Assembly: GCA_964550305.1 (NCBI GenBank)
Contig: CAZJYU010000002.1
Coordinates: 61,620-125,619 of the forward strand
Source: an uncultured Vicinamibacteraceae bacterium
GTDB taxonomy: Bacteria > Acidobacteriota > Vicinamibacteria > Vicinamibacterales > UBA8438
DNA length: 64,000 nt
Direction of reading: 5' to 3'
Shown here: positions 1 to 64,000 of the stretch, piece after piece
How positions within the stretch are numbered: position 1 is the first letter of the stretch
Layout: every line of letters begins with the position of its first letter
The notes under the pieces: model-generated
Databases searched by the model: none
What the model was told of the DNA's origin: nothing
Seen by the model: only the letters and a program-made list of their open reading frames with translations
Made by a program: the position numbers and the translations under genes

Positions 1-990
1 CACCCCGAGATCTCCGGACGGGAGAACATCTTCATCAACGGCGTGATGCTCGGGATGACGAGACGCGAGATCGCGCGGCGCTTCGACGAGATCGTGGAGT
101 TCGCCGAGCTGAGCGACGTAATCGATTCACCCGTCAAGACCTACTCGTCCGGCATGTACATGCGCCTCGGTTTCGCCGTCGCGGTCAACGTCGACCCCGA
201 CATCCTGCTGGTGGACGAAGTGCTCGCGGTCGGGGACGAGGGCTTCAGCCTGAAGTGCCTCGACAAGTTCGCCGAGTTCAAGCGCCGCGGGAAGACAATC
301 CTGCTCGTTACGCACGGCCTCGGCATGGTGGAGCGCTTCTGCGACGAAGCCGCCTGGCTCGATGCCGGCCGCCTCCGTGAGCGTGGAGACTCGCGCCGTA
401 TCGTCCACATCTATCGGTCGGATGTCGCGCACGGCGAGGAGCAGGTGATTGCCTCGGCGGAGCAGAGGGTCCTGGAAACGGCGGGCGCGCCGCCCGAGGA
501 ACGGGCGGAGGAAGAGGATGACGGGCTCCAGGATATGTCGCGCGCGGCGGAGGGGCGCTGGGGGTCCGGGCCGGCCCGCATCCACCGCGTGACGATGGAG
601 CGGGACGGGCACGAAGCGCACCTCTTCGAGAGCGGCGACCGGATGACCATCCGGCTGTCCTACAGCACACCTGTGCCGCTGCGGGACTTCGTCTTCGGCA
701 TCAGCATCTTCAACACCGAAGGGGTCTGCTGTTACGGGACGAACACCGACATCGAGCGATTCGTGCCCCTTGAGTTGTCGGGGGACGGCGAGGTGGCGTT
801 CACGATCGACCGCCTCGATCTCGTGGCTGGCACGTACAAGCTGGATGTCGCAGTCCACAGCGTGGCCGGCCTGCAATACGATTACCACCGACTCCTCTAC
901 ACGTTCCGCGTGAAGTCCGCCGTCCACGACACGGGAATCTATCGCCCGCGACACGAGTGGAGTTTCACGTCGAACGTCAGATTCCAATGA
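1..990 (+). CDS. ABC transporter ATP-binding protein, polysaccharide/O-antigen export type (Wzt/TagH-like) with C-terminal substrate-binding-like domain; 5' partial
   Basis: Frame 1 is open from base 1 (HPEISGRENIFINGVMLGMTRREI...). ABC signature SSGMYMRLGFA and Walker B ILLVDEVLAVGD are present, followed by a ~150 aa beta-rich C-terminal domain as in Wzt. Stop TGA 988-990. Confidence 0.85.
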   Translation, partial: HPEISGRENIFINGVMLGMTRREIARRFDEIVEFAELSDVIDSPVKTYSSGMYMRLGFAVAVNVDPDILLVDEVLAVGDEGFSLKCLDKFAEFKRRGKTILLVTHGLGMVERFCDEAAWLDAGRLRERGDSRRIVHIYRSDVAHGEEQVIASAEQRVLETAGAPPEERAEEEDDGLQDMSRAAEGRWGSGPARIHRVTMERDGHEAHLFESGDRMTIRLSYSTPVPLRDFVFGISIFNTEGVCCYGTNTDIERFVPLELSGDGEVAFTIDRLDLVAGTYKLDVAVHSVAGLQYDYHRLLYTFRVKSAVHDTGIYRPRHEWSFTSNVRFQ

Positions 991-2093
991 CGCTTGTCCA
1001 CTTCGCCGACCTGCACCTCGATTCTGCGTTCGCGTGGGCGGGCGCAGACGGCAAGGAGGCCCGCAAGCGCCGCCGGGGACTGCAGCAGGCGCTGGTCGGG
1101 ATCGCCGCAATCGTCCGGGAGCTGAATGCAGATGCACTGTTGTGCGGCGGCGACCTGTACGAGCACGACCGGGTAACGCCGGATACGGCGCAGTTCCTTC
1201 GCAGGACCTTCGAACAATTGGCCCCGGTGCCGGTGTACATCGCGCCCGGCAACCACGACTGGTACGGCCCCGAGAGTGTCTACGCCGGTGTCACGTGGAG
1301 CGCTAACGTCCACGTCTTTCGCGAACCGCGGCTACGGCCCGTTCGGTTGAGCGAGGGAGTGACGCTCTGGGGTGCGGCACAGTGCCAGCCGGCCAACACC
1401 GGCAACTTCTTCGAGGACTTTGCGGTGGCGGGGCCGGGGGTCCACGTCGCCCTCTGCCATGCGGCGGAACGTACCTGGCTGGACGCGCAAGAGGACGGCA
1501 AGCTGCCGCACGCACCATTTGACGCGGCGGACATCGAGCAGGCCGGCATCGCGCACGCGTTTCTGGGTCATTACCATCAGCCGAAAGCGGCCGCGCGCCA
1601 CACGTATCCGGGTAATCCGGACCCACTGGCGTTCGGTGAAGAGGGAAAACGGGGTGCGGTGGTGGCGACGATCCGTGCGGACGGTGCGGTGGAACGCGAA
1701 TGGCGCGAAGTCGCGGTCACCCAAGCGCACGATCTCGAACTCGACATCACGGGGTGCGGCTCTCAACGCGAGGTGCTTGAGCGTCTGGCAAAACTGGTGA
1801 GTGGACGCAGAGGTGTCGCGCGGATGACGGTCCGGGGCGAGTTGGGCGAGGATGTCGATCTGAGCGAGGAGGATCTTCGATCCGCGCTGCTCGACACGTT
1901 CGATGCGGTGCGGCTCCGGTGCGCCGGCCTGCGGGCCGGGTACGACATCGACGCGATCCGCACCGAGCAGACGGTGCGCGGTCAGTTTGTCCGCGATGTG
2001 CTCGAAGCAGAGCTGGCGGAGGACGAGAGACGGCGCGTCCTGACCACCGGCCTCCGCGCCTTTGAGGACCGCACGGACCTGGAGGTGCTCTGA
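987..2093 (+). CDS. Metallophosphoesterase, SbcD/YhaO-like DNA repair exonuclease
   Basis: MTLVHFADLHLDS, GGDLYE and APGNHDW are calcineurin-like phosphoesterase motifs. ATG 987 overlaps the upstream stop (ATGA). I chose this internal start rather than track start 957. Confidence 0.8.
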   Translation: MTLVHFADLHLDSAFAWAGADGKEARKRRRGLQQALVGIAAIVRELNADALLCGGDLYEHDRVTPDTAQFLRRTFEQLAPVPVYIAPGNHDWYGPESVYAGVTWSANVHVFREPRLRPVRLSEGVTLWGAAQCQPANTGNFFEDFAVAGPGVHVALCHAAERTWLDAQEDGKLPHAPFDAADIEQAGIAHAFLGHYHQPKAAARHTYPGNPDPLAFGEEGKRGAVVATIRADGAVEREWREVAVTQAHDLELDITGCGSQREVLERLAKLVSGRRGVARMTVRGELGEDVDLSEEDLRSALLDTFDAVRLRCAGLRAGYDIDAIRTEQTVRGQFVRDVLEAELAEDERRRVLTTGLRAFEDRTDLEVL

Positions 2094-2095
2094 GG

Positions 2096-4351
2096 ATGCG
2101 CTTCGACTCGGTTCGCGCGCATCCCTTCGGGCCGTTCGAGGACGAGACACTCGAACTCGCTCCCCGGATGACCGTCATCTACGGCCCCAACGAGGCCGGC
2201 AAGTCGTCTTGGCACGCCGCGCTGTATGTCGGGCTCTGCGGTATGCGACGTGGCAGGGGGGCGGCCAGATTGGATCGCGAGTTCCAGGATCGTCACCGGC
2301 CGTGGGACGGCGAGGGCGGCGACTGGATGGTCAGCGCGACCGTCGCCCTGGCCGACGGGCGCCGTGTCGAGCTGCGGCAGGACCTGACGAACAAGACCAA
2401 CTGCAGCGCGACGGATGCCGACCTTGCCGGCCGGGACTACGCGAACGAGATCCTGCACGAGGGCTCGCCTGACGGATCGCGCTTCCTTGGGTTGAGCCGC
2501 AGCACGTTTCGGGGCGCCGCGTGCGTGGAGCAGGCCGATGTGCTCGGAGTACTCGAGGATTCCGAGGCGTTGCAGGAGGATCTGCAACGCGCCGCGGCCA
2601 CCGCGGGGGCGCATGCGACCGCCGCGCGCGCGCTCGACCTACTCCGCGAGTACCTCCGCGAACGGGTCGGCGGGCAGCGTGCGACAAAGAAGCCAATGCC
2701 CCTCGCGATAGCACGGAAGGACGCGGCGCAAGCGGCGCTCGACGGGGCGCGGCACCTATATGCCGAATACGGGAAGTGTCAGGCCCGGCTGGAGTCGCTC
2801 GCGCGGGACGTGAAGTCGCGGGAGCAGCGGGTGGAAGCGCTCCGTGTGGTGATTGCGGAACAGGCGGCGGCGGACGCGGAGCGGCGAGTTGAGCGCGCGG
2901 CGGATCTGCAGTCCGGGTTCCCGGACGGTTTCCCGCGTCCCACCCTGGAGGACGAGCACCTGATCAGTCAGGTGGCAGACGCGCTTGCCGGGTGGCGCGC
3001 GCGTCCGGACGCGATCCCACCCACTGGAAAGACGGTGGCGGAACTCGAACAGGAGGCCGCCAACGTGACCGACTCGCTGGCGGCGGCAACACGGGAATCG
3101 GAGGAATCCGCGCCGACTCGCAGGGCTACGCCGCTTCTTGCCCTGGGTCTCGTTGGCGCCGTCGGAGGCGTCGCCCTGCTCCTGTCCGACCTGCAACTCC
3201 CTGGCATCGCCGCGCTCGTCGTCGGTGCCGGCCTGCTCGTGTGGTGGGGCCTGTCGAGGCGCCGCACAGCGCCACCCCGACCGGCCCCCGCCGTCGTCGA
3301 GGCGCTGATCTCGGAACGTCTGGAGGTCGTCGAGGCCCGGATCGAACAACGCCGTGAAGCGGATCGCCGACAGGAGGCGGTGTTGGAACAGCACGCGCGC
3401 GCGGAGGCGGCGCTCGGCGAGGCGGTTACGGCGGCGGGCTTGACGGCGGTCGGGCCCGAGGCGCAGGTTGAGGCTCTGGTGAAATGGCAACGATCTCGGC
3501 AGCAGCGGCTCGGCGACCAGGTTCGCCTGGGTATGCAGTGGGACGAGCTGCAGCAGATTCTTGGCGGCCGCACCGTCAGTGAACTGCGTGCGCTGGCGGC
3601 ACGCTTGCGCGTAGACGCGGAGGCGCGGGCCGCGACCGTCGAAGCGACCCTGATGGCGGAAATCCGTCGGGAAGCACCCGCCGCCGATCAGCTCGAACGC
3701 TTCGAACAGGATGCCCGGGACGCGCACGCTGCGCGCGACCAGCTCCGCGGCGAGCTCGCCCAACGGGAGGCAGACCTTCCGAGCGTTGTGGACGCCGAAG
3801 AGGAACTGGCGGCGGCCGAACTCGAGCTGGCGCATCTGCAACGCCTGGACGCCACACTGGATACGACCATCAGGTTCCTGCAGCGGGCCGAGGAACGGGT
3901 CCACCGCGACATCGCGCCAATTCTCAAGAAGACCGTGCTCGAGGAGTTGCGGCGAGTAACCGGCGGCCGTTACGACGACTGCAAGGTAGACCCCGAGTCA
4001 CTCGAGGTGGATGTCCGCAGCGGGGCCGGTCCGTGGCGCGCCGCGTCGTACCTGTCGCGCGGGACGGCCGAACAGGTCTACCTGCTGCTTCGGCTCGCGC
4101 TTGCGCGGCACCTTACGCTGCCCGAGGAAACCTGCCCGATGATCCTTGACGATGTAGTGGCGGCGTGTGACGTTACCCGCAAGGCGGCGGTGCTGGCGAC
4201 ACTGCACTCGATGAGTCAGGACGCGCAGGTGATCCTCTTCACGCACGAGGACGATGTACTCGCGTGGGCAGAGCAGCACCTGGCCGGGCCAGCCGACCGC
4301 GTCGTAGTTCTCCCCCCACCGGTTCCGGCCCAATCGCAAGCAGGCGGTTAG
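2096..4351 (+). CDS. SMC/Rad50-like AAA ATPase (SbcC/YhaN-like) with two predicted TM helices inside the coiled coil
   Basis: N-terminal Walker A GPNEAGKSS, a long Ala/Glu/Arg-rich coiled coil, C-terminal signature-like GTAEQVYLLLRLALA and Walker B MILDDV. Hydrophobic stretch TPLLALGLVGAVGGVALLL...IAALVVGAGLLVWWGL at about nt 3128-3256. GGAGG lies 8 nt upstream of the ATG. Confidence 0.8.
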   Translation: MRFDSVRAHPFGPFEDETLELAPRMTVIYGPNEAGKSSWHAALYVGLCGMRRGRGAARLDREFQDRHRPWDGEGGDWMVSATVALADGRRVELRQDLTNKTNCSATDADLAGRDYANEILHEGSPDGSRFLGLSRSTFRGAACVEQADVLGVLEDSEALQEDLQRAAATAGAHATAARALDLLREYLRERVGGQRATKKPMPLAIARKDAAQAALDGARHLYAEYGKCQARLESLARDVKSREQRVEALRVVIAEQAAADAERRVERAADLQSGFPDGFPRPTLEDEHLISQVADALAGWRARPDAIPPTGKTVAELEQEAANVTDSLAAATRESEESAPTRRATPLLALGLVGAVGGVALLLSDLQLPGIAALVVGAGLLVWWGLSRRRTAPPRPAPAVVEALISERLEVVEARIEQRREADRRQEAVLEQHARAEAALGEAVTAAGLTAVGPEAQVEALVKWQRSRQQRLGDQVRLGMQWDELQQILGGRTVSELRALAARLRVDAEARAATVEATLMAEIRREAPAADQLERFEQDARDAHAARDQLRGELAQREADLPSVVDAEEELAAAELELAHLQRLDATLDTTIRFLQRAEERVHRDIAPILKKTVLEELRRVTGGRYDDCKVDPESLEVDVRSGAGPWRAASYLSRGTAEQVYLLLRLALARHLTLPEETCPMILDDVVAACDVTRKAAVLATLHSMSQDAQVILFTHEDDVLAWAEQHLAGPADRVVVLPPPVPAQSQAGG

Positions 4352-4459
4352 TGCGAACCATCTGACCGCCGAGTCGGCGGCCCGCGCGCCAATCCTCACG
4401 CCACCGGTCCGGGTGTCGGCCTGGAGGCGGCCGAATCCTCCCGCGCCGGGATAGACTCT

Positions 4460-7400
4460 ATGGCTTCGCCGGTACGTCTGGCGCCGGGACCGACCGTGTC
4501 GTTGACGCTGCGCGCGCTGTTTCAGGGGGCGGCCGAGCGGGCCGCATTGGGCCGGGGTGCATCTGCGGGCGAGACGATCACCGGGCTGACGCCGCCGGCG
4601 CAGGCACTCGCGGCGGCGGTTTTCGCCAGTACGGGGCCGGTGGTCCTGGTCGTCCCGCACGACCGTGACGTCGAACCGACCACTGGCGACGCGCGGTTTT
4701 TTCTTGCCGCCATTGGGGGATTGACGCGCGACGACGCGGGCCGCAGCGTCCTTCCGTTCGGTTCGCTCGAGGTGGACCCGTATCGAGGCATTGCGCCCCA
4801 CCTCGATGTCGCCTCCTCACGCGCCCGGGCTCTGGTGGCGCTCGCGCGCTGCGATGTCCGGATTGTCGTCGTTTCCGCGTCCGCGCTCCTCCCACGCCTC
4901 AGCCCGCCGCGGCGGTTGTTGGGCGCGTCGGTCGAGCTACGGGCAGGAGGTGTTTGCGATCCGATCGATTTGGCGGATCGGCTCGCCGACGCCGGCTTCA
5001 CGCAGGCCGACCCGGTGGAGGCGCATGGCGATTTCTGCGGGCGCGGAGGGGTGGTCGACATCTTTCCGGCGGGTGCGGAGTACCCGGTGCGCGCGGAATT
5101 CGCCGGCGACAGTGTGGAATCGATCCGCCGCTTCGATCCCTCGACACAGCGGTCGGTGTCGACGCTCGATCAGGTGGCGATCTGCCCACTGACGGATCTG
5201 TTCGCCATCGAATCGTCGGCCCGCGACGACGACGCGCGGCGGCCGGACCGCTCCGCCACGTTTGACGATTACACCCGCGCGGCCGCCGCGCGTTACGTGA
5301 TCAGCCAGCCGGCCGAAACGGCGGCCCAGCTCCACGATGCGATTGCGCAGCTCCGGGCGGCGGGAGCGGATGCCGAGGCAAGGGGCGATCCGGCGCCACC
5401 GCCGGCCACGTTGGCGGTGGACGACGAAGTGGTCAGCGAATGGTTCGCGACTGCGGTGAGACTCGATACGTTCGAGGTCGACGGCGGTTCGCGCCATGTT
5501 GCCTGCCAGCCGGCGCGGGAGTTCCGGAACCGGCTGCACGATTGGCTCGACGACGTCCGGAGCGGTCGCGAGCGGGGCGACCAGTTGCTGTTTGTCGCCG
5601 AGACCGACGGTCGCGCCGAGCGGATCGTCGAGCTGCTGGCCGAGCACGACCTGGTAGGCGTCGCGGTCGTGGGAGCGGAGGCGACGGCGCCCGCGACCGT
5701 CCTGGTTGCCACCGGCTTGCTGTCCCGCGGCTTCCGGCTGCCGGATGCGGGGCTGCAGATTTACGCCGAGTCGGATCTCTTTGACGACGAGCACCTGGCC
5801 CGACGCCGGAAGCAGTCTGTCGCCCGCTCGTTCCTTTCGGAGTTCCGCGATCTGAAGGCCGGCGACCACGTCGTGCATGTTGACCATGGCGTCGGCACGT
5901 TCGTCGGTCTCCGTCACATCGGCAGCGAGGGCGCAGGCCGCCCCAGCGCCGCGATGCAGGAATTCGTCGAGCTCCGGTACGCGGGCGGCGACAAGCTGTT
6001 CGTGCCGGTCGAGCAGCTCGACCTCCTGCAGAAGTACACCGGTGCCGCCAACCCTTCGCTCGACCGGCTGGGCGGCACCAGTTGGCAGAAGGCGAAGACG
6101 CGCGTCCGCAAGTCGATGCGCGATATGGCCCAGGAGCTGCTGAAACTGTACGCCGCGCGCAAGGCGCTGCCCGGCTATGCGTTCAGCCCCGACACCCACT
6201 GGCAACAGGAGTTCGAAGCGGCGTTCGAGTACGAGCTGACGCCCGACCAGCAGTCGGCGCTCGCCGACATCAAGCGCGACATGGAAGCGGCCGGCACGAT
6301 GGACCGCCTGCTGTGCGGCGACGTGGGATATGGCAAGACCGAAGTGGCGCTGCGGGCGGCGTTCAAGGCACTCATGGACGGCAAACAGGTAGCGCTGCTC
6401 ACCGCCACCACGGTATTGGCGTTCCAGCATTACGAGACGATCCGCGAACGGTTTGCCGCCTTCCCGGTTCGCGTGGCGCTACTCAGCCGGTTCGTCGGCC
6501 GGAAGGAGCAGAAGGAGGTTCTGGCCCAGCTCGCCGCGGGCAGGGTGGACTTCGTGGTGGGGACGCATCGGCTACTGTCGAAGGATGTCAGGTTCCGCGA
6601 CTTCGGCCTGCTGATCGTCGACGAGGAGCAGCGGTTCGGCGTGGCGCACAAGGAGCGCATCCGGCAGCTGCGCCGCCGGGTTGACGTGCTGACGCTCACG
6701 GCGACGCCGATTCCCCGCACGTTGAACATGTCGCTTGCCGGCATCCGCGACATGTCGGTCATCGAGACGCCGCCGAAGGACCGCCTTGCGATCCAGACCA
6801 ACGTTGTCCGATTCGATGGCGAGCTGATCGCTCACGCCATCCGAACCGAGCTGGCCCGCAACGGCCAGGTCTTCCTCGTGCACAACCGCGTGGAGTCGAT
6901 CGCCGGAATCGCCGACCTGATCCGTCGGCTCGCGCCGGGGGCACGGCTCGCCGTGGCGCACGGCCAGATGAGCGAAGCGACGCTCGAGCGTGTGATGATC
7001 GATTTCGTTGCCCACCGGTACGACATCCTGATCGCTACCACGATCATCGAGAACGGAATCGACATTCCGAACGTCAACACGATCATCGTCAACCACGCGG
7101 AGCGTTACGGCCTGGCGCAGCTGTACCAGTTGCGTGGCCGGGTGGGCCGCTCCGACCGCCGAGCGTACGCGTACCTCATGGTGCCGGCCGAAGACGCACT
7201 CACGCCTGTCGCGCGCCGTCGGCTTGCGGCAATCCGCGAGTTCAGCGAGCTGGGCAGCGGGTTCCGGATCGCCGCGCTCGACCTGGAGATCCGCGGCGCC
7301 GGCAATCTCCTGGGCGCAGAGCAGAGTGGCCAGATAGAGGCAATCGGTTTCGACCTGTACGTGAAGCTGCTCGAGCAGACGGTGCGCGAGCTGCAGGGGG

Positions 7401-7924
7401 AGGCAGTCCCGGACGAACGGCTTGCCCGCGTCCACATCGGCATCGACCTCCGCATCGACGAGGACTACATCCCGGAGGCGGATCAGCGCCTTGCGGTCTA
7501 CCGGAAGATGGCGGCGGCGACCGGCGAGGACGGGCTGGCCTCTGCCCTCGACGAGGTAGCGGATCGGTACGGGCCGCTGCATCCCACGATCGAGCGGCTC
7601 GCCGCGTACGGCCGGATCCGGCTCGCCGCGGATCGGGCCGGCGTCGAGGCAATCGACCGGGAAGGGGGCCAGCTCGTGCTCCGGTTCCGCGAGGACGCGC
7701 CGCTCGATCCGGTGGGCCTGGTGCGGTTCGTCGAGTCGCAACCGGGCGTCGCACTCTCCCCGCGTGGCGTGCTCCGCGCCGATCTTCCGCCGGCACGGAC
7801 CCGTCCGGCGGAAGATCCGGCGACCCACGCATCAGGGGCGAGCGCCGCGACCCGGCGCGATCTGACGTTGCTGGCCCGGGCGAACGACTTGCTCGACAGG
7901 CTGTCGGCGCTACACTTGGGATGA
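4460..7924 (+). CDS. mfd: Transcription-repair coupling factor Mfd
   Basis: 1154 aa. Helicase motifs CGDVGYGKTEVA and LLIVDEEQRFGV, a TRG-type region RGRVGRS, and UvrB-homology N-terminal and CarD-like middle regions. Confidence 0.95.
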   Translation: MASPVRLAPGPTVSLTLRALFQGAAERAALGRGASAGETITGLTPPAQALAAAVFASTGPVVLVVPHDRDVEPTTGDARFFLAAIGGLTRDDAGRSVLPFGSLEVDPYRGIAPHLDVASSRARALVALARCDVRIVVVSASALLPRLSPPRRLLGASVELRAGGVCDPIDLADRLADAGFTQADPVEAHGDFCGRGGVVDIFPAGAEYPVRAEFAGDSVESIRRFDPSTQRSVSTLDQVAICPLTDLFAIESSARDDDARRPDRSATFDDYTRAAAARYVISQPAETAAQLHDAIAQLRAAGADAEARGDPAPPPATLAVDDEVVSEWFATAVRLDTFEVDGGSRHVACQPAREFRNRLHDWLDDVRSGRERGDQLLFVAETDGRAERIVELLAEHDLVGVAVVGAEATAPATVLVATGLLSRGFRLPDAGLQIYAESDLFDDEHLARRRKQSVARSFLSEFRDLKAGDHVVHVDHGVGTFVGLRHIGSEGAGRPSAAMQEFVELRYAGGDKLFVPVEQLDLLQKYTGAANPSLDRLGGTSWQKAKTRVRKSMRDMAQELLKLYAARKALPGYAFSPDTHWQQEFEAAFEYELTPDQQSALADIKRDMEAAGTMDRLLCGDVGYGKTEVALRAAFKALMDGKQVALLTATTVLAFQHYETIRERFAAFPVRVALLSRFVGRKEQKEVLAQLAAGRVDFVVGTHRLLSKDVRFRDFGLLIVDEEQRFGVAHKERIRQLRRRVDVLTLTATPIPRTLNMSLAGIRDMSVIETPPKDRLAIQTNVVRFDGELIAHAIRTELARNGQVFLVHNRVESIAGIADLIRRLAPGARLAVAHGQMSEATLERVMIDFVAHRYDILIATTIIENGIDIPNVNTIIVNHAERYGLAQLYQLRGRVGRSDRRAYAYLMVPAEDALTPVARRRLAAIREFSELGSGFRIAALDLEIRGAGNLLGAEQSGQIEAIGFDLYVKLLEQTVRELQGEAVPDERLARVHIGIDLRIDEDYIPEADQRLAVYRKMAAATGEDGLASALDEVADRYGPLHPTIERLAAYGRIRLAADRAGVEAIDREGGQLVLRFREDAPLDPVGLVRFVESQPGVALSPRGVLRADLPPARTRPAEDPATHASGASAATRRDLTLLARANDLLDRLSALHLG

Positions 7925-9105
7925 TCGGCAGGAGGCAACAGCAGCAAATGACAAGACGGACAGCACGCACACGTGGCCAGGCAGGACGGATCAGGTGTCC
8001 CTGGGCCGCGCACATCGGACTGGGCGCCGCGGCCGCGTTGGTGCTGGCGACGCCGGTGGCGGCACAATTGGGAGGATCCAGCCCGGCCACTGCGGTGGGC
8101 GAGGTGCTCGAGCAGATTCTGGTGAAGGTGAACGGCGACATCGTCACCCAGACGCAGTTTGAGCAGCGGCAGCTTGATACGATTCGCGCGCGCGGCGTGC
8201 AGCCGAGGACCGACGCGGAACTGCTGAGGGTGCTCGAGGAAATCACGCCCCAGGTGGTCGGTCAGGTGGTCGACGAACTGCTGCTCCTCCAGCGTGGACG
8301 CGAGTTGGGCTATGCGCTGACGGACCAGGCGCTCGACGGAATCATCGCGGAACTCAAGGAAGAGAACGACATCACCACCGACGAGCAGTTCGCCCAGGCG
8401 CTCGCGGCGGAAGGGATGACGCTCGAATCGCTGCGCGAAATCATGGAGCGGCAGATGCTCATCGGTCAGGTGCAGCAGGTGGAGGTACTGAGCCGCGTGA
8501 CCTTGACCGAGATAGAGGCGCGTGAGTACTACGACGCGAATCCGGATGAGTTCACGGAACCGGCGACGGTGACCATGCGTGAGATCCTCGTCCGGACCGC
8601 TTCCGGAGTGGGCAGCGCACTGGGTCCGGCGGCCACCGAGGCGGCACAGGAGGCCGCCGGGTCGGCGCGGCAGCGAGTACTCGACGGCGAGGACTTCGCC
8701 GGCGTCGTCGCCGAGGTTTCCGACGCTGCGTCGAAGGCGAACGGCGGGCTGATCGGCCCGCTCGACATTTCGATGATCAGCGACAACCTGACCGAGGTGC
8801 TGGCCGAGCTGGAGGTGGGAGACATCAGCGAGGTCATCCGGACCCCGGCCGGGTACCAGGTGATCAAGCTGGAGGCGCGCACGGAGCCGACGCCTTCTCC
8901 GTTCGACGACGTGCGAGAGACGATTGCCGACAGTATCTTCAATGCCCGGCGCGCCGCCGAGTACGCTCGTTACATCGCCGACCTGCGCGAAGAGGCGGAC
9001 ATCGAATGGAAGAGCGAGGGGCTCCGCGAGGCATACGACGAGTTTGCCGCGGCGCGCGATGAACTCCTCCGGCAGACCGGCGCCCTGACCGTCGACGAGC
9101 AGTGA
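7921..9105 (+). CDS. SurA-like periplasmic chaperone / parvulin-type peptidyl-prolyl isomerase
   Basis: Signal peptide (LGAAAALVLATPVAAQ), a SurA N-terminal-like helical region and a parvulin-like domain (GGLIGPL...TPAGYQVIKLE). ATG overlaps the mfd stop (ATGA). The true start could be ATG 7948. Confidence 0.8.
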   Translation: MIGRRQQQQMTRRTARTRGQAGRIRCPWAAHIGLGAAAALVLATPVAAQLGGSSPATAVGEVLEQILVKVNGDIVTQTQFEQRQLDTIRARGVQPRTDAELLRVLEEITPQVVGQVVDELLLLQRGRELGYALTDQALDGIIAELKEENDITTDEQFAQALAAEGMTLESLREIMERQMLIGQVQQVEVLSRVTLTEIEAREYYDANPDEFTEPATVTMREILVRTASGVGSALGPAATEAAQEAAGSARQRVLDGEDFAGVVAEVSDAASKANGGLIGPLDISMISDNLTEVLAELEVGDISEVIRTPAGYQVIKLEARTEPTPSPFDDVRETIADSIFNARRAAEYARYIADLREEADIEWKSEGLREAYDEFAAARDELLRQTGALTVDEQ

Positions 9106-9130
9106 CCACGGCAGCGGCGCGCTTCGGCGG

Positions 9131-10267
9131 TTGACCATGACGGAGACTGCGCGGATCGGATCCGTCTCGCTCGCCCACCCTTACGCGCTGGCGCCGATGG
9201 CCGGCATGACCGACACCGCGTTTCGGCGCCTGGTCAAGGCGCGGGGCGGCTGCGGTCTCGTCGTCACCGAGATGGTCAGTTCGGAGGGGCTGGTGCGCGG
9301 GATCGACCGGACACTGGAGTACGCCGAGTACACAGAGGCAGAACGCCCGGTTTCGATTCAGATCTTCGGCGGCGATCCCGCGAAGATGGCGGCGGCGGCG
9401 CAGATCGTCGAGGCGATGGGCGCCGATATCGTCGACGTCAACATGGGCTGCCCCGTCCCCAAGATCGCGAAGCACAACGCCGGCTGCAGCCTGATGCGTG
9501 CACCGTCGCACGCCGCAGCGGTCGTGCGGGCGATGACGGACGCCGTTTCGATCCCGGTCACCGTCAAGATGCGCGCCGGCTGGGACGAGCAGACCATCAA
9601 CGCGCCGGAGGTGGCGATGCGGATGGAGGACGCTGGCGCCGCCGCGCTGGCCGTTCATGGCCGGACGGCGCGCCAGTCCTACCGTGGCGTCTCGGACTGG
9701 GGGCTGATCGACCGCGTTGCCGCAGGCGTTTCGGTACCGGTGTTCGGCAGCGGCGACTGTGTGACGCCCGGACAGGCCGTCGATCGGTCCGGAGCACCGC
9801 ACGTCGCCGGCGTCCTGATCGGCCGTGGCGCGCTCCGGAACCCCTGGATCTTCCAGCAGGCGGCGGCGCTTGCCGCCGGAGGTCCCGCGCCGGAAGTGAC
9901 GCCCGTGGAACGGCGCCGGTTCCTGCTCGACTACATCGACCTGTTGCTGCGCGAGGGTGAGGACGAGGCGTCCGGCTTCCGCCACGTCGCGCCGGGCGAG
10001 ACAGCCGCCCGCCAGCACTCGGCGCGCAGTCCTGCCGGCCGCGAGCGGTGGGTGATAAACAAACTGCGCGCCCTGGGCTCCTGGTACACCAAAGGCGAGC
10101 ACGGCGGATCGCGGCTCCGGACGGCGATTAACCGCGCCGAGTCGATTGAGGAACTCCGTGCGGTCATCCGGGCCCACTACCAAGCGCAGCACGGAGACGC
10201 GCCCGCAACCACCCACGCCACGGCCGTCGGGAGGAGCGAGGCCACGGTTCACCTGGCGTCGACGTAA
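9131..10267 (+). CDS. dusB: tRNA-dihydrouridine synthase
   Basis: Dus family TIM-barrel motifs LAPMAGMTDTAFRRL, DVNMGCP and VTVKMRAGW. Confidence 0.88.
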   Translation: MTMTETARIGSVSLAHPYALAPMAGMTDTAFRRLVKARGGCGLVVTEMVSSEGLVRGIDRTLEYAEYTEAERPVSIQIFGGDPAKMAAAAQIVEAMGADIVDVNMGCPVPKIAKHNAGCSLMRAPSHAAAVVRAMTDAVSIPVTVKMRAGWDEQTINAPEVAMRMEDAGAAALAVHGRTARQSYRGVSDWGLIDRVAAGVSVPVFGSGDCVTPGQAVDRSGAPHVAGVLIGRGALRNPWIFQQAAALAAGGPAPEVTPVERRRFLLDYIDLLLREGEDEASGFRHVAPGETAARQHSARSPAGRERWVINKLRALGSWYTKGEHGGSRLRTAINRAESIEELRAVIRAHYQAQHGDAPATTHATAVGRSEATVHLAST

Positions 10268-10325
10268 TGCCCCGTTTACGCTCCGGTGCCACGCTCGGCG
10301 TCGGCGAGGGGGTATTGTATGGGGA

Positions 10326-10823
10326 ATGAACGCGCGGCGGGTTCGGGCAATCGACTGGACAGCGTGGCGGGCGGTCGACCCCGCTACGCTGGTCTTCGTG
10401 ATCAAGGACGGCCGGATGCTCCTGATCCGAAAGAAGCGCGGGCTCGGCGCCGGCAAGATCAACGGCCCGGGCGGTCGTCTCGAGCCGGGCGAGACGTTCG
10501 CCGACTGCGCCGTCCGCGAAGTGCAGGAGGAGCTTCGAGTGACGCCGCTCCGGCCGGAACAGGTGGGAATCCACCGCTTCCAGTTCGTCGACGGCTACTC
10601 CACCTACGTTCATGTCTTCCGCGCCCCCGATCTCGTGGGAGAGCCCACTGAGACTGGCGAGGCCACACCGCACTGGGTTAGCGTCGAGGCCATCCCTTTC
10701 GACGAGATGTGGGAAGACGATCGCCATTGGCTGCCGCTCGTCGTGGCGGGCCGCCGCTTCGCGGGCCGGTGGATCTTCGACGGCGAACGGATGCTGGACT
10801 ACACGCTGGACGTGCTCTCCTGA
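10326..10823 (+). CDS. NUDIX hydrolase (MutT-like)
   Basis: Nudix box GPGGRLEPGETFADCAVREVQEELRV. Start set at ATG 10326 (MNARRV...), because the upstream part of the track ORF overlaps the dus 3' end and is Arg/Pro-rich. Confidence 0.85.
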   Translation: MNARRVRAIDWTAWRAVDPATLVFVIKDGRMLLIRKKRGLGAGKINGPGGRLEPGETFADCAVREVQEELRVTPLRPEQVGIHRFQFVDGYSTYVHVFRAPDLVGEPTETGEATPHWVSVEAIPFDEMWEDDRHWLPLVVAGRRFAGRWIFDGERMLDYTLDVLS

Positions 10824-10943
10824 ATCGGCCTCGGGTTGGGCGCAGGTGGAGTTGGCGACGTAGCCGGTCTGACGTATGATGCGAGTCTGTACACGCGCGA
10901 CCCGGGCCTTGGGCGGTTTGGCCCGGCGAGTCGGAGGGAGCCC

Positions 10944-12818
10944 GTGGCACGCAATAGATTCGACGAAGTCGATAGCGGCATCTGTCCCTGCTGGCGTTGG
11001 CTGACGAGACTGGCTATTCCGGCGGCTGCGATTCTGCTCTTGGTCGCGGCCGCGTCGCTGCGCGGCGCCGCTGGGGAGGCGGCCGCCACGGCAGGTCCGG
11101 AGGACTGGCAGGACGACCTCGCACCGATCACCGCCGCCGACTGGGACTACGGCAAGGCAGCACACCTACTGGAACGGGCTGGCTTCGGTGGGACGCCCGC
11201 TGAGATCGAGCGCCTCGAGGCGATGACGCCCAGTGAGGCAGTAGATTACCTCGTTGACTACCAGGCGCTGGAGGATACCGCTCCGGCGTTTGAAGCCTCC
11301 CCCATCTGGGATCCGGGGATGGATCCGTTCCCGAAGAGCCGGGCCGACGCGGTCCGCATCGCACGCGAGCGAGGCGTGTCGATGGGCGTCGAACCGCTCC
11401 CGGAGGGGGAATCGCGCCGGCTGCAGCCGGTGGTCAACAAGTTCTTCTACGGCCTCCGCTCGAATTCCGTCGAGACCCAGCGGCTCGCTACCTGGTGGGG
11501 CGAGCGGATGCTCGTGACCCGGCGGCCACTCGAGGAGAAACTGACCCTCTTCTGGCACGGGCACTTCGCCACCGGCAACGTGAAGGTGCGCGACACGCGG
11601 ATGATGCGGCAGCAGATCGAGATGCTTCGCGCGAATGCAAACGGGAACTTCCACGACCTGCTCCTCGGCATCCTGACCGACCCCGCCATGCTGGTTTATC
11701 TCGACAACGGCGAGAACGTGAAGGATCACCCGAACGAGAACTTCGGACGCGAACTGCTGGAACTCTTCTCGCTCGGAGTGGGGAACTACACCGAGACCGA
11801 CATTCGTGAGGCGGCGCGTGCGTTCACGGGATGGACGAACGATGTGCTCGAGTTCAAGTTCGATGCGGAGCAGCATGATTTCGGCGAAAAGACATTCCTG
11901 GGCCGGACCGGCGCCTTCGATGGCGGCGACATCATCGACATCATCCTGGACGAGCCAGCTGCGGCGGAGTTCATGGCGGCGAAGCTGTACCGCTTCTTCG
12001 TGCGCGATGAAATAGACGACGCCGTCCGCACCGATCTCGCGGCGACATTCCGCGACGCCGGTTACGAACTCCGGCCGCTACTGCGCAGGATCTTCCTCTC
12101 GCGCGACTTCTACAGCCCGGCGTCGTACGCGACGCAGATCAAGAGCCCGGTCCATCTGGTCGTTTCCACCTACCGGAAGCTGGAGCTGACGGAGCTGCCG
12201 ACGATTCCCGATTTCAACCGGCTGACCGCCGGCTTGGGCCAGACGTTGTTCAATCCCCCGAACGTCGCGGGTTGGGCAGGCGGCCGCACCTGGATGACGC
12301 CGGCCACCCTGCTCCAGCGGGGCAACCTCTTCCGTGATGTCCTGTATCCCGATACGGACGGCTTCTGGGCCCCCGACCGCGTGGTGCCCGGCGTGTACCG
12401 GCAGGTTGAAGAGCGGCTGGCGCGGGGGATGAACATTACCGCCGCGACCCAGGAAGGGGACGCCGAGTCGAGTATGCTGGCCGACCGCGACGAGGACTAC
12501 AACACGCGGTACGGCGGCTATATGGGCTACGTGATGGCGTTTGAGCGCCTGATTCCCATTCCGCGCCGCGTGGCTGACCTCGACATGGTGCGGTTGCTCG
12601 CCGATGCCGGCAAGTCGTCGGTGAACGACGTCGTCGATCACCTGCTGCGGCGCTTCCTGCGCGTGAAGCTGAGCGACGCGGACCGGGGCGTGCTCGTCGA
12701 CTTTCTGCGCGACGAACTGGGCGCCGACCGGATCGAAGACGCTACGCCCCAGACCGAATCCGCGTTGCGCGGCCTGCTGTATCTGATCCTGAGCACTCCG
12801 GAGTACCAACTGGCCTGA
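10944..12818 (+). CDS. DUF1800 domain-containing protein
   Basis: LTLFWHGHFATG..., FHDLLLGILTDPAMLVYLDN and NENFGRELLELFSLGVGNYTE are typical of DUF1800. Start chosen at GTG 10944, which has GGAGGGAG immediately upstream. The track start TTG 10836 is possible. Confidence 0.85.
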   Translation: MARNRFDEVDSGICPCWRWLTRLAIPAAAILLLVAAASLRGAAGEAAATAGPEDWQDDLAPITAADWDYGKAAHLLERAGFGGTPAEIERLEAMTPSEAVDYLVDYQALEDTAPAFEASPIWDPGMDPFPKSRADAVRIARERGVSMGVEPLPEGESRRLQPVVNKFFYGLRSNSVETQRLATWWGERMLVTRRPLEEKLTLFWHGHFATGNVKVRDTRMMRQQIEMLRANANGNFHDLLLGILTDPAMLVYLDNGENVKDHPNENFGRELLELFSLGVGNYTETDIREAARAFTGWTNDVLEFKFDAEQHDFGEKTFLGRTGAFDGGDIIDIILDEPAAAEFMAAKLYRFFVRDEIDDAVRTDLAATFRDAGYELRPLLRRIFLSRDFYSPASYATQIKSPVHLVVSTYRKLELTELPTIPDFNRLTAGLGQTLFNPPNVAGWAGGRTWMTPATLLQRGNLFRDVLYPDTDGFWAPDRVVPGVYRQVEERLARGMNITAATQEGDAESSMLADRDEDYNTRYGGYMGYVMAFERLIPIPRRVADLDMVRLLADAGKSSVNDVVDHLLRRFLRVKLSDADRGVLVDFLRDELGADRIEDATPQTESALRGLLYLILSTPEYQLA

Positions 12819-12842
12819 GCGAGGGCCGGAGGAGAGAGAACG

Positions 12843-14096
12843 ATGGCTCGATTCACCTGCGGATGTTCGCGGCGGGACTTCCTGATCAAGGGGATGTACG
12901 GCCTGGGCGTCGGCGCGACGCTCCCCATGCTCCTGAACCGCACGTCCGCGGCCCTTACGGCGCAGGCGCTGGAGGGTACGAGCATGGAAAACAGCCCCGA
13001 GCGGATTCTGGTGGTGGTGGAGCTGTCAGGTGGCAACGACGGTCTGAACACCGTCGTGCCGTACGGCGATGACGAGTACTACCGGGTGCGTCCCACCATC
13101 GGCATTCCGAAGTCGGAGGTGATCAGGCTTGACGACCACTTCGGGTTCCACCCGTCGTTGATCGGCTTCGAGCGCCTCTACAAGGACGGCCACATGGCGG
13201 TTGTGCATGGGTGTGGCTACGACAACCCCAGCCTGTCGCACTTCTCGTCGATGGGCTTCTGGCACACCGGCGTTCCGAACGGCGGGGAGACGCTCGGGTG
13301 GCTCGGCCGGCTCGCGGACGGCGCGTACGACCACGACGCCCAGGGCAACACGATCGTCAACATCGGGACGCGGCAGTCGCTCGCGGTCCGCGCCCAGCAC
13401 CATTCCCCGCTCGTATTCAACGATCCCCGGACGTTCAAACGAAACGGGACCAGCGGAGAACAGGCGGCGATCGGCCGGATGACGTCATCCAACGCGGCGA
13501 GCAACCCGACGCTGGATTTCCTCTCCAGCACGGCGCAGAACGCCGCCGAGAGTTCGGATTTCGTCCGCCAGGCGGCGGCTGCCTACCAGACGCCGGTCGA
13601 CTACGGCATCGGCGGACTCTCGGGACCCCTGCGTCAGGTGGCCTCGTTGATCCATGCGGACATGCCCACGCGCCTGTACTACGTCGTCTACCAGGGCAAC
13701 TCGTTCGACACGCACGTGCATCAGATGGACCCGCACGCTCGGCTACTCGCCTACACCGCCGACGCGATCCGGGGCTTCACGACCGACCTTGACCGGATCG
13801 GCAGGGGCGACGATGTGGCAATGATGGTCTTTACCGAATTCGGCCGGCGGGTGGAAGAGAACGGCAGTCTTGGGACCGACCATGGCACGGCGACGCCGAT
13901 GTTCGTGATCGGCAACCACGTCACGGGCGGCCTCTATGGCGAACCGCCGAGCCTGACCGAGCTGGACGACGGAAACCTCATCAAGACGACCGACTTCCGG
14001 CGGGTCTACGCCACAATGATCGAGGAGTGGCTTCGGTTCGACGACTCCCCGGAGGTGCTGAAGGGATCGTTCGACCCGATGGACATGTTCGCCTAG
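12843..14096 (+). CDS. DUF1501 domain-containing protein (sulfatase-fold, Tat-signal)
   Basis: Twin-arginine signal CSRRDFLIKG; motifs ELSGGNDGLNTVVP and TEFGRRVEENGSLGTDHG. Strong RBS GGAGGAGAG. This is the usual partner of DUF1800. Confidence 0.9.
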   Translation: MARFTCGCSRRDFLIKGMYGLGVGATLPMLLNRTSAALTAQALEGTSMENSPERILVVVELSGGNDGLNTVVPYGDDEYYRVRPTIGIPKSEVIRLDDHFGFHPSLIGFERLYKDGHMAVVHGCGYDNPSLSHFSSMGFWHTGVPNGGETLGWLGRLADGAYDHDAQGNTIVNIGTRQSLAVRAQHHSPLVFNDPRTFKRNGTSGEQAAIGRMTSSNAASNPTLDFLSSTAQNAAESSDFVRQAAAAYQTPVDYGIGGLSGPLRQVASLIHADMPTRLYYVVYQGNSFDTHVHQMDPHARLLAYTADAIRGFTTDLDRIGRGDDVAMMVFTEFGRRVEENGSLGTDHGTATPMFVIGNHVTGGLYGEPPSLTELDDGNLIKTTDFRRVYATMIEEWLRFDDSPEVLKGSFDPMDMFA

Positions 14097-14156
14097 CCCG
14101 CCCGGAGGCGTGCGCCGACGTTCGCGCCGGCGCCACCGGCGGGAACGGCCTCGCCA

Positions 14157-15539
<1,383 letters not shown>

Positions 15540-15714
15540 GTGGCTGCCGCCACTCGAAGCGGGGCGTCAACATTGTAACCGCGGAGGTACCGGAAGGCAC
15601 GGAGGGCTACAGTCCGCGCGCGGCAGTGCCGATATCCCGTTCGTGGCGGGGGAAGGCACGCGTCCGGCGCGGCATCGGCCCCCAGTTCTGTTATCCGGAA
15701 GGAGAAACCGAGCC

Positions 15715-15924
15715 ATGGATGTGGACCGTAAGACTGTGTCGATCATGAAGGCCTGCGAGTTGGTGGGCGTCAGCCGACGGACCATCTACAACTGGATCGC
15801 CGCCGGCAAGGTGGAGTACGTGCGAACGGCTGGTGGCTCCGTCCGGATCTTCGCCGACACGCTCTGGCGGGGCCCGGATGCCCGATCGGACCGCCGCCCA
15901 CTGATCGATTCACCCGCCCATTAG
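15715..15924 (+). CDS. Small helix-turn-helix DNA-binding protein (excisionase/MerR-like HTH_17 type)
   Basis: MDVDRKTVSIMKACELVGVSRRTIYNWIAAGKVEYVRTAGGSVRI. GGAGAA RBS about 8 nt upstream of ATG 15715. No integrase nearby. Confidence 0.7.
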   Translation: MDVDRKTVSIMKACELVGVSRRTIYNWIAAGKVEYVRTAGGSVRIFADTLWRGPDARSDRRPLIDSPAH

Positions 15925-16001
15925 CCTCCCCGCTGTCAAGGCTGCGCGCCGGACTTCAGCGCAGCTGCCCAGGCTCCGTGCATTCGCAACTGTCAGATGC
16001 T

Positions 16002-16037
16002 TGACGCTTGGGGTGTCGAGCGTCAGGCGATTGACGC
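16002..16037 (+). promoter_or_regulatory. Candidate enhancer (UAS): TGACGCT-N10-AGCGTCA inverted repeat plus a third TGACGC half-site
   Basis: TGACGCT 16002-16008, AGCGTCA 16019-16025, TGACGC 16032-16037. The group lies about 150-180 bp upstream of the sigma-54 promoter. Confidence 0.35.
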
Positions 16038-16106
16038 ACATCCTGGCTCATCATTGCCGGACCCTGCCCGCTCCTGCCCGTCTCGTCTCGGACCGTCACA
16101 TAATCG

Positions 16107-16131
16107 CAAGTTACTGAAAAAAAGTAACTTG
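16107..16131. repeat. Perfect 9-bp AT-rich inverted repeat CAAGTTACT-gaaaaaa-AGTAACTTG
   Basis: Read directly. It is strikingly AT-rich in a GC-rich context and lies between the candidate UAS and the sigma-54 promoter. Confidence 0.6.
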
Positions 16132-16182
16132 TGTGGCCATCGGCCCGGTGCCCGGTCGCGATTCTCCCAGATTTGCCCAAGT

Positions 16183-16197
16183 TGGCACGGATCTTGC
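16183..16197 (+). promoter_or_regulatory. Sigma-54 (-24/-12) promoter TGGCACggatcTTGC
   Basis: Exact match to the TGGCAC-N5-TTGC consensus, with 10 nt between the GG and GC doublets. It lies 14 nt upstream of ATG 16211. Confidence 0.6.
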
Positions 16198-16210
16198 GTT
16201 ATCCCGGTGC

Positions 16211-17059
16211 ATGGATAAACAAACGCGACGTCGCACACGGCAGGAACGAATCGATGCGGGCGTTCCCTTCGTTGGAGCGCTCGCCCGGCGGATGGCGGCG
16301 CAGATGCCCCATTCGATTGACGTTGGTGATCTGGTGCAGGATGGCATGCTCGGGCTGATCGATGCCGCCGACCGATACGACGATGACCGTGGTATCAAGT
16401 TCGAGACCTTCGCGGAACGGCGGGTCCGCGGCGCCATGATCGACGCGCTACGGCGTGGCGCCTGGCCGCGCGGAATCCGTCGCGTCCGTCGCGAGGTCAA
16501 GGAGGCGCGGGAGAAGCTGCGCGCCGAGTCGGGTACAGAGCCGACAACCACCGAGATCGCCCGCCACCTGCGGATGGACGAGGCGAAGTTGGCACGGGCG
16601 CTACGGAGAATAAGCGTCATCGAGGCAACATCTCCACTCACCGCCTCGGAAACGGTGAATCACTCCGACCTGCCGCCCGTGCTGTCACCGTCAGCGCCAC
16701 CGGCGCCCGACGCGCAATGCGAGCGCACAGAGGTACGCGACCGGATCCGCGCCGCAATCGCCGCTCTGCCCGAACGGGAGCGGACGGTCGTAGGACGCTA
16801 CTACTACGGCGAGAGCACGATGAAGGAGATCGGAGGCGAGATCGGCGTGAACGAGTCTCGCGTGTCGCAGCTCCATGCGCGAGCGATCGCACGACTGCGT
16901 GGCCTGCTTGCGCCTGATCTGGCGCCGGAGCAACTCGCGAGCGCGCTCGCGAAGGGCGGACCGGCCACCGCATCCGCCAGGCCCCGGATGGCGAAGGCTG
17001 GATTAGCGTCGGGCCGGGCAGGAGCGCGGCAACATCAACAGATCGCGGCGGCGCGGTAG
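16211..17059 (+). CDS. RNA polymerase sigma factor, FliA/WhiG (sigma-28) family
   Basis: Region 2 DLVQDGMLGLIDAADRYDDDRGIKFETFAERRVRGAMID. Region 4 HTH ERERTVVGRYYYGESTMKEIGGEIGVNESRVSQLHARAIARLR. Start at ATG 16211 is needed to keep the VPFVGALARR region that aligns with FliA N-termini. Confidence 0.85.
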   Translation: MDKQTRRRTRQERIDAGVPFVGALARRMAAQMPHSIDVGDLVQDGMLGLIDAADRYDDDRGIKFETFAERRVRGAMIDALRRGAWPRGIRRVRREVKEAREKLRAESGTEPTTTEIARHLRMDEAKLARALRRISVIEATSPLTASETVNHSDLPPVLSPSAPPAPDAQCERTEVRDRIRAAIAALPERERTVVGRYYYGESTMKEIGGEIGVNESRVSQLHARAIARLRGLLAPDLAPEQLASALAKGGPATASARPRMAKAGLASGRAGARQHQQIAAAR

Positions 17060-17135
17060 TCCCTCCCCGTGTCGTCCGACCCCGGATCGCCCCGTCCGCC
17101 TGTCCTTCCCGGCGGCGGGGCATCCGGGCAAATCT

Positions 17136-18290
17136 TCACTCAGCGGCGGGCAGTTCCACAAGGAACGACGCTCCCTCGCCGGGCGTGGACTTTACATGCA
17201 TCCCGCCGCCGTGGTCCTGCACAATCGCATGCGCGACGGTCAGCCCGAGTCCGGTCCCCTTGCCGGGCGACTTGGTCGTGAAGAACGGATCAAAGATCCG
17301 CTCCTGTACATCATTCGCAATCCCGGGGCCGTCGTCGTGGATCTCAAGCACCACGAGGCGTCGATCGACGTCGTGCCACGAACGCGCGATCAGCGTCCCG
17401 CGGCCATTGGCCGACAGCATCGCTTGCTCGGCGTTGATGACCAGATTCAGGAGAACTTGCTTCAAATGGTGCCCATCGGCGAATACCTGCGGCAACCCGG
17501 TAGCAAGCGCGTCGATTGTCGCAATGTTGGCCACCCGTTGATCGTACGCTCGTAGTGACAGCACCTCGCGGGTCACCTGATTGATGTCGACCATGCCACG
17601 CGTCGTGTGACGCTTGCGCGAGAAGTCGAGCAGGTTGCGGACGATCCGGGCCGCCCGTTCCGACTCGCCCAGGATAGTCTCGATCCCCCGCTTCGTCAGA
17701 TCGTCCTGGTCGCGCCCCGACAGCCGTTCTGCCCAGGTCAGGATGGCAGCGAGCGGGTTGTTCAGTTCGTGCGCCACGCCCGACACCGTTTGGCCGAGGG
17801 CGGCCAGTTTCTCCGCCTGCAAGAGCTGGTGATAGATATCACGCCCTTGATCCTCCAGCGCACGACGCTCGCTGACGTCCCGCAGCACGGCGTCCAGCCG
17901 CGCCGGTTCATTCTCTACCGGCGCGGAGGCATGTGCGGTCACCTCCATCCAGATCGGCGCGCCGTCCGTCCGCCGAAGTCGCACGAGGTAGTCGGTTACG
18001 GCCCCGTCCCGCAGCAATTGTCCGACGAATGCCCGCCGCGCGGCGATGTCGACAAAGCGATCCTCCTCGAAGGGGCGAACCGCCGCCGGGTCGGCGTCCG
18101 GTTCGAAGCCGAGCATCAACTTGAGGTAGGGGTTCGCCGCGATGGTGATACTGGCCCCGGTGCCAGGAAGCACGCCGACGTAGATGCCAGTGTGAACCGT
18201 CTCGAACAACTCCGCGAGCGCGTCGCGCCAAGGGATATCGGCGAGACCGTCGGCGGCGGCCAGCGTCTGTCGCTCGGTGCGGGGCGGCAC
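17136..18290 (-). CDS. PAS-domain sensor histidine kinase (NtrB-like)
   Basis: H-box SGVAHELNNPLAAI, N-box LLNLVINAEQA, G-boxes HDDGPGI and GKGTGLGL, plus an N-terminal PAS-like region. Confidence 0.9.
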   Translation of the reverse strand: MPPRTERQTLAAADGLADIPWRDALAELFETVHTGIYVGVLPGTGASITIAANPYLKLMLGFEPDADPAAVRPFEEDRFVDIAARRAFVGQLLRDGAVTDYLVRLRRTDGAPIWMEVTAHASAPVENEPARLDAVLRDVSERRALEDQGRDIYHQLLQAEKLAALGQTVSGVAHELNNPLAAILTWAERLSGRDQDDLTKRGIETILGESERAARIVRNLLDFSRKRHTTRGMVDINQVTREVLSLRAYDQRVANIATIDALATGLPQVFADGHHLKQVLLNLVINAEQAMLSANGRGTLIARSWHDVDRRLVVLEIHDDGPGIANDVQERIFDPFFTTKSPGKGTGLGLTVAHAIVQDHGGGMHVKSTPGEGASFLVELPAAE

Positions 18291-18314
18291 AACCCTGGCC
18301 CCGTCCCTGGGTCG

Positions 18315-18959
18315 TCAGTTCGCCGGCTCGGGAGGTGCTGGCGTCGGCGTATGCAGAGGCGAGCCCGCGTACGCTACCTCGATCGCGTCGCGAATGTCGG
18401 TCACGAGTGCTCCGGAGGCGTGCATCTGCATCGCCGTCCGTCCTACGTCGACACAGGCGATGCACGCCATTCCGTGTTCCTCCCACTCGCGCACAGTACC
18501 GTCGGCGTTGCGCTGCCGCACGAAGCAGTCGGCGTTGCGCCGGTGGCCGCGGGTCTCGCAACCGCAGAAACAGGGAACGTACTCCAGCACCTCGGGGTGC
18601 CGCGCCGCGAACATGTACACCTCGCGGATCACTTCAGGGTCGCGCGGAATCAAACCTGCCTGCAGCGGCAAGGGCGGTATTGCGGCATCGGCCGGCGGTG
18701 TGGGCGTCCGCTCCTCGGGAGGCGGAGGCGGCGGCGCGGGAGGAAATCCGGAGGCCTCGCCCGTGTCGTTCAGCGCGATCTCGCTCTCCGGGTCGACCAC
18801 CGCATTGTCGTCCCCGGTCAGCGTGAGGAAACCGACCAGCGCGAGCGCGGCCAGACCGCCACCGATAAGAATCCAAGGGGGGCCACCGCTATGTTCAGGC
18901 CTCTCCTCCGACACGGAAACACCGGATCCTACTGAGCGAGTCCGTCTTTTTCGACCCAT
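18315..18959 (-). CDS. PCYCGC-motif membrane-anchored protein (putative metal/thiol-binding)
   Basis: N-terminal TM anchor, a Pro-rich linker, then EYVPCFCGCETRGH...CIACVDVG, which resembles the PCYCGC family. It lies 25 nt upstream of the histidine kinase on the same strand. Confidence 0.7.
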   Translation of the reverse strand: MGRKRRTRSVGSGVSVSEERPEHSGGPPWILIGGGLAALALVGFLTLTGDDNAVVDPESEIALNDTGEASGFPPAPPPPPPEERTPTPPADAAIPPLPLQAGLIPRDPEVIREVYMFAARHPEVLEYVPCFCGCETRGHRRNADCFVRQRNADGTVREWEEHGMACIACVDVGRTAMQMHASGALVTDIRDAIEVAYAGSPLHTPTPAPPEPAN

Positions 18960-19002
18960 GCCAGCATCTTAACACGGCCTGTCGTCGCAGTTCGTTACAG
19001 CA

Positions 19003-19488
19003 TCAGCCGCCGCCATTGGCGCCGTTGAGATTACGGACCTTGGGGCCGAGGGCGAACGTCATCGTCCCGTCGATCACGACGTCGTCACCCACGCGAGCGA
19101 ATCCCTTCAGTCGTCCCATCCGGCTCCGGAGCCGGACCACTTCCGCTTCGATCACGACCACATCGCCCGGATGGACCGGGTGGTGATAGCGGACATGTTC
19201 GATGCCCGTGAAGAAGGGGAGCTTCTGGCGATTCTCGGGCTTGGCAAGGATCAGAATGGCGCCCACCTGTGCCACCGCCTCGGTGAGGATGGTGGGAGGC
19301 AGCACGGGCCGGCCGCCGCCGAACGGCACCGAGAGGTAGCGCTCGTTAAGCGACACGTTCTTGATTCCGACGATCCGCTTGTCCTGTTCGAACTCGGTGA
19401 TCCGGTCTACCAGCAGAAAAGGGTAGCGGTGCGGCAGTATCCGTTCGATCGCGGCGTTGTCGAGAGGGAGAGTGAGGTCGGCGGTCAC
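19003..19488 (-). CDS. fabZ: 3-hydroxyacyl-ACP dehydratase FabZ
   Basis: ILPHRYPFLLVDRI and the hotdog fold signature GHFP-like region. GTG start. Confidence 0.93.
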   Translation of the reverse strand: MTADLTLPLDNAAIERILPHRYPFLLVDRITEFEQDKRIVGIKNVSLNERYLSVPFGGGRPVLPPTILTEAVAQVGAILILAKPENRQKLPFFTGIEHVRYHHPVHPGDVVVIEAEVVRLRSRMGRLKGFARVGDDVVIDGTMTFALGPKVRNLNGANGGG

Positions 19489-19844
19489 GGCCGGGTCAGT
19501 ATACCGCCCACCCCGAGGTTAGGCCCCATCCGTACAGAAAAAAACCACGCCGAGGTGCAGTGTTCGAATAGTGCGGGATGCCTTTCTTGCCAGCGCCTGC
19601 CTGATTCTGTGCATCCCGTAGCACCCCGGCGCGGTCACTAGCGAACGGCTGCAAGTCTCATGCCAAATCGTTCTCACGTTGGACCAGAGTCCGATCCGCA
19701 CCCGCGTTTCCGAGGTGTCTCGCCATCAGCGGCGGGGTGCGGTCCGCTCTGCGGCCGTTGGCTCCAGCGTGTGACTGTCCACCCGAAACGACGGTTCGGC
19801 CCCTGCGGCGGACGGCGGGCGTGCGTGCGCCGAACGGGGGCAGG

Positions 19845-21173
19845 TCAGGCGTGGGCGCGCGTGGCGGCCTCACTGGTCACCGGATCGGCGGAGACCAGGG
19901 TCGCCAACTGCGCGGCAATGATAGCGGCTGCCGACTGCACTGCCGCGTTCGTCTCCCATCCGTCATTCAGTTCCAGCGACAAGACGCCGGCGCAACGATC
20001 AGGAGACACAAGCGGCGCAGCGATTGCTCCGCGTGTGCCGCCGTTAGCTGTGGACGGAACGACATGCATCCGGGCATCACGCCACGCGGCTGCGGTCGCG
20101 TTGTCACCATTGCAGGGCAGGCGGCCAATCCTGGCGAGCGTCTTCGAGGCGTAGCCATGGCTGATCGCGGGCCGAAGGGCCGCGCCGGTGTTGTCAAGCA
20201 CCCAGAGAACCACGCCGGCAGCATTCAATGTTTGTGCCGACCGTGCCAACAGCGACGGCAAATCGGCCGCACTCGTCGAACGCACCAGGTCGGTGCAGAG
20301 GTCGGCGGTAAGCTGGAGATCGGGAAGCACTACCGGAGAAACGTCTTCGGTGGGTGCGCTGCCGCGCTCCACGGGGGGACGCTCGGCGGGAAGATACCCG
20401 CTCAGACCAAGAACTCCCGCCTGTTCTGCATCCGCCGCGGCCCCGCCGGATCCGGCGTCGGAGTCCTCGAGGCTTGTGGCGGCGCTCGTCGCCGACGAAC
20501 TCGTCGCGTCGGTCGCCGCGTCGACATCCGTGTCGGCCGGTTCGGAAACAACCGACTCGGCATCGGTGTTCTCGCGGGGGGTCCGCACCGGCGGCAACAG
20601 CAGCAGGGCGACGGACAGACTAGCGCCGGTTGCCGCCATCAGCGCGAGCCCCTGCGACTCCCGATCGGCTGCAACCGACGCGTCGCGCGCCACCTGCTCG
20701 GCTGCCTGTGCCGCCTCGACGTGACCCACCGCCTGACGAGTCAACTCCAACGCGTCGCCGTAGAGCAGGTCGGAGGCGAGCAGCAACCGGTCGCCCGTCA
20801 TGTGCCCCCGGATGCGCGCGTCCATTTCCCGGAACGAGTCTAGTGTGGCCGCCGCTGCGTCGAGTGCCTCGGCCGCCGAGGGCGCCGTCGACGCTCGCGA
20901 CAGCGAGGCGAGTTGGCTCGCGGCTGCTTCAAGCCGGCGCCTGACGGCCGCCATCCAGTAGTAGCGATCCTGACCCGTTCCGACGTAGGCCTGCTGTGCC
21001 GCGTGGAGATCGATCAGCGACAGCGCCAGCGTCCATGCGTCCGTTGCGAACGCACGTTCCCCAGCCTGCTCCACGCTGATGCGCTGTTGAGAGAGAAGGA
21101 TGTGGTTGCCGGATGCGACAATGCCGCCAAGCATGACAATGACAAGGCCCACGCGGAACCACACCCGACGCAT
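19845..21173 (-). CDS. Membrane sensor-like protein with C-terminal GAF domain, no recognisable output domain
   Basis: N-terminal TM (VGLVIVMLGGIVA), a helical extracytoplasmic-like region and a second TM (LALMAATGASLSVALLLL). An acidic/Ser-rich linker follows, then a GAF-like C-terminus (AAGVVLWVLD...GVLSLELNDGW). Confidence 0.65.
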   Translation of the reverse strand: MRRVWFRVGLVIVMLGGIVASGNHILLSQQRISVEQAGERAFATDAWTLALSLIDLHAAQQAYVGTGQDRYYWMAAVRRRLEAAASQLASLSRASTAPSAAEALDAAAATLDSFREMDARIRGHMTGDRLLLASDLLYGDALELTRQAVGHVEAAQAAEQVARDASVAADRESQGLALMAATGASLSVALLLLPPVRTPRENTDAESVVSEPADTDVDAATDATSSSATSAATSLEDSDAGSGGAAADAEQAGVLGLSGYLPAERPPVERGSAPTEDVSPVVLPDLQLTADLCTDLVRSTSAADLPSLLARSAQTLNAAGVVLWVLDNTGAALRPAISHGYASKTLARIGRLPCNGDNATAAAWRDARMHVVPSTANGGTRGAIAAPLVSPDRCAGVLSLELNDGWETNAAVQSAAAIIAAQLATLVSADPVTSEAATRAHA

Positions 21174-21301
21174 CTAAAGTGCGTATCATACCAGAAGTGG
21201 AACATCTTGTGGTGGTGTGGCCCGGGAGATAGCAGATGCTGCGGTGGAATTACGGGAACTGCCGGATCTGCCTATAGCACTCAAGCCATCCGTTTTCGCG
21301 C

Positions 21302-22225
21302 ATGCAGGCGGGGATCATCATCAATCCGGTGGCGGGGCGGCACAGCGTACGCCGGGTCGACGCCCATCGGCGACAGGCGGAAGCCGCCCTCTCGCAGTTC
21401 GCGATCGACGGGGTGGTCCGGTTGACCGAGCAGCCAGGCAGCGCCCGGGTGATTGCCCGCACGATGCTTGCCGCCGGAGCCACCACGGTCGTTGCCTGGG
21501 GAGGTGACGGCACGATCAACGAGGTCGCCGCGGAAGTCGTGGCGGCGGAGGCGGCACTGGGGGTGGTACGCGGTGGATCGGGTAACGGATTCGCGGACGG
21601 CATGGGTCTGGAGCGGCGTCCGGTGGACGCCCTCCGCACCGCCCTCACCGGAACGGAACGGCGGATCGACACTGGTGTCATCGACGGAAGACGCTTTGTC
21701 AACCTTGCCGGCATTGGCTTCGACGCTCATCTCGCCGGCGTCTTCAACAACCTGACGACGCGTGGACCGACCGCCTATTTCCGGGCCGGCCTGCGCGAGC
21801 TCCTTACGTACCGACCGGTGCGCTACACGGTACGGACGGCCGGCACGACGATCGAAGCGTCTGCACACATGCTGGCCATCGCCAACTGTCCGACCTACGG
21901 AGCGGGGATGATGATCGCCCCGGGCGCACGGGCGGACGACGGCTTGCTGGATCTGGTCGTCGTACCAGAGCGGTCGCTCCCCTGGATCCTATGGCATGTG
22001 CCCTACTTGTTTGCCGGCCGGGCCGACCGAGTGCCAGGCATGGGGCGCCGACCGGTATCCACCCTGGTGGTCACGGGAGACGGCCCGCTCGTGTTTCACG
22101 TTGACGGCGAGGTGCACACGGCCGCTGCCGAGGCCGTTGAGGTGCGCGTCAGTCCGTCGTCGCTGCGGCTGCGGGTGCCGGCGCCGCTTGCTGCAATGCC
22201 TGTGGAGGTTCCAGGCCAGGTCTGA
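21302..22225 (+). CDS. Diacylglycerol kinase-family lipid kinase (YegS/BmrU-like)
   Basis: IIINPVAGR, the GGDGTINEV motif and GSGNGFA. Confidence 0.88.
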   Translation: MQAGIIINPVAGRHSVRRVDAHRRQAEAALSQFAIDGVVRLTEQPGSARVIARTMLAAGATTVVAWGGDGTINEVAAEVVAAEAALGVVRGGSGNGFADGMGLERRPVDALRTALTGTERRIDTGVIDGRRFVNLAGIGFDAHLAGVFNNLTTRGPTAYFRAGLRELLTYRPVRYTVRTAGTTIEASAHMLAIANCPTYGAGMMIAPGARADDGLLDLVVVPERSLPWILWHVPYLFAGRADRVPGMGRRPVSTLVVTGDGPLVFHVDGEVHTAAAEAVEVRVSPSSLRLRVPAPLAAMPVEVPGQV

Positions 22226-24017
22226 GGATCGCATAGGCGGGCAGCCCGATCGCCTCGAGCCGTTCCATCACCTCGCGCGCCGGCGAGGCATTCAGATCTT
22301 CCGCCTGAAACTTCACCTTGACGTAGCCCTCCAGTGCGTTCTGGACACCCTCGGCCTTGAGCGTGGTGCTGTCCATCGTCAGGCAGTTCTTGCACCAGGT
22401 GGCCCAGATGTCGAGCAGGACCGGCTTGCCTTCCGCTTCCGCCGCCACCAGGCCGAGGTCGAGCGAGGGGTACCACCCCTCGGCAATCAGCTCCTGCACG
22501 CTCTCGGCGACGAGATCCGGATCGACCCAGCGCTGGCTGAACAACCCGTACGACAGGTAGCCGTAATAGATCGCCGTTCCCAGGATGAAGACTCCGAACG
22601 CCTGCTTGACACGCACCATCCACGGGCCGGGCTTCGGCAGCGCCGTCAGCCCGGCGCCGGCGATCGGCCAGGGGATCGCCATGCCCACTCCGAGGACAAA
22701 GGGCAGCGCGAGGGCCAGAGTGACGCCCGTGCCGTACAGGTTGCTCGAGAAGACAATCACTTGAATGACGACCGGCGCGACGCAAGCGCCGGCGAGCAGC
22801 GCGGCGATCGCACCCATGCCGAAGGCCAGCAGGAACGTTCCCCGCCCTGAGCCTCCGCCGGGCAGGCGGCTCTGCAGGCTGGAGAAGTCGATGGTCAGGA
22901 CGTCGAACATTGCCAGCCCCAGCACCACAAACAGCAGCGCGATGCCGAGGTTGAACCAGGGCGAAGCGTTGATGGTGCCGAAGGTCCCCGCGGTGAGGAT
23001 CACGGCCAGCCCGAGACCGCCGTAGACCACCGCCATCGCCGTGCCGTACGCGCTTCCGAGAGCGAAGCCGCGCCAGCGCGACGAGGCACGGGCGCCGGCA
23101 CCGATGATCGCCAGGTTGATCGGGATCATCGGCAGGACGCACGGCGTCAGATTGAGCGCCAGCCCGCCCACCAGGATCAGCGCCAGAATCGCGAGCGGGC
23201 CGCGGCCCTCGAACCATCCCGCTTCCGCTTCGCCGGTCTCGGAGCGGCGTATGAACTCGAGGAACTGCTCCTCGTCAAGGTACCCGCCGGCCGTGGCGAG
23301 CAGGTCGAACCGGCCGAATCGGGCGAGCGCCGCTGCCCCGTCCGGCGGCGGGGCGCCATCCGCCACGGTGGGTGCAGTTGCTGCGGGAGGTGCTGGGACG
23401 GTCGGCGGATCGGTGAAGCGCATGTCCGCAAACAACGCCGCCTGTGCGGTCGGCGCGGGCGTGGCGTCAGCCGGGGCGACGCGCACCGGAAGGGTCACCG
23501 CGGCCGTAGCCGGGATGTAGCACATACGCTCGTCGCATGCCTGATAGCGCAGGGTGCCGGGAACGACGTAGTCACCCGGCGGAAGGTCGGCATCGAGCGC
23601 GAACGCGGCGCCGATGACGAACTGCTCCTCGAAGACCGCAAGTGGGTTTTCCGCCCCCTGTTGCTCCAGCAGAATCGGTTCCGGCCATGCGAGGCCGTCG
23701 AGCGTGATCCCTGCCGGAGGGTCAAGTGTCAGGACCGTCGGGATCAGGAAGTCCTCGAGCGGCGCCTCGGAGTTGACGTGGAGACCGCGGCCGGAGGGCG
23801 TAAGGCGTGCATCGAGCGCGGAGCGGTGGGTCGAACCGGCCAGCGCGACGTCGGTCTCGCTCACGGCTGCCAGTTCGATACCGATCGGCACCGGTTGTGC
23901 GGCGACCGGCCTCGGGGCCGCCGCAGTGAACGCAGCCACCCCGGTGGCGAGCACCGATATCGCTCTCGCGCGCCGCCAACCACGCGATGTGAGCCCCATC
24001 AATCCTGCCCGGATCAT
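22149..24017 (-). CDS. Thiol:disulfide interchange protein, DsbD-like
   Basis: N-terminal periplasmic domain with YQACDERMCY, a central DsbD transmembrane core (LTPCVLPMIPINLAII) and a C-terminal thioredoxin domain (DIWATWCKNC). The start is uncertain: ATG 24017 is given, and the track start GTG 24110 is the maximal ORF. Confidence 0.85.
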   Translation of the reverse strand: MIRAGLMGLTSRGWRRARAISVLATGVAAFTAAAPRPVAAQPVPIGIELAAVSETDVALAGSTHRSALDARLTPSGRGLHVNSEAPLEDFLIPTVLTLDPPAGITLDGLAWPEPILLEQQGAENPLAVFEEQFVIGAAFALDADLPPGDYVVPGTLRYQACDERMCYIPATAAVTLPVRVAPADATPAPTAQAALFADMRFTDPPTVPAPPAATAPTVADGAPPPDGAAALARFGRFDLLATAGGYLDEEQFLEFIRRSETGEAEAGWFEGRGPLAILALILVGGLALNLTPCVLPMIPINLAIIGAGARASSRWRGFALGSAYGTAMAVVYGGLGLAVILTAGTFGTINASPWFNLGIALLFVVLGLAMFDVLTIDFSSLQSRLPGGGSGRGTFLLAFGMGAIAALLAGACVAPVVIQVIVFSSNLYGTGVTLALALPFVLGVGMAIPWPIAGAGLTALPKPGPWMVRVKQAFGVFILGTAIYYGYLSYGLFSQRWVDPDLVAESVQELIAEGWYPSLDLGLVAAEAEGKPVLLDIWATWCKNCLTMDSTTLKAEGVQNALEGYVKVKFQAEDLNASPAREVMERLEAIGLPAYAILRPGLEPPQALQQAAPAPAAAATTD

Positions 24018-24113
24018 ATCAGCGCTACCTGCCCGTCGTGCGTGCGAAACACACCCCTCCGGTCCGGCGCCGGCCTCGCGGGCGGGACGCCATCGGGGCT
24101 GCCGCCGCACCGA

Positions 24114-27026
24114 TCACTCGATCTCGGCGAGAGCCGCGCGATCCTGGTTGACCGCGACATCTCGCAGTTCGCCGCGCAGCGGCACCCGATGCTCCGTCAC
24201 TTCGCCCGCCACCAGAACCACGATTCGCTCGGCCGGCGCGCCCCGGTACCGTAGCGTGGCGGTGACCGGAAACTCGAACGGTGTGCCACGCTGAACGAAG
24301 CGCAGAACGGCCTCATCGGAGGCATCCCCGGCTCCGCGTTCGGTCCGGTAGCTGAACGTGACGTCCGGCAGGTCGGCGTCATGAATCCAGCGCTCGAAGA
24401 ACTGTGTCAGCGACCGCCCCGCAACCGCTTCGAATACCCGGATCAGATCGTCGGTCCCCGCCTTGCGGAAGCGCATTTCACGGTAGAACTGCCTCAGCCC
24501 TTCGAAGAACGTCGCATCGCCAACGGTACGCCGCAGCATGTGCAGCACCATGGCGCCCTTGTTGTAGACGACGGCGCGGAAAACCCGCGGTTCGTCCGTG
24601 ATCCGGCCGAGCCGGCGGCCAAGGTAAACCGGCCCCTGGTCGGAGTGCCGTAGGCTCCAGTCGCGCATCTGCTCGACGACGTCTTCAAATACCTGGGAAC
24701 CGTGGACATGTTCGGCGTAGAGCGCCGCGAAGTACTGCGCCAGCCCTTCGCTCAACCACTGCTCGTGATAGTTCTTCCAGCCAACCGCCTGTCCCCACCA
24801 CTGGTGCGCCACTTCGTGGGCCAGAAAGAACGCGGGATAGTTGCTGAACGCGACCGGGTCAGCCTGCCAACGCAGCTCGTTGCGGGCCGGCTGAGGCAGC
24901 GCCTGGTTCAGGATCGCGAAGTACGCCGGGCTATGGCCGCCCGGCAGAAGCGAGTCGGAAAGCAGGAGGGTAAAGGTCGGGTAAGGCAGGTCCCCGATCA
25001 GTGACGCATAAAACCGGAGGATGTCCTCCGCGTCGTCGTAGCGGTCGGCAACGCGGCTGAGCGTTCTGCGCGTCGATTCCACGGTCAGCAACACGCCGTC
25101 GTACGTCACGCCGGCGCGTCCCGGGGCATCCTCTGCTTCACTGTCGGCGAACGCAAGCGGAATCTCGCGGGGGCGGGTCTGGGCCTCGTCGCCCCTGCCC
25201 TCGGTCGGTGCAAAGGGACTGAGGATGACGGAGAGGTACCGGGCTGGCTGGAGCGTGACGAAGCGGTAGCTGCGAGGTTCGTCGGCGCCTTGGCCGATAT
25301 CGACCTGCGGGTTGGCCGCGTCGGGCGTCCCGCTCGCCACCAGACCGAAACCGGCCGGAGCCGTCAGGTCCATCGTGGCGGTCGCATAGTCGGACACGGT
25401 CGACTGCGGATACCAGTAACTCGAATTGCTGTAGATGTAGCGGTGAGCCGCCACCCCCCGGGGGTACGGCGTGTCCACGAGAGGGTTCCAGCGTCCGATC
25501 CAGTTCTCGTCCGGCTCCTGCGGTGGAAGCAGGCCGCGATAGTTGATGTCGAACACGAATTCCGTACCGGCGGGGTGGTTGTCGGTCGGCAGGCTCACCA
25601 CCAGGTTGTCCCGCCCTCGCATCCGGAGGTGCAGCAGGGGGCCAAAGTCCACCAGCGACACGGACAGGACCTCGAGGTCGTCAGACAGCCGGAACGTCAG
25701 CGTCGAACGGTTTGCCTCCTTCACCCGCACGGCAATGCGCGCGCGTCCCTCAATGACGCAGCCGCGCAGCCGCGTGCGGGCCCGGAGTGACTCGCGGATG
25801 ATCCCCTGCGGCTCGAAGGTCGCGGTGATCCGGTAGTCGAGCACGTCGTAGGCGACGTTGTCATCGTCGCTGTAGTAACGGCCCTGCACCGCCAGTTTCT
25901 CGGCCGATGGGTAGAGCGAGATGATCCGCTCGGGATCCCGCGTGTAGAGCGTCACGTCCTCTGGCTGGCCGGACGCCCGGGCGTAGGTGAGCGTGCCGTA
26001 CTCTTCGGTTACCACCTCAGCGATGAGGTCGTCCTGACTTGGCGTGAGCGACCATGTCCGCTCGGAGAGGTCGCCGAGGTCGACCGCGAACGACAACGCC
26101 ACGAACTCCTCGAACAGTGCCTCCGCGCGCTCGAAGTCCTCCTGGGAGACGGGGCGCTCGACCTGGGATGCGAGGGAGACATTCGACGCGAAGCTCCGCG
26201 GGTTCACGCGGACGTAGGCTGCGGACATCTCCGCTTCCAACGTCTCCCGGCCGCTGAGTAGCCGGACCTGCCCGCGCTCCGCCTCGGGTCCCGGCGTGAA
26301 GCTGAACACCCCGTCGCCCAGCACCACGAGCGCGGTCACCAGGCCCTCGGCCGTCTCGGCTACGAATGCCGAACCGGACGACATCCGGAGGTTCAGGTCC
26401 TCGCCAACGAGTACGAGATTCGCGGCGTCGTAGGCGACGCCCGGCTTCAGCGAAAGGCTGAGCAGGCCGTCAACCACATCCACCTGCTCCTGCCCAAGGA
26501 TTCGCCAGCCGACGGGTCGATCGGCGTCGCCGGTCGCCGGGCCGCCGCCGTCAGGCGGCCGGTTGTCCGGCGCTCCGCCAGCAGTGCGACGAGGCGTGGC
26601 GGGATCGGGAACTACGTCGATGTGCCAGGTGCGGAGTTCACCGGTGATACCCCGTTCGACAAAGACCTCGACCATCAACTCGTAGCGTTCCGAGGGGGTT
26701 TCCGTCCCCGCGGCGACGGCTGCGCCGGTCTCCGCGCTGTCGCCGGCCGGCCGGACGAACAGCGGCCGGGCAACGGCGGCATCAACACCCGCGCGAAACG
26801 TGCGGATCGCGAATGCCCGCGCCGCGGCCTGGTCGGCTCCGTCAGCCACCAGCGCCAGGTAGGCCTCGCTGTCCCCGCCACGGACGGCCGCCTCCAGCCT
26901 CTCGACGAGGGGTTCGAACTCAACGAGCTGCGGTGTCTGCGCCGACAGCGGGCTCGTCGCCGCCAGCCAGACGGCGATGGCGCAACCGGCGGTCGTTACC
27001 GGTCGGTGGGTGGGAGTCTGGGTCAT
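24114..27026 (-). CDS. M1-family zinc metallopeptidase (aminopeptidase N-like), secreted
   Basis: HEVAHQWWG followed by WLSEGLAQY (HExxH-18-E). N-terminal signal peptide. 970 aa. Confidence 0.88.
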   Translation of the reverse strand: MTQTPTHRPVTTAGCAIAVWLAATSPLSAQTPQLVEFEPLVERLEAAVRGGDSEAYLALVADGADQAAARAFAIRTFRAGVDAAVARPLFVRPAGDSAETGAAVAAGTETPSERYELMVEVFVERGITGELRTWHIDVVPDPATPRRTAGGAPDNRPPDGGGPATGDADRPVGWRILGQEQVDVVDGLLSLSLKPGVAYDAANLVLVGEDLNLRMSSGSAFVAETAEGLVTALVVLGDGVFSFTPGPEAERGQVRLLSGRETLEAEMSAAYVRVNPRSFASNVSLASQVERPVSQEDFERAEALFEEFVALSFAVDLGDLSERTWSLTPSQDDLIAEVVTEEYGTLTYARASGQPEDVTLYTRDPERIISLYPSAEKLAVQGRYYSDDDNVAYDVLDYRITATFEPQGIIRESLRARTRLRGCVIEGRARIAVRVKEANRSTLTFRLSDDLEVLSVSLVDFGPLLHLRMRGRDNLVVSLPTDNHPAGTEFVFDINYRGLLPPQEPDENWIGRWNPLVDTPYPRGVAAHRYIYSNSSYWYPQSTVSDYATATMDLTAPAGFGLVASGTPDAANPQVDIGQGADEPRSYRFVTLQPARYLSVILSPFAPTEGRGDEAQTRPREIPLAFADSEAEDAPGRAGVTYDGVLLTVESTRRTLSRVADRYDDAEDILRFYASLIGDLPYPTFTLLLSDSLLPGGHSPAYFAILNQALPQPARNELRWQADPVAFSNYPAFFLAHEVAHQWWGQAVGWKNYHEQWLSEGLAQYFAALYAEHVHGSQVFEDVVEQMRDWSLRHSDQGPVYLGRRLGRITDEPRVFRAVVYNKGAMVLHMLRRTVGDATFFEGLRQFYREMRFRKAGTDDLIRVFEAVAGRSLTQFFERWIHDADLPDVTFSYRTERGAGDASDEAVLRFVQRGTPFEFPVTATLRYRGAPAERIVVLVAGEVTEHRVPLRGELRDVAVNQDRAALAEIE

Positions 27027-27029
27027 AGC

Positions 27030-28244
27030 CTACCTCGCCATGAACCGCGCGGTGAAGGATGCAATCGTATCGAAATAGCGGTGGAGGACCGCAGGCGGCG
27101 CCAGATAGACGATGCGGAAGTAGCCGGAGGTCGGATCGGTGCCGAATCCGGAGCCGTAGACGCACAGCACGCCGGTCTCCCGTAACAGGCCGAGGACGAA
27201 GTCGAGGTCGGTCCGCCCCGCGGGCAGCTCGACCTTCGGCATCGCGTAAAATGCTGCCGCTGGCGGTACGCACGAGATGCCCTCGATGGCGTTGAGGCGT
27301 TCCGCCGTCACCGCCGCCCGCTCGCGCAACGCGTGGAGGAACGCCCGCTGGTGCGACCGGTCACCGCTCAGTGCCGCCGCCACCGCGAACTGCATTGGGC
27401 CGACACTGCAGATCCGGCCGTCGGCCATGTCCTTGATCCCCTGCAGCACGCCGTCGAGGCGCGGGCTGCTGCCCACCGCCAACCAGCCCGCGCGCCATCC
27501 CGGCGCCAGGTAGGCCTTGGAAAGAGAGGAAAAGGAAATGATCGGCGCGTCCGGGTTGTACGAGCCGAGCGGCGGCACCGGACCGTCGTACGCGAGGTCG
27601 GTGTAGCCCTCGTCCGAGATCAGCACGAAATTGTGCCGCTCCGCCAGTTCAATCAGCGCGCGTCGGCACTCCGGGCCGTAAACGGCGCCGGTCGGGTTGT
27701 TCGGATCGATGACGACCAGCGCGCGGGTCCGCGGCGTGATCAGACGGGCGATGTGCTCCAGATCCGGCTGCCAACCGTTGGATGGATCGGTTCGGTAGTA
27801 GACGGCGCGCGCGCCCAGCTTGGCGAGAACGCCGGTGTACAGGGGGTAGGTGGGAATCGACACCATGACTTCGTCGCCCCGGTCCACCAGCACGCTGAGC
27901 GCCAGGTCGATTCCCTCCGACGCGCCGGCGGTCAGCACGACGCGTTCGGGCGACACCTTGAGGCCGCGGGCGCCGAAGTCGGCCGCCACGGCTTCGCGCG
28001 CTTCGAGCACGCCCGCCGCCGCCGTGTATCCATTGTGGCCGTCCCGCATCGCGCGCTCCACCGCCTGGATCAGATGGGGCGGGGTCTTGAACCCGAACAG
28101 CACCGGGTCGCCGATGTTGAGATACTCGATGTGTTGCCCGGCCGCCTCGACCTTGCGCGCCTCCGCGACAATGCTGCGGATCGCGTAGTCAAACGCCGCG
28201 CTGCGCTTCGCCACCGGTATGGTGGGCGGAGCCTGAACCACCAT
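27030..28244 (-). CDS. Pyridoxal phosphate-dependent aminotransferase, class I/II (alanine aminotransferase-like)
   Basis: IEYLNIGDP, NPNNPTG and FSSLSKAYLAPGWRAGW (PLP lysine). Confidence 0.9.
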   Translation of the reverse strand: MVVQAPPTIPVAKRSAAFDYAIRSIVAEARKVEAAGQHIEYLNIGDPVLFGFKTPPHLIQAVERAMRDGHNGYTAAAGVLEAREAVAADFGARGLKVSPERVVLTAGASEGIDLALSVLVDRGDEVMVSIPTYPLYTGVLAKLGARAVYYRTDPSNGWQPDLEHIARLITPRTRALVVIDPNNPTGAVYGPECRRALIELAERHNFVLISDEGYTDLAYDGPVPPLGSYNPDAPIISFSSLSKAYLAPGWRAGWLAVGSSPRLDGVLQGIKDMADGRICSVGPMQFAVAAALSGDRSHQRAFLHALRERAAVTAERLNAIEGISCVPPAAAFYAMPKVELPAGRTDLDFVLGLLRETGVLCVYGSGFGTDPTSGYFRIVYLAPPAVLHRYFDTIASFTARFMAR

Positions 28245-28288
28245 GTTCTGTTGATGATACTCCAGCCCCTGCGCTAAGCTCCGCCGGA

Positions 28289-28672
28289 ATGGCGGCGCGG
28301 ACCGAACTCTCCCTCCGACTTGCCAACAGCCCCGGTACGCTCCAGCGAGTCTGCCAGGTACTGGCCGACGCTCGAGTGCACATCGTCGCCCTTACGGTCG
28401 AGGCATCGGGCACCCTGCGGATCGTGACCGACAATCCGCTACGCGCCGCCGGCGCCCTTGAGGATGCGGATTACCGCCCGGCACAGCGGGACGTCCTGTT
28501 CCTGGAGCTCGCCAACACCCCCGGCGCGCTGGCGCAGGCGGCCCGGTTCGTCGCCAGCGCCGGTATCAATATCGAGTACCTCTACGCCACCATTCAGGAG
28601 GGCGAATCCAGAGCCGCCGTCATCGTCGGCGTAGAGGACCCGCGCCGGGCCGCCACCGCGATTGGCGCCTAG
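28289..28672 (+). CDS. ACT domain-containing protein
   Basis: Two short beta-alpha-beta-beta-alpha-beta-like repeats (LSLRLANSPGTLQRVCQVLA..., LFLELANTPGALAQAARFVA...). Small regulatory-domain-only protein. Confidence 0.7.
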   Translation: MAARTELSLRLANSPGTLQRVCQVLADARVHIVALTVEASGTLRIVTDNPLRAAGALEDADYRPAQRDVLFLELANTPGALAQAARFVASAGINIEYLYATIQEGESRAAVIVGVEDPRRAATAIGA

Positions 28673-28708
28673 ATCGTCTGGACGCTACGCCAGCCCGCGT
28701 AGACGCGG

Positions 28709-29671
28709 TCAGCGTGGGGTCCGCGGCAGCCCCACCAACTCCCTGCTGACCTGGTGGAGTCGCCGAGCGAGCCTATCGTCGTTGGCGTGCTCGTTCGGTG
28801 AGCGCAGGGGCCATCCGCCCTTTCGGCATTCCTTGTCCGCGTACAGGAGGCTGATCTGGCTGAAATATTCCCCGCTGTGCTGGGGCGCGCCATCGTCGAG
28901 CAGGCAATGCAGAGTAGTCTGTGCGCCGTCCTCGTTGCTGACCAGGGTCAGAGGCCGGCTGAAGGGTCGCAAGAGCACATTCTGAATCCAGGGCGGCATC
29001 ATCGCAGCAACCAGGTTGGATCGCACCCAACCCGGGTGAACGGAGAACACGGACACTCCGGCGCCCCTCACGCGCTGTGCCAGCTCCCTGGCGTGCAGCA
29101 CGTTGGCCAGTTTCGACTCCGCATAAGCCGCGAGCCCCCGGTAGGGACGGGCCTCGTAGTGCAGGTCCTCAAAGGCGAGTGTGACCCGCAGATTAGGCCG
29201 TCCAACGTGCACGACAGAGGAAAGCACGACTATGCGCGACGGCGCACTCGCGCACAACCGATCCAGCAGCAGCTCGGTCAGCAGGAAGTGGCCCAGATGA
29301 TTGACGCCGAACTGCAATTCGAAGTCGTCACTCGTCTTCCGAAGCCGGGGCGAAACGACGCCCGCGTTGTTGACGAGGCCGTCCACCTGGTGGTAGCGGT
29401 CAAGAAACCCCGCCGCGAACCGCCGCACCGAAGCCAGACTTGACAGGTCCAGCTCCATGACGTCGAAGGATCCCGCTGCGCGTGCCAGCGGCTTGGCCGC
29501 GCGGTGTGCGGCGTCACACCGGCGGCAAGCCATGACGACATGAGCACCCTGGCGCACAAGCTGGGTCGTGGTCGCCAGGCCGACTCCCGAGTTGGCCCCC
29601 GTGACGATGTAGACCCTCCCGGACAGATCCCTCTGCAGGAGCTCGGGATCACATCGCAGGATCCTGCTCAT
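28709..29671 (-). CDS. SDR-family oxidoreductase (retinol dehydrogenase-like)
   Basis: TGANSGVG cofactor motif, NNAG, and catalytic YAESK (YxxxK). Start set at ATG 29671, because track start 29719 would overlap the upstream gene by 26 nt. Confidence 0.85.
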   Translation of the reverse strand: MSRILRCDPELLQRDLSGRVYIVTGANSGVGLATTTQLVRQGAHVVMACRRCDAAHRAAKPLARAAGSFDVMELDLSSLASVRRFAAGFLDRYHQVDGLVNNAGVVSPRLRKTSDDFELQFGVNHLGHFLLTELLLDRLCASAPSRIVVLSSVVHVGRPNLRVTLAFEDLHYEARPYRGLAAYAESKLANVLHARELAQRVRGAGVSVFSVHPGWVRSNLVAAMMPPWIQNVLLRPFSRPLTLVSNEDGAQTTLHCLLDDGAPQHSGEYFSQISLLYADKECRKGGWPLRSPNEHANDDRLARRLHQVSRELVGLPRTPR

Positions 29672-29693
29672 CGCCTCGGGGGCTGCGTTCGCG

Positions 29694-31826
29694 CTATTCG
29701 AGCGGCTGGATGCGGACAAACATCTGCGTCAGAAAGTCCGGATACCAGACCGTGGGGGGCGTCGTCGAATTGTCGATCCACTGGAAACGATTGAGTGCGC
29801 TGGGTTCGGGATTCTCGTACACGATCCAGCGGTCCGTCTTCGGGTTGAACCGCAGGAAGCCGCGACCATGCATAACGCCACCCCACACTTCACCGTTCTT
29901 GTCCGGCGTCGCCGTGTAGAAGTCCGTGTACGGGAACAGCGGCGTCGGCGGCCAGAACAGACGAGTGTGAATACCCTTGCCCTCGTCGATCTCGTTCACG
30001 AGCTGCACCAGCGGACCGGCGCGGCCACCGAACCAGACATTGTTGTCGGCATCGAATTCGCCGCGCGCGGCGCCATGGTCCTGATCGTGCGAGAACGTCT
30101 CGTACACCTCTCCGGTTGTCACGTCGAGCATCCAGGCGGTGTTGCTGGTGGCCAGCCCCGAACCGCCGCCCGCCACAAACCGCCCGTCGGCTGACACGGC
30201 GTGATGGTACGAGCTGGGCGTGTTCGGACGCACGTAGGAATCCACGACTTCGCCAGTGTGGGGATCGATCCGCACGGCCCTTTGGCGACCGTCGTCCCCT
30301 GGCAGCCCCTGCCACAGGTGACCGTCCGGCGCCAGGCCGGGATTCAGTCCGGCGGGAACCGCCGTGTGCGCCACGATCTCCTCGGTCTCCATGTCCAGCC
30401 GGTAGTACACGCGGGGACGGGGTTGCTGCGGCGGTCCCTGCACGAACCAGACAAACCCGTTCGTGTCGTCCACGCGGCACGCATGGCTATCGACCGTCGG
30501 ACGGCCGTTGACGTCGGGCAGCCGGTACTCCTTGATGATCCCGGTCTTGGGATCCAGGTACCCGACCTGCGGCGCGTGGTGACTCGTGTACCAGATTCTT
30601 CCCTGCGCGTCTCCGCACACATCATGCAGGTTCAGCAGCCGGCGGTTCGGTTCGTACTCGGTGATCACCACCCGGGTGGCCGCCCCGCGCGGCGTCCGCT
30701 TCCACATCCGCACCGGCATATCCTGCGAGTCCGGGCCGCGCACCTGCGCCAGCCACCCGGCAATCACATCGATCTCTGTCGCGAGAAGCCTCCCGGCCTC
30801 GGTGTCGGTGTCGATCGCCCGACCGGGACCGCCCTGTGGGCCGGTCTTCATGCGCTGGACGATAAGCCGCCAGCTCCGCTCGTCGTACCGGTTTCGGAAG
30901 ATAAGCTCGTAGCTGTGGCAGCCGATGCCGCAGGACTTCACAAAGGCCGTCTTCTGCTGGTCAGTGCCGGGCAGATTCCACAACCACTCGGCGCCGCTCA
31001 TCTGGGACATCACGTCGAGGGTGGGTGGCAGCGCGCCCCGCATGATCACGGGATCCGCGGCGCTGGGGACCATCTCGAGCACAATCGGATCGAGAGTGGC
31101 GGCGCCGCTGATCGACACATCCTCGCGCACAAAGGCCTTGTAGGGCAGAGGGGTGGCTATGCGCAGGGTGTACGACCCGGCCTGCAGCGCGGGGAACTCG
31201 TAGCGGCCATCCGCGTCGCTAAAGACCGTCGTTCGCACGGCATTGGGCGCGATGAGTTGTACCTTGATCCCTTCCAGCGGATATCCGTTGGCCAACTGGA
31301 CAACGCCCCGCGCGCCGCCCTTCACTTCCGCCGTCACCGGCCAGGGGTCCGTCTCGGCCCTGTAGTGCGGGTTGTAGGGTGGTTCCAGCAGCTCGTAGCA
31401 GCACGACGGATCCTGGAGATAGGTAACGAGGTCAGCCACGTCGGCATCGGTCAGGGTGTCGCGGAAGGCGGGCATTCGCGGGCCGCCGTTCCGGATCTTC
31501 GTGGCGATTGCGTCATCCGTGAGCGACCCCTGGTCCAGATCATGCAGCGACGGACCAACGAGCCCACTCAGGTCTCCTTCGGCCGCCACCTCCTGATGGC
31601 ACATCCAGCACTTGTAGAAATAGATCGTCTTCCCGCGCGTGACGCCGCTGGTAGCGGCCTCGTTGTTCTGAAGGATCTCGTACGTCCGCTGGTACTGGTC
31701 CACGATGTCGCTCTGCGGTGCGCCGGCAGGCGCCTGTTCCGATGCGAGCAGCCCGAGCCCGATGCTCGAAACGCATGCCGCAGCAAAGAGCGTGACGAAC
31801 AGGGGATACGTCGTGCGCATTCTCAC
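29694..31826 (-). CDS. Secreted multidomain protein: c-type cytochrome domain + carboxypeptidase-regulatory-like domain + second heme-like site + beta-propeller-like C-terminus
   Basis: Signal peptide. CWMCH (CxxCH) with a downstream GGPRMPAF Met ligand region. IKVQLIAPN...DADGRYEFPALQAGSYTLRI is CarboxypepD_reg-like. CGIGCH (Cx3CH) is present. The long C-terminal repeat-like region resembles lyase/propeller folds. Confidence 0.75.
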   Translation of the reverse strand: MRMRTTYPLFVTLFAAACVSSIGLGLLASEQAPAGAPQSDIVDQYQRTYEILQNNEAATSGVTRGKTIYFYKCWMCHQEVAAEGDLSGLVGPSLHDLDQGSLTDDAIATKIRNGGPRMPAFRDTLTDADVADLVTYLQDPSCCYELLEPPYNPHYRAETDPWPVTAEVKGGARGVVQLANGYPLEGIKVQLIAPNAVRTTVFSDADGRYEFPALQAGSYTLRIATPLPYKAFVREDVSISGAATLDPIVLEMVPSAADPVIMRGALPPTLDVMSQMSGAEWLWNLPGTDQQKTAFVKSCGIGCHSYELIFRNRYDERSWRLIVQRMKTGPQGGPGRAIDTDTEAGRLLATEIDVIAGWLAQVRGPDSQDMPVRMWKRTPRGAATRVVITEYEPNRRLLNLHDVCGDAQGRIWYTSHHAPQVGYLDPKTGIIKEYRLPDVNGRPTVDSHACRVDDTNGFVWFVQGPPQQPRPRVYYRLDMETEEIVAHTAVPAGLNPGLAPDGHLWQGLPGDDGRQRAVRIDPHTGEVVDSYVRPNTPSSYHHAVSADGRFVAGGGSGLATSNTAWMLDVTTGEVYETFSHDQDHGAARGEFDADNNVWFGGRAGPLVQLVNEIDEGKGIHTRLFWPPTPLFPYTDFYTATPDKNGEVWGGVMHGRGFLRFNPKTDRWIVYENPEPSALNRFQWIDNSTTPPTVWYPDFLTQMFVRIQPLE

Positions 31827-31853
31827 CCTCCCTTCGGTCTATGCCCGGGAGTA

Positions 31854-32165
31854 TCAGGACGCCGCGCTGTCTTCAGCCGGGGGTACGTCGGCCGTCTGCA
31901 GGGTGCCAGCCGACTCGGCGGACCGCTTCATCGCCTCGCGCCGCCGGTGCAGCATCCGCCGAAACGGATACCACAGGATCGCCGTGAACCAAAGGACAAC
32001 CGAACCGATCATCCCCGCGACGAGCGCGATTGCGCCCAGTCCAACGCCCGGTCCGACGTAGGCCTCCGCCGCCGGAGCCCACGCCAGCAGCGCCACCGGA
32101 AACAGCGCCGCCACCCCTGCCATCAGATGACCAGTGCGGTCCACGACCCACCCATGATACATCAC
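31854..32165 (-). CDS. Small hypothetical membrane protein
   Basis: Two hydrophobic segments (MAGVAALFPVALLAWAP; VGLGAIALVAGMIGSVVLWFTAILWYPF), then a basic stretch RRMLHRRREAMKR. GC3-rich codon use. The start is uncertain. Confidence 0.5.
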   Translation of the reverse strand: MMYHGWVVDRTGHLMAGVAALFPVALLAWAPAAEAYVGPGVGLGAIALVAGMIGSVVLWFTAILWYPFRRMLHRRREAMKRSAESAGTLQTADVPPAEDSAAS

Positions 32166-32202
32166 GCTGCCCGGCTGAGCCGGGCCAGGCTTGCCTGCCG
32201 GA

Positions 32203-33330
32203 TTAGGGCCTGCCGGCCTGTCGGCTTCGCGCGTCGAGGGCCGCGTACAGCTCGCGCGCCTGGTCGATCAGCGGCCGCGCGACAATCCCGGGAGTGTCCG
32301 TCGGGGAGCGGCGGGGTGCGAACCTGAGTGCTGTCGCCGGGAGATCGAGACGTGATGCCAGCGCCGCGCAGGCCTGTTCCGGCTCGGCGCAGATCCATTC
32401 GTAGCAGACGAAGATCGGCGCGATGGCGTTTGTCTCCGCGTACCGCAGCACGTGCGAGTAGGCGGCCACCCATTGCTGAAGCCAATACACCGGTTCGTCC
32501 TGATCCGCATCCGGCGGCGCGTCGCTGCCGGGGAACGCGAAGGGCCGATGGTCGAGACCAAACTCGTGATGCACGAGCCAGGTCATGTAACGCCGGGTGA
32601 ACGGATCGTCCCGCTGCTGTTGCGAGAAACGCCGGTGTTGCGCCAGAAGCGATGCCGCCTGGCGTAGCGGATCGCGGAACGGGATGATCACGTGCGCATT
32701 CGGGAACGCGCGGCGGATTGTCGGCAGCCGCAGCAGGTTGTTGTTGTTCTTCGACAGGTATCGGTCGGATCCGTACCGCTTCAGAATCAACGCAACGTAC
32801 CGGCGGAAGCGATCCACGGCGTCGCCGTCCGCCTCCATCGCCGACAACGCGCTCGGTCGGATGTAGCCGGCCCCGCAGACGACGCGCCAGAAGACCTCGT
32901 CGAGCGCTTCCGGGCTGTCGGCATCGATGACAATACCGTCGCCGTGCGCCCTTTCCTGAGCCGGAATGTCACGCCGCGACCGCCGCGTGAGCGACGCCCA
33001 GAGGTTTGGCGCCAGTACGAACGGCATGTCGCGATAGCTGAGCGACGCGAACCGGCCCGAGGCATGCAGCAGCCGCATCAGCATGGTGGTGCCGGCGCGC
33101 GCCAGGCCGGTGACGAAGACGTGCGCGCCGTGGTCTACAACCGGCAGGTTGCGGCCGTGCAGCAGTTCCTCGACGTCGAGCCAGGTCTCCGCCACGAAGG
33201 CGTGCTCCAGCGCCAGCGCATGCAGCAGCCGCGCCGCCGGACCGTACGCCTGGGACTGGTTGGACAACGCGCCATCTCCGCTCGAGCGTGAACCCCGCCG
33301 CGCAGCCGGTCCGGCAATGCGCTCCGTCAA
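32203..33330 (-). CDS. Sulfotransferase family protein
   Basis: PAPS 5'-phosphosulfate-binding-loop-like FVTGLARAGTTMLMRLL and a later RDPLRQAASL region. I place the start at TTG 33330, which overlaps the stop of the upstream small ORF (TTGA). The maximal ORF extends to 33468. Confidence 0.72.
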   Translation of the reverse strand: MTERIAGPAARRGSRSSGDGALSNQSQAYGPAARLLHALALEHAFVAETWLDVEELLHGRNLPVVDHGAHVFVTGLARAGTTMLMRLLHASGRFASLSYRDMPFVLAPNLWASLTRRSRRDIPAQERAHGDGIVIDADSPEALDEVFWRVVCGAGYIRPSALSAMEADGDAVDRFRRYVALILKRYGSDRYLSKNNNNLLRLPTIRRAFPNAHVIIPFRDPLRQAASLLAQHRRFSQQQRDDPFTRRYMTWLVHHEFGLDHRPFAFPGSDAPPDADQDEPVYWLQQWVAAYSHVLRYAETNAIAPIFVCYEWICAEPEQACAALASRLDLPATALRFAPRRSPTDTPGIVARPLIDQARELYAALDARSRQAGRP

Positions 33331-33548
33331 TCCGAACGTTGCATGGCGGCCCCGGCGCCGGACGCAATGGCCGACTCGAGCGCATCGGCCAACTCGCCAA
33401 GCGCCGCCTGTTCCTGCTCCGCGGCATGCAGGATGGCGCGCGTCTCCTGCAGCGACGGTCGGCTCCACTCCTCGCCGTCGAAACGGACACGTCCGTCCGC
33501 GTCGAACTCCACCAGCACGGCATCCATCGTCTCCACGTAGAGGCGCAT
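33327..33548 (-). CDS. Small hypothetical protein (73 aa)
   Basis: Begins 28 nt after the clpA stop. Strong GC3 codon bias and non-repetitive acidic sequence (MRLYVETMDAVLVEFDADGRVRFDGEEW...). No recognisable domain. Confidence 0.45.
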   Translation of the reverse strand: MRLYVETMDAVLVEFDADGRVRFDGEEWSRPSLQETRAILHAAEQEQAALGELADALESAIASGAGAAMQRSD

Positions 33549-33575
33549 CGGTCTGTTTGCCCGTTTCGCCGTCGG

Positions 33576-35990
33576 CTACTCGACGGTTTCCCCGGGTGCG
33601 GGCGCGGCCGTGCCGGTCCCGCCGCCGCTACCGCCCGCCGCCGCGTCCGGCGGCAGCGCCTCGACGTCAAACGTCAGGTTGTCGTCCCCGAGGCCGATCC
33701 GGACCGTGCCGCCATGCTGGAGCCGGCCGAACAGGATCTCGTCGGTGAGCGGGTTTCGCACCTCGGTCTGCACGACGCGCGCGAGGGGGCGCGCGCCGTA
33801 GACCGGGTCGTACCCCCGCGTCGCCAGCCACGCCCGCGCCGCCGGCTCGAGGACGATGGCGACGCGCCGCTCGGCCAGTTGCGACTCGAGCTGTAGGATG
33901 AACTTCTCGACGATCGTCTCCATGGTCTCGGGCGTCAGCGGATCGAACGGAATGATGCCGTCGAGCCGGTTCCGGAACTCCGGGCTGAAGATCCGCTCAA
34001 TGGCCGCTTTCATCCGCCCCTGCGCCGTCGTCGCGCGATCGTCGCTGAAGCCGATCATGCCGGCGCTCGCCTCGCGCGAGCCGGCGTTGGAAGTGAGAAT
34101 CAGGATGGCGTGACGGAAATCGGCCTTCCTGCCGCTGTTGTCCGTCAGCGTCGCGTGATCCATCACCTGCAGCAGGATGTTGTAGATGTCCGGATGGGCC
34201 TTCTCGATCTCGTCCAGCAGCACGACGCTGTAGGGATGGGTCCGCACCGCGTCGACGAGCAGCCCCCCCTGCTCGAAGCCGACATAGCCGGGCGGCGCGC
34301 CGATCAGCCGAGCCACCGCGTGCTTCTCCATGTACTCGCTCATGTCGTAGCGGACGAACTCGTTCCCCAGGTGGATCGCGAGCTGTTTCGCCAGTTCCGT
34401 CTTGCCGACCCCGGTCGGTCCGGTGAAAAGGAAGCAGCCAGCCGGCCGATCGGGCGTCGCGAGCCCCGCACGCGACCGCTTGATGGCGGTCACGACCGCC
34501 TTGACTGCCTCCGATTGTCCGAATACTACGCGCTCGAGCGCCACGTCGAGCGTGCGGAGCCGTTCCCTGTCGGATGACGTGGCCTGCTTCTCCGGGATGC
34601 GCGCCATCCGCGCCACCACCTTCTCGATATCCTCCAGCGTTACTTCCGGCGGCGCGTCAGCGGAGGTGTTGGCTGGCCCCCCACCATCGGCGTCGGTCGC
34701 CCCGGGCGGCGTCGTGTCGCGGCCCGCGTCGGCGATGGTCCGCCGCATGCCGATGGCCGCTCCCGCCTCGTCCAGAATGTCGATCGCGGCGTCCGGCAGT
34801 CGTGACTCGCGCAGGTGTCGCCGGGCCAGCTTCGCCGCCGCCGCCGCCGTCTCGGGCGCGAACGTCACGCCGTGGTGCTCCTCGTATCGCGACCGCAGGC
34901 CCTCGAGGATCTGCGAGGTCTCGTCGATGGTCGGCTCCTCAATCACCACCTTCTGCAGGCGGCGTGCCAGCGCACGGTCCTTCTCGATCTGCTTGAACTC
35001 CTCGAACGTAGTCGATCCGATGACGCGCAAGTCGCCCGCCGACAGGATTGGCTTGATCAGCGTCGCCAGGTCCATGGTCCCGCCGGTCGTGGCCCCCGCG
35101 CCCACCGTCGCATGCACCTCGTCGATGAACAGGATCGGCATCGGATGATCGGCGAGCGCGTTCACGACCGCCTTGAATCGCTCCTCGAAGTCACCCCGGT
35201 AACGCGTGCCGGCGAGCAGTGCGGCGGTATCGAGCCCATAGATCTCCGCACCGGAAAGCCGCGCCGGGACGCCGTCCTCCGTCAGGCGCGCCGCCAGCCC
35301 CTCCGCCAGCGCGGTCTTCCCGACGCCCGCGTCGCCCACGAATACCGGGTTGTTCTTCCGCCGCCGGCAGAGGATCTGCAGCGTGCGCTGAAGCTCCGGT
35401 TCCCGCCCGATCAGGGGATCGAGCTTGCCGGCCCGTGCCCGCTCCGTCAGGTTGACCGTGTACGCGCGGAGCGGATCGCGCGCCGCGGCGGGCCCTTCGG
35501 CCCCGGCATCCGCCTCTGCCCGGTCCTTGCGGCCGTCGTGGCCCGTCCGAGCGACGGGTGCTTTTGTTATGCCGTGCGAGATGTAGTTGAGGATGTCGAG
35601 CCGCGTCACACCCTGGGCTTCAAGCACCTGCGCGGCGTGCGTTTTCGGCTGCTGCAGCATGGCGGCCAGCACGTCGCCGGATCGGACTTCGTCTTTTCCG
35701 GCGCTTTGCACCTGCAGCACTGCGGTTTGCAGGACGCGCCGGAAACTGATCGTCTGCGCCGGTTCCGGCGCCCGTTCGCGGCGGCTCACGGTCTCGAGTG
35801 TCGAAAGGTAGTCGTCCAGCGTGCTTCGTAGCGCCGGCAGATCGACGCCGCAGGCAGCGAGGATTCGCTCCGCCTCGGTGTCGTGTGCCAGCGCGTAGAG
35901 CAGATGCTCGAGCGTCAGGTACATATGGCGGCGCGACATCGCCTCGCGATACGCGACGTTCAGGATCAGCTCGAGTGACGTGCTGAACAT
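33576..35990 (-). CDS. clpA: ATP-dependent Clp protease ATP-binding subunit ClpA
   Basis: Clp N-domain repeats, two AAA+ modules (GDAGVGKT and GPTGVGKT), no middle coiled-coil insertion, and adjacent clpS. Confidence 0.95.
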
Positions 35991-35999
35991 GGGATCGGG

Positions 36000-36326
36000 T
36001 TACCCGTCCTCCTCCTCGATGGTTGCCTGTAGCGGAAAACCTTCGGTCTCGGCCCGCTCCCGAACCATCGCCACCTTGGTTTCCGCGATCTCGTAAGGGT
36101 AGGCGCCGCAGACCGCCTTCCCCTGCGTGTGAACCAGCATCATCAGGCGAAACGCCTCGGCCGGCGCCTTCTGGAATATCTCCTCGAGAATCGCCACGAC
36201 GAAATCCATCGTCGTGTAGTCGTCGTTCAACAGCAGGACGCGGTACATTCTCGGCGTGACGGTCCGGTCCTCGGGCCGTTCCAGCACTTCCCCGCCGAGC
36301 TGGCGATCCGTGTCGTGAGATGCCAT
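36000..36326 (-). CDS. clpS: ATP-dependent Clp protease adaptor ClpS
   Basis: MYRVLLLNDDYTTMDFVVAILEEIF core. Start set at ATG 36326 (MASHDTD...). Confidence 0.92.
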   Translation of the reverse strand: MASHDTDRQLGGEVLERPEDRTVTPRMYRVLLLNDDYTTMDFVVAILEEIFQKAPAEAFRLMMLVHTQGKAVCGAYPYEIAETKVAMVRERAETEGFPLQATIEEEDG

Positions 36327-36456
36327 GCGCGTCGGCGCCGGCCAGCCTGGTCGGGCTGGCTTCGTGGCGGGCGCGACAACACCCGCACGACAGGCGCCGG
36401 ACTTCCAGCCTATCGACAGCCCTTTGGGCCGGTCAAGCAAAGTAGAATCACGCCCC

Positions 36457-37380
36457 ATGCAGGAGATCACCCCCGGGATCAGCTACATCGATCTCACCCA
36501 CCTCGGGTGCCGGCGGGTGATCGCGGCAACGGTGATTCAGGGTGAGGGGGGCGTCACGCTGATCGACCCCGGTCCGTCCTCCTGCCTCGCCACGCTGCGG
36601 GCCGCGCTCGATGCCGCTGGCATCGCGGTCACCGACATCCGGACGATCCTGCTGACGCACATCCACCTGGACCACGCGGGGGCTACCGGCTCGCTCGTCG
36701 GGGAGAATCCGGATATCGACGTGTACGTTCACGAACGCGGCGCGCCGCACATGATCGATCCTTCCAGGTTGCTCGGGAGCGCCGCCCGCCTGTACGGCGA
36801 TCAGATGGACACCCTCTGGGGCGCGTTCCTCCCCGTCCCCGAAGCAAACGTGCAGGTGCTATCGGGGGGCGAGCGGGTAGCGGCATCGGGACGGCGGTTC
36901 GAAGTGGCCTACACGCCGGGCCACGCCTCCCATCATGTCTGCTTCCTCGATCGCGGCAGCGGCATCGCCTTCGTCGGCGACACCGCCGGCGTCCGGACGG
37001 GCGAGCCGCTCTTCGTCATGCCGCCGACGCCGCCGCCCGACATCGACCTCGACGCCTGGACGACGAGCATCGAGTTGGTTCGTGCGTGGAATCCGTCGAC
37101 GCTGCTCATCACCCACTTCGGTCCGCACGACGATGTGGGCCCGCACCTGGATGCGGCCCTGGAGCATCTCCACGCGGCGGCGGCGATCGCACGGGAGGTG
37201 GTCGAAGGCGGCGGCGACGACGCAGACCAGGTAGTCCGCTTCGTCCTCAAGCTGAACGCCTACGTCCTGGGGCGTCTTCCGAAGGAGGAGGCGGCGTTCT
37301 ACATTGCCGCCGCACCGATCGATCAGTGCTGGCTCGGGCTCGCCCGCTACTGGAAAAAGCAGGGCGTCACGGCACGATAG
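36457..37380 (+). CDS. MBL-fold metallo-hydrolase
   Basis: THIHLDHAG (HxHxDH) and the later TPGHASHH. Start at ATG 36457 (MQEITPGISYIDL). Confidence 0.85.
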   Translation: MQEITPGISYIDLTHLGCRRVIAATVIQGEGGVTLIDPGPSSCLATLRAALDAAGIAVTDIRTILLTHIHLDHAGATGSLVGENPDIDVYVHERGAPHMIDPSRLLGSAARLYGDQMDTLWGAFLPVPEANVQVLSGGERVAASGRRFEVAYTPGHASHHVCFLDRGSGIAFVGDTAGVRTGEPLFVMPPTPPPDIDLDAWTTSIELVRAWNPSTLLITHFGPHDDVGPHLDAALEHLHAAAAIAREVVEGGGDDADQVVRFVLKLNAYVLGRLPKEEAAFYIAAAPIDQCWLGLARYWKKQGVTAR

Positions 37381-37424
37381 CGGTGCGCCGGATTCCGCTC
37401 GGGCAATCCGGCCGTCCGCGCCCC

Positions 37425-37928
37425 TCAGGCTCCGCGTAGCGGCTCACCGCGGAGCCAGCGCGCAAGCGCCTTGTCCGGGTTGCCGATCTCGTCAAGTGAC
37501 GTGTACCAGTACTGCTTCCACTCGGCCTCGGGCATGCCGGTGAAGAGCATCAGGTTGAGCGGGTACATCTCGCTGTCGGTGCAGCGCCGGAAGTCGTCGC
37601 GAAAGAGAAAAGTCGGTTTGCCCCAGGCGATGGCAAGTCCGAGTTCCACCATCACGCCCTCGTCGGGAGGACAACCGTTAACCACCGCGAATATCCCGTC
37701 CGCCTTGCGCACGTCGCGTACATCCGCCTGGCCGATGCGGTACGCCCAGCCGGACGATGCCGTGTCCACCTGATTGTTCCGCGCGAACGGTTCCCACACC
37801 TCGGCTCCCGCCGCAGTCAGCACCGCGACCAGTGCTGCGAGCGGCCCCGTCCTTTGCTGCGCGGAGAAGCCGTACGGGTTGGCGAGATAGAGGGTCTTGC
37901 GGATTGGCACGTCGAAAGGGTCGCGCAC
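37425..37928 (-). CDS. Nucleoside 2-deoxyribosyltransferase family protein
   Basis: LYLANPYGFS N-terminal motif and DEGVMVELGLAIAWGKP (catalytic Glu region). Confidence 0.78.
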   Translation of the reverse strand: MRDPFDVPIRKTLYLANPYGFSAQQRTGPLAALVAVLTAAGAEVWEPFARNNQVDTASSGWAYRIGQADVRDVRKADGIFAVVNGCPPDEGVMVELGLAIAWGKPTFLFRDDFRRCTDSEMYPLNLMLFTGMPEAEWKQYWYTSLDEIGNPDKALARWLRGEPLRGA

Positions 37929-37988
37929 GGGTCGGGCCGGAGCGCAAGGGGCGCTTGCCGGCGGGCCCGTGGCCGCTACAACCGAACG

Positions 37989-39314
37989 TCAGTTGCTGGC
38001 GCTGCTGCCGGGAACCTCGTTGCCGGCCACCCAGACCGACTCAATCGTCGTGCTGTTCGTCACGTCGACGGACGGGTCCGCAGTGTAGACGACGAAGTCG
38101 GCGTGGTAACCGGGAGCGAGCATGCCGAGGTTCTCCATTCCGAGACACTCGGCGGCGTTCCTTGTCGAGGCGACGATGACATCCATCGGCGGCATTCCCG
38201 CCTCGGCCATCAACTCCAGTTCGCCATGCTCGAAGTAGCCCTGGAAGCGGGCCGCGGGACCGGTGTCGGTTCCCATCGCAACCGGGATGCCGGCGTCGTA
38301 CACCGCCCTCAGGTTGGCCATCGCCGTCGGCATCTGCTCGCGGTAGGTCTGCGCGCTCGAACTGTTGCGCACCCCCTCCATCCGCTCTGGATCCTCGAGT
38401 TGCGCCACCACTGAGGGATCCGCTTCACGCAGGAAGAAGGGGTCGTCGAACCAGTCGGGCCGGTCTCCGTACACGTACGTCGACACCTCTCGCATCAGCG
38501 TCGGGCAATAGCAAATGCCCGCCTCCTGCATCATCGAGACGAACTCGTCGTCCACCGGCACGTCGCGGACGCTGTGGGCGATAAAGTCGGTGCCGGCCTC
38601 GAGCAATCCCTTCGCGTCGGCGAGGTAGTAAAGGTGCGACGTCAATTTGAGGCCGCGTGCATGGGACGCATCGATCACCGCCTGGTACACTGCCGGCGTC
38701 ATCTTCTGCGAGTTGCCCAGATTGTCATCGACCCGGATCTTGATGAAGTCGACGCCCATGTCGGCGACCTCGTTCACCCGGGCGGCCGCCACATCCGGGT
38801 CGTCACCGACGATAACCGGTCCGGAGAGGCGAAGCCGCGCGTGGTCCAGGCTGGCATCCTCGCTGTCGCGCACGCGGACGCCCTCGGGGCCGCCGCCCCC
38901 CAGGCTCGCCACCGTGGTGACACCATACCGGGCGTAGAGCGCCAGTTGTCCGCGGATGTGCTCCTCGGTGTAGAAGGACGGGTCCGACTCGAGGCCACGC
39001 ACATTGTTGACGTGACCATGGGCGTTGATCAGGCCGGGGGTCACGGTCCGGCCGGCAAGATCGATGCGCGCCGCGTCGGCGGGAATCTCGGTGGCGTCGG
39101 CCGCCCCGATCACCTCGATCATCCCGTCGCGCACGACCATCACTCCACTGTCGATGGCGCCGCCGTCGCCGGTGATCAACTTCGCCCCGGTGAACGCTAC
39201 CAGCCCGGGCGTCGCTTCTACGACCTCCGGTTCCGCCGCCCCCCCGCACGCCGTCGCCGTGAGCGCGAGCGCCACGGACGCCGCCGAAGCGAGCCGCCCA
39301 GAGTGCCTGGTCAT
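37989..39314 (-). CDS. Amidohydrolase family lipoprotein
   Basis: Lipobox LTATAC, metal-binding INAHGHV (HxH), and later HS...H...D motifs. Start at ATG 39314 with a GAGAGGA RBS. Confidence 0.85.
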   Translation of the reverse strand: MTRHSGRLASAASVALALTATACGGAAEPEVVEATPGLVAFTGAKLITGDGGAIDSGVMVVRDGMIEVIGAADATEIPADAARIDLAGRTVTPGLINAHGHVNNVRGLESDPSFYTEEHIRGQLALYARYGVTTVASLGGGGPEGVRVRDSEDASLDHARLRLSGPVIVGDDPDVAAARVNEVADMGVDFIKIRVDDNLGNSQKMTPAVYQAVIDASHARGLKLTSHLYYLADAKGLLEAGTDFIAHSVRDVPVDDEFVSMMQEAGICYCPTLMREVSTYVYGDRPDWFDDPFFLREADPSVVAQLEDPERMEGVRNSSSAQTYREQMPTAMANLRAVYDAGIPVAMGTDTGPAARFQGYFEHGELELMAEAGMPPMDVIVASTRNAAECLGMENLGMLAPGYHADFVVYTADPSVDVTNSTTIESVWVAGNEVPGSSASN

Positions 39315-39324
39315 CAGGATCCTC

Positions 39325-42066
39325 TCAGTTCTCGTTCTCCTGTAGTTCCTGGAGGATCTCGCCGAGGCGTTCGAGTTCCGCGCCATAGAGCGCCCAGTCG
39401 CCGTCACGTTGAGCCTGAATGGCGCGCGTGTAATGGTTGTGTGCCTGACCCGCGAGCGTGGCGGGCGCCGGAGGCGTGACCTCGGCGATGGCGTCCGCTA
39501 TGGTCGTTTCGAACACGGTCTCGACCGGCTCGGTTGCGGTGGCGGCATCCGCAAGCAGCACGCTCGCGGGAGTCGTTCGGCGTTCGGGCGGCATGTCACG
39601 GAACAAGCGGTCGAGGGCGAGATCGAGCGTTTCCTCCATCACGATCTGGTCCTGGTAGGCGACGATGACGCGCGTCAATTCGGGGATCCGTCCGCCCGAG
39701 GCGCGGAGGTAGAGCGGCCGAATGTAGAGGAGCGCTTCCTCGATTGGGATTACCAGCAGCGTGCCCTGGATCACCTCGGAACCCTGTTGGTTCCACAACG
39801 TGATCTGTGGCGAGATCTCCTGATCCTGATTGATCCGCGCGACCACCTGCGACGGGCCGAACACCAGCTTCTGCTTGGGAAACTGGAAGACCAGCATCTT
39901 CCCGTAGTGCTCGCCGTCGCTCCGCGCCACCATCCACGCGGCGAGATTGTTCTTGCCGCGTGGTGTGAACGGAAGCATCTGGATGAACTCGGCCCGCTCC
40001 TCGCCTGGCAACCGCATGATGGTGTAGTAGGGTTCCATCTGCTCGTTGTCGATCACGGGCACTTCCCACTCGTCCTCGCGGTTGTAGAAAACCCCGGGGT
40101 TGGTCATGTGGAAGGTGGAGTACATCGCCGTCTGCAACGAGAAGATTCCTTCCGGGTAGCGGATGTGACTCCGCAACGACTCTGGCATCGTGTCGAGCGG
40201 CTGGAGCCACCCGGGAAAGATCCGGCCGAGGGTGACGGCAATCGGCTCGTCCGGTTCCGCCAGGTAGAAGGTGGTTTCGCCGTTGTAGGCGTCGATAACG
40301 ATCTTCACCGAGTTTCGGATGTAGTTGATGCCCCCCGCCACCGGCGTCGAATAGGGGTAGTTGCCGGTCAACGTGTACGCGTCCCGCATCCAGAAAAGCC
40401 GGCCATCGGCGATCACCAGGTACGGATCGGCGTCGTACCGGAGGAAGGGAGCGATGTTCGCCACCCGTTCCGAGATGTTCCGGTGGAAGATGACGCGGCT
40501 GTCGGCGTTGAGCTGCCCGCTCACCAGGATCTCGTAAGACCGGAAGCGCAGACTGAAGAGCAAGCGCTGAAAGAAAGTCCCGAGCTCGAGGCCGCCGGTG
40601 CCGGTATAGCGAATGGAGACGTTGTCGTCCCCCTGCGGGTAGTGGAATTCGTCGGTGTTCGTGTTGACGAGAACGTAGTCGTTCGACAGCTCGCCAAAGT
40701 AGATGCTCGGCTGATCCACATGCAGGTCGGTTTCCGAAGTCGGCGGCAGATCCTGGATGAAGAGCACCGGCAGGCCTTCGCCCGTCACCTGGTTGACCGG
40801 GCCGAGCGCCACGCCGAAGCCGTGCGTGTACTGCAGCCGCTCGTTGATCCAGGTGCGGTTCGGCAAACTGTCGGAGTTGAGTTCGCGGCTCGATAGCATC
40901 GTTTGCCGGTACTCTCCGTCGATCACGTAGCGGTCGTTGTCGACCGAGGCGAATTCGTAGTAAGTCCGGATTTCCTGGATCTGGCCGAACGTGTCGAGCA
41001 GCGGCTGGTGATCCCAGAGCCGGACGTTGTTGATCGTCTCGGCGTTGTTTTCGATGTCCTCCACCGACAGGAGCGCATCCCCCGACACCTGGCGTTCCTC
41101 CACCGAATCGAGGTCGAACGCGGTGCGCGTGCCGGCGATGTTGTCCCTAATGTAGGGCGCTTCCTTCTGCTGCTCGTCCGGCGTCACCACGAGTTGCTGC
41201 AGCAACGCCGCCGCCGCGCCGCCCCCGATCCACACTACCACGTAGGCTCCGACTGCCGCCACGACCGGCCAGGTCGTCGAAGCGAACGCGGCGTAGAGCG
41301 CCGCTCCCGCCGCGAGAGCGGCGACCGCCATGAGAAGACGGAAGACCGGCAGCCTGACCATCACGTCGACCCACGACGCCCCGTGGACAATCCCAGCCGG
41401 CGTGGTCAGCAGACGCGGCATGTCGAGATACGCGCCCCAGGCAAACAGGGCGAAAATCGCAGCGGCGAGCAGCAACAGGTGCTGGCGCGCGGCGGGCGCC
41501 ACCCGTAACTCCGTCTGATCGAGCGCAATCTCGCCGGCCACGATGTACGCCCCGGCGGCGCCGGCGAGAGACAGGACCACGGCCGACTGCAGCCCGAGCC
41601 GGACCAGGTCGAGGAACGGCAGCGTGAAGATGTAGAAGCCAGCGTCGCGGCCGAACAGCGGATCCGCCTCTCCGAAGGGGGTCGCATCCAGGAACTGCAG
41701 AACCGTCAGCCACTGGCTGGATGTCACCCCGGCGACGAAAAGCGCCACCAGCCCCGAGATGCCCAGGGCCAGCAGGCCGAGGTGCCGTCGTTCAAGCACC
41801 AGCGGTTGCAGATTGCCGCCGCCGGTGAACACGACGAAGGGCCGCCGCGCCCGCCGCACCGCGAACCGGAGGTTGCCGAAGAGGATCGTGAACGCGACGA
41901 GGAACGCTGCGATCCCAACCAGGCCCCGCGCCGTCAGGCTCTTGATGAATACGCCCTGGTAGCCCACCTCGCCGAACCAGAGCCATTCGGTGTACAGCTC
42001 CGCCATCGACGGCAGCATTACGAAGAGCGCCAGCAGTCCGACGGCGAACGAGAGTCTCGCAGACAT
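39325..42066 (-). CDS. UPF0182 family membrane protein
   Basis: N-terminus MSARLSFAVGLLALFV...LYTEWLWFGEVGYQGVF with about 7 TM segments, followed by a large extracytoplasmic domain. 913 aa. Confidence 0.85.
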   Translation of the reverse strand: MSARLSFAVGLLALFVMLPSMAELYTEWLWFGEVGYQGVFIKSLTARGLVGIAAFLVAFTILFGNLRFAVRRARRPFVVFTGGGNLQPLVLERRHLGLLALGISGLVALFVAGVTSSQWLTVLQFLDATPFGEADPLFGRDAGFYIFTLPFLDLVRLGLQSAVVLSLAGAAGAYIVAGEIALDQTELRVAPAARQHLLLLAAAIFALFAWGAYLDMPRLLTTPAGIVHGASWVDVMVRLPVFRLLMAVAALAAGAALYAAFASTTWPVVAAVGAYVVVWIGGGAAAALLQQLVVTPDEQQKEAPYIRDNIAGTRTAFDLDSVEERQVSGDALLSVEDIENNAETINNVRLWDHQPLLDTFGQIQEIRTYYEFASVDNDRYVIDGEYRQTMLSSRELNSDSLPNRTWINERLQYTHGFGVALGPVNQVTGEGLPVLFIQDLPPTSETDLHVDQPSIYFGELSNDYVLVNTNTDEFHYPQGDDNVSIRYTGTGGLELGTFFQRLLFSLRFRSYEILVSGQLNADSRVIFHRNISERVANIAPFLRYDADPYLVIADGRLFWMRDAYTLTGNYPYSTPVAGGINYIRNSVKIVIDAYNGETTFYLAEPDEPIAVTLGRIFPGWLQPLDTMPESLRSHIRYPEGIFSLQTAMYSTFHMTNPGVFYNREDEWEVPVIDNEQMEPYYTIMRLPGEERAEFIQMLPFTPRGKNNLAAWMVARSDGEHYGKMLVFQFPKQKLVFGPSQVVARINQDQEISPQITLWNQQGSEVIQGTLLVIPIEEALLYIRPLYLRASGGRIPELTRVIVAYQDQIVMEETLDLALDRLFRDMPPERRTTPASVLLADAATATEPVETVFETTIADAIAEVTPPAPATLAGQAHNHYTRAIQAQRDGDWALYGAELERLGEILQELQENEN

Positions 42067-42165
42067 CGTACCTCGAAGGTTACGTGAGCCGGCGCTCCCG
42101 CTGCAACCCTCTTTCGACGACTGTCGTCCACTGCGAGCGTGACGCCGTGACCGGTCGCCGTCCCG

Positions 42166-42738
42166 CTATTGGCCGAGCCCCCGGTAGACGACTCCCAGTT
42201 GCAAGCGGGTCTGGCCGAACGGTGCTGCCGCGTGCACACGCCGATAGTCGACGCCGGCCCGAATCGCCAACGGCGCGTTGGGGATCAGCACATCCACGCC
42301 GCCCCCAACCTGCCAGGCCGCGTGGAGCTCGCGGAAGCGGCCGCTCGTCATGAACACCCGGTCGGCAACCGCGGCGGTCTCGATGCGCGAGCCCCCGGCG
42401 AACGCCTGCGCGAAGGGCTGCAGGAATCCGGCGTCCACGCCGACGCGCCCTCCCGCCATCGCCTGCAGAAACTCGACACTCACCGCGAGCAGGCCAACAT
42501 CCCGGGCGAGCCGGTTGATCCCCGCCTCGAAGGCAAGCGTCAGCGGTCCCGCCACACGCCATCCCACCCCGATCAGCGCGCCCGTGCCACGCCCGTCGAC
42601 AATTCCGCCACCCTCCAGCCGCGTGATCCCCCCGGCTACCTCCAGGCGCACATCGGCTTCCTGCGCCGCCGCCGCGCAGGGGGCCATCCACAGGCAGACT
42701 ACGAACGCCAGCCGGGGGGCGCCGGAGCGGATCGGCAT
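42166..42738 (-). CDS. Small outer-membrane beta-barrel protein (OmpW/OmpX-size)
   Basis: Signal peptide ending AAAAQE. Alternating hydrophobic beta-strand pattern rich in Gly/Ala/Val with aromatic residues at strand ends. 190 aa. Confidence 0.6.
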   Translation of the reverse strand: MPIRSGAPRLAFVVCLWMAPCAAAAQEADVRLEVAGGITRLEGGGIVDGRGTGALIGVGWRVAGPLTLAFEAGINRLARDVGLLAVSVEFLQAMAGGRVGVDAGFLQPFAQAFAGGSRIETAAVADRVFMTSGRFRELHAAWQVGGGVDVLIPNAPLAIRAGVDYRRVHAAAPFGQTRLQLGVVYRGLGQ

Positions 42739-42741
42739 CGG

Positions 42742-43929
42742 TCAGAGGGCGCGCAGCGCCGTGGCGACGGGAAGGCGGGCGGCGCGGATGGCGGGGAACA
42801 GGCCGCCGACGAAGCCCATGGTTACGGCGATCAGCACACCTTGCAGCGTCAGAGCCGGCGTCACCATGAAGGCGAACGCCACCTGGCTGAAGGTCTGCCA
42901 GTTGATCGTCGACGTCTGAAAGTTGTCGAACGCGAAGTAAGCGAGCATGCCGCCGATGATGCCGCCTGCCGCGCTCAACAGGACCGATTCGATCATCACC
43001 GAAATGACGACCGGGAGGCTCGAGAAGCCGAGGGCGCGCAGCGTTGCGATCTCGCGGCTCCGTGTTGCGACTGCGGTGTACATCGTGTTGATGGCGCCGA
43101 AGACGGCGCCGATTCCCATGAGGATGGCGACCAGCGTGCCGATGCCGGTGATGATGCCGGTGATCAACTCCGACTGCCCAGCGTAGTAGTCGGTCTCGCG
43201 CTCCACCATCACGTCAAGCCGGGGGTCGGCCGTGAGCGCATCCCTGAAGGTGTCGAAGCTTTCTGCTGACTCCAGTCTCGCGTAGACCGATTGCACCGTG
43301 TCGCCTCGGCGGTAGGCGGGAGCGAGAACGCGCGCGTCGCACCAGATCTCAGACTCGGCGACAGTGCCGTCCGCCTCGAAGATCCCAACGACCTGCCACG
43401 CGTTCTCTCCCCAGCGCTGTGTCGCACCCAGGTCGATGCCGGCGAACTGCGCGACGGCCGCCCGGCCCGCGATGATCTCGTTCGTGCCCGGACGAAACGC
43501 GCGACCCTCCACAATCCGCACCTCGCCGCGGATGTCGAACGCGGCGGGCTCGACGCCGCGCAGCGGTACGTTGGCGCTCGTACCGGTGCTGCGTTTGGGC
43601 ACGTCCACGACCACGAACAGCTCGGCGGAAGCGACCGGTCCGCGTTCGGTCCGCTGCACGCCGGGGGCGTCCTTGATGATGCGGCTGCTGTCCAGATCGA
43701 AGGCGCTGCTCAGTTCGGTGTCGCTTCCGCCCCGCATGACGATCGCCGTGTCAGGGGAGCCCGCCCCGAGCATTGCGGCGCGGAATCCCTCGGCGATGGA
43801 CAGGACGGCGACGAAGACGACGACCACGCCGGTGATTCCCACGACGGCGACGGTCGACGAGCCGGCGCGCTGAGGGATCGTCCGGATCGTCAGGGCCGTG
43901 ACTGCCGCCACCTGGGCCAGTAGTCGCAT
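42742..43929 (-). CDS. ABC transporter permease, FtsX/MacB type
   Basis: N-terminal TM, a large periplasmic domain, and a C-terminal 3-TM FtsX domain (REIATLRALGFS...). Confidence 0.88.
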   Translation of the reverse strand: MRLLAQVAAVTALTIRTIPQRAGSSTVAVVGITGVVVVFVAVLSIAEGFRAAMLGAGSPDTAIVMRGGSDTELSSAFDLDSSRIIKDAPGVQRTERGPVASAELFVVVDVPKRSTGTSANVPLRGVEPAAFDIRGEVRIVEGRAFRPGTNEIIAGRAAVAQFAGIDLGATQRWGENAWQVVGIFEADGTVAESEIWCDARVLAPAYRRGDTVQSVYARLESAESFDTFRDALTADPRLDVMVERETDYYAGQSELITGIITGIGTLVAILMGIGAVFGAINTMYTAVATRSREIATLRALGFSSLPVVISVMIESVLLSAAGGIIGGMLAYFAFDNFQTSTINWQTFSQVAFAFMVTPALTLQGVLIAVTMGFVGGLFPAIRAARLPVATALRAL

Positions 43930-43942
43930 GGACGGGATCCGC

Positions 43943-45091
43943 CTATGTCTTTCGGAGCGCGGTGACGATTCTGAGCCGCGTTGCCTGCACGCCGGGCAGG
44001 ATGCCGGTGGCCAGTCCGAGCAGGAGGGTCAGCCCGACACCGACCAGCCAGTCCCCGGACGGCACGCCGAACACCGGCAAGAAGCCGCCGGTCGGGTCTC
44101 CCAGGTTGGTCAGCAGGAAGCCGAGCCCAAGTCCGATCGCGCCTCCCGCCACCGCCAGCGCCATGGACTCTAGCAGCACCAGCAGCAGGACCTTCCGGTC
44201 CGTGAAGCCCAGCGTCTTCAGCACTGCCAGCTCGCTCGTTCGCTCGCGGATGGCCTGCGCCATCGTGTTGGCCGCGATCACCAGGATCGTAAAGAAGACC
44301 GCGCTCAGAATGGCCGTGAGAATGGCGCCGATGTTGCCCACCTGATCGGCGAAGCCCTGCAGGAACGCTTCCTCGGTCGTGGTCTTCGTTTCCGCCGGGG
44401 AGTTGGCGAAGCGGGCGTCCACTGCTGCCGCCACGTCCACGGCGCGGGCCGGATCGTCTACGCGGATAACGAACTGCCCGATCTGACGGTAGGCGTCATT
44501 GGTCTCCGCCAGATAGTCGTAGTGGAAGTACATGGTCGACGTGTCGTACCCCTCCTCGCCGGCTTCGTAGATGCCGTCGATGGTGAACTCCCAGGGGGCG
44601 TCGTCCGGCGTGCGAAAGATAGTGCCCTGCAGCGGGATCCGGTCACCCACTTCGAATCCGAACCGGTCGGCGGTGGCGCGTCCAAGGATGGCGCCAGTCC
44701 GGTTGCCGACCCAGCGTTCCCGCTCTTCGGCCGTGAGCACGATCTCCGGGTAGAGCCGCAGGTAGCTCTCGGGGTCGACCGCGAACTGCGCGAAAAAGTT
44801 GCGCGGATCCTGGTAGATGCCGCCGAACCACTGTGCGAAGCTCAGATCCGCCACGCCGTCGATCGACGCGATCCGTCCCCGATAGCTCTCCGGCATCGGC
44901 TGAATGAGCGACACCTTGTGAATCACGAGCAGGCGGTCGGCGCCCGCCACCGAAACTCCACCGCTGAATGCCTGGCGGACCGCCATGAGGTATGCGAACA
45001 GCACGAAGGCGACGACGATCGATCCAACGGTAAAGAACGTTCGCACCTTCCGCCGGAACAGGTTCTTCCAGACGAGCGGCAGGTACTTCAT
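43943..45091 (-). CDS. ABC transporter permease, FtsX/MacB type
   Basis: Same architecture as the neighbouring permease (TSELAVLKTLGFT...). The start overlaps the ATPase stop (ATGA). Confidence 0.88.
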   Translation of the reverse strand: MKYLPLVWKNLFRRKVRTFFTVGSIVVAFVLFAYLMAVRQAFSGGVSVAGADRLLVIHKVSLIQPMPESYRGRIASIDGVADLSFAQWFGGIYQDPRNFFAQFAVDPESYLRLYPEIVLTAEERERWVGNRTGAILGRATADRFGFEVGDRIPLQGTIFRTPDDAPWEFTIDGIYEAGEEGYDTSTMYFHYDYLAETNDAYRQIGQFVIRVDDPARAVDVAAAVDARFANSPAETKTTTEEAFLQGFADQVGNIGAILTAILSAVFFTILVIAANTMAQAIRERTSELAVLKTLGFTDRKVLLLVLLESMALAVAGGAIGLGLGFLLTNLGDPTGGFLPVFGVPSGDWLVGVGLTLLLGLATGILPGVQATRLRIVTALRKT

Positions 45092-45783
45092 GCAACCGGT
45101 TCCGTCGAGAGCGCGCCCTTGTTCAGGAAGAGCGTGCGCCGGGCGCGGGCCGCGGCCCGCGCGTCGTGCGTCACCATGACGATCGTCTTGCCATGCTCGC
45201 GGTTGAGCGCCTCTAGCAGATCGAGGATCTCGTCGCCCGACTTCCGGTCAAGGTCGCCGGTCGGCTCGTCGCATAGCAGCAGCGTCGGGTCGGTCACGAT
45301 GGCGCGCGCGATGCCGACCCGCTGTTCCTGGCCGCCCGAGAGTTGCCGCGGATAGTGCTTCGCCCGATCGGACAGCCCGACCACCTCGAGCGCCGTCGCC
45401 ACGTGCTTTCTCCGTTCGGCGCGCGCGAGCGGGGTCAGCAGCAGCGGCAACTCGACATTGCGCTCGGCGGTCAGGACCGGCAGAAGGTTATAGAACTGAA
45501 AGACGAAACCGATATGCCGCGCGCGCCAGCGGGCGAGCTTGCCTCCCGACATCCGGTCGATCCGGTCACCGCCGACAACAACCGAACCGTCCGTCGGCGT
45601 GTCAAGGCCGCCCAGCAGGTTGAGCAGCGTGGTCTTTCCTGACCCCGAAGGGCCCATCAGGGCGAGGAAGTCGCCCTCCGGCATCTCCAGGCTCAGCCCC
45701 TGCAGGACATCGATCCGTTCCGATCCCCGCCGGAACTCCTTGTGCAGGTCTCGAACCGCGACCAATGCGCCGTTATCGCTCAT
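45088..45783 (-). CDS. ABC transporter ATP-binding protein (MacB/LolD-type)
   Basis: Walker A GPSGSGKTT, signature LSGGQEQR, Walker B LLLCDEPTGDLD. Confidence 0.93.
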   Translation of the reverse strand: MSDNGALVAVRDLHKEFRRGSERIDVLQGLSLEMPEGDFLALMGPSGSGKTTLLNLLGGLDTPTDGSVVVGGDRIDRMSGGKLARWRARHIGFVFQFYNLLPVLTAERNVELPLLLTPLARAERRKHVATALEVVGLSDRAKHYPRQLSGGQEQRVGIARAIVTDPTLLLCDEPTGDLDRKSGDEILDLLEALNREHGKTIVMVTHDARAAARARRTLFLNKGALSTEPVA

Positions 45784-45820
45784 GGTGCGATAGCCTCCAG
45801 GCCGGCACGTCCTCTTCCAC

Positions 45821-47044
45821 CTACGCCGTCGTCACCCGATCCCCACCCGCCAACTCCGCCGGCGGATCCACTACCACCCGGTCACCGGGGGTAACCCCGG
45901 ACAACACTTCGATCTCGTCGCCATCCTCGATCCCGAGCGTCACCGCCCGGCGCTCCACAGTTTCTCCCCGCAGGAGGAAGATCGCCTGCGCTTCGCCCTC
46001 ATCCCGAACCGCCGCGGCCGGAATCCAGAGCCGCGGCCGGGCGTCGGGATCATCGACGGTTACCGGCGTTCCCACTTGGAGGAACGCAACGTTCACCCCC
46101 ATGTCGGGCAGGATTCTCGGGTCGCCCAGCTCGTCGAATGCAATCCGCACCAGCACCGTCGCCCGCTGCCGGTCCGCCGCCGGAATCGTGGTGATGACTG
46201 ACGCCGGGATATCCCATTCCGGGTAGGCGTCCAGATTGGCCACGACTCGCTGCCCTGGCTCGACCCGGCCGATGTAACTCTCGTTCACGTCCACTTCAAT
46301 CTCGAGCGACGACATGTCGACCAGCGTACAAATCCCGGTTCGCGTAAACCCTCCTCCCGCGCTGACTGGCGAAATCATCTCTCCGGGCTGCGCATCCTTC
46401 GAGATGGCCACACCGCCGAACGGCGCGCGGATTACCATGTCATCCAGCGCCGTGCGCTGCAGATCGATCTGACGTTCCGCCACGACGATCTGTTCCCGCT
46501 GATTCGCGATTCGCGCCTGCAGCGAGTCCGCCTCCGCCCGGGATGTGTCGAACTCCGCCTGCCCAATGATCCCTTGCTCGAGCAGCCGCTCGCGCCGCCC
46601 GAGGTCGAGCATGGCCTCGTTGTAGCGCACGTCCATCTCAGCCAGCGCACCGCGCGCCGCCTGCAACTGCGCCTCGCTCAGCGCCAGGCGCGACCGTTCA
46701 ACCGAGTCATCCAGCTTGGCCAGCACCTGTCCCTCGCGAACGGACATCCCCTCTTCGACCAGCACCTCGGCAATGCGCCCGGTCACCTTGGAGGAAACGG
46801 TCGACTGCAGCCGCGCCGTTACGTACCCGGAGGCGTTCAGAACCGTCGGCTGCCCGTCTCCGGCGACCGTCTGCCGGACCGCGGCCGTCCGCACGACCGG
46901 GACCTGCGATGCGTCCCACCACCGCCACGCCGCCATGCCGCCGGCGCCGGCGATCGCTACCGCACCGAGTACACCCGTCACCGGCCCTATCCAGTTAGAC
47001 CGACGCCGCGACCGGTCAATCCTGAGATCGTCGAGGGATGCCAT
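45821..47044 (-). CDS. Efflux transporter periplasmic adaptor subunit (HlyD/MacA family)
   Basis: N-terminal TM anchor, lipoyl-like and coiled-coil hairpin regions, and beta-barrel and membrane-proximal domains. Start set at ATG 47044 (MASLDDLRIDRS...). The rest of the 632-aa track ORF is Arg-rich and antisense to a better ORF. Confidence 0.85.
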   Translation of the reverse strand: MASLDDLRIDRSRRRSNWIGPVTGVLGAVAIAGAGGMAAWRWWDASQVPVVRTAAVRQTVAGDGQPTVLNASGYVTARLQSTVSSKVTGRIAEVLVEEGMSVREGQVLAKLDDSVERSRLALSEAQLQAARGALAEMDVRYNEAMLDLGRRERLLEQGIIGQAEFDTSRAEADSLQARIANQREQIVVAERQIDLQRTALDDMVIRAPFGGVAISKDAQPGEMISPVSAGGGFTRTGICTLVDMSSLEIEVDVNESYIGRVEPGQRVVANLDAYPEWDIPASVITTIPAADRQRATVLVRIAFDELGDPRILPDMGVNVAFLQVGTPVTVDDPDARPRLWIPAAAVRDEGEAQAIFLLRGETVERRAVTLGIEDGDEIEVLSGVTPGDRVVVDPPAELAGGDRVTTA

Positions 47045-47170
47045 GTCCGATCTGGCATCGTAGCAGACGGACCGAGTTGCAGGCCCCGGCGGCCGGAGTC
47101 CCGGACAGCCCGCGATCTGGACAAAGGGCCAGCAGTTAGAGTAGATAAGGGTGACCCGCCACCCGACGGC

Positions 47171-47671
47171 ATGTCGAGGAAATACCTTCAGCGCGGATAC
47201 CAGGAAGGCGCACGCGAACCGTCCGACCGCGTACCGGATCGCGATCGCCGGCCGAAGGGTGACGGCCGCCCGCGGCGCGGCTATGGATCCCGCGAGCCCC
47301 GCACGATCAACATGCCGGCGTTCCATGAGGTGATGAAGTGCGACCGCTGCGGGCAGTCGCTCGACTCCACCTCCATCCGGTTCGATGCGCAATGCGAGGG
47401 CTGCGGCGCCGACCTTCACAGTTGCGCCCAGTGCACCTGGTTCGACACGAGCCAGACGCTGGAGTGCGCTCAGCCGATCACGAAGCGGGTCTCGCCGAAG
47501 GACCGGCGGAACGACTGCACCTATTTCGAGCCACGTGTCACCGTAGAACGGGAAACGCATTCCCGGGTGGCGCCCGCGCCTGCGTATCCCGACGAGGGAG
47601 GGCCGTCGTCGTCGGAGCCGTCCCCCGATGCGGCCAGCGCGCGGCAGGCGTTCAACGACCTGTTCAAGTAG
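47171..47671 (+). CDS. Hypothetical zinc-ribbon protein
   Basis: CDRCG...CEGCG...CAQC...C cysteine pairs preceded by a basic Arg/Asp-rich N-terminus. GC3-rich codons. The stop TAG shares its last base with the next gene's GTG. Confidence 0.6.
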   Translation: MSRKYLQRGYQEGAREPSDRVPDRDRRPKGDGRPRRGYGSREPRTINMPAFHEVMKCDRCGQSLDSTSIRFDAQCEGCGADLHSCAQCTWFDTSQTLECAQPITKRVSPKDRRNDCTYFEPRVTVERETHSRVAPAPAYPDEGGPSSSEPSPDAASARQAFNDLFK

Positions 47672-48342
47672 TGGATTTCGCAGGCCCGTCCTACGGTCTC
47701 GAGTCGCGCCTCGGCGCACTTGCCGCGCCGGTTCGGTTGGCCTTCTTCACGCAGACGTTCGGGTGCGACAGTTGCCTGGCGGCGCGGCAGGTGGTTGACC
47801 GCATTGCCGCTGCCTCCGATCAGGTGACGGTGGTGGAGCACAACCTGGTGCTGGACCGCGAACCGGTAGAGGCGTACGGTGTCGACCGGGCGCCTGCGCT
47901 CGCCGTGGTGGGCGGCGCGGGCGGGGTCGGTGATCTGGGCATACGCTATTACGGTGTCCCCGCCGGCTTCGAGGTGGAATCGATCGTCGAAGCGATCGAA
48001 CTCGTGGCGGCGGGCGGTCCTGCGGCCGTGCAGGCCGGCAAGGCGGCGTTGAGCGAGGACACACTCGACGCGGTGGACGCACTCGACCGCGACGTCCACC
48101 TGCGCGTCTTCGTTACTCCCACCTGACGGTTCTGTCCCCAGGCGGTCAGCCTGGCCTGGCGTCTGGCGGCAGCGAGTCCGAGAATCACCGCCACGGTGAT
48201 CGAAGCCACCGAGTTCCCCGACCTCGCGCAGCAGTACCGCGTCACCGGCGTGCCGAAGACGGTGGTGGACGGCGCCATCGAGATCGTCGGCGCGCTCCCC
48301 GAAGCGGAATTCGTGGCCCAGGCCCTCGGCGCCGGCGCGTAG
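47671..48342 (+). CDS. Glutaredoxin-like protein disulfide oxidoreductase (PfPDO family), candidate selenoprotein with in-frame UGA (Sec) at codon 152
   Basis: Two thioredoxin-fold units. The first has FGCDSCLAARQV, DRAPALAV and RYYGVPAGFE. The second reads VFVTPT-TGA-RFCPQAV...IEATEFPDLAQQYRVTGVPKTVV. TGA at 48124-48126. The frame stays open and codon-biased to TAG 48340-48342. Confidence 0.7.
48138..48154 (+). promoter_or_regulatory. SECIS-like hairpin CCAGGC-GGUCA-GCCUGG
   Basis: A perfect 6-bp GC stem with a 5-nt GGUCA loop. The stem starts 11 nt after the UGA, and the loop GGU falls at +18 to +20. Confidence 0.5.
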
Positions 48343-48369
48343 TCCGGAAGCTGCGGCTATCATCGCTTC

Positions 48370-50706
48370 ATGGCAGTCGCGACGCGCGACCCCGTCTGCG
48401 GCATGACGGTGGATCCGGAGAAGTCCGGATTCTCGTGGGAGTACGGCGGCACGACCTACCATTTCTGTTGCGGCGGCTGTCACGCCGCGTTCCAGACGGA
48501 TCCCGAGGCCTTCCTGAAGGTCGCCGGCCCGCCGGCGACCACGGACCCTGCGCCCATGGCCACCAGGACGGCTGCGCCGACGGCGCCGGCCGGTACCGTG
48601 TACGTCTGTCCGATGTGTCCGGACGTCCGCGAAACCGAGCCGCGCCCTTGTCCCAGTTGCGGGATGGCGCTCCAGCCGCTCACGGTGACGCGGGACGAGG
48701 GACCCGATCTCGAACTGAACGAGATGACGCGCCGGTTCTGGATCGCGGCGGCGGTCGGTTTTCCGGTGTTCGCGCTGGCGATGACCGAGATGGTGGCTGG
48801 CCCCGGCGGGCTGCCGGTTTCCCGGACGGTCTCGAACTGGCTGCAACTCGTTTGCGCAACTCCGATCGTCCTGTGGGCAGGCCGTCCCTTCTTCGAACGT
48901 GCCTGGACGTCGGTGGTGAACCGCAGCCCGAACATGTTCACGCTGATCGCCCTCGGTGTGGGCGCGGCGTTCCTCTACAGCGCGGCCGCCACCATCGCTC
49001 CCGGCGCCTTCCCGGACGGTTTTCGGATGAACGGCGGCGTCGAACCGTACTTCGATACTGCGGTAGTGATCGTGGTCCTCGTGCTGCTGGGTCAGGTGCT
49101 CGAACTGCGGGCGCGCCACCGGACCGGCGCGGCGCTGCGGGCGCTGCTCGATCTCGCGCCGCCGGTCGCGCGCCGGATGACACCCGGCGCCGACGTCGAG
49201 GAGGAAGTACCCCTGGCCGAGGTCCGGGTGGGAGACATCCTGCGCGTGCGGCCGGGCGACCGGATCCCGGTGGACGGCGTCGTCACCGACGGGCGCAGTG
49301 CGGTCGATGAGTCGATGATCAGCGGCGAACCCATTCCGATCGAGAAGGACGTCGGTTCGCCGGTGGTGGGCGCTACCGTGAACGGCACCGGCAGCCTGTT
49401 GATGCGTGCGGAGCGGGTCGGGAGCGATACCCTGCTCGCCCGAATCGTCCAGATGGTGTCGGACGCCCAGCGCAGCCGCGCCCCGATTCAGCGCGTCGCA
49501 GACCGGGTGGCCGGCGTCTTCGTGCCGACTGTCGTCACGGTGGCGGCCCTCGCGTTCGTCGCCTGGTCCCTCGTCGGCCCCGAACCGCGTCTTGCTCTCG
49601 CGCTGCTGAGCGCCGTCGCGGTCCTGATCATCGCGTGTCCCTGCGCGCTCGGGCTTGCCACGCCGATGGCCATCATGGTCGGCACCGGCCGGGGCGCCAC
49701 TGCGGGCGTGCTGATCCGCGACGCCGAGGCGCTCGAGACGCTGGAGCGGGTCGACACACTGGTCGTCGACAAGACCGGCACATTGACGGAGGGCCGACCG
49801 CGCGTGGAGACGGTTGCCGGACGGCTTGCGGAAAGCGAGCTGCTGCGTCTGGCGGCGGGTCTCGAACGTACGAGCGAGCATCCGCTCGCGGCGGCCATCG
49901 TCAAGGCGGCGGAGCAGTGTGGCGCGGTAGCGGCGGCGGCTTCGGGCTTCGAATACCAGCCGGGCCGGGGCGTTAGCGGAAACGTGGAGGGCCAGCAGCT
50001 CGCGATCGGGACAGCGGCGTTTCTGGAGGAGCGCGGTGTCGACGTGGCGGCGCTGGCGGCCGATGCGGAGGAGGCCCGCGAGCGCGGCGAGACCGTCGTG
50101 TTCGTGGCCGTGAACGATCGGGCGGCGGGGATCATCGGAGTGGTCGATCCGGTGAGGGATACCGCGGCCGAAGCGGTGGCCATGCTGCGCGCGGAGGGCA
50201 TCCGCGTCGTCATGGCGACGGGCGACAACCGCGTGACGGCGGAGGCGGTGGCGGCCCGCGTGGGCATCGATACGCGCGAAGTCCATGCCGACGCCCTGCC
50301 GGCGGACAAGCGGCGGATCGTGGCGGATGAACAGGCGGCAGAGCAGGTCGTGGCAATGGCCGGCGACGGTATTAACGACGCGCCCGCGCTGGCTGAGGCA
50401 GCAGTCGGGATCGCGATGGGTACCGGGACGGAAGTCGCGATGGAGAGCGCCGGGGTCACGCTGGTGCGCGGCGACCTGCGCGGTATCGTGAGGGCGCGAC
50501 GGCTCAGCCGCGCGACGATGCGCAACGTCCGGCAGAATCTGTTCCTCGCGTTCGCGTACAACGGTGTCGGAGTACCGGTGGCGGCAGGCGTGCTCTATCC
50601 CGTAATCGGATTGCTCATCAGTCCGATCTGGGCGAGCGCGGCGATGACGATGAGCTCACTTTCGGTGATTGGGAACGCGCTGCGCTTGCGGCGCGTGGCG
50701 TTGTAG
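48370..50706 (+). CDS. Heavy-metal translocating P1B-type ATPase, copper-type, with N-terminal YHS/TRASH and CPMCP...CPSCGM metal-binding domains
   Basis: DPVCGMTVD...YHFCCGGC (YHS/TRASH), YVCPMCPDV...[13 protein letters not shown] motif ([13 protein letters not shown]), DKTGTLT phosphorylation site, GDGINDAP hinge. Confidence 0.93.
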
Positions 50707-50778
50707 GGTGAGGGTGAACGCAACGCCGTCCCGGACGCAGGGCGGGGGCGAGGCCGGAGGGTCGCGGTAACGGGTGCT

Positions 50779-51141
50779 CTATACGCGGAAACGATCGCGC
50801 TCGCGTTGGCGGAAGGCGCCGATGAACATCGACATGAGGCCGACGAGCACGGCGCCCGCCATCGCCCACAAGAACGACGCCACCTGGAAGCCAGGCACGA
50901 TCCAGGCGGCGAGCGCGAACGCGAAGCCGTTGATCACGACGTAGAAGATCCCGAGGGTCATCACCGTCAGCGGCAGGGTCAGGATGATCAGGACCGGCTT
51001 GACCACGCTGTTGACGAAGCCGAGCACGAGCGCCGCGACGGCCAGCGCAGCCATTGAGTCGATACTGACGCCGGGCAGCACCCACGCGACGGCCCCGAGC
51101 GCGATGCCGGTCGTCAGCCAGTGGAGGAAGAACCACTTCAT
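50779..51141 (-). CDS. Phage holin family 4 / DUF360-like small membrane protein
   Basis: MKWFFLHWLTTGIALGAVAWVLPGV... with four hydrophobic segments. The start ATG overlaps the upstream gene's stop (ATGA). Confidence 0.72.
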   Translation of the reverse strand: MKWFFLHWLTTGIALGAVAWVLPGVSIDSMAALAVAALVLGFVNSVVKPVLIILTLPLTVMTLGIFYVVINGFAFALAAWIVPGFQVASFLWAMAGAVLVGLMSMFIGAFRQRERDRFRV

Positions 51142-52751
51142 CGGAAGAGGACTCCCGGGGCCAGCACGCCGTCTGGATCGAGCGCCGCCTTGACGGCGCG
51201 CATCTCGTTGATGCCGGCGTCGCCGTACAACTGCCTCAGCAGTGCCTGCTTCACCGCGTTCCGTCCGACGCCATGTTCCGCCAGCGGTGATCCGCCCAGG
51301 CGGACAATCCTGCGGCCACACTCCAGGAGTGCCTCGCGGCCCCGCGTCACATCGTCGAGTGTACGCGGGATCACGTTAGGGTGCACGTTGCCGTCGGAAA
51401 TGTGCCCCCAGATGGCGTAATCGAGGTTGCGTGCGCCAAACGCGCTGCGAAACAGGGCGAGGCTCTCCGCAAACCGGTCGAACGGAACGATCATGTCCGC
51501 GGCCGTCTTCGAGATCGACGTGCCCGTCCGCCGTTTCGCTTCCCCGACGCGCCGGTTCACGCCCTCCGGAGCGGCTTCTCGCAGGGCAAGGAGAGCTGCT
51601 TGCCGCCGCGTGTCGCCTGGCAGCACGATCTCCGTACGGTCGAGCGCGCCGGCTTCCGCGAGCACACGGCAGAGGCGAACCAGCGGCCGGTCGGGCGCGT
51701 CGGCCGCCAACGCTCCGGCGATTTCCCCGTAAGCGGACGCCGGGTCAGAGGCGGCGGAATCACCTGGCACTTCCAACTGCGCGATCAGCGCCGCGGCCGC
51801 GTCGTCCGGCAAGTCGACGCCCAGGCGCTGCGGGGCGCCATCCTCGCGCGTTATCGCGAGGCTCCGCGCGTCGAGATGCTCAATCGCCGCTATGTCGACT
51901 CCCTCGGCGCCGTCACTCGCCCGGCAGGCCAGGCCCGTGTCGCGCAAGCAGCCCGCGAGCGCTATCGCTGCCGCCTCGGTGGCAACGGGGATCCACAGCA
52001 CCCCGCGGCGAGGCGCCGGCGTGATGACCGCGAACGTGATGTCCGTGATCACGCCGAGCGTGCCCTCCGAGCCGATGAACAGATCGATCAAGTCCATTTC
52101 CGGTTCGGCGAAGTAGCCGGCGGAACACTTCACAACGTTCGGCATTCGGTAGGTGGGCACCGGGACACGCCGGACGCCGCCCGCGGACTCGACCTCGAAC
52201 CATCCTTCGATATGCGCGGTCGTCTGGCCTCGCCTTATGTCGAGCACGTCACCGGACGCGAGGACGACAGTCAGCCCCCGCACCCAGTCGCGCGTCGTGC
52301 CGTACTTGAAGGTAGCGGCCCCCGCCGCGTTCGTCGCGACGACGCCTCCCGCGAACGCGCCGTCAAAAGTCGGCGCCGGCGGATAGAACGCATCACCTCG
52401 CGCCAGGGCCGCCTGCAGGGTTGCGATCGGGACGCCCGCCTCGACGGTGATCGCATCGCCGCCGAGGCGGCCAATCCGGTCGAATCGCTGCATGTCGACC
52501 ACGACCTCACCCATTGGTGTAGCCCCGCCCGTGAGAGACGACTGCGCGCCAATCGGCAGGATGCGTGCGCCGCTGGCGACCAGCGCCGCCACGTCCGCCT
52601 CCGAGGCGGGGCGGGCGATGCCCGCCGCATGTCCGCCGGGAAAGTGCGCGGCATCCTCGAGGTGCACGGCCACCGACTCGTTGTCGGTGCGGATCACGGT
52701 CTCGCCCGCCAGCCCGCGCGCCGCGCGCGTCCGGATTCGGTGGTCAGGCAT
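51138..52751 (-). CDS. FAD-linked oxidase (GlcD/D-lactate dehydrogenase-like)
   Basis: FAD_binding_4-like ILPIGAQSSLTGGATP and a C-terminal FAD-oxidase domain ending HGVGRNAVKQ. The start is ATG 52751, or alternatively 52772. The rest of the track ORF is Pro/Arg-rich. Confidence 0.85.
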   Translation of the reverse strand: MPDHRIRTRAARGLAGETVIRTDNESVAVHLEDAAHFPGGHAAGIARPASEADVAALVASGARILPIGAQSSLTGGATPMGEVVVDMQRFDRIGRLGGDAITVEAGVPIATLQAALARGDAFYPPAPTFDGAFAGGVVATNAAGAATFKYGTTRDWVRGLTVVLASGDVLDIRRGQTTAHIEGWFEVESAGGVRRVPVPTYRMPNVVKCSAGYFAEPEMDLIDLFIGSEGTLGVITDITFAVITPAPRRGVLWIPVATEAAAIALAGCLRDTGLACRASDGAEGVDIAAIEHLDARSLAITREDGAPQRLGVDLPDDAAAALIAQLEVPGDSAASDPASAYGEIAGALAADAPDRPLVRLCRVLAEAGALDRTEIVLPGDTRRQAALLALREAAPEGVNRRVGEAKRRTGTSISKTAADMIVPFDRFAESLALFRSAFGARNLDYAIWGHISDGNVHPNVIPRTLDDVTRGREALLECGRRIVRLGGSPLAEHGVGRNAVKQALLRQLYGDAGINEMRAVKAALDPDGVLAPGVLFR

Positions 52752-52807
52752 CGGGCCGGCATTATCCCGCATGGACGCGGGTGTGGCCGGGGTGTACAGT
52801 CGGACCC

Positions 52808-53869
52808 ATGACGCATGCACTCCGGCGGCGCACGCGCGGACCGGCGTGCGCGCTGACGATGGCGGTGGCTTTCCTGCTCGCGGCCGGCGGCTCGATGGCG
52901 CGTGCGCAACAGGCGGATGACGACGTGGTTGCACGCATCGGCGACATCGAGGTGACGTTCGGTGAGCTGGAGGCGGCGTGGCAGCAGAACGACGCGGCGT
53001 CGCGCCTTCGGATGTTGCAGGACCTGTACGAAACGCGGCGTCGCGCGCTGGATATTCTGGTCGGCGACCGGCTGATCGACCGCGAGGCGCAGGCACGCGG
53101 CATGACCCGGGACGAACTGCTCATCACGGAGCTGCCCAGCCGGACGCTGGAGGTGACGGAGGAGGAGATTCAGTTGATTTGGGAACGGAACCGGGAGCGT
53201 TTCCCGGACCAGACCCTGGAGGATTTCCGGCCCGAGATCGTTGCTGCCATTGAGCGGCAGCGGCCGATGCAGGCGTTGCACGCCTACACGAACGAGCTGC
53301 GCGAAGCGGCAGGCGACATCGACGTGTTGCTCGCACCCCCCCGGCAGCAGATCGACGTGCTGCCCCAGGATCCCGTGCGCGGCCCGGCCGATGCACCTAT
53401 CGAGATCGTGGAGTTCTCGGACTTCGACTGTCCTTTCTGCCAGCGCGCGACCGAGACGATCGACCGGCTGCTCGAGGACTTTGCCGGCCAGATCCGTTTC
53501 ATCTACAAGGACTACCCGCTGCCGACGCACCCGGACGCGTTCAAGGCGGCCGAGGCGGGCAACTGCGCGCACGAACAGGACCGTTTCTGGGAGTTGCACG
53601 ACACGATGTTCGCGAATCAGGGAGCCCTCGGCATCGACGAGCTGCACGCCTACGCCGAGAGCATCGGCCTGGATACCGAGGCGTTCGCCGAGTGTCTGGA
53701 CAGCGGGCGCCATGCCGCCAGCGTCGAGCGGGACGTGGCCATCGGCAACGGCTACGGCGTCCAGTCCACGCCGACCCTCTTTGTCAACGGCCGGTCTGTC
53801 ATCGGCGCCGCACCGTACGAGACCTTCGTCGAGATCATCCGCGAGGAACTGGCCGCCGCCGAGCGGTAG
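52808..53869 (+). CDS. DsbA-family thiol:disulfide oxidoreductase with N-terminal SurA-N-like chaperone region
   Basis: Signal peptide, a helical N-terminal region, then the thioredoxin domain FSDFDCPFCQRA...STPTLFVNG. Confidence 0.85.
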   Translation: MTHALRRRTRGPACALTMAVAFLLAAGGSMARAQQADDDVVARIGDIEVTFGELEAAWQQNDAASRLRMLQDLYETRRRALDILVGDRLIDREAQARGMTRDELLITELPSRTLEVTEEEIQLIWERNRERFPDQTLEDFRPEIVAAIERQRPMQALHAYTNELREAAGDIDVLLAPPRQQIDVLPQDPVRGPADAPIEIVEFSDFDCPFCQRATETIDRLLEDFAGQIRFIYKDYPLPTHPDAFKAAEAGNCAHEQDRFWELHDTMFANQGALGIDELHAYAESIGLDTEAFAECLDSGRHAASVERDVAIGNGYGVQSTPTLFVNGRSVIGAAPYETFVEIIREELAAAER

Positions 53870-53870
53870 G

Positions 53871-54239
53871 GTGACGGTGCCCGGCATCCTGCGCAGCGTG
53901 ATCCTGGCCGCCGCCCTGGTGTCGGCCGCGTGCGGGGCCACCGAGGAAGGCGCCGGCGTCGCCGGGGAAGCGGCGTCGCCGGCAGCGCTCTCCCCACAGC
54001 GTCCTGCGGTCGTCGCCAGTCCGGGCGAGGAAGGTGAAGTGGCCCGTTTCCAACGCCTCAGCGTCGAGGCGCTTCGCCTGATGATCGAGGCGGCGCAGCG
54101 GGCGCTGCCGATCGGCCCGGTCCAGGATCGGATCAACGCCGCGCGCCGCCTCGTGCCGACGGACCCTGCCGAGGCCGCCGACCAGCTGGAAGCGGTCGTG
54201 GCGGACCTGAAGGCGATGCTGGAAGCCTCGCTGAACTGA
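53871..54239 (+). CDS. Hypothetical lipoprotein
   Basis: GTG start 2 nt after the dsbA-like stop. Lipobox-like LVSAAC, followed by a helical Ala/Glu-rich region. Confidence 0.45.
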   Translation: MTVPGILRSVILAAALVSAACGATEEGAGVAGEAASPAALSPQRPAVVASPGEEGEVARFQRLSVEALRLMIEAAQRALPIGPVQDRINAARRLVPTDPAEAADQLEAVVADLKAMLEASLN

Positions 54240-54309
54240 ACAGCTTGCGGCGGCAAGTTCCACGCGGGCATGTCAACATCCCCTACGTTGACTCGCGCTG
54301 GCCCCTGAG

Positions 54310-54597
54310 ATGAGAACACTAACCGACGCAGCGGGTGTGCTGGCGTTCATGAAGCGTATCGGACAGGGATCGCGGGGCCCGGGTCGCGTCTATCTGGTGG
54401 GGGGAAGTTCAGCAGTTCTGATGGGGTGGCGGGCGACGACGATCGATATCGACGTCAAGCTCGATCCGGAGCCGGAAGGAGCATGGACCGCAGCCGCTTC
54501 ATCGAGCGTTACGGAGAGCTTCCTTCGCGCGTGCGTTGGAACGGCTCAACGGATGCGCGGGCGGGGCAGCTCGCGCGACGACGAACAACAGCCGTGA
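54310..54597 (+). pseudogene. Possible remnant of a DUF6036/MNT-type nucleotidyltransferase gene
   Basis: The first ~56 codons (GRVYLVGGSSAVLMGWRATTIDIDVKLDPEPEG) look like the N-terminal half of a minimal nucleotidyltransferase. The frame then becomes nonsense. A C-terminal-like piece (DRSRFIERYGELPS) appears in the frame of track ORF 54426..54830. Confidence 0.35.
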
Positions 54598-54603
54598 TGG
54601 GGG

Positions 54604-55350
54604 TCAGTTGCCGGTCAGCAACGACGCCTCTTCCGCGAGCCAGGCCTCGTAGTCGGCTTCCGTCATCACGCTCGCGAAGCCGCGCATGCGGTAATGGCCG
54701 AGGCCGCAGAGCTGGGAACAGTTCACCTCGTAATCGCCCACCTCGGTCGGCACCCACCAGACCGGCACCTGGATGCCGGGGACCGCATCCTGTTTCACGC
54801 GCATCTCGGCAATGGCGAAACTGTGGATGACGTCCTGCGACGACAGGTAGACGATGATCGGCTTGTCGACCGGCATGTTCAACTGGTTGACGGTGACGAT
54901 GTCGTCGGCGCCGTTCGGAGAGTTCCGATCGAGGCCGATCACGTTGGTGGGAGTGGTCAGGCTGATGTCGCGCAACCCGAAACGGCCGTCCGCGCCGGGG
55001 TAGTGCGAAACCCACTCGAACTGCTTGGAAATCAGATTGACGACGGTTGCTTCGCCTTCCGGCGGGATGTCGTTGACGCGGTGCGCCCACGCCGGGATGG
55101 CGAAGCCGACGAGCAGGACCGCCTCGATGGCCGCCACCGCCCACTCCAGGTAGGTGGAGGTGTGGCTGGTGACCCCGGTGTAGTCGGCCTTCGGGTTCGC
55201 GCTCGCGCGGAACCGGAACAGCGTGTAAACGTAAAAGGCTCCCCACCCGACGAACAGCACCGCCATCAGGTAGTGGATGAGGATGATCATCTGATCGATC
55301 TCGCCGGCGTGAGCCGACGCCTGGCTTGGCAGTCCGAGCAACTCGCCCAT
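54604..55350 (-). CDS. coxB: Cytochrome c oxidase subunit II (CuA subunit, no fused cytochrome c)
   Basis: Two N-terminal TM helices and a cupredoxin domain with VIHSF...CSQLCGLGHYRM (CuA ligands H, C, C, H, M). Confidence 0.9.
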   Translation of the reverse strand: MGELLGLPSQASAHAGEIDQMIILIHYLMAVLFVGWGAFYVYTLFRFRASANPKADYTGVTSHTSTYLEWAVAAIEAVLLVGFAIPAWAHRVNDIPPEGEATVVNLISKQFEWVSHYPGADGRFGLRDISLTTPTNVIGLDRNSPNGADDIVTVNQLNMPVDKPIIVYLSSQDVIHSFAIAEMRVKQDAVPGIQVPVWWVPTEVGDYEVNCSQLCGLGHYRMRGFASVMTEADYEAWLAEEASLLTGN

Positions 55351-55629
55351 CTACGAAATCCCTCCCGCATCGCCGCGGTCGTCCCTGGCGTCGAATGCGT
55401 CGTCGTTCCCGAGCGCTTGCCGGGACCGTTTCAGCAAATGAAAGATAAAGCCCACGAAGCCGCTCAGCACGCCGCCGGTGACGCCGAGCAGCGTGAACAC
55501 CGCCCAGTTCAGGCTCTGCGCTTCGGCAGAGTCCGGATCACCGCCGAAGCAGATGGGACAGGCCCACGCCACTGCGGGCGCGAGCGTGACGAGCGCGGTC
55601 GTCATCATCGCCGTCGTGAGTTTCGTCAT
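55351..55629 (-). CDS. Small membrane protein with periplasmic CPICFG motif
   Basis: Signal/anchor MTKLTTAMMTTALVTLAPAVAWA, then CPICFGG and a TM (WAVFTLLGVTGGVLSGFVGFIFHLL). GGAGGG RBS. The stop TAG directly abuts the coxB ATG. Confidence 0.55.
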   Translation of the reverse strand: MTKLTTAMMTTALVTLAPAVAWACPICFGGDPDSAEAQSLNWAVFTLLGVTGGVLSGFVGFIFHLLKRSRQALGNDDAFDARDDRGDAGGIS

Positions 55630-55649
55630 GGCAACACCCTCCGGGAGAT

Positions 55650-55859
55650 TCAGCGCATCCCGATGGCCCGCGTCTTCCGGACGAACAGCACCGCGTAGAT
55701 CACCATTCCAATCACCGCCGCGAGCGACCCGCCGGCGAACAACAGGTAGCCATTGCCACCTCGCCCCGTCGTGAACATCGCCACGCTCCACCAGGTCATC
55801 AGCGCCGCCAGCAGGATGGAGGCGACGATGAAGACGAGATGAATGGATCGGAGCGACAT
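55650..55859 (-). CDS. Small two-TM hypothetical membrane protein
   Basis: IHLVFIVASILLAALMTWW and LLFAGGSLAAVIGMVIYAVLF. Located inside the cox operon. Weak RBS. Confidence 0.45.
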   Translation of the reverse strand: MSLRSIHLVFIVASILLAALMTWWSVAMFTTGRGGNGYLLFAGGSLAAVIGMVIYAVLFVRKTRAIGMR

Positions 55860-55888
55860 GGGGAGCCCTGGCTCTTGCGTTCGCTTCC

Positions 55889-56233
55889 TCAGTGCTGCGC
55901 CGCCGCGGGCGCCGGCGCATTGGCGTTCGGCACCGTGTAGTACTCGCCCAACCGGTCCGCGTGGCCGAGGAGCGGTAGGAAGATGAGCGCCAGGAAGAAG
56001 ATCACGGTCAGGATCAACGACCAGTAGATCATCTTCCGCTCGCCGATGAGGTGCATGAAGAAGCTGGCCACCAGCGAGCCCTTGGTCCCCGCGATGATCA
56101 GGGCCACGATGACCGCGATCGGCACGCCCCAGAAGTCGACGTAGGACACCGCCACCGTAATTACGGTCAGCACGCCGAGCGCGGCCGCCACCTTCATATA
56201 CGTCCGAATGTGCGCGTGAACGTCTTCACTCAT
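55889..56233 (-). CDS. Cytochrome c oxidase subunit IV (prokaryotic COX4 family)
   Basis: HIRTYMKVAAALGVLTVITV...GTKGSLVASFFMHL pattern. 3 TM segments. Confidence 0.75.
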   Translation of the reverse strand: MSEDVHAHIRTYMKVAAALGVLTVITVAVSYVDFWGVPIAVIVALIIAGTKGSLVASFFMHLIGERKMIYWSLILTVIFFLALIFLPLLGHADRLGEYYTVPNANAPAPAAAQH

Positions 56234-56261
56234 GGGTTCGCTCGTTGTCCTCCGCCGACGC

Positions 56262-56858
56262 CTACAACAGGTAAAGCACCGGAAACAGGAAAATCCATAC
56301 CAGGTCGACGAAGTGCCAATAAAGCCCCGCCGCCTCGATCCGGTTAACGAACTGGGCCTTGTTCGTCTCCCACATCTTCGAGCCGGGGAACAGGAAGTAG
56401 GTGTTGACGATCACGCCGCCGATGATGTGCAGGGCATGCAGTCCGGTCATCGTGAAGTAGATGGCCAGATAGGTGCTCGTCCACGGGAAGTTGCCGAGCT
56501 CGAATTCGTGGTTGTACTCGTACGCCTTGACGGCCATGAAGAGGAGCGACAGGAGGATGGTCGCCCCCATGTACTTCCTGTAGCCGCCCAGGTCATCCAT
56601 CTTGAGCGACGCAAAGGCCATCACCATCGTGACGCTCGACCCGATCAGCACCGCCGTGTTGAAGGTCCCGACCGGAACGTTCAGCACGTCCACGCCGAAC
56701 GGCCACGTGCCCTCCGGCGCCATCAGTCGCAGCAGGACGTAGGAAGAGAAGAGCGCGCCGAAGAGCATTACCTCGGACGCGAGAAAGAGCCAGATACCCA
56801 GCTTGACGTTGGTCAATCCGGTATCCGGCCGTTCATCAACGATGTACGGAATATCCAT
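56262..56858 (-). CDS. coxC: Cytochrome c oxidase subunit III
   Basis: [18 protein letters not shown]..., [14 protein letters not shown] and [13 protein letters not shown]. Confidence 0.9.
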
Positions 56859-56909
56859 GTCTCGACGTGCTGACCTGTGTCCTTTGTTCGTCCGTTCGCG
56901 GGCCTTCCG

Positions 56910-58769
56910 TCAGGAGGTAGCCGGTTCGGCGGCCGCCGGTGCTCCGGATCCGGCGGAATCCGGTTCGCCCTGCATGACGTAGTCGCGCGGCGCGTCAGGC
57001 ACGCTGTATTCGTACGGACCGCGGTACGCCCGCGGCGGCGTGGCGAAGTTCCCGTGCGGTGGCGGCGAAGGCGCCTGCCACTCGAGGGTGGTCGCCTGCC
57101 ACGGGTTGTCACCCACCTTCTCGCCGCGCTTGATGCTGTTGAAGAAGTTGTAAATGAACGGGAGCTGGAACAGGCCGAGCGCCCACGCGCCGATGCTGAT
57201 CACCTCGTTCCAGACCAGGACGTCGGCGTTCATTACGTATTGCTCGCCGCCGTCGTACATCCGGCGGTTCATCCCGGCGAGTCCCTGGATGAACATCGGC
57301 ATGAAGACGACGTTGATGGCCAGGAACGATCCCCAGAAGTGGATGCGCCCCAGGAAGTCGTTCATCTTCCGCCCGGTCGCCTTCGGGAACCAGTAGTAGA
57401 TACCGCCGAACAGCGCCAGCAAGGTGCCGGGCGCCACGACGTAATGGAAGTGGCCGATGACGTAGTAGGTGTCGTGCAGGTGGATGTCCGGCGCCGCCAG
57501 CCCGAGCGGCAGTCCGGTCAGCCCGCCGATGCCGAACATCGGAAGGAATGCCAGGGCGAACAACATCGGCACGGTGAACCGGATGGACCCGCCGTAGAGC
57601 GAGATGAACAGTGACGACAGAATGACCACCGACGGGATCGAGATGATCATCGTCGTCGTCTGGAAGAACGAACTCATGGTCGTGCCCATGCCGGTCAGGA
57701 ACATGTGGTGCGCCCACACGATGAACGACATGAAGCCCAGAAAGACGGCCGAATAGACCAGCACGCTGTAGCCCCAGAGCGGCTTGCGCGTGTTGTTGGC
57801 GACGATGTCGGCGACGATGCCGAGCGCCGGGAGGATCAGGACATACACCTCCGGGTGCGCGAGGAACCAGAACAGGTGCTGCCACAGCAGCACGCTGCCG
57901 CCGCCGCTGACCTCCACCGCGGCATCGGCGTATACGAGGCCGCTCGGCATGAAGAAGCTCGTTCCCGCCACGCGGTCCATCAACTGCAGTACGCCGGCCG
58001 CCTCGAGCGGCGGGAACGCCAGGAGGAGCAGGAAGGCCGTCACGAGCTGCGCCCAGACGAAGTACGGCAGCCGCATGAACGTCAGTCCCGGAGCCCGCAA
58101 CTGGATCGTCGTCACGATGAAGTTGACCGAGCCGAGCAGTGACGACGTGATCAGGAAGATCATGCCGATCAACCACATCGTTTGTCCGGTCGTCGCCAGG
58201 ACGGAAAGCGGGGCATACGAGGTCCATCCGGAGTTGGCTGCCCCACCCGGCACGAAGAAGCTGGCGAACATCACGACGCCACCGACAAAAAAGGACCAGT
58301 AGCTCGCCATGTTGAGCTTCGGGAAGGCCATGTCGGGCGCGCCGATCTGGAGCGGCAGGACGAAGTTGCCGAAACCGCCGACGGCGAGGGGGACGACGCC
58401 GAGGAACACCATGATGGTGCCGTGCATCGCCCCCAACTGGTTGTAGAACTCCGGCAGCATGATGCCGGCCGGCGCCCGCTCGTCACCCAGCCAGGCGCCA
58501 ATCAGCGGGATCGGCTCGCCCGGGTAGGCGATTTGCCACCGCATCACCATCATCAACGCGAAGCCGAAAAGCAGGAAGAGCAGGCCGGTGACGGCGTACT
58601 GGATGCCGATCACCTTGTGGTCGACCGAGAAGACGTAGGTCTGCCAGAACCCGAGCTCGTGGTGCCCGTGGTCGCCGTGGCCGTGCTCGTCGTGCGCGTG
58701 TGCGGCGTCGTGCTGTTCGCCCGCGCCGGGCGCCGGGGCGCCGGTCTCGGTCGTCGTCGCGTCAGCCAA
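56910..58769 (-). CDS. ctaD: Cytochrome c oxidase subunit I
   Basis: Heme-copper oxidase core: HKVIGIQY, GAPDMAFPKLN, HPEVYVLILP and VWAHHMF. TTG start with AGGAG 8 nt upstream. Confidence 0.95.
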   Translation of the reverse strand: MADATTTETGAPAPGAGEQHDAAHAHDEHGHGDHGHHELGFWQTYVFSVDHKVIGIQYAVTGLLFLLFGFALMMVMRWQIAYPGEPIPLIGAWLGDERAPAGIMLPEFYNQLGAMHGTIMVFLGVVPLAVGGFGNFVLPLQIGAPDMAFPKLNMASYWSFFVGGVVMFASFFVPGGAANSGWTSYAPLSVLATTGQTMWLIGMIFLITSSLLGSVNFIVTTIQLRAPGLTFMRLPYFVWAQLVTAFLLLLAFPPLEAAGVLQLMDRVAGTSFFMPSGLVYADAAVEVSGGGSVLLWQHLFWFLAHPEVYVLILPALGIVADIVANNTRKPLWGYSVLVYSAVFLGFMSFIVWAHHMFLTGMGTTMSSFFQTTTMIISIPSVVILSSLFISLYGGSIRFTVPMLFALAFLPMFGIGGLTGLPLGLAAPDIHLHDTYYVIGHFHYVVAPGTLLALFGGIYYWFPKATGRKMNDFLGRIHFWGSFLAINVVFMPMFIQGLAGMNRRMYDGGEQYVMNADVLVWNEVISIGAWALGLFQLPFIYNFFNSIKRGEKVGDNPWQATTLEWQAPSPPPHGNFATPPRAYRGPYEYSVPDAPRDYVMQGEPDSAGSGAPAAAEPATS

Positions 58770-58935
58770 CGTCGTGACTCCTTTCGTGCAAACTTAACCG
58801 CGCGGATTCTATCCGGCTCCCGCCGGTCGGCGCAACCGGCGGCGCGCGGCAGGGGATTGAGCTTCGCGCCGGGCCGCTGGCCGTTGCTATACTCGCGGAT
58901 CCTGGGATGGGCACGTAGAGACTGGGAGTGTGAAC

Positions 58936-61107
58936 ATGTGCGGATCGTTCGGATTGCGAACGCTCGGCGCCGTCCTCGCGGCTGTCCTGGTGGCGGGAAC
59001 GGCGGGTACGGCCTCGGCCCAGCGCCTGACGGGTACCGAGAACGGCGAATGGCGCTATCTCGGCGGCGACGCCGGGCATACGCGCTCGTCGGAGCTCGAT
59101 CAGATCAACGGCGGCAACTTCTCGGATCTCGAGGTCGCATGGATCTGGCGGGGAGACAATTTCGGCCCGCATCGCGACTACTTCAACCGTGCAACGCCCA
59201 TCTACGTCGACGGGGTCCTCTACACCGTCGCCACCCCCCGGCGCCAGGTCGTGGCGATCGATCCGGCTACGGGCGAGAACCTCTGGACGTTTCGCGAGCC
59301 GGAGACGATCCGGCATCTGCGCTCGCCCCGCCAGGCCTACGGCAAAGGCGTTGCTTACGCGGAAGTGAACGGTCGCGGCGTGATCTTCGTCACGAGCCCC
59401 GCGTTCTTCCTGTGGGCGCTGGATGCCGAGACGGGGCGGCCGCTCGAGAACTGGGGATCGCCGATTCCGCTCGAGGACTTTCCGCAGAGCGGAGGGCTCG
59501 ACCTGATTCCACCGCTCGTGGAGGACTGGGGTCGGTGGCAGGACCGCGCGGCCAGCTACGACCCGGGATACGGCATACCTCGCGAGCTCGGGATGGTGAC
59601 CAGCTCGGCGCCGCCCATCGTGGTGAACGGGGTCGTGGTCGTGCTGGTGGGGCATCAGCCGAGCTACGGCCAGACGCGGATCGAGAATGTGCCGGGCGAC
59701 ATCATGGGCGTTGATGCGGCCACCGGCGAGGTGCTCTGGAAGTTCCACGTGATTCCCCGCCCCGGCGAGTTCGGCCACGACACGTGGCACAACGACGCAT
59801 GGCAGTGGTCGGGCGACATGTCGACCTGGGCGCCGGCATCGGCGGATCCGGACCTGGGACTGGTGTATCTCGTCACGAACGCGTCGACCGTGCAGAGCTA
59901 CGCGGGCCACCGGCCGGGTGACAACCTCTTCGGCGGTTGCGTCCTCGCCCTCGACGTCCGGACCGGCGAGCGGCGGTGGCACTTCCAGATCCACCGGAGC
60001 GATCAATGGAACTACGACTTGCCGACCCCGCCGATGCTCATGGATCTGACGGTGGACGGCGAACGGATCCCGGCGCTGATCCAGAACACGAAACAGGGAT
60101 TGCTCTTCGCGTTCAACCGGGAGACGGGCGAGCCGATCTGGCCGATCGAGGACCGGCCCGTCATTCAGACGGAAGTGCCGGGGAACTACACGTCGCCGAC
60201 CCAGTCCTACCCCACGCGCCCTCTGCCGCTCGACCCGATCATCCTGAACGGCCTGACCGAGGAATTCGTCATCGACTACACGCCGGAACTGAAACAGCAG
60301 GCGCTTGCAATCCTCGAGCACTACCGCGTCGGTGGCCTCTACGTACCAGCGCTGCCGGAGAACCACACGAACGACTTCTACAACAACCTCGGTTGCCAGG
60401 GCGGTGGCAACGTCATTCCGCACCCGCCGGCCGGTGACCCGAGCACGGGACTGATGTTCGCCTCGCACCGCCGGTCATGCAACGCGCCCCAGTTCATGCG
60501 TCCGACCGGCGGGGTGGATGAAGACGATCCGGATTACGCCACGCCCGGTCCCGGCGGCGCCACGCCGAATACGACGCCGACCACTGGTACGACGGTGGCC
60601 GCGTGGCTGCCGGGCGGCTTCCGGCAGCCCACGCCCGAGCAGGAGCCGTTCGTCTCGGTGACGGGGCTACCGAGAATCGATGGACTGCGAATCTTCAAGC
60701 TGATGGACAATCAGCTCACCGCCGTGCAGATGAACACCGGCGAACACGCCTGGTCGCTGCCGGTTGGCGAAACGCCCCAGGTGATCCGGGACAACCCGCG
60801 ACTGGCTAGTCTCGACGTCCCGAACACGGGGGGAGCCGGATTCTCGATTCAGTTGGTGACGGGCGACCTGCTCGTGCAGACGCGCGCGCACAGCGAAGGG
60901 ACGCGCCAGATCGTTCCGGACGCCCCCCTCATGCTCCACGGACGTGACAAGTACACGGGGGAGATCCTCGGTAGCGTCGAGCTGCCGGCGCCCGGCCAGT
61001 ACGGCATGATGACCTATCTGCACGAGGGCAAGCATTACATCGTCGTGCAGATCGGGAGCGTCCACACGGACGTTCCCGGTAGCCTGGTGGCCTACGCGCT
61101 GCCGTAA
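58936..61107 (+). CDS. Soluble PQQ-dependent dehydrogenase (glucose/quinate-type beta-propeller)
   Basis: Signal peptide. The N-terminal motif GEWRYLGGDAGHTRSS...QINGGNFSDLEVAW is typical of quinoprotein dehydrogenases. 8-blade propeller-like repeats. ATG 58936 has GGGAG 7 nt upstream. Confidence 0.85.
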   Translation: MCGSFGLRTLGAVLAAVLVAGTAGTASAQRLTGTENGEWRYLGGDAGHTRSSELDQINGGNFSDLEVAWIWRGDNFGPHRDYFNRATPIYVDGVLYTVATPRRQVVAIDPATGENLWTFREPETIRHLRSPRQAYGKGVAYAEVNGRGVIFVTSPAFFLWALDAETGRPLENWGSPIPLEDFPQSGGLDLIPPLVEDWGRWQDRAASYDPGYGIPRELGMVTSSAPPIVVNGVVVVLVGHQPSYGQTRIENVPGDIMGVDAATGEVLWKFHVIPRPGEFGHDTWHNDAWQWSGDMSTWAPASADPDLGLVYLVTNASTVQSYAGHRPGDNLFGGCVLALDVRTGERRWHFQIHRSDQWNYDLPTPPMLMDLTVDGERIPALIQNTKQGLLFAFNRETGEPIWPIEDRPVIQTEVPGNYTSPTQSYPTRPLPLDPIILNGLTEEFVIDYTPELKQQALAILEHYRVGGLYVPALPENHTNDFYNNLGCQGGGNVIPHPPAGDPSTGLMFASHRRSCNAPQFMRPTGGVDEDDPDYATPGPGGATPNTTPTTGTTVAAWLPGGFRQPTPEQEPFVSVTGLPRIDGLRIFKLMDNQLTAVQMNTGEHAWSLPVGETPQVIRDNPRLASLDVPNTGGAGFSIQLVTGDLLVQTRAHSEGTRQIVPDAPLMLHGRDKYTGEILGSVELPAPGQYGMMTYLHEGKHYIVVQIGSVHTDVPGSLVAYALP

Positions 61108-61128
61108 CGGCGCCCGACCACCACGCCG

Positions 61129-62877
61129 CTAGCGAAGCCGGAAGACCCAGAGCATGTTGCCGCGTGGCGGCTGCTGGATTTCCGGTGTCACCATCCGGTA
61201 GTTGACGCCGCCCCCGGCCGCGATGGCGATGTACTGCACCCCGTCGTGCAGGTAGGTCACGGGAAAGCCGCCGGCGCTCGAGTTGAGGATCTGCTCCCAG
61301 AGGATTTCGCCGGTCCCCGCGTCGAACGCCCGGAAGCGGCGGGCGTCGTCGGTCACGAACACCAGCCCGCCGCCCGTGGTCAGCACCGAACCGCCGATGC
61401 CGGCGCGCTGGCGATGGACCCACAACGTTCCACCGGTGGCCATGTCCATCGCCGTGAGCATGCCGACCTGTCCGTCCACGTCCGGCGCCACCTCACGGGT
61501 TGACCGCGCCGATCCGTGGTGAAAGCCCGTCCGGTCACGGAACTCGTTGAGGGTCAGGTTCATGCACACGTTGTTGGTTGGCGCGTACAGGGCGTTGGTG
61601 CCCGGGTGATAGGCGGTCGCGTTCCAGTTGATGCCGCCGGTGAGGCTTGGACAGACGTAGACCGGCTCGCCTACCTGCGGAAACTTGAGATCCTCGTTGA
61701 GGATGACGCGGCGGCTCTCCGCGTCGACGTCGGCGACCACGTTCTGGGCATTCGTCGGCTCGGCCCACAGGAACGCGCCGGTGGCGGCATCGAGGGCCCA
61801 GACGATGCCGGTCTTGCCCGGGATGCCGGTCACGATCTTGCGCCGGGAGCCGGGGGTGATCCCGCCGTTCAGCCACTCGACCGCGTCGGGATCCGGCGAC
61901 ACCTCAGTCTCGACCACCAGCCGGGCGTAGGGGTGGTCGAGGTCCCATTCGTCGTTTGGCGTGTGCTGGAAGTACCAGACGATTTCGCCGGTGTCGGCGT
62001 CGAGCGCGAGGGTGGAGTTCGTGTAGAGGACGTCCCCGTCGCCGGTGCCGCGCTGGACCGAGCCCCACGGGATCGGCACCCCGACGCCGGCATAGATCAG
62101 ATTCAGCTCGGGGTCGTAGCTGGGCGCATTCCACGAGGAGCCGCCGCGCCGCAACTCGTCGGGGATGTCACCCCAGGTGTCGTAGCCGAACTCCCCTTCG
62201 CGGGGAATCGTGTAGGTGCGCCACGCCTCCTCGCCCGTCTCGACGTCGTGCGCCGAGATCCAGCAGCGCGTGTTCAGGTAGTAGCAGCCTGACATCCCGG
62301 CCACGACCCGGCCCTTGATCACCTGCGGTCCGCCGGAATAGTGCTGCCCCACCTCCCAGTCGCCGACCGTCTGGTCCCACACCACTTCACCGGTGCGCGC
62401 GTCGAGCGCCACCAGGTGGGCATCGTGCGTGCCGATGAACAGTTTGTCCGCGTAGAGGGTTCCGTTGCGGTTCGCGCAGGCCAGCCTGGCCGCGTGCTCG
62501 ACCTGGGGCCGGCGGTATTCCCACAGGCGCGTGCCGTCGCGAACGTCGAGGGCCTCGACGTAGTCGCAGGCCTGCACCAGGAACATGATGCCGTCATGCA
62601 CCAGCGGCGTGGTTTCCTGCAGGCCGTCAGCCATCGTCCACGCCCAGGCGAGACGCAGATCCCCAATGTTGGTCGTGTTGATCTGGTCGAGGGGGCTGTG
62701 GCCCCAGTGGTTGTAGCTGTGCCTCCACATCAGCCAGTCGCTCGGTGGCGGGTCGACAAGCATCTGCTCGGTCACCGGGGTGTAGTCGTCGACGGGAGAC
62801 TGCGCCGAGACGAGCGCTCCCGCGAGCAGTAGACACGCCGCGATCGCGGCGGAGAAGGGTCGAGGGAGGTACCGCAT
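61129..62877 (-). CDS. PQQ-dependent dehydrogenase, methanol/ethanol family
   Basis: Signal peptide, DWLMWRHSYNHWGHSPLDQIN, propeller W-motifs and the active-site region NDEWDLD. Confidence 0.88.
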   Translation of the reverse strand: MRYLPRPFSAAIAACLLLAGALVSAQSPVDDYTPVTEQMLVDPPPSDWLMWRHSYNHWGHSPLDQINTTNIGDLRLAWAWTMADGLQETTPLVHDGIMFLVQACDYVEALDVRDGTRLWEYRRPQVEHAARLACANRNGTLYADKLFIGTHDAHLVALDARTGEVVWDQTVGDWEVGQHYSGGPQVIKGRVVAGMSGCYYLNTRCWISAHDVETGEEAWRTYTIPREGEFGYDTWGDIPDELRRGGSSWNAPSYDPELNLIYAGVGVPIPWGSVQRGTGDGDVLYTNSTLALDADTGEIVWYFQHTPNDEWDLDHPYARLVVETEVSPDPDAVEWLNGGITPGSRRKIVTGIPGKTGIVWALDAATGAFLWAEPTNAQNVVADVDAESRRVILNEDLKFPQVGEPVYVCPSLTGGINWNATAYHPGTNALYAPTNNVCMNLTLNEFRDRTGFHHGSARSTREVAPDVDGQVGMLTAMDMATGGTLWVHRQRAGIGGSVLTTGGGLVFVTDDARRFRAFDAGTGEILWEQILNSSAGGFPVTYLHDGVQYIAIAAGGGVNYRMVTPEIQQPPRGNMLWVFRLR

Positions 62878-63063
62878 CGGTGGTGTTTCCTCTCGTCAGT
62901 GCGCCGCTGTATGCGTCAGCGGGACGTGTGCGCCACGGCTAGTCTACCCGCACGTCGTGGACGGTGCCGCCGGCACGGCCGGGTCCTGCAGCCTGCGCAG
63001 GGGCCGACAACGGTATATCGTCGTGCAGTTCCAGAGCACCGAGACAGGCTTGAGCCGGTAGAC

Positions 63064-64000
63064 ATGACGAGCGTGAGGCGCCTGACCCTGTCGCGGATCT
63101 GCACGTCTGCGCTGCTTGCCGCGTCGATTCCGGTCCTGGCGTCGGGGTGGGAGAATCAGCGTGCCACAGCCGATCCGCGGCACGCGAGGGGGCCGGTCAC
63201 GCTCTCGATCGTCGGCACCACCGACCTCCACGGCCGCGTGTTTTCCGACGACGGACAGGGAGGTCTCGCGCTACTCGGCGGATACCTGCGCAATCTGCGT
63301 GCGGCAAGAGCGGCCGACGGCGGCGCCGTGGTCCTCCTCGATGCGGGCGACGCCTTTCAGGGCGGGATCGCCTCCGATATCTCGGAGGGGGCTCTCGTAG
63401 TAGATGCCTACAACGCGCTCGGGTACGACGCGCTGGCCATCGGGAACCACGAGTTCGAGTACGGGGCGAGGGACACCGCGACCGGCAACCGCGAGCGGCG
63501 CGACATGCGCGGAGCACTCAAGGCAGCAGCTGCGCGCGCCCGGTTTCCGTTCCTCGCCGCGAATGTCATCGACAACGCGACGGGGCGGCCGCTGGAGGGG
63601 CCCAACGTCCGGCCGTCCACCCTCCTGGACGCTGCGGGCCTCCGGGTGGGCATCGTCGGGATCATGACCCAAGACGGACTCGCGAGGACGCTCGCCGCCA
63701 ACGTGCAGGGGCTCGGCACGACGGCACTGGCACCCGCCGTCAAGAACGAAGCGCGGCGCCTGCGCCAGCGCGGTGCCGACGTCGTACTGGTTCTCGCGCA
63801 CGCCGGGGGCGCCTGCGCCCGGTTCGACGATCCGGTCGACCTGTCGTCGTGCGACGACGATGCCGAGATCTTCCGGCTGGCCCGCCGGCTGCCGACCGGC
63901 CTCGTCGATGCGATCGTCGCCGGGCACACTCACCGGGCGGTGGCGCACGAAGTCGCGGGCATCCCGATCGTTCAGGCCTATTCGCTGGGAAGGGCGTTCG
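63064..64000 (+). CDS. Bifunctional metallophosphatase/5'-nucleotidase (UshA-like), 3' partial
   Basis: This ORF is missing from the track because it runs off the window. My translation from ATG 63064 is MTSVRRLTLSRICTSALLAAS... It contains the phosphoesterase motifs GTTDLHGR, DAGDAFQG, GNHEF and AGHTH. Confidence 0.8.
   Translation, partial: MTSVRRLTLSRICTSALLAASIPVLASGWENQRATADPRHARGPVTLSIVGTTDLHGRVFSDDGQGGLALLGGYLRNLRAARAADGGAVVLLDAGDAFQGGIASDISEGALVVDAYNALGYDALAIGNHEFEYGARDTATGNRERRDMRGALKAAAARARFPFLAANVIDNATGRPLEGPNVRPSTLLDAAGLRVGIVGIMTQDGLARTLAANVQGLGTTALAPAVKNEARRLRQRGADVVLVLAHAGGACARFDDPVDLSSCDDDAEIFRLARRLPTGLVDAIVAGHTHRAVAHEVAGIPIVQAYSLGRAF

Follow-up and report, generated by a model that had tools for sequence, protein, structure and literature searches.

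The in-frame UGA at positions 48124-48126 of a 64,000-nucleotide stretch of DNA from an uncultured Vicinamibacteraceae bacterium (hereafter the window) almost certainly encodes the active-site selenocysteine (Sec) of a two-domain thiol-disulfide oxidoreductase, judging from comparative sequence analysis, even though the codon has the form of a stop inside the gene. Positions 47671-48342 very probably constitute one gene, coding for a cytoplasmic, stand-alone protein disulfide oxidoreductase (PDO) with two thioredoxin folds, in which the UGA at codon 152 would be decoded as Sec. In the public annotation this region is wrongly rendered as a 151-aa hypothetical protein and a 48-aa thioredoxin fragment, an error that is repeated in dozens of Vicinamibacterales genomes; reading the UGA as Sec would restore a complete two-site oxidoreductase. 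The features to which we refer are as follows.

47171..47671, plus strand: 166-aa Cys-rich protein, upstream of the PDO gene
47671..48342, plus strand: predicted selenoprotein PDO gene (GTG start, Sec as residue 152, TAG stop, 223 aa)
47764..47775, plus strand: N-terminal unit redox motif C32-D-S-C35 (TGC GAC AGT TGC), aligned with CESC of the Aquifex PDO
48124..48126, plus strand: in-frame UGA read as putative Sec, residue 152 (conserved TGA in relatives; PDB PDO alignment)
48124..48135, plus strand: predicted C-terminal unit redox motif U152-R-F-C155 (UxxC), aligned with CPYC of 1a8l and CGYC of 2ywm
48138..48154, plus strand: candidate SECIS-type hairpin CCAGGC-GGUCA-GCCUGG, 17 nt, inside the coding sequence, 11 nt past the UGA
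48340..48342, plus strand: TAG, predicted true stop of the selenoprotein gene
48370..50706, plus strand: CopA-type copper-exporting P1B ATPase with N-terminal YHS/TRASH and HMBD metal-binding domains

Reading frame and protein family

From the GTG at 47671 the frame runs to the TGA at 48124-48126 and onward, open, through 71 sense codons to the TAG at 48340-48342. The translation across the TGA, ...DVHLRVFVTPT*RFCPQAVSLAWRLAAASPRITATVIEATEFPDLAQQYRVTGVPKTVVDGAIEIVGALPEAEFVAQALGAGA, is identical to the read-through sequence (DVHLRVFVTPT-U-...) given by a first-pass annotation of the window; that annotation was also right about the open frame, but not about its length, since the last of the 72 further open codons it counted is the TAG itself. 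The DNA here is 67% GC and the ORF list holds many long spurious ORFs, so an open frame alone carries little weight. That this frame extends beyond chance is argued by a GC3 of 0.89 downstream of the TGA (the GC3-rich codon usage noted in the first pass is real), by the family match of the downstream residues and by the dN/dS pattern, both described below. The sole other in-frame TGA candidate matched in the window, at 42744 on the minus strand, was rejected: it simply terminates a MacB permease, and the next gene follows it.

The read-through product matches the NCBIfam model TIGR02187.2 ("PDO_seleno_TRX") with 210 bits, over residues 10-219 and profile positions 8-207 of 209, where the curated cutoff is 185 bits. 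Taken alone, each half falls below that cutoff: the upstream 151 residues score 107 bits and the downstream 71 residues 82.7 bits (E=2e-23), and the profile stretches that they cover (8-139 and 142-207, respectively) are contiguous. The PDO structures 2ywm, 2ayt, 1j08 and 1a8l in the PDB align with residues 16-221 of the product (E=1e-34 to 6e-28), and alignment to these solved two-unit structures predicts two thioredoxin-fold units in a single chain of ~220 aa. By its sequence, the product is of the type represented by the P. furiosus PDO (PfPDO), the Aquifex PDO and the N-terminal domain of AhpF. Identity as AhpF itself was considered and rejected, as the product is a stand-alone protein of 223 aa that scores 53.8 bits against TIGR03140 (cutoff 502.9) and 84.5 bits against TIGR03143 (cutoff 687.65).

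In the PDO structures of P. furiosus and Aquifex, the column of the UGA holds the Cys with which the C-terminal CxxC begins. Many homologs in the databases have Cys at column 152, and Cys forms read CRFC, CAYC or CPHC at the U152-C155 columns; C32 and C35 of the N-terminal unit do not vary among 40 aligned homologs. The first-pass annotation had assigned the protein to a PfPDO-like two-unit family and placed the UGA at the nucleophilic Cys of the second CxxC; the former is borne out by the 210-bit score together with the PDB PDO matches, and the latter by the PDB PDO alignments. All of the first-unit motifs that it listed (PVRLAFFTQTFGCDSCLAARQV, VDRAPALAV and IRYYGVPAGFE) are present, and the PfPDO sequence that it gave (VFVTPTCPYCPLAV...EYPEWADQYNVMAVPK) was correct, with the UGA falling on the first Cys of CPYC in PDB 1a8l.

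Conservation of the UGA and alternative readings

We compared the gene across 80 related species-level genomes, mostly Vicinamibacterales MAGs, whose proteins are 48-89% identical to that of the window. It had been anticipated that homologs would carry either Cys or UGA at column 152, and this is the pattern found: the homologous codon is TGA in 62 of the 80 genomes and TGC or TGT in the other 18. Measured against 12 relatives, codons +10 to +70 after the UGA are under purifying selection, with dN/dS of 0.08-0.26 and the opposite pattern in their two alternative frames. Orthologs that end at the TGA with no conservation beyond it, which the first-pass annotation had named as the outcome contrary to Sec, are not what these comparisons return, the frame downstream of codon 152 being open in 80/80 genomes and constrained as above. 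In most relatives the true stop of the PDO gene is also a TGA, 68-88 codons beyond the Sec-TGA, from which it follows that UGA is not globally reassigned. The base after the UGA among the 62 Sec forms is C in 52, A in six, G in four and U in none. Sec is probably ancestral for this Vicinamibacterales PDO clade, with replacement by Cys on at least three occasions.

In the closest relatives, database gene calls all end at 149-156 aa, with a 48-aa Thioredoxin_3 fragment called separately after them. Automated callers divide the present gene into 151 aa and a 48-aa Thioredoxin_3 fragment, and TGA is the true stop in these genomes more often than any other codon; both could be taken to favor a genuine stop, whether of a 151-aa single-site protein followed by a small thioredoxin-like ORF from GTG 48196 or of a pseudogene. 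There is, in our estimation, only a very slight chance of this. Between the TGA and GTG 48196 lie 23 codons, those of the resolving Cys and of CPQAVSLA among them, whose protein sequence is conserved in 80/80 genomes; dN/dS past the TGA is that of a constrained coding sequence; neither half alone attains the TIGR02187 cutoff; and the break would lie exactly on the catalytic Cys column and be maintained there by 62 species with identities as low as 48%. A sequencing or assembly error, a worry raised in the first pass, has in its favor that TGC or TGT and TGA are a single base apart, and nothing else. Four independent assemblies, from strains 96.5% identical, retain the TGA, and it recurs in 62 genomes, some of them complete long-read chromosomes, which effectively refutes an error and leaves it a negligible probability.

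The UGA could also be recoded without Sec-tRNA(Sec), for instance by a SelC*-type tRNA-Cys opal suppressor with a SelB-like factor, or by an allo-tRNA, in which case residue 152 would be Cys or another amino acid. Both tRNA-Sec-like tRNA-Cys species, as opal suppressors, and Acidobacteria allo-tRNAs, as missense or nonsense suppressors, may act in this way (PMC5389517), and Sec machinery was not found in the 64-kb window and about 0.6 Mb of related loci: ARAGORN returned no tRNA-Sec in the window or any fetched related locus, Pfam scans of about 40 window genes returned no SelA, SelB or SelD, and tblastn with E. coli SelD and SelB sequences returned nothing in about 0.66 Mb of loci. This absence is uninformative, because selA, selB, selD and the tRNA-Sec gene need not be linked to the PDO gene. 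We give such recoding a slim chance, given that selC* has been located in anaerobic Firmicutes, Thermodesulfobacteria, Nitrospirae and Proteobacteria, not in Acidobacteria (PMC5389517), that residue 152 is the classical Sec/Cys position of a family already known to use Sec, that an fdhF-like hairpin of the SelB type is conserved, and that it is hard to see what 62 species would gain from obtaining Cys by costly recoding while TGC is a single mutation away. Sec at the nucleophilic position, as first proposed, is the reading supported by the family match, the TGA in 62/80 genomes, the purifying selection, the hairpin and the four assemblies taken together.

A hairpin downstream of the UGA and the predicted mechanism

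The 17-nt hairpin pairs 48138-48143 with 48149-48154 in a stem of 6 bp beneath the apical loop GGUCA (48144-48148), which has G at its first two positions followed by U, and its MFE is -10.8 kcal/mol (z=-3.3). The published bSECIS definition specifies a loop of 3-9 nt, a stem of 4-16 bp and a UGA-to-loop distance of 16-37 nt, and further a G in the first two loop positions and an MFE <= -7.5 kcal/mol (PMC13188914 Fig. 2). With a loop of 5 nt, a stem of 6 bp and a UGA-to-loop distance of 17 nt, the segment 48138-48154 fits the published bSECIS model in all four respects, supplying a candidate for the bacterial SECIS that the first pass had suggested looking for after the UGA.

Among relatives, the hairpin is better conserved in the Sec forms. 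Stem positions are paired in 96.2% of cells in the 62 Sec forms versus 66.7% in the 18 Cys forms, and 0/500 shuffles matched the observed pairing; the GGUCA loop is present in 53/62 Sec forms versus 2/18 Cys forms; and synonymous variation (entropy) shows a dip at codons +4 to +9 that is confined to the Sec forms. Compensatory changes occur in two of the six stem pairs (CG to AU and CG to UA), a modest covariation attributable to the near invariance of the stem. One Cys subclade retains a 5-bp hairpin at the same position, so the pairing could partly reflect codon or amino-acid constraints or a relic. Folded as a single sequence, the 67 nt that follow the UGA had a stability no better than that of shuffles (z=-0.03) and an MFE structure unlike the conserved core, the 17-nt hairpin being revealed only by comparative analysis. 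Rfam gave no matches at gathering thresholds in the whole 64-kb window, and a permissive scan of 48050-48400 gave chance-level matches only (E above 2).

In its placement, a 17-nt hairpin at nucleotides 15-31 from the U of the UGA after an 11-nt spacer, the element matches the E. coli fdhF mini-SECIS, and it has in common with the fdhF SECIS the GGUC in the apical loop and the C after the UGA. It differs from the latter in its perfect 6-bp stem and 5-nt loop, with no bulged U, and in being without a conserved extended lower helix; binding by SelB is predicted. A compact 17-nt SECIS with fdhF-like geometry would provide material for the study of SelB recognition across species.

From this anatomy and the known biology of SelB, we propose that a SelB-GTP-Sec-tRNA(Sec) complex would bind the 17-nt hairpin and that SelB would bring Sec to the A site in place of release factor 2, after which translation would run through 71 codons to the TAG. 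The resulting product would have two sites, the N-terminal CDSC and the C-terminal URFC. As in other members of the family, the selenolate, situated at the N-terminal end of the active-site helix, would be expected to attack substrate disulfides to form a selenylsulfide, which Cys155 would resolve; re-reduction would fall to a thioredoxin-reductase-type enzyme, as for the archaeal and Aquifex PDOs, and Pfam scans found no TrxR gene among the genes of the 64-kb window.

Gene context and comparison with known systems

A homolog of the 166-aa Cys-rich protein is encoded directly upstream of the PDO in 78/80 loci. This protein has no match in Pfam or NCBIfam and only about 150 homologs, all named hypothetical. 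Its TAG stop and the GTG start of the PDO overlap by 1 nt (TAGTG), suggesting that the two genes are probably co-translated and belong to one operon. The partner protein is identical on two contigs of 96.5%-identical strains. On the other side, the CopA gene begins 27 nt past the PDO stop on the same strand, and a CopA homolog lies at most 3 kb downstream of the PDO in 47/80 loci. By context, the Cys-rich partner within the operon and the frequent CopA suggest a possible role for the PDO in thiol/metal (copper) stress.

A broader proposition, that the Sec-PDO is ancestral and dominant across Vicinamibacterales and forms a fixed module with the 166-aa Cys-rich (zinc-ribbon-like) protein and often CopA, we put forward tentatively and consider rather unlikely. 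Were it true, the module would be a selenium-dependent thiol/copper-stress system in a lineage where, according to reviews, selenoproteins are rarely retained. Vicinamibacterales are abundant in soil, and genomes of the order, that of the window among them, have aa3 cytochrome c oxidase. This order, with its genes for aerobic respiration, appears to be selenium-dependent for a conserved redox enzyme.

The PDO family already figures among the listed UxxC selenoproteins, credited to Kryukov and Gladyshev 2004 (PMC13188914, PMC9312934, PMC1794560), and the described Sec members include ABB15282.1 of Carboxydothermus hydrogenoformans and a protein of Symbiobacterium thermophilum (Zhang et al. 2006, PMC1794560; PMC9312934, PMC13188914). 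The claim of novelty in the first-pass annotation, that the two-domain PDO was not known as a described selenoprotein, must therefore be set aside, the family having been catalogued since 2004 and its NCBI model being named PDO_seleno_TRX. The Vicinamibacterales Sec-PDO is a new lineage member of a catalogued selenoprotein family and represents a sound annotation fix, not a discovery; with Sec/Cys exchange in the same family on record since 2004, it opens no new category.

The PDOs of Pyrococcus furiosus (1a8l), P. horikoshii (1j08) and Aquifex aeolicus (2ayt/2ywm) align with the window protein over its full length, with two thioredoxin-fold units and the shared C-terminal context VFVTPT-C/U-xxCP; they differ in having Cys rather than Sec, in their hyperthermophile hosts and in an N-terminal site that reads CQYC or CESC rather than CDSC. 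The N-terminal domain of AhpF (PDB 1zyn, 1hyu; E=1e-8 to 1e-7) is also a double thioredoxin fold with a redox CxxC in the second unit; in AhpF, however, a FAD/NAD(P)H reductase of ~300 aa is fused to it, whereas the window protein is without a fused FAD/NADH reductase module and its gene has no adjacent ahpC. A further close parallel is with the described Sec-PDOs, which likewise belong to the TIGR02187 family, carry a UxxC with a single Sec in a stand-alone two-unit architecture and have Cys homologs at the Sec position, the likeness to ABB15282.1 being drawn from its published description. Whereas those examples come from anaerobic or microaerophilic thermophiles, the host here belongs to the Vicinamibacterales (Acidobacteriota) and carries aa3 cytochrome oxidase genes; the present gene differs further in that Sec is the majority state across a whole order (62/80 genomes) and in that it is accompanied by a lineage-specific Cys-rich partner gene and often by CopA as well.

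Reading frame and family

47671-48342, + strand: frame of a protein disulfide oxidoreductase (PDO), with start GTG at 47671, in-frame TGA at 48124-48126 (codon 152) and stop TAG at 48340-48342

The first-pass annotation had proposed that this frame stays open beyond the TGA as far as the TAG with GC3-rich codon usage, and both observations are borne out: 71 sense codons separate the two without interruption, GC3 downstream of the TGA is 0.89, and every motif quoted at that stage is found in the translated sequence. At 67% G+C an uninterrupted frame says little in itself, so we built the case on homology, codon statistics and relatives. A six-frame scan of the window for TGA codons with coding-like sequence on both sides returned two sites, this TGA and one ordinary gene end.

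With the stop replaced by Cys, the 223-residue read-through product matches the NCBIfam model TIGR02187.2 (PDO_seleno_TRX, "protein disulfide oxidoreductase") with 210 bits (curated cutoff 185), spanning profile positions 8-207 of 209; the 151 residues N-terminal to the TGA (positions 8-139, 107 bits) and the 71 residues C-terminal to it (positions 142-207, 82.7 bits) each score below the cutoff. The C-terminal unit has a Pfam Thioredoxin_3 match, and the top matches among solved structures are two-thioredoxin-fold PDOs, namely those of Aquifex aeolicus (2ywm and 2ayt, E=1e-34) and Pyrococcus furiosus (1a8l, E=6e-28), with Pyrococcus horikoshii 1j08 also among the best, in keeping with the PfPDO-like assignment originally made. 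The AhpF N-terminal domain is a lower-ranked structure match; identity as AhpF was ruled out, as the protein has no reductase module and scores far under the AhpF cutoffs. The N-terminal unit carries the motif C32-D-S-C35, both cysteines of which are invariant among 40 homologs, and the TGA falls, as had been claimed, in the alignment column of the leading Cys in the C-terminal CxxC (CPYC in PfPDO, CGYC in Aquifex).

Comparison across related loci

The closest relatives in a large protein database (76-99% identity) are all annotated as proteins of 149-156 residues ending in VFVTPT, and homologs at about 59% identity or less are full length, with Cys at the selenocysteine (Sec) column (as CRFC, CAYC or CPHC). 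Scanning one genome per species yielded 80 loci, almost all from Vicinamibacterales or Acidobacteriota MAGs, and here the UGA-bearing orthologs that the first-pass annotation had suggested seeking are the majority: the homologous codon is TGA in 62 loci (Sec forms) and a Cys codon in 18 (Cys forms; TGC in 16, TGT in 2). Past this codon the frame runs on for 68-88 conserved codons in all loci but L076 (which has a single-base frameshift further along the downstream region), contradicting a scenario in which orthologs end at the TGA with nothing conserved beyond it. Compared with 12 relatives, codons +10 to +70 past the UGA have dN/dS of 0.08-0.26, and in both alternative frames "non-synonymous" change exceeds "synonymous" change. 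On a neighbour-joining tree, Fitch parsimony reconstructs Sec as the root state of this clade and calls for at least three Sec-to-Cys replacements. Two related loci, L024 and L079, belong to bins that carry the labels Alphaproteobacteria and Bifidobacterium; these bins are probably mis-labelled, because the PDO genes and synteny resemble the Vicinamibacterales type.

Aligning 48 nt from the UGA onward in the 62 Sec forms revealed a single consensus structure (RNAalifold), a candidate SECIS hairpin of the kind whose presence downstream of the UGA had been put forward as a check:

48138-48154, + strand: nearly invariant 17-nt hairpin CCAGGC-GGUCA-GCCUGG, nucleotides 15-31 from the UGA

The hairpin satisfies all four constraints of a published bacterial SECIS model, which concern loop size, stem length, the two G residues that open the loop, and spacing together with energy (PMC13188914). 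Folded alone, it has an energy of -10.8 kcal/mol (z=-3.3). Standard pairs occupy 96.2% of cells in the Sec forms (0/500 shuffles as high; slid controls 5-51%), against just 66.7% of the same columns in the 18 Cys forms. Compensatory changes occur at two stem pairs: CG to AU in five sequences, where replacement of Gln by Lys goes with a synonymous Leu change from CTG to CTT, and CG to UA in one; some relatives instead lengthen the stem (GGCC-GUG-GGCC). The GGUCA loop is present in 53/62 Sec forms versus 2/18 Cys forms, both of which adjoin a Sec form in the tree. Synonymous-codon entropy at codons +4 to +9 is 0-0.9 bits in the Sec forms (1.0-1.8 bits at similar four-fold codons outside this stretch) and is undepleted in the Cys forms. 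In Sec forms the UGA is followed by C (52), A (6) or G (4), never by U; a U there generally makes the strongest RF2 context. Among Sec forms, 73% use TGT for the resolving Cys of the UxxC site (48133-48135 in the window, + strand); at this codon 72% of Cys forms have TGC, the bias expected in high-GC DNA. The U at +12 may be part of the context for recoding. One Cys-form subclade (L045, L050, L052, L061, L063 and L064) has, at the SECIS position some 15-31 nt past the Cys codon, the 5-bp hairpin CAGAC-GGUCG-GUCUG, which differs from the Sec forms by a GC-to-AU double change; it may be a relic in decay, or the structure may be retained for some other reason.

We therefore regard it as very likely that UGA 48124 encodes Sec. 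Assembly error as the source of the TGA is rejected, because it recurs in four independent metagenome assemblies, all from strains 96.5% identical, and UGA is not reassigned in the code, since the true stop is itself TGA in most of these PDO genes. Recoding by a tRNA-Sec-like tRNA-Cys or an allo-tRNA suppressor (PMC5389517) carries a small residual probability. Genes for tRNA-Sec, selA, selB and selD were all absent from the 64-kb window and the fetched related loci. Acidobacteria have already been reported at phylum level to contain selenoproteins (PMC1794560).

Gene neighbourhood

Genes around the PDO gene
22149-24110, - strand: DsbD-type membrane thiol-disulfide transporter (DsbD_TM and Thioredoxin_7), about 24 kb upstream
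42166-46978, - strand: MacAB-type efflux set, upstream of the PDO operon and divergently transcribed
47171-47671, + strand: Cys-rich 166-aa protein with no Pfam or NCBIfam match
48370-50706, + strand: CopA-type copper-exporting P1B ATPase with N-terminal YHS/TRASH and HMBD domains, starting 27 nt past the PDO stop
52565-53866, + strand: SurA_N plus DsbA/Thioredoxin_4 protein with a CPFC site, downstream of PDO
54604-58769, - strand: aa3-type cytochrome c oxidase cluster (COX2, COX4_pro, COX3, COX1)

At its N-terminus the 166-aa protein is basic and probably disordered, and its core is rich in Cys (CxxC...CxxC...CxxC). Its TAG stop overlaps the PDO GTG start by 1 base (TAGTG), and the two genes are probably translationally coupled. 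Just ~150 homologs, all named hypothetical, occur among 5.8 billion proteins. In 78/80 loci, Sec and Cys forms alike, PDO is immediately preceded by a homolog. The 166-aa protein is a candidate partner or substrate of PDO. In 47/80 loci the 3 kb downstream of PDO contain a CopA homolog, immediately adjacent in some and ~2 kb off with one intervening gene in others. The efflux set comprises an outer-membrane beta-barrel protein, two MacB/FtsX permeases, an ABC ATPase and a HlyD/CusB-like membrane fusion protein, the last kept upstream in about half of related loci.

The DsbD-type transporter is another thiol-redox component near PDO. The DsbA-like protein at 52565-53866, for which a later start is called in related strains (336 aa), matches NF041057 ("Rcas_1661 family thioredoxin-like (seleno)lipoprotein") below cutoff (111 bits against 190) and may be related, as a Cys form, to another known selenoprotein family. 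An indel lies between this gene region and the oxidase cluster: the window has just ~40 nt at 54485-54523 where the 96.5%-identical strains (L082-L084) have ~600 nt more. The oxidase cluster indicates that the host respires aerobically, and is notable because reviews describe selenoproteins as seldom retained in aerobes. Taken together, gene context suggests a PDO role in thiol or copper stress of a respiring organism.

Relation to known selenoproteins

The selenoprotein call is correct and well supported, and the family is already known, so that the novelty suggested in the first-pass annotation does not stand. PDO is among the prokaryotic selenoprotein families predicted with high confidence, credited to Kryukov and Gladyshev 2004 (PMC13188914, PMC9312934), and a PDO-family selenoprotein was counted in Carboxydothermus hydrogenoformans and Symbiobacterium thermophilum in 2006 (PMC1794560); because of this cataloguing, and because the NCBI model name itself contains "seleno", we place the present protein as a further member of a known family. 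What appears new is the host lineage, the near-universal Sec form across Vicinamibacterales and the conserved pairing of PDO with the Cys-rich protein; our literature search found no paper connecting Vicinamibacterales with selenocysteine. The E. coli fdhF SECIS sequence (compared with a set of 5,419 E. coli genomes: 100% match, inside fdhF) offers a close parallel, its mini-hairpin likewise occupying nucleotides 15-31 after an 11-nt spacer and, like the PDO hairpin, containing GGUC in the loop.
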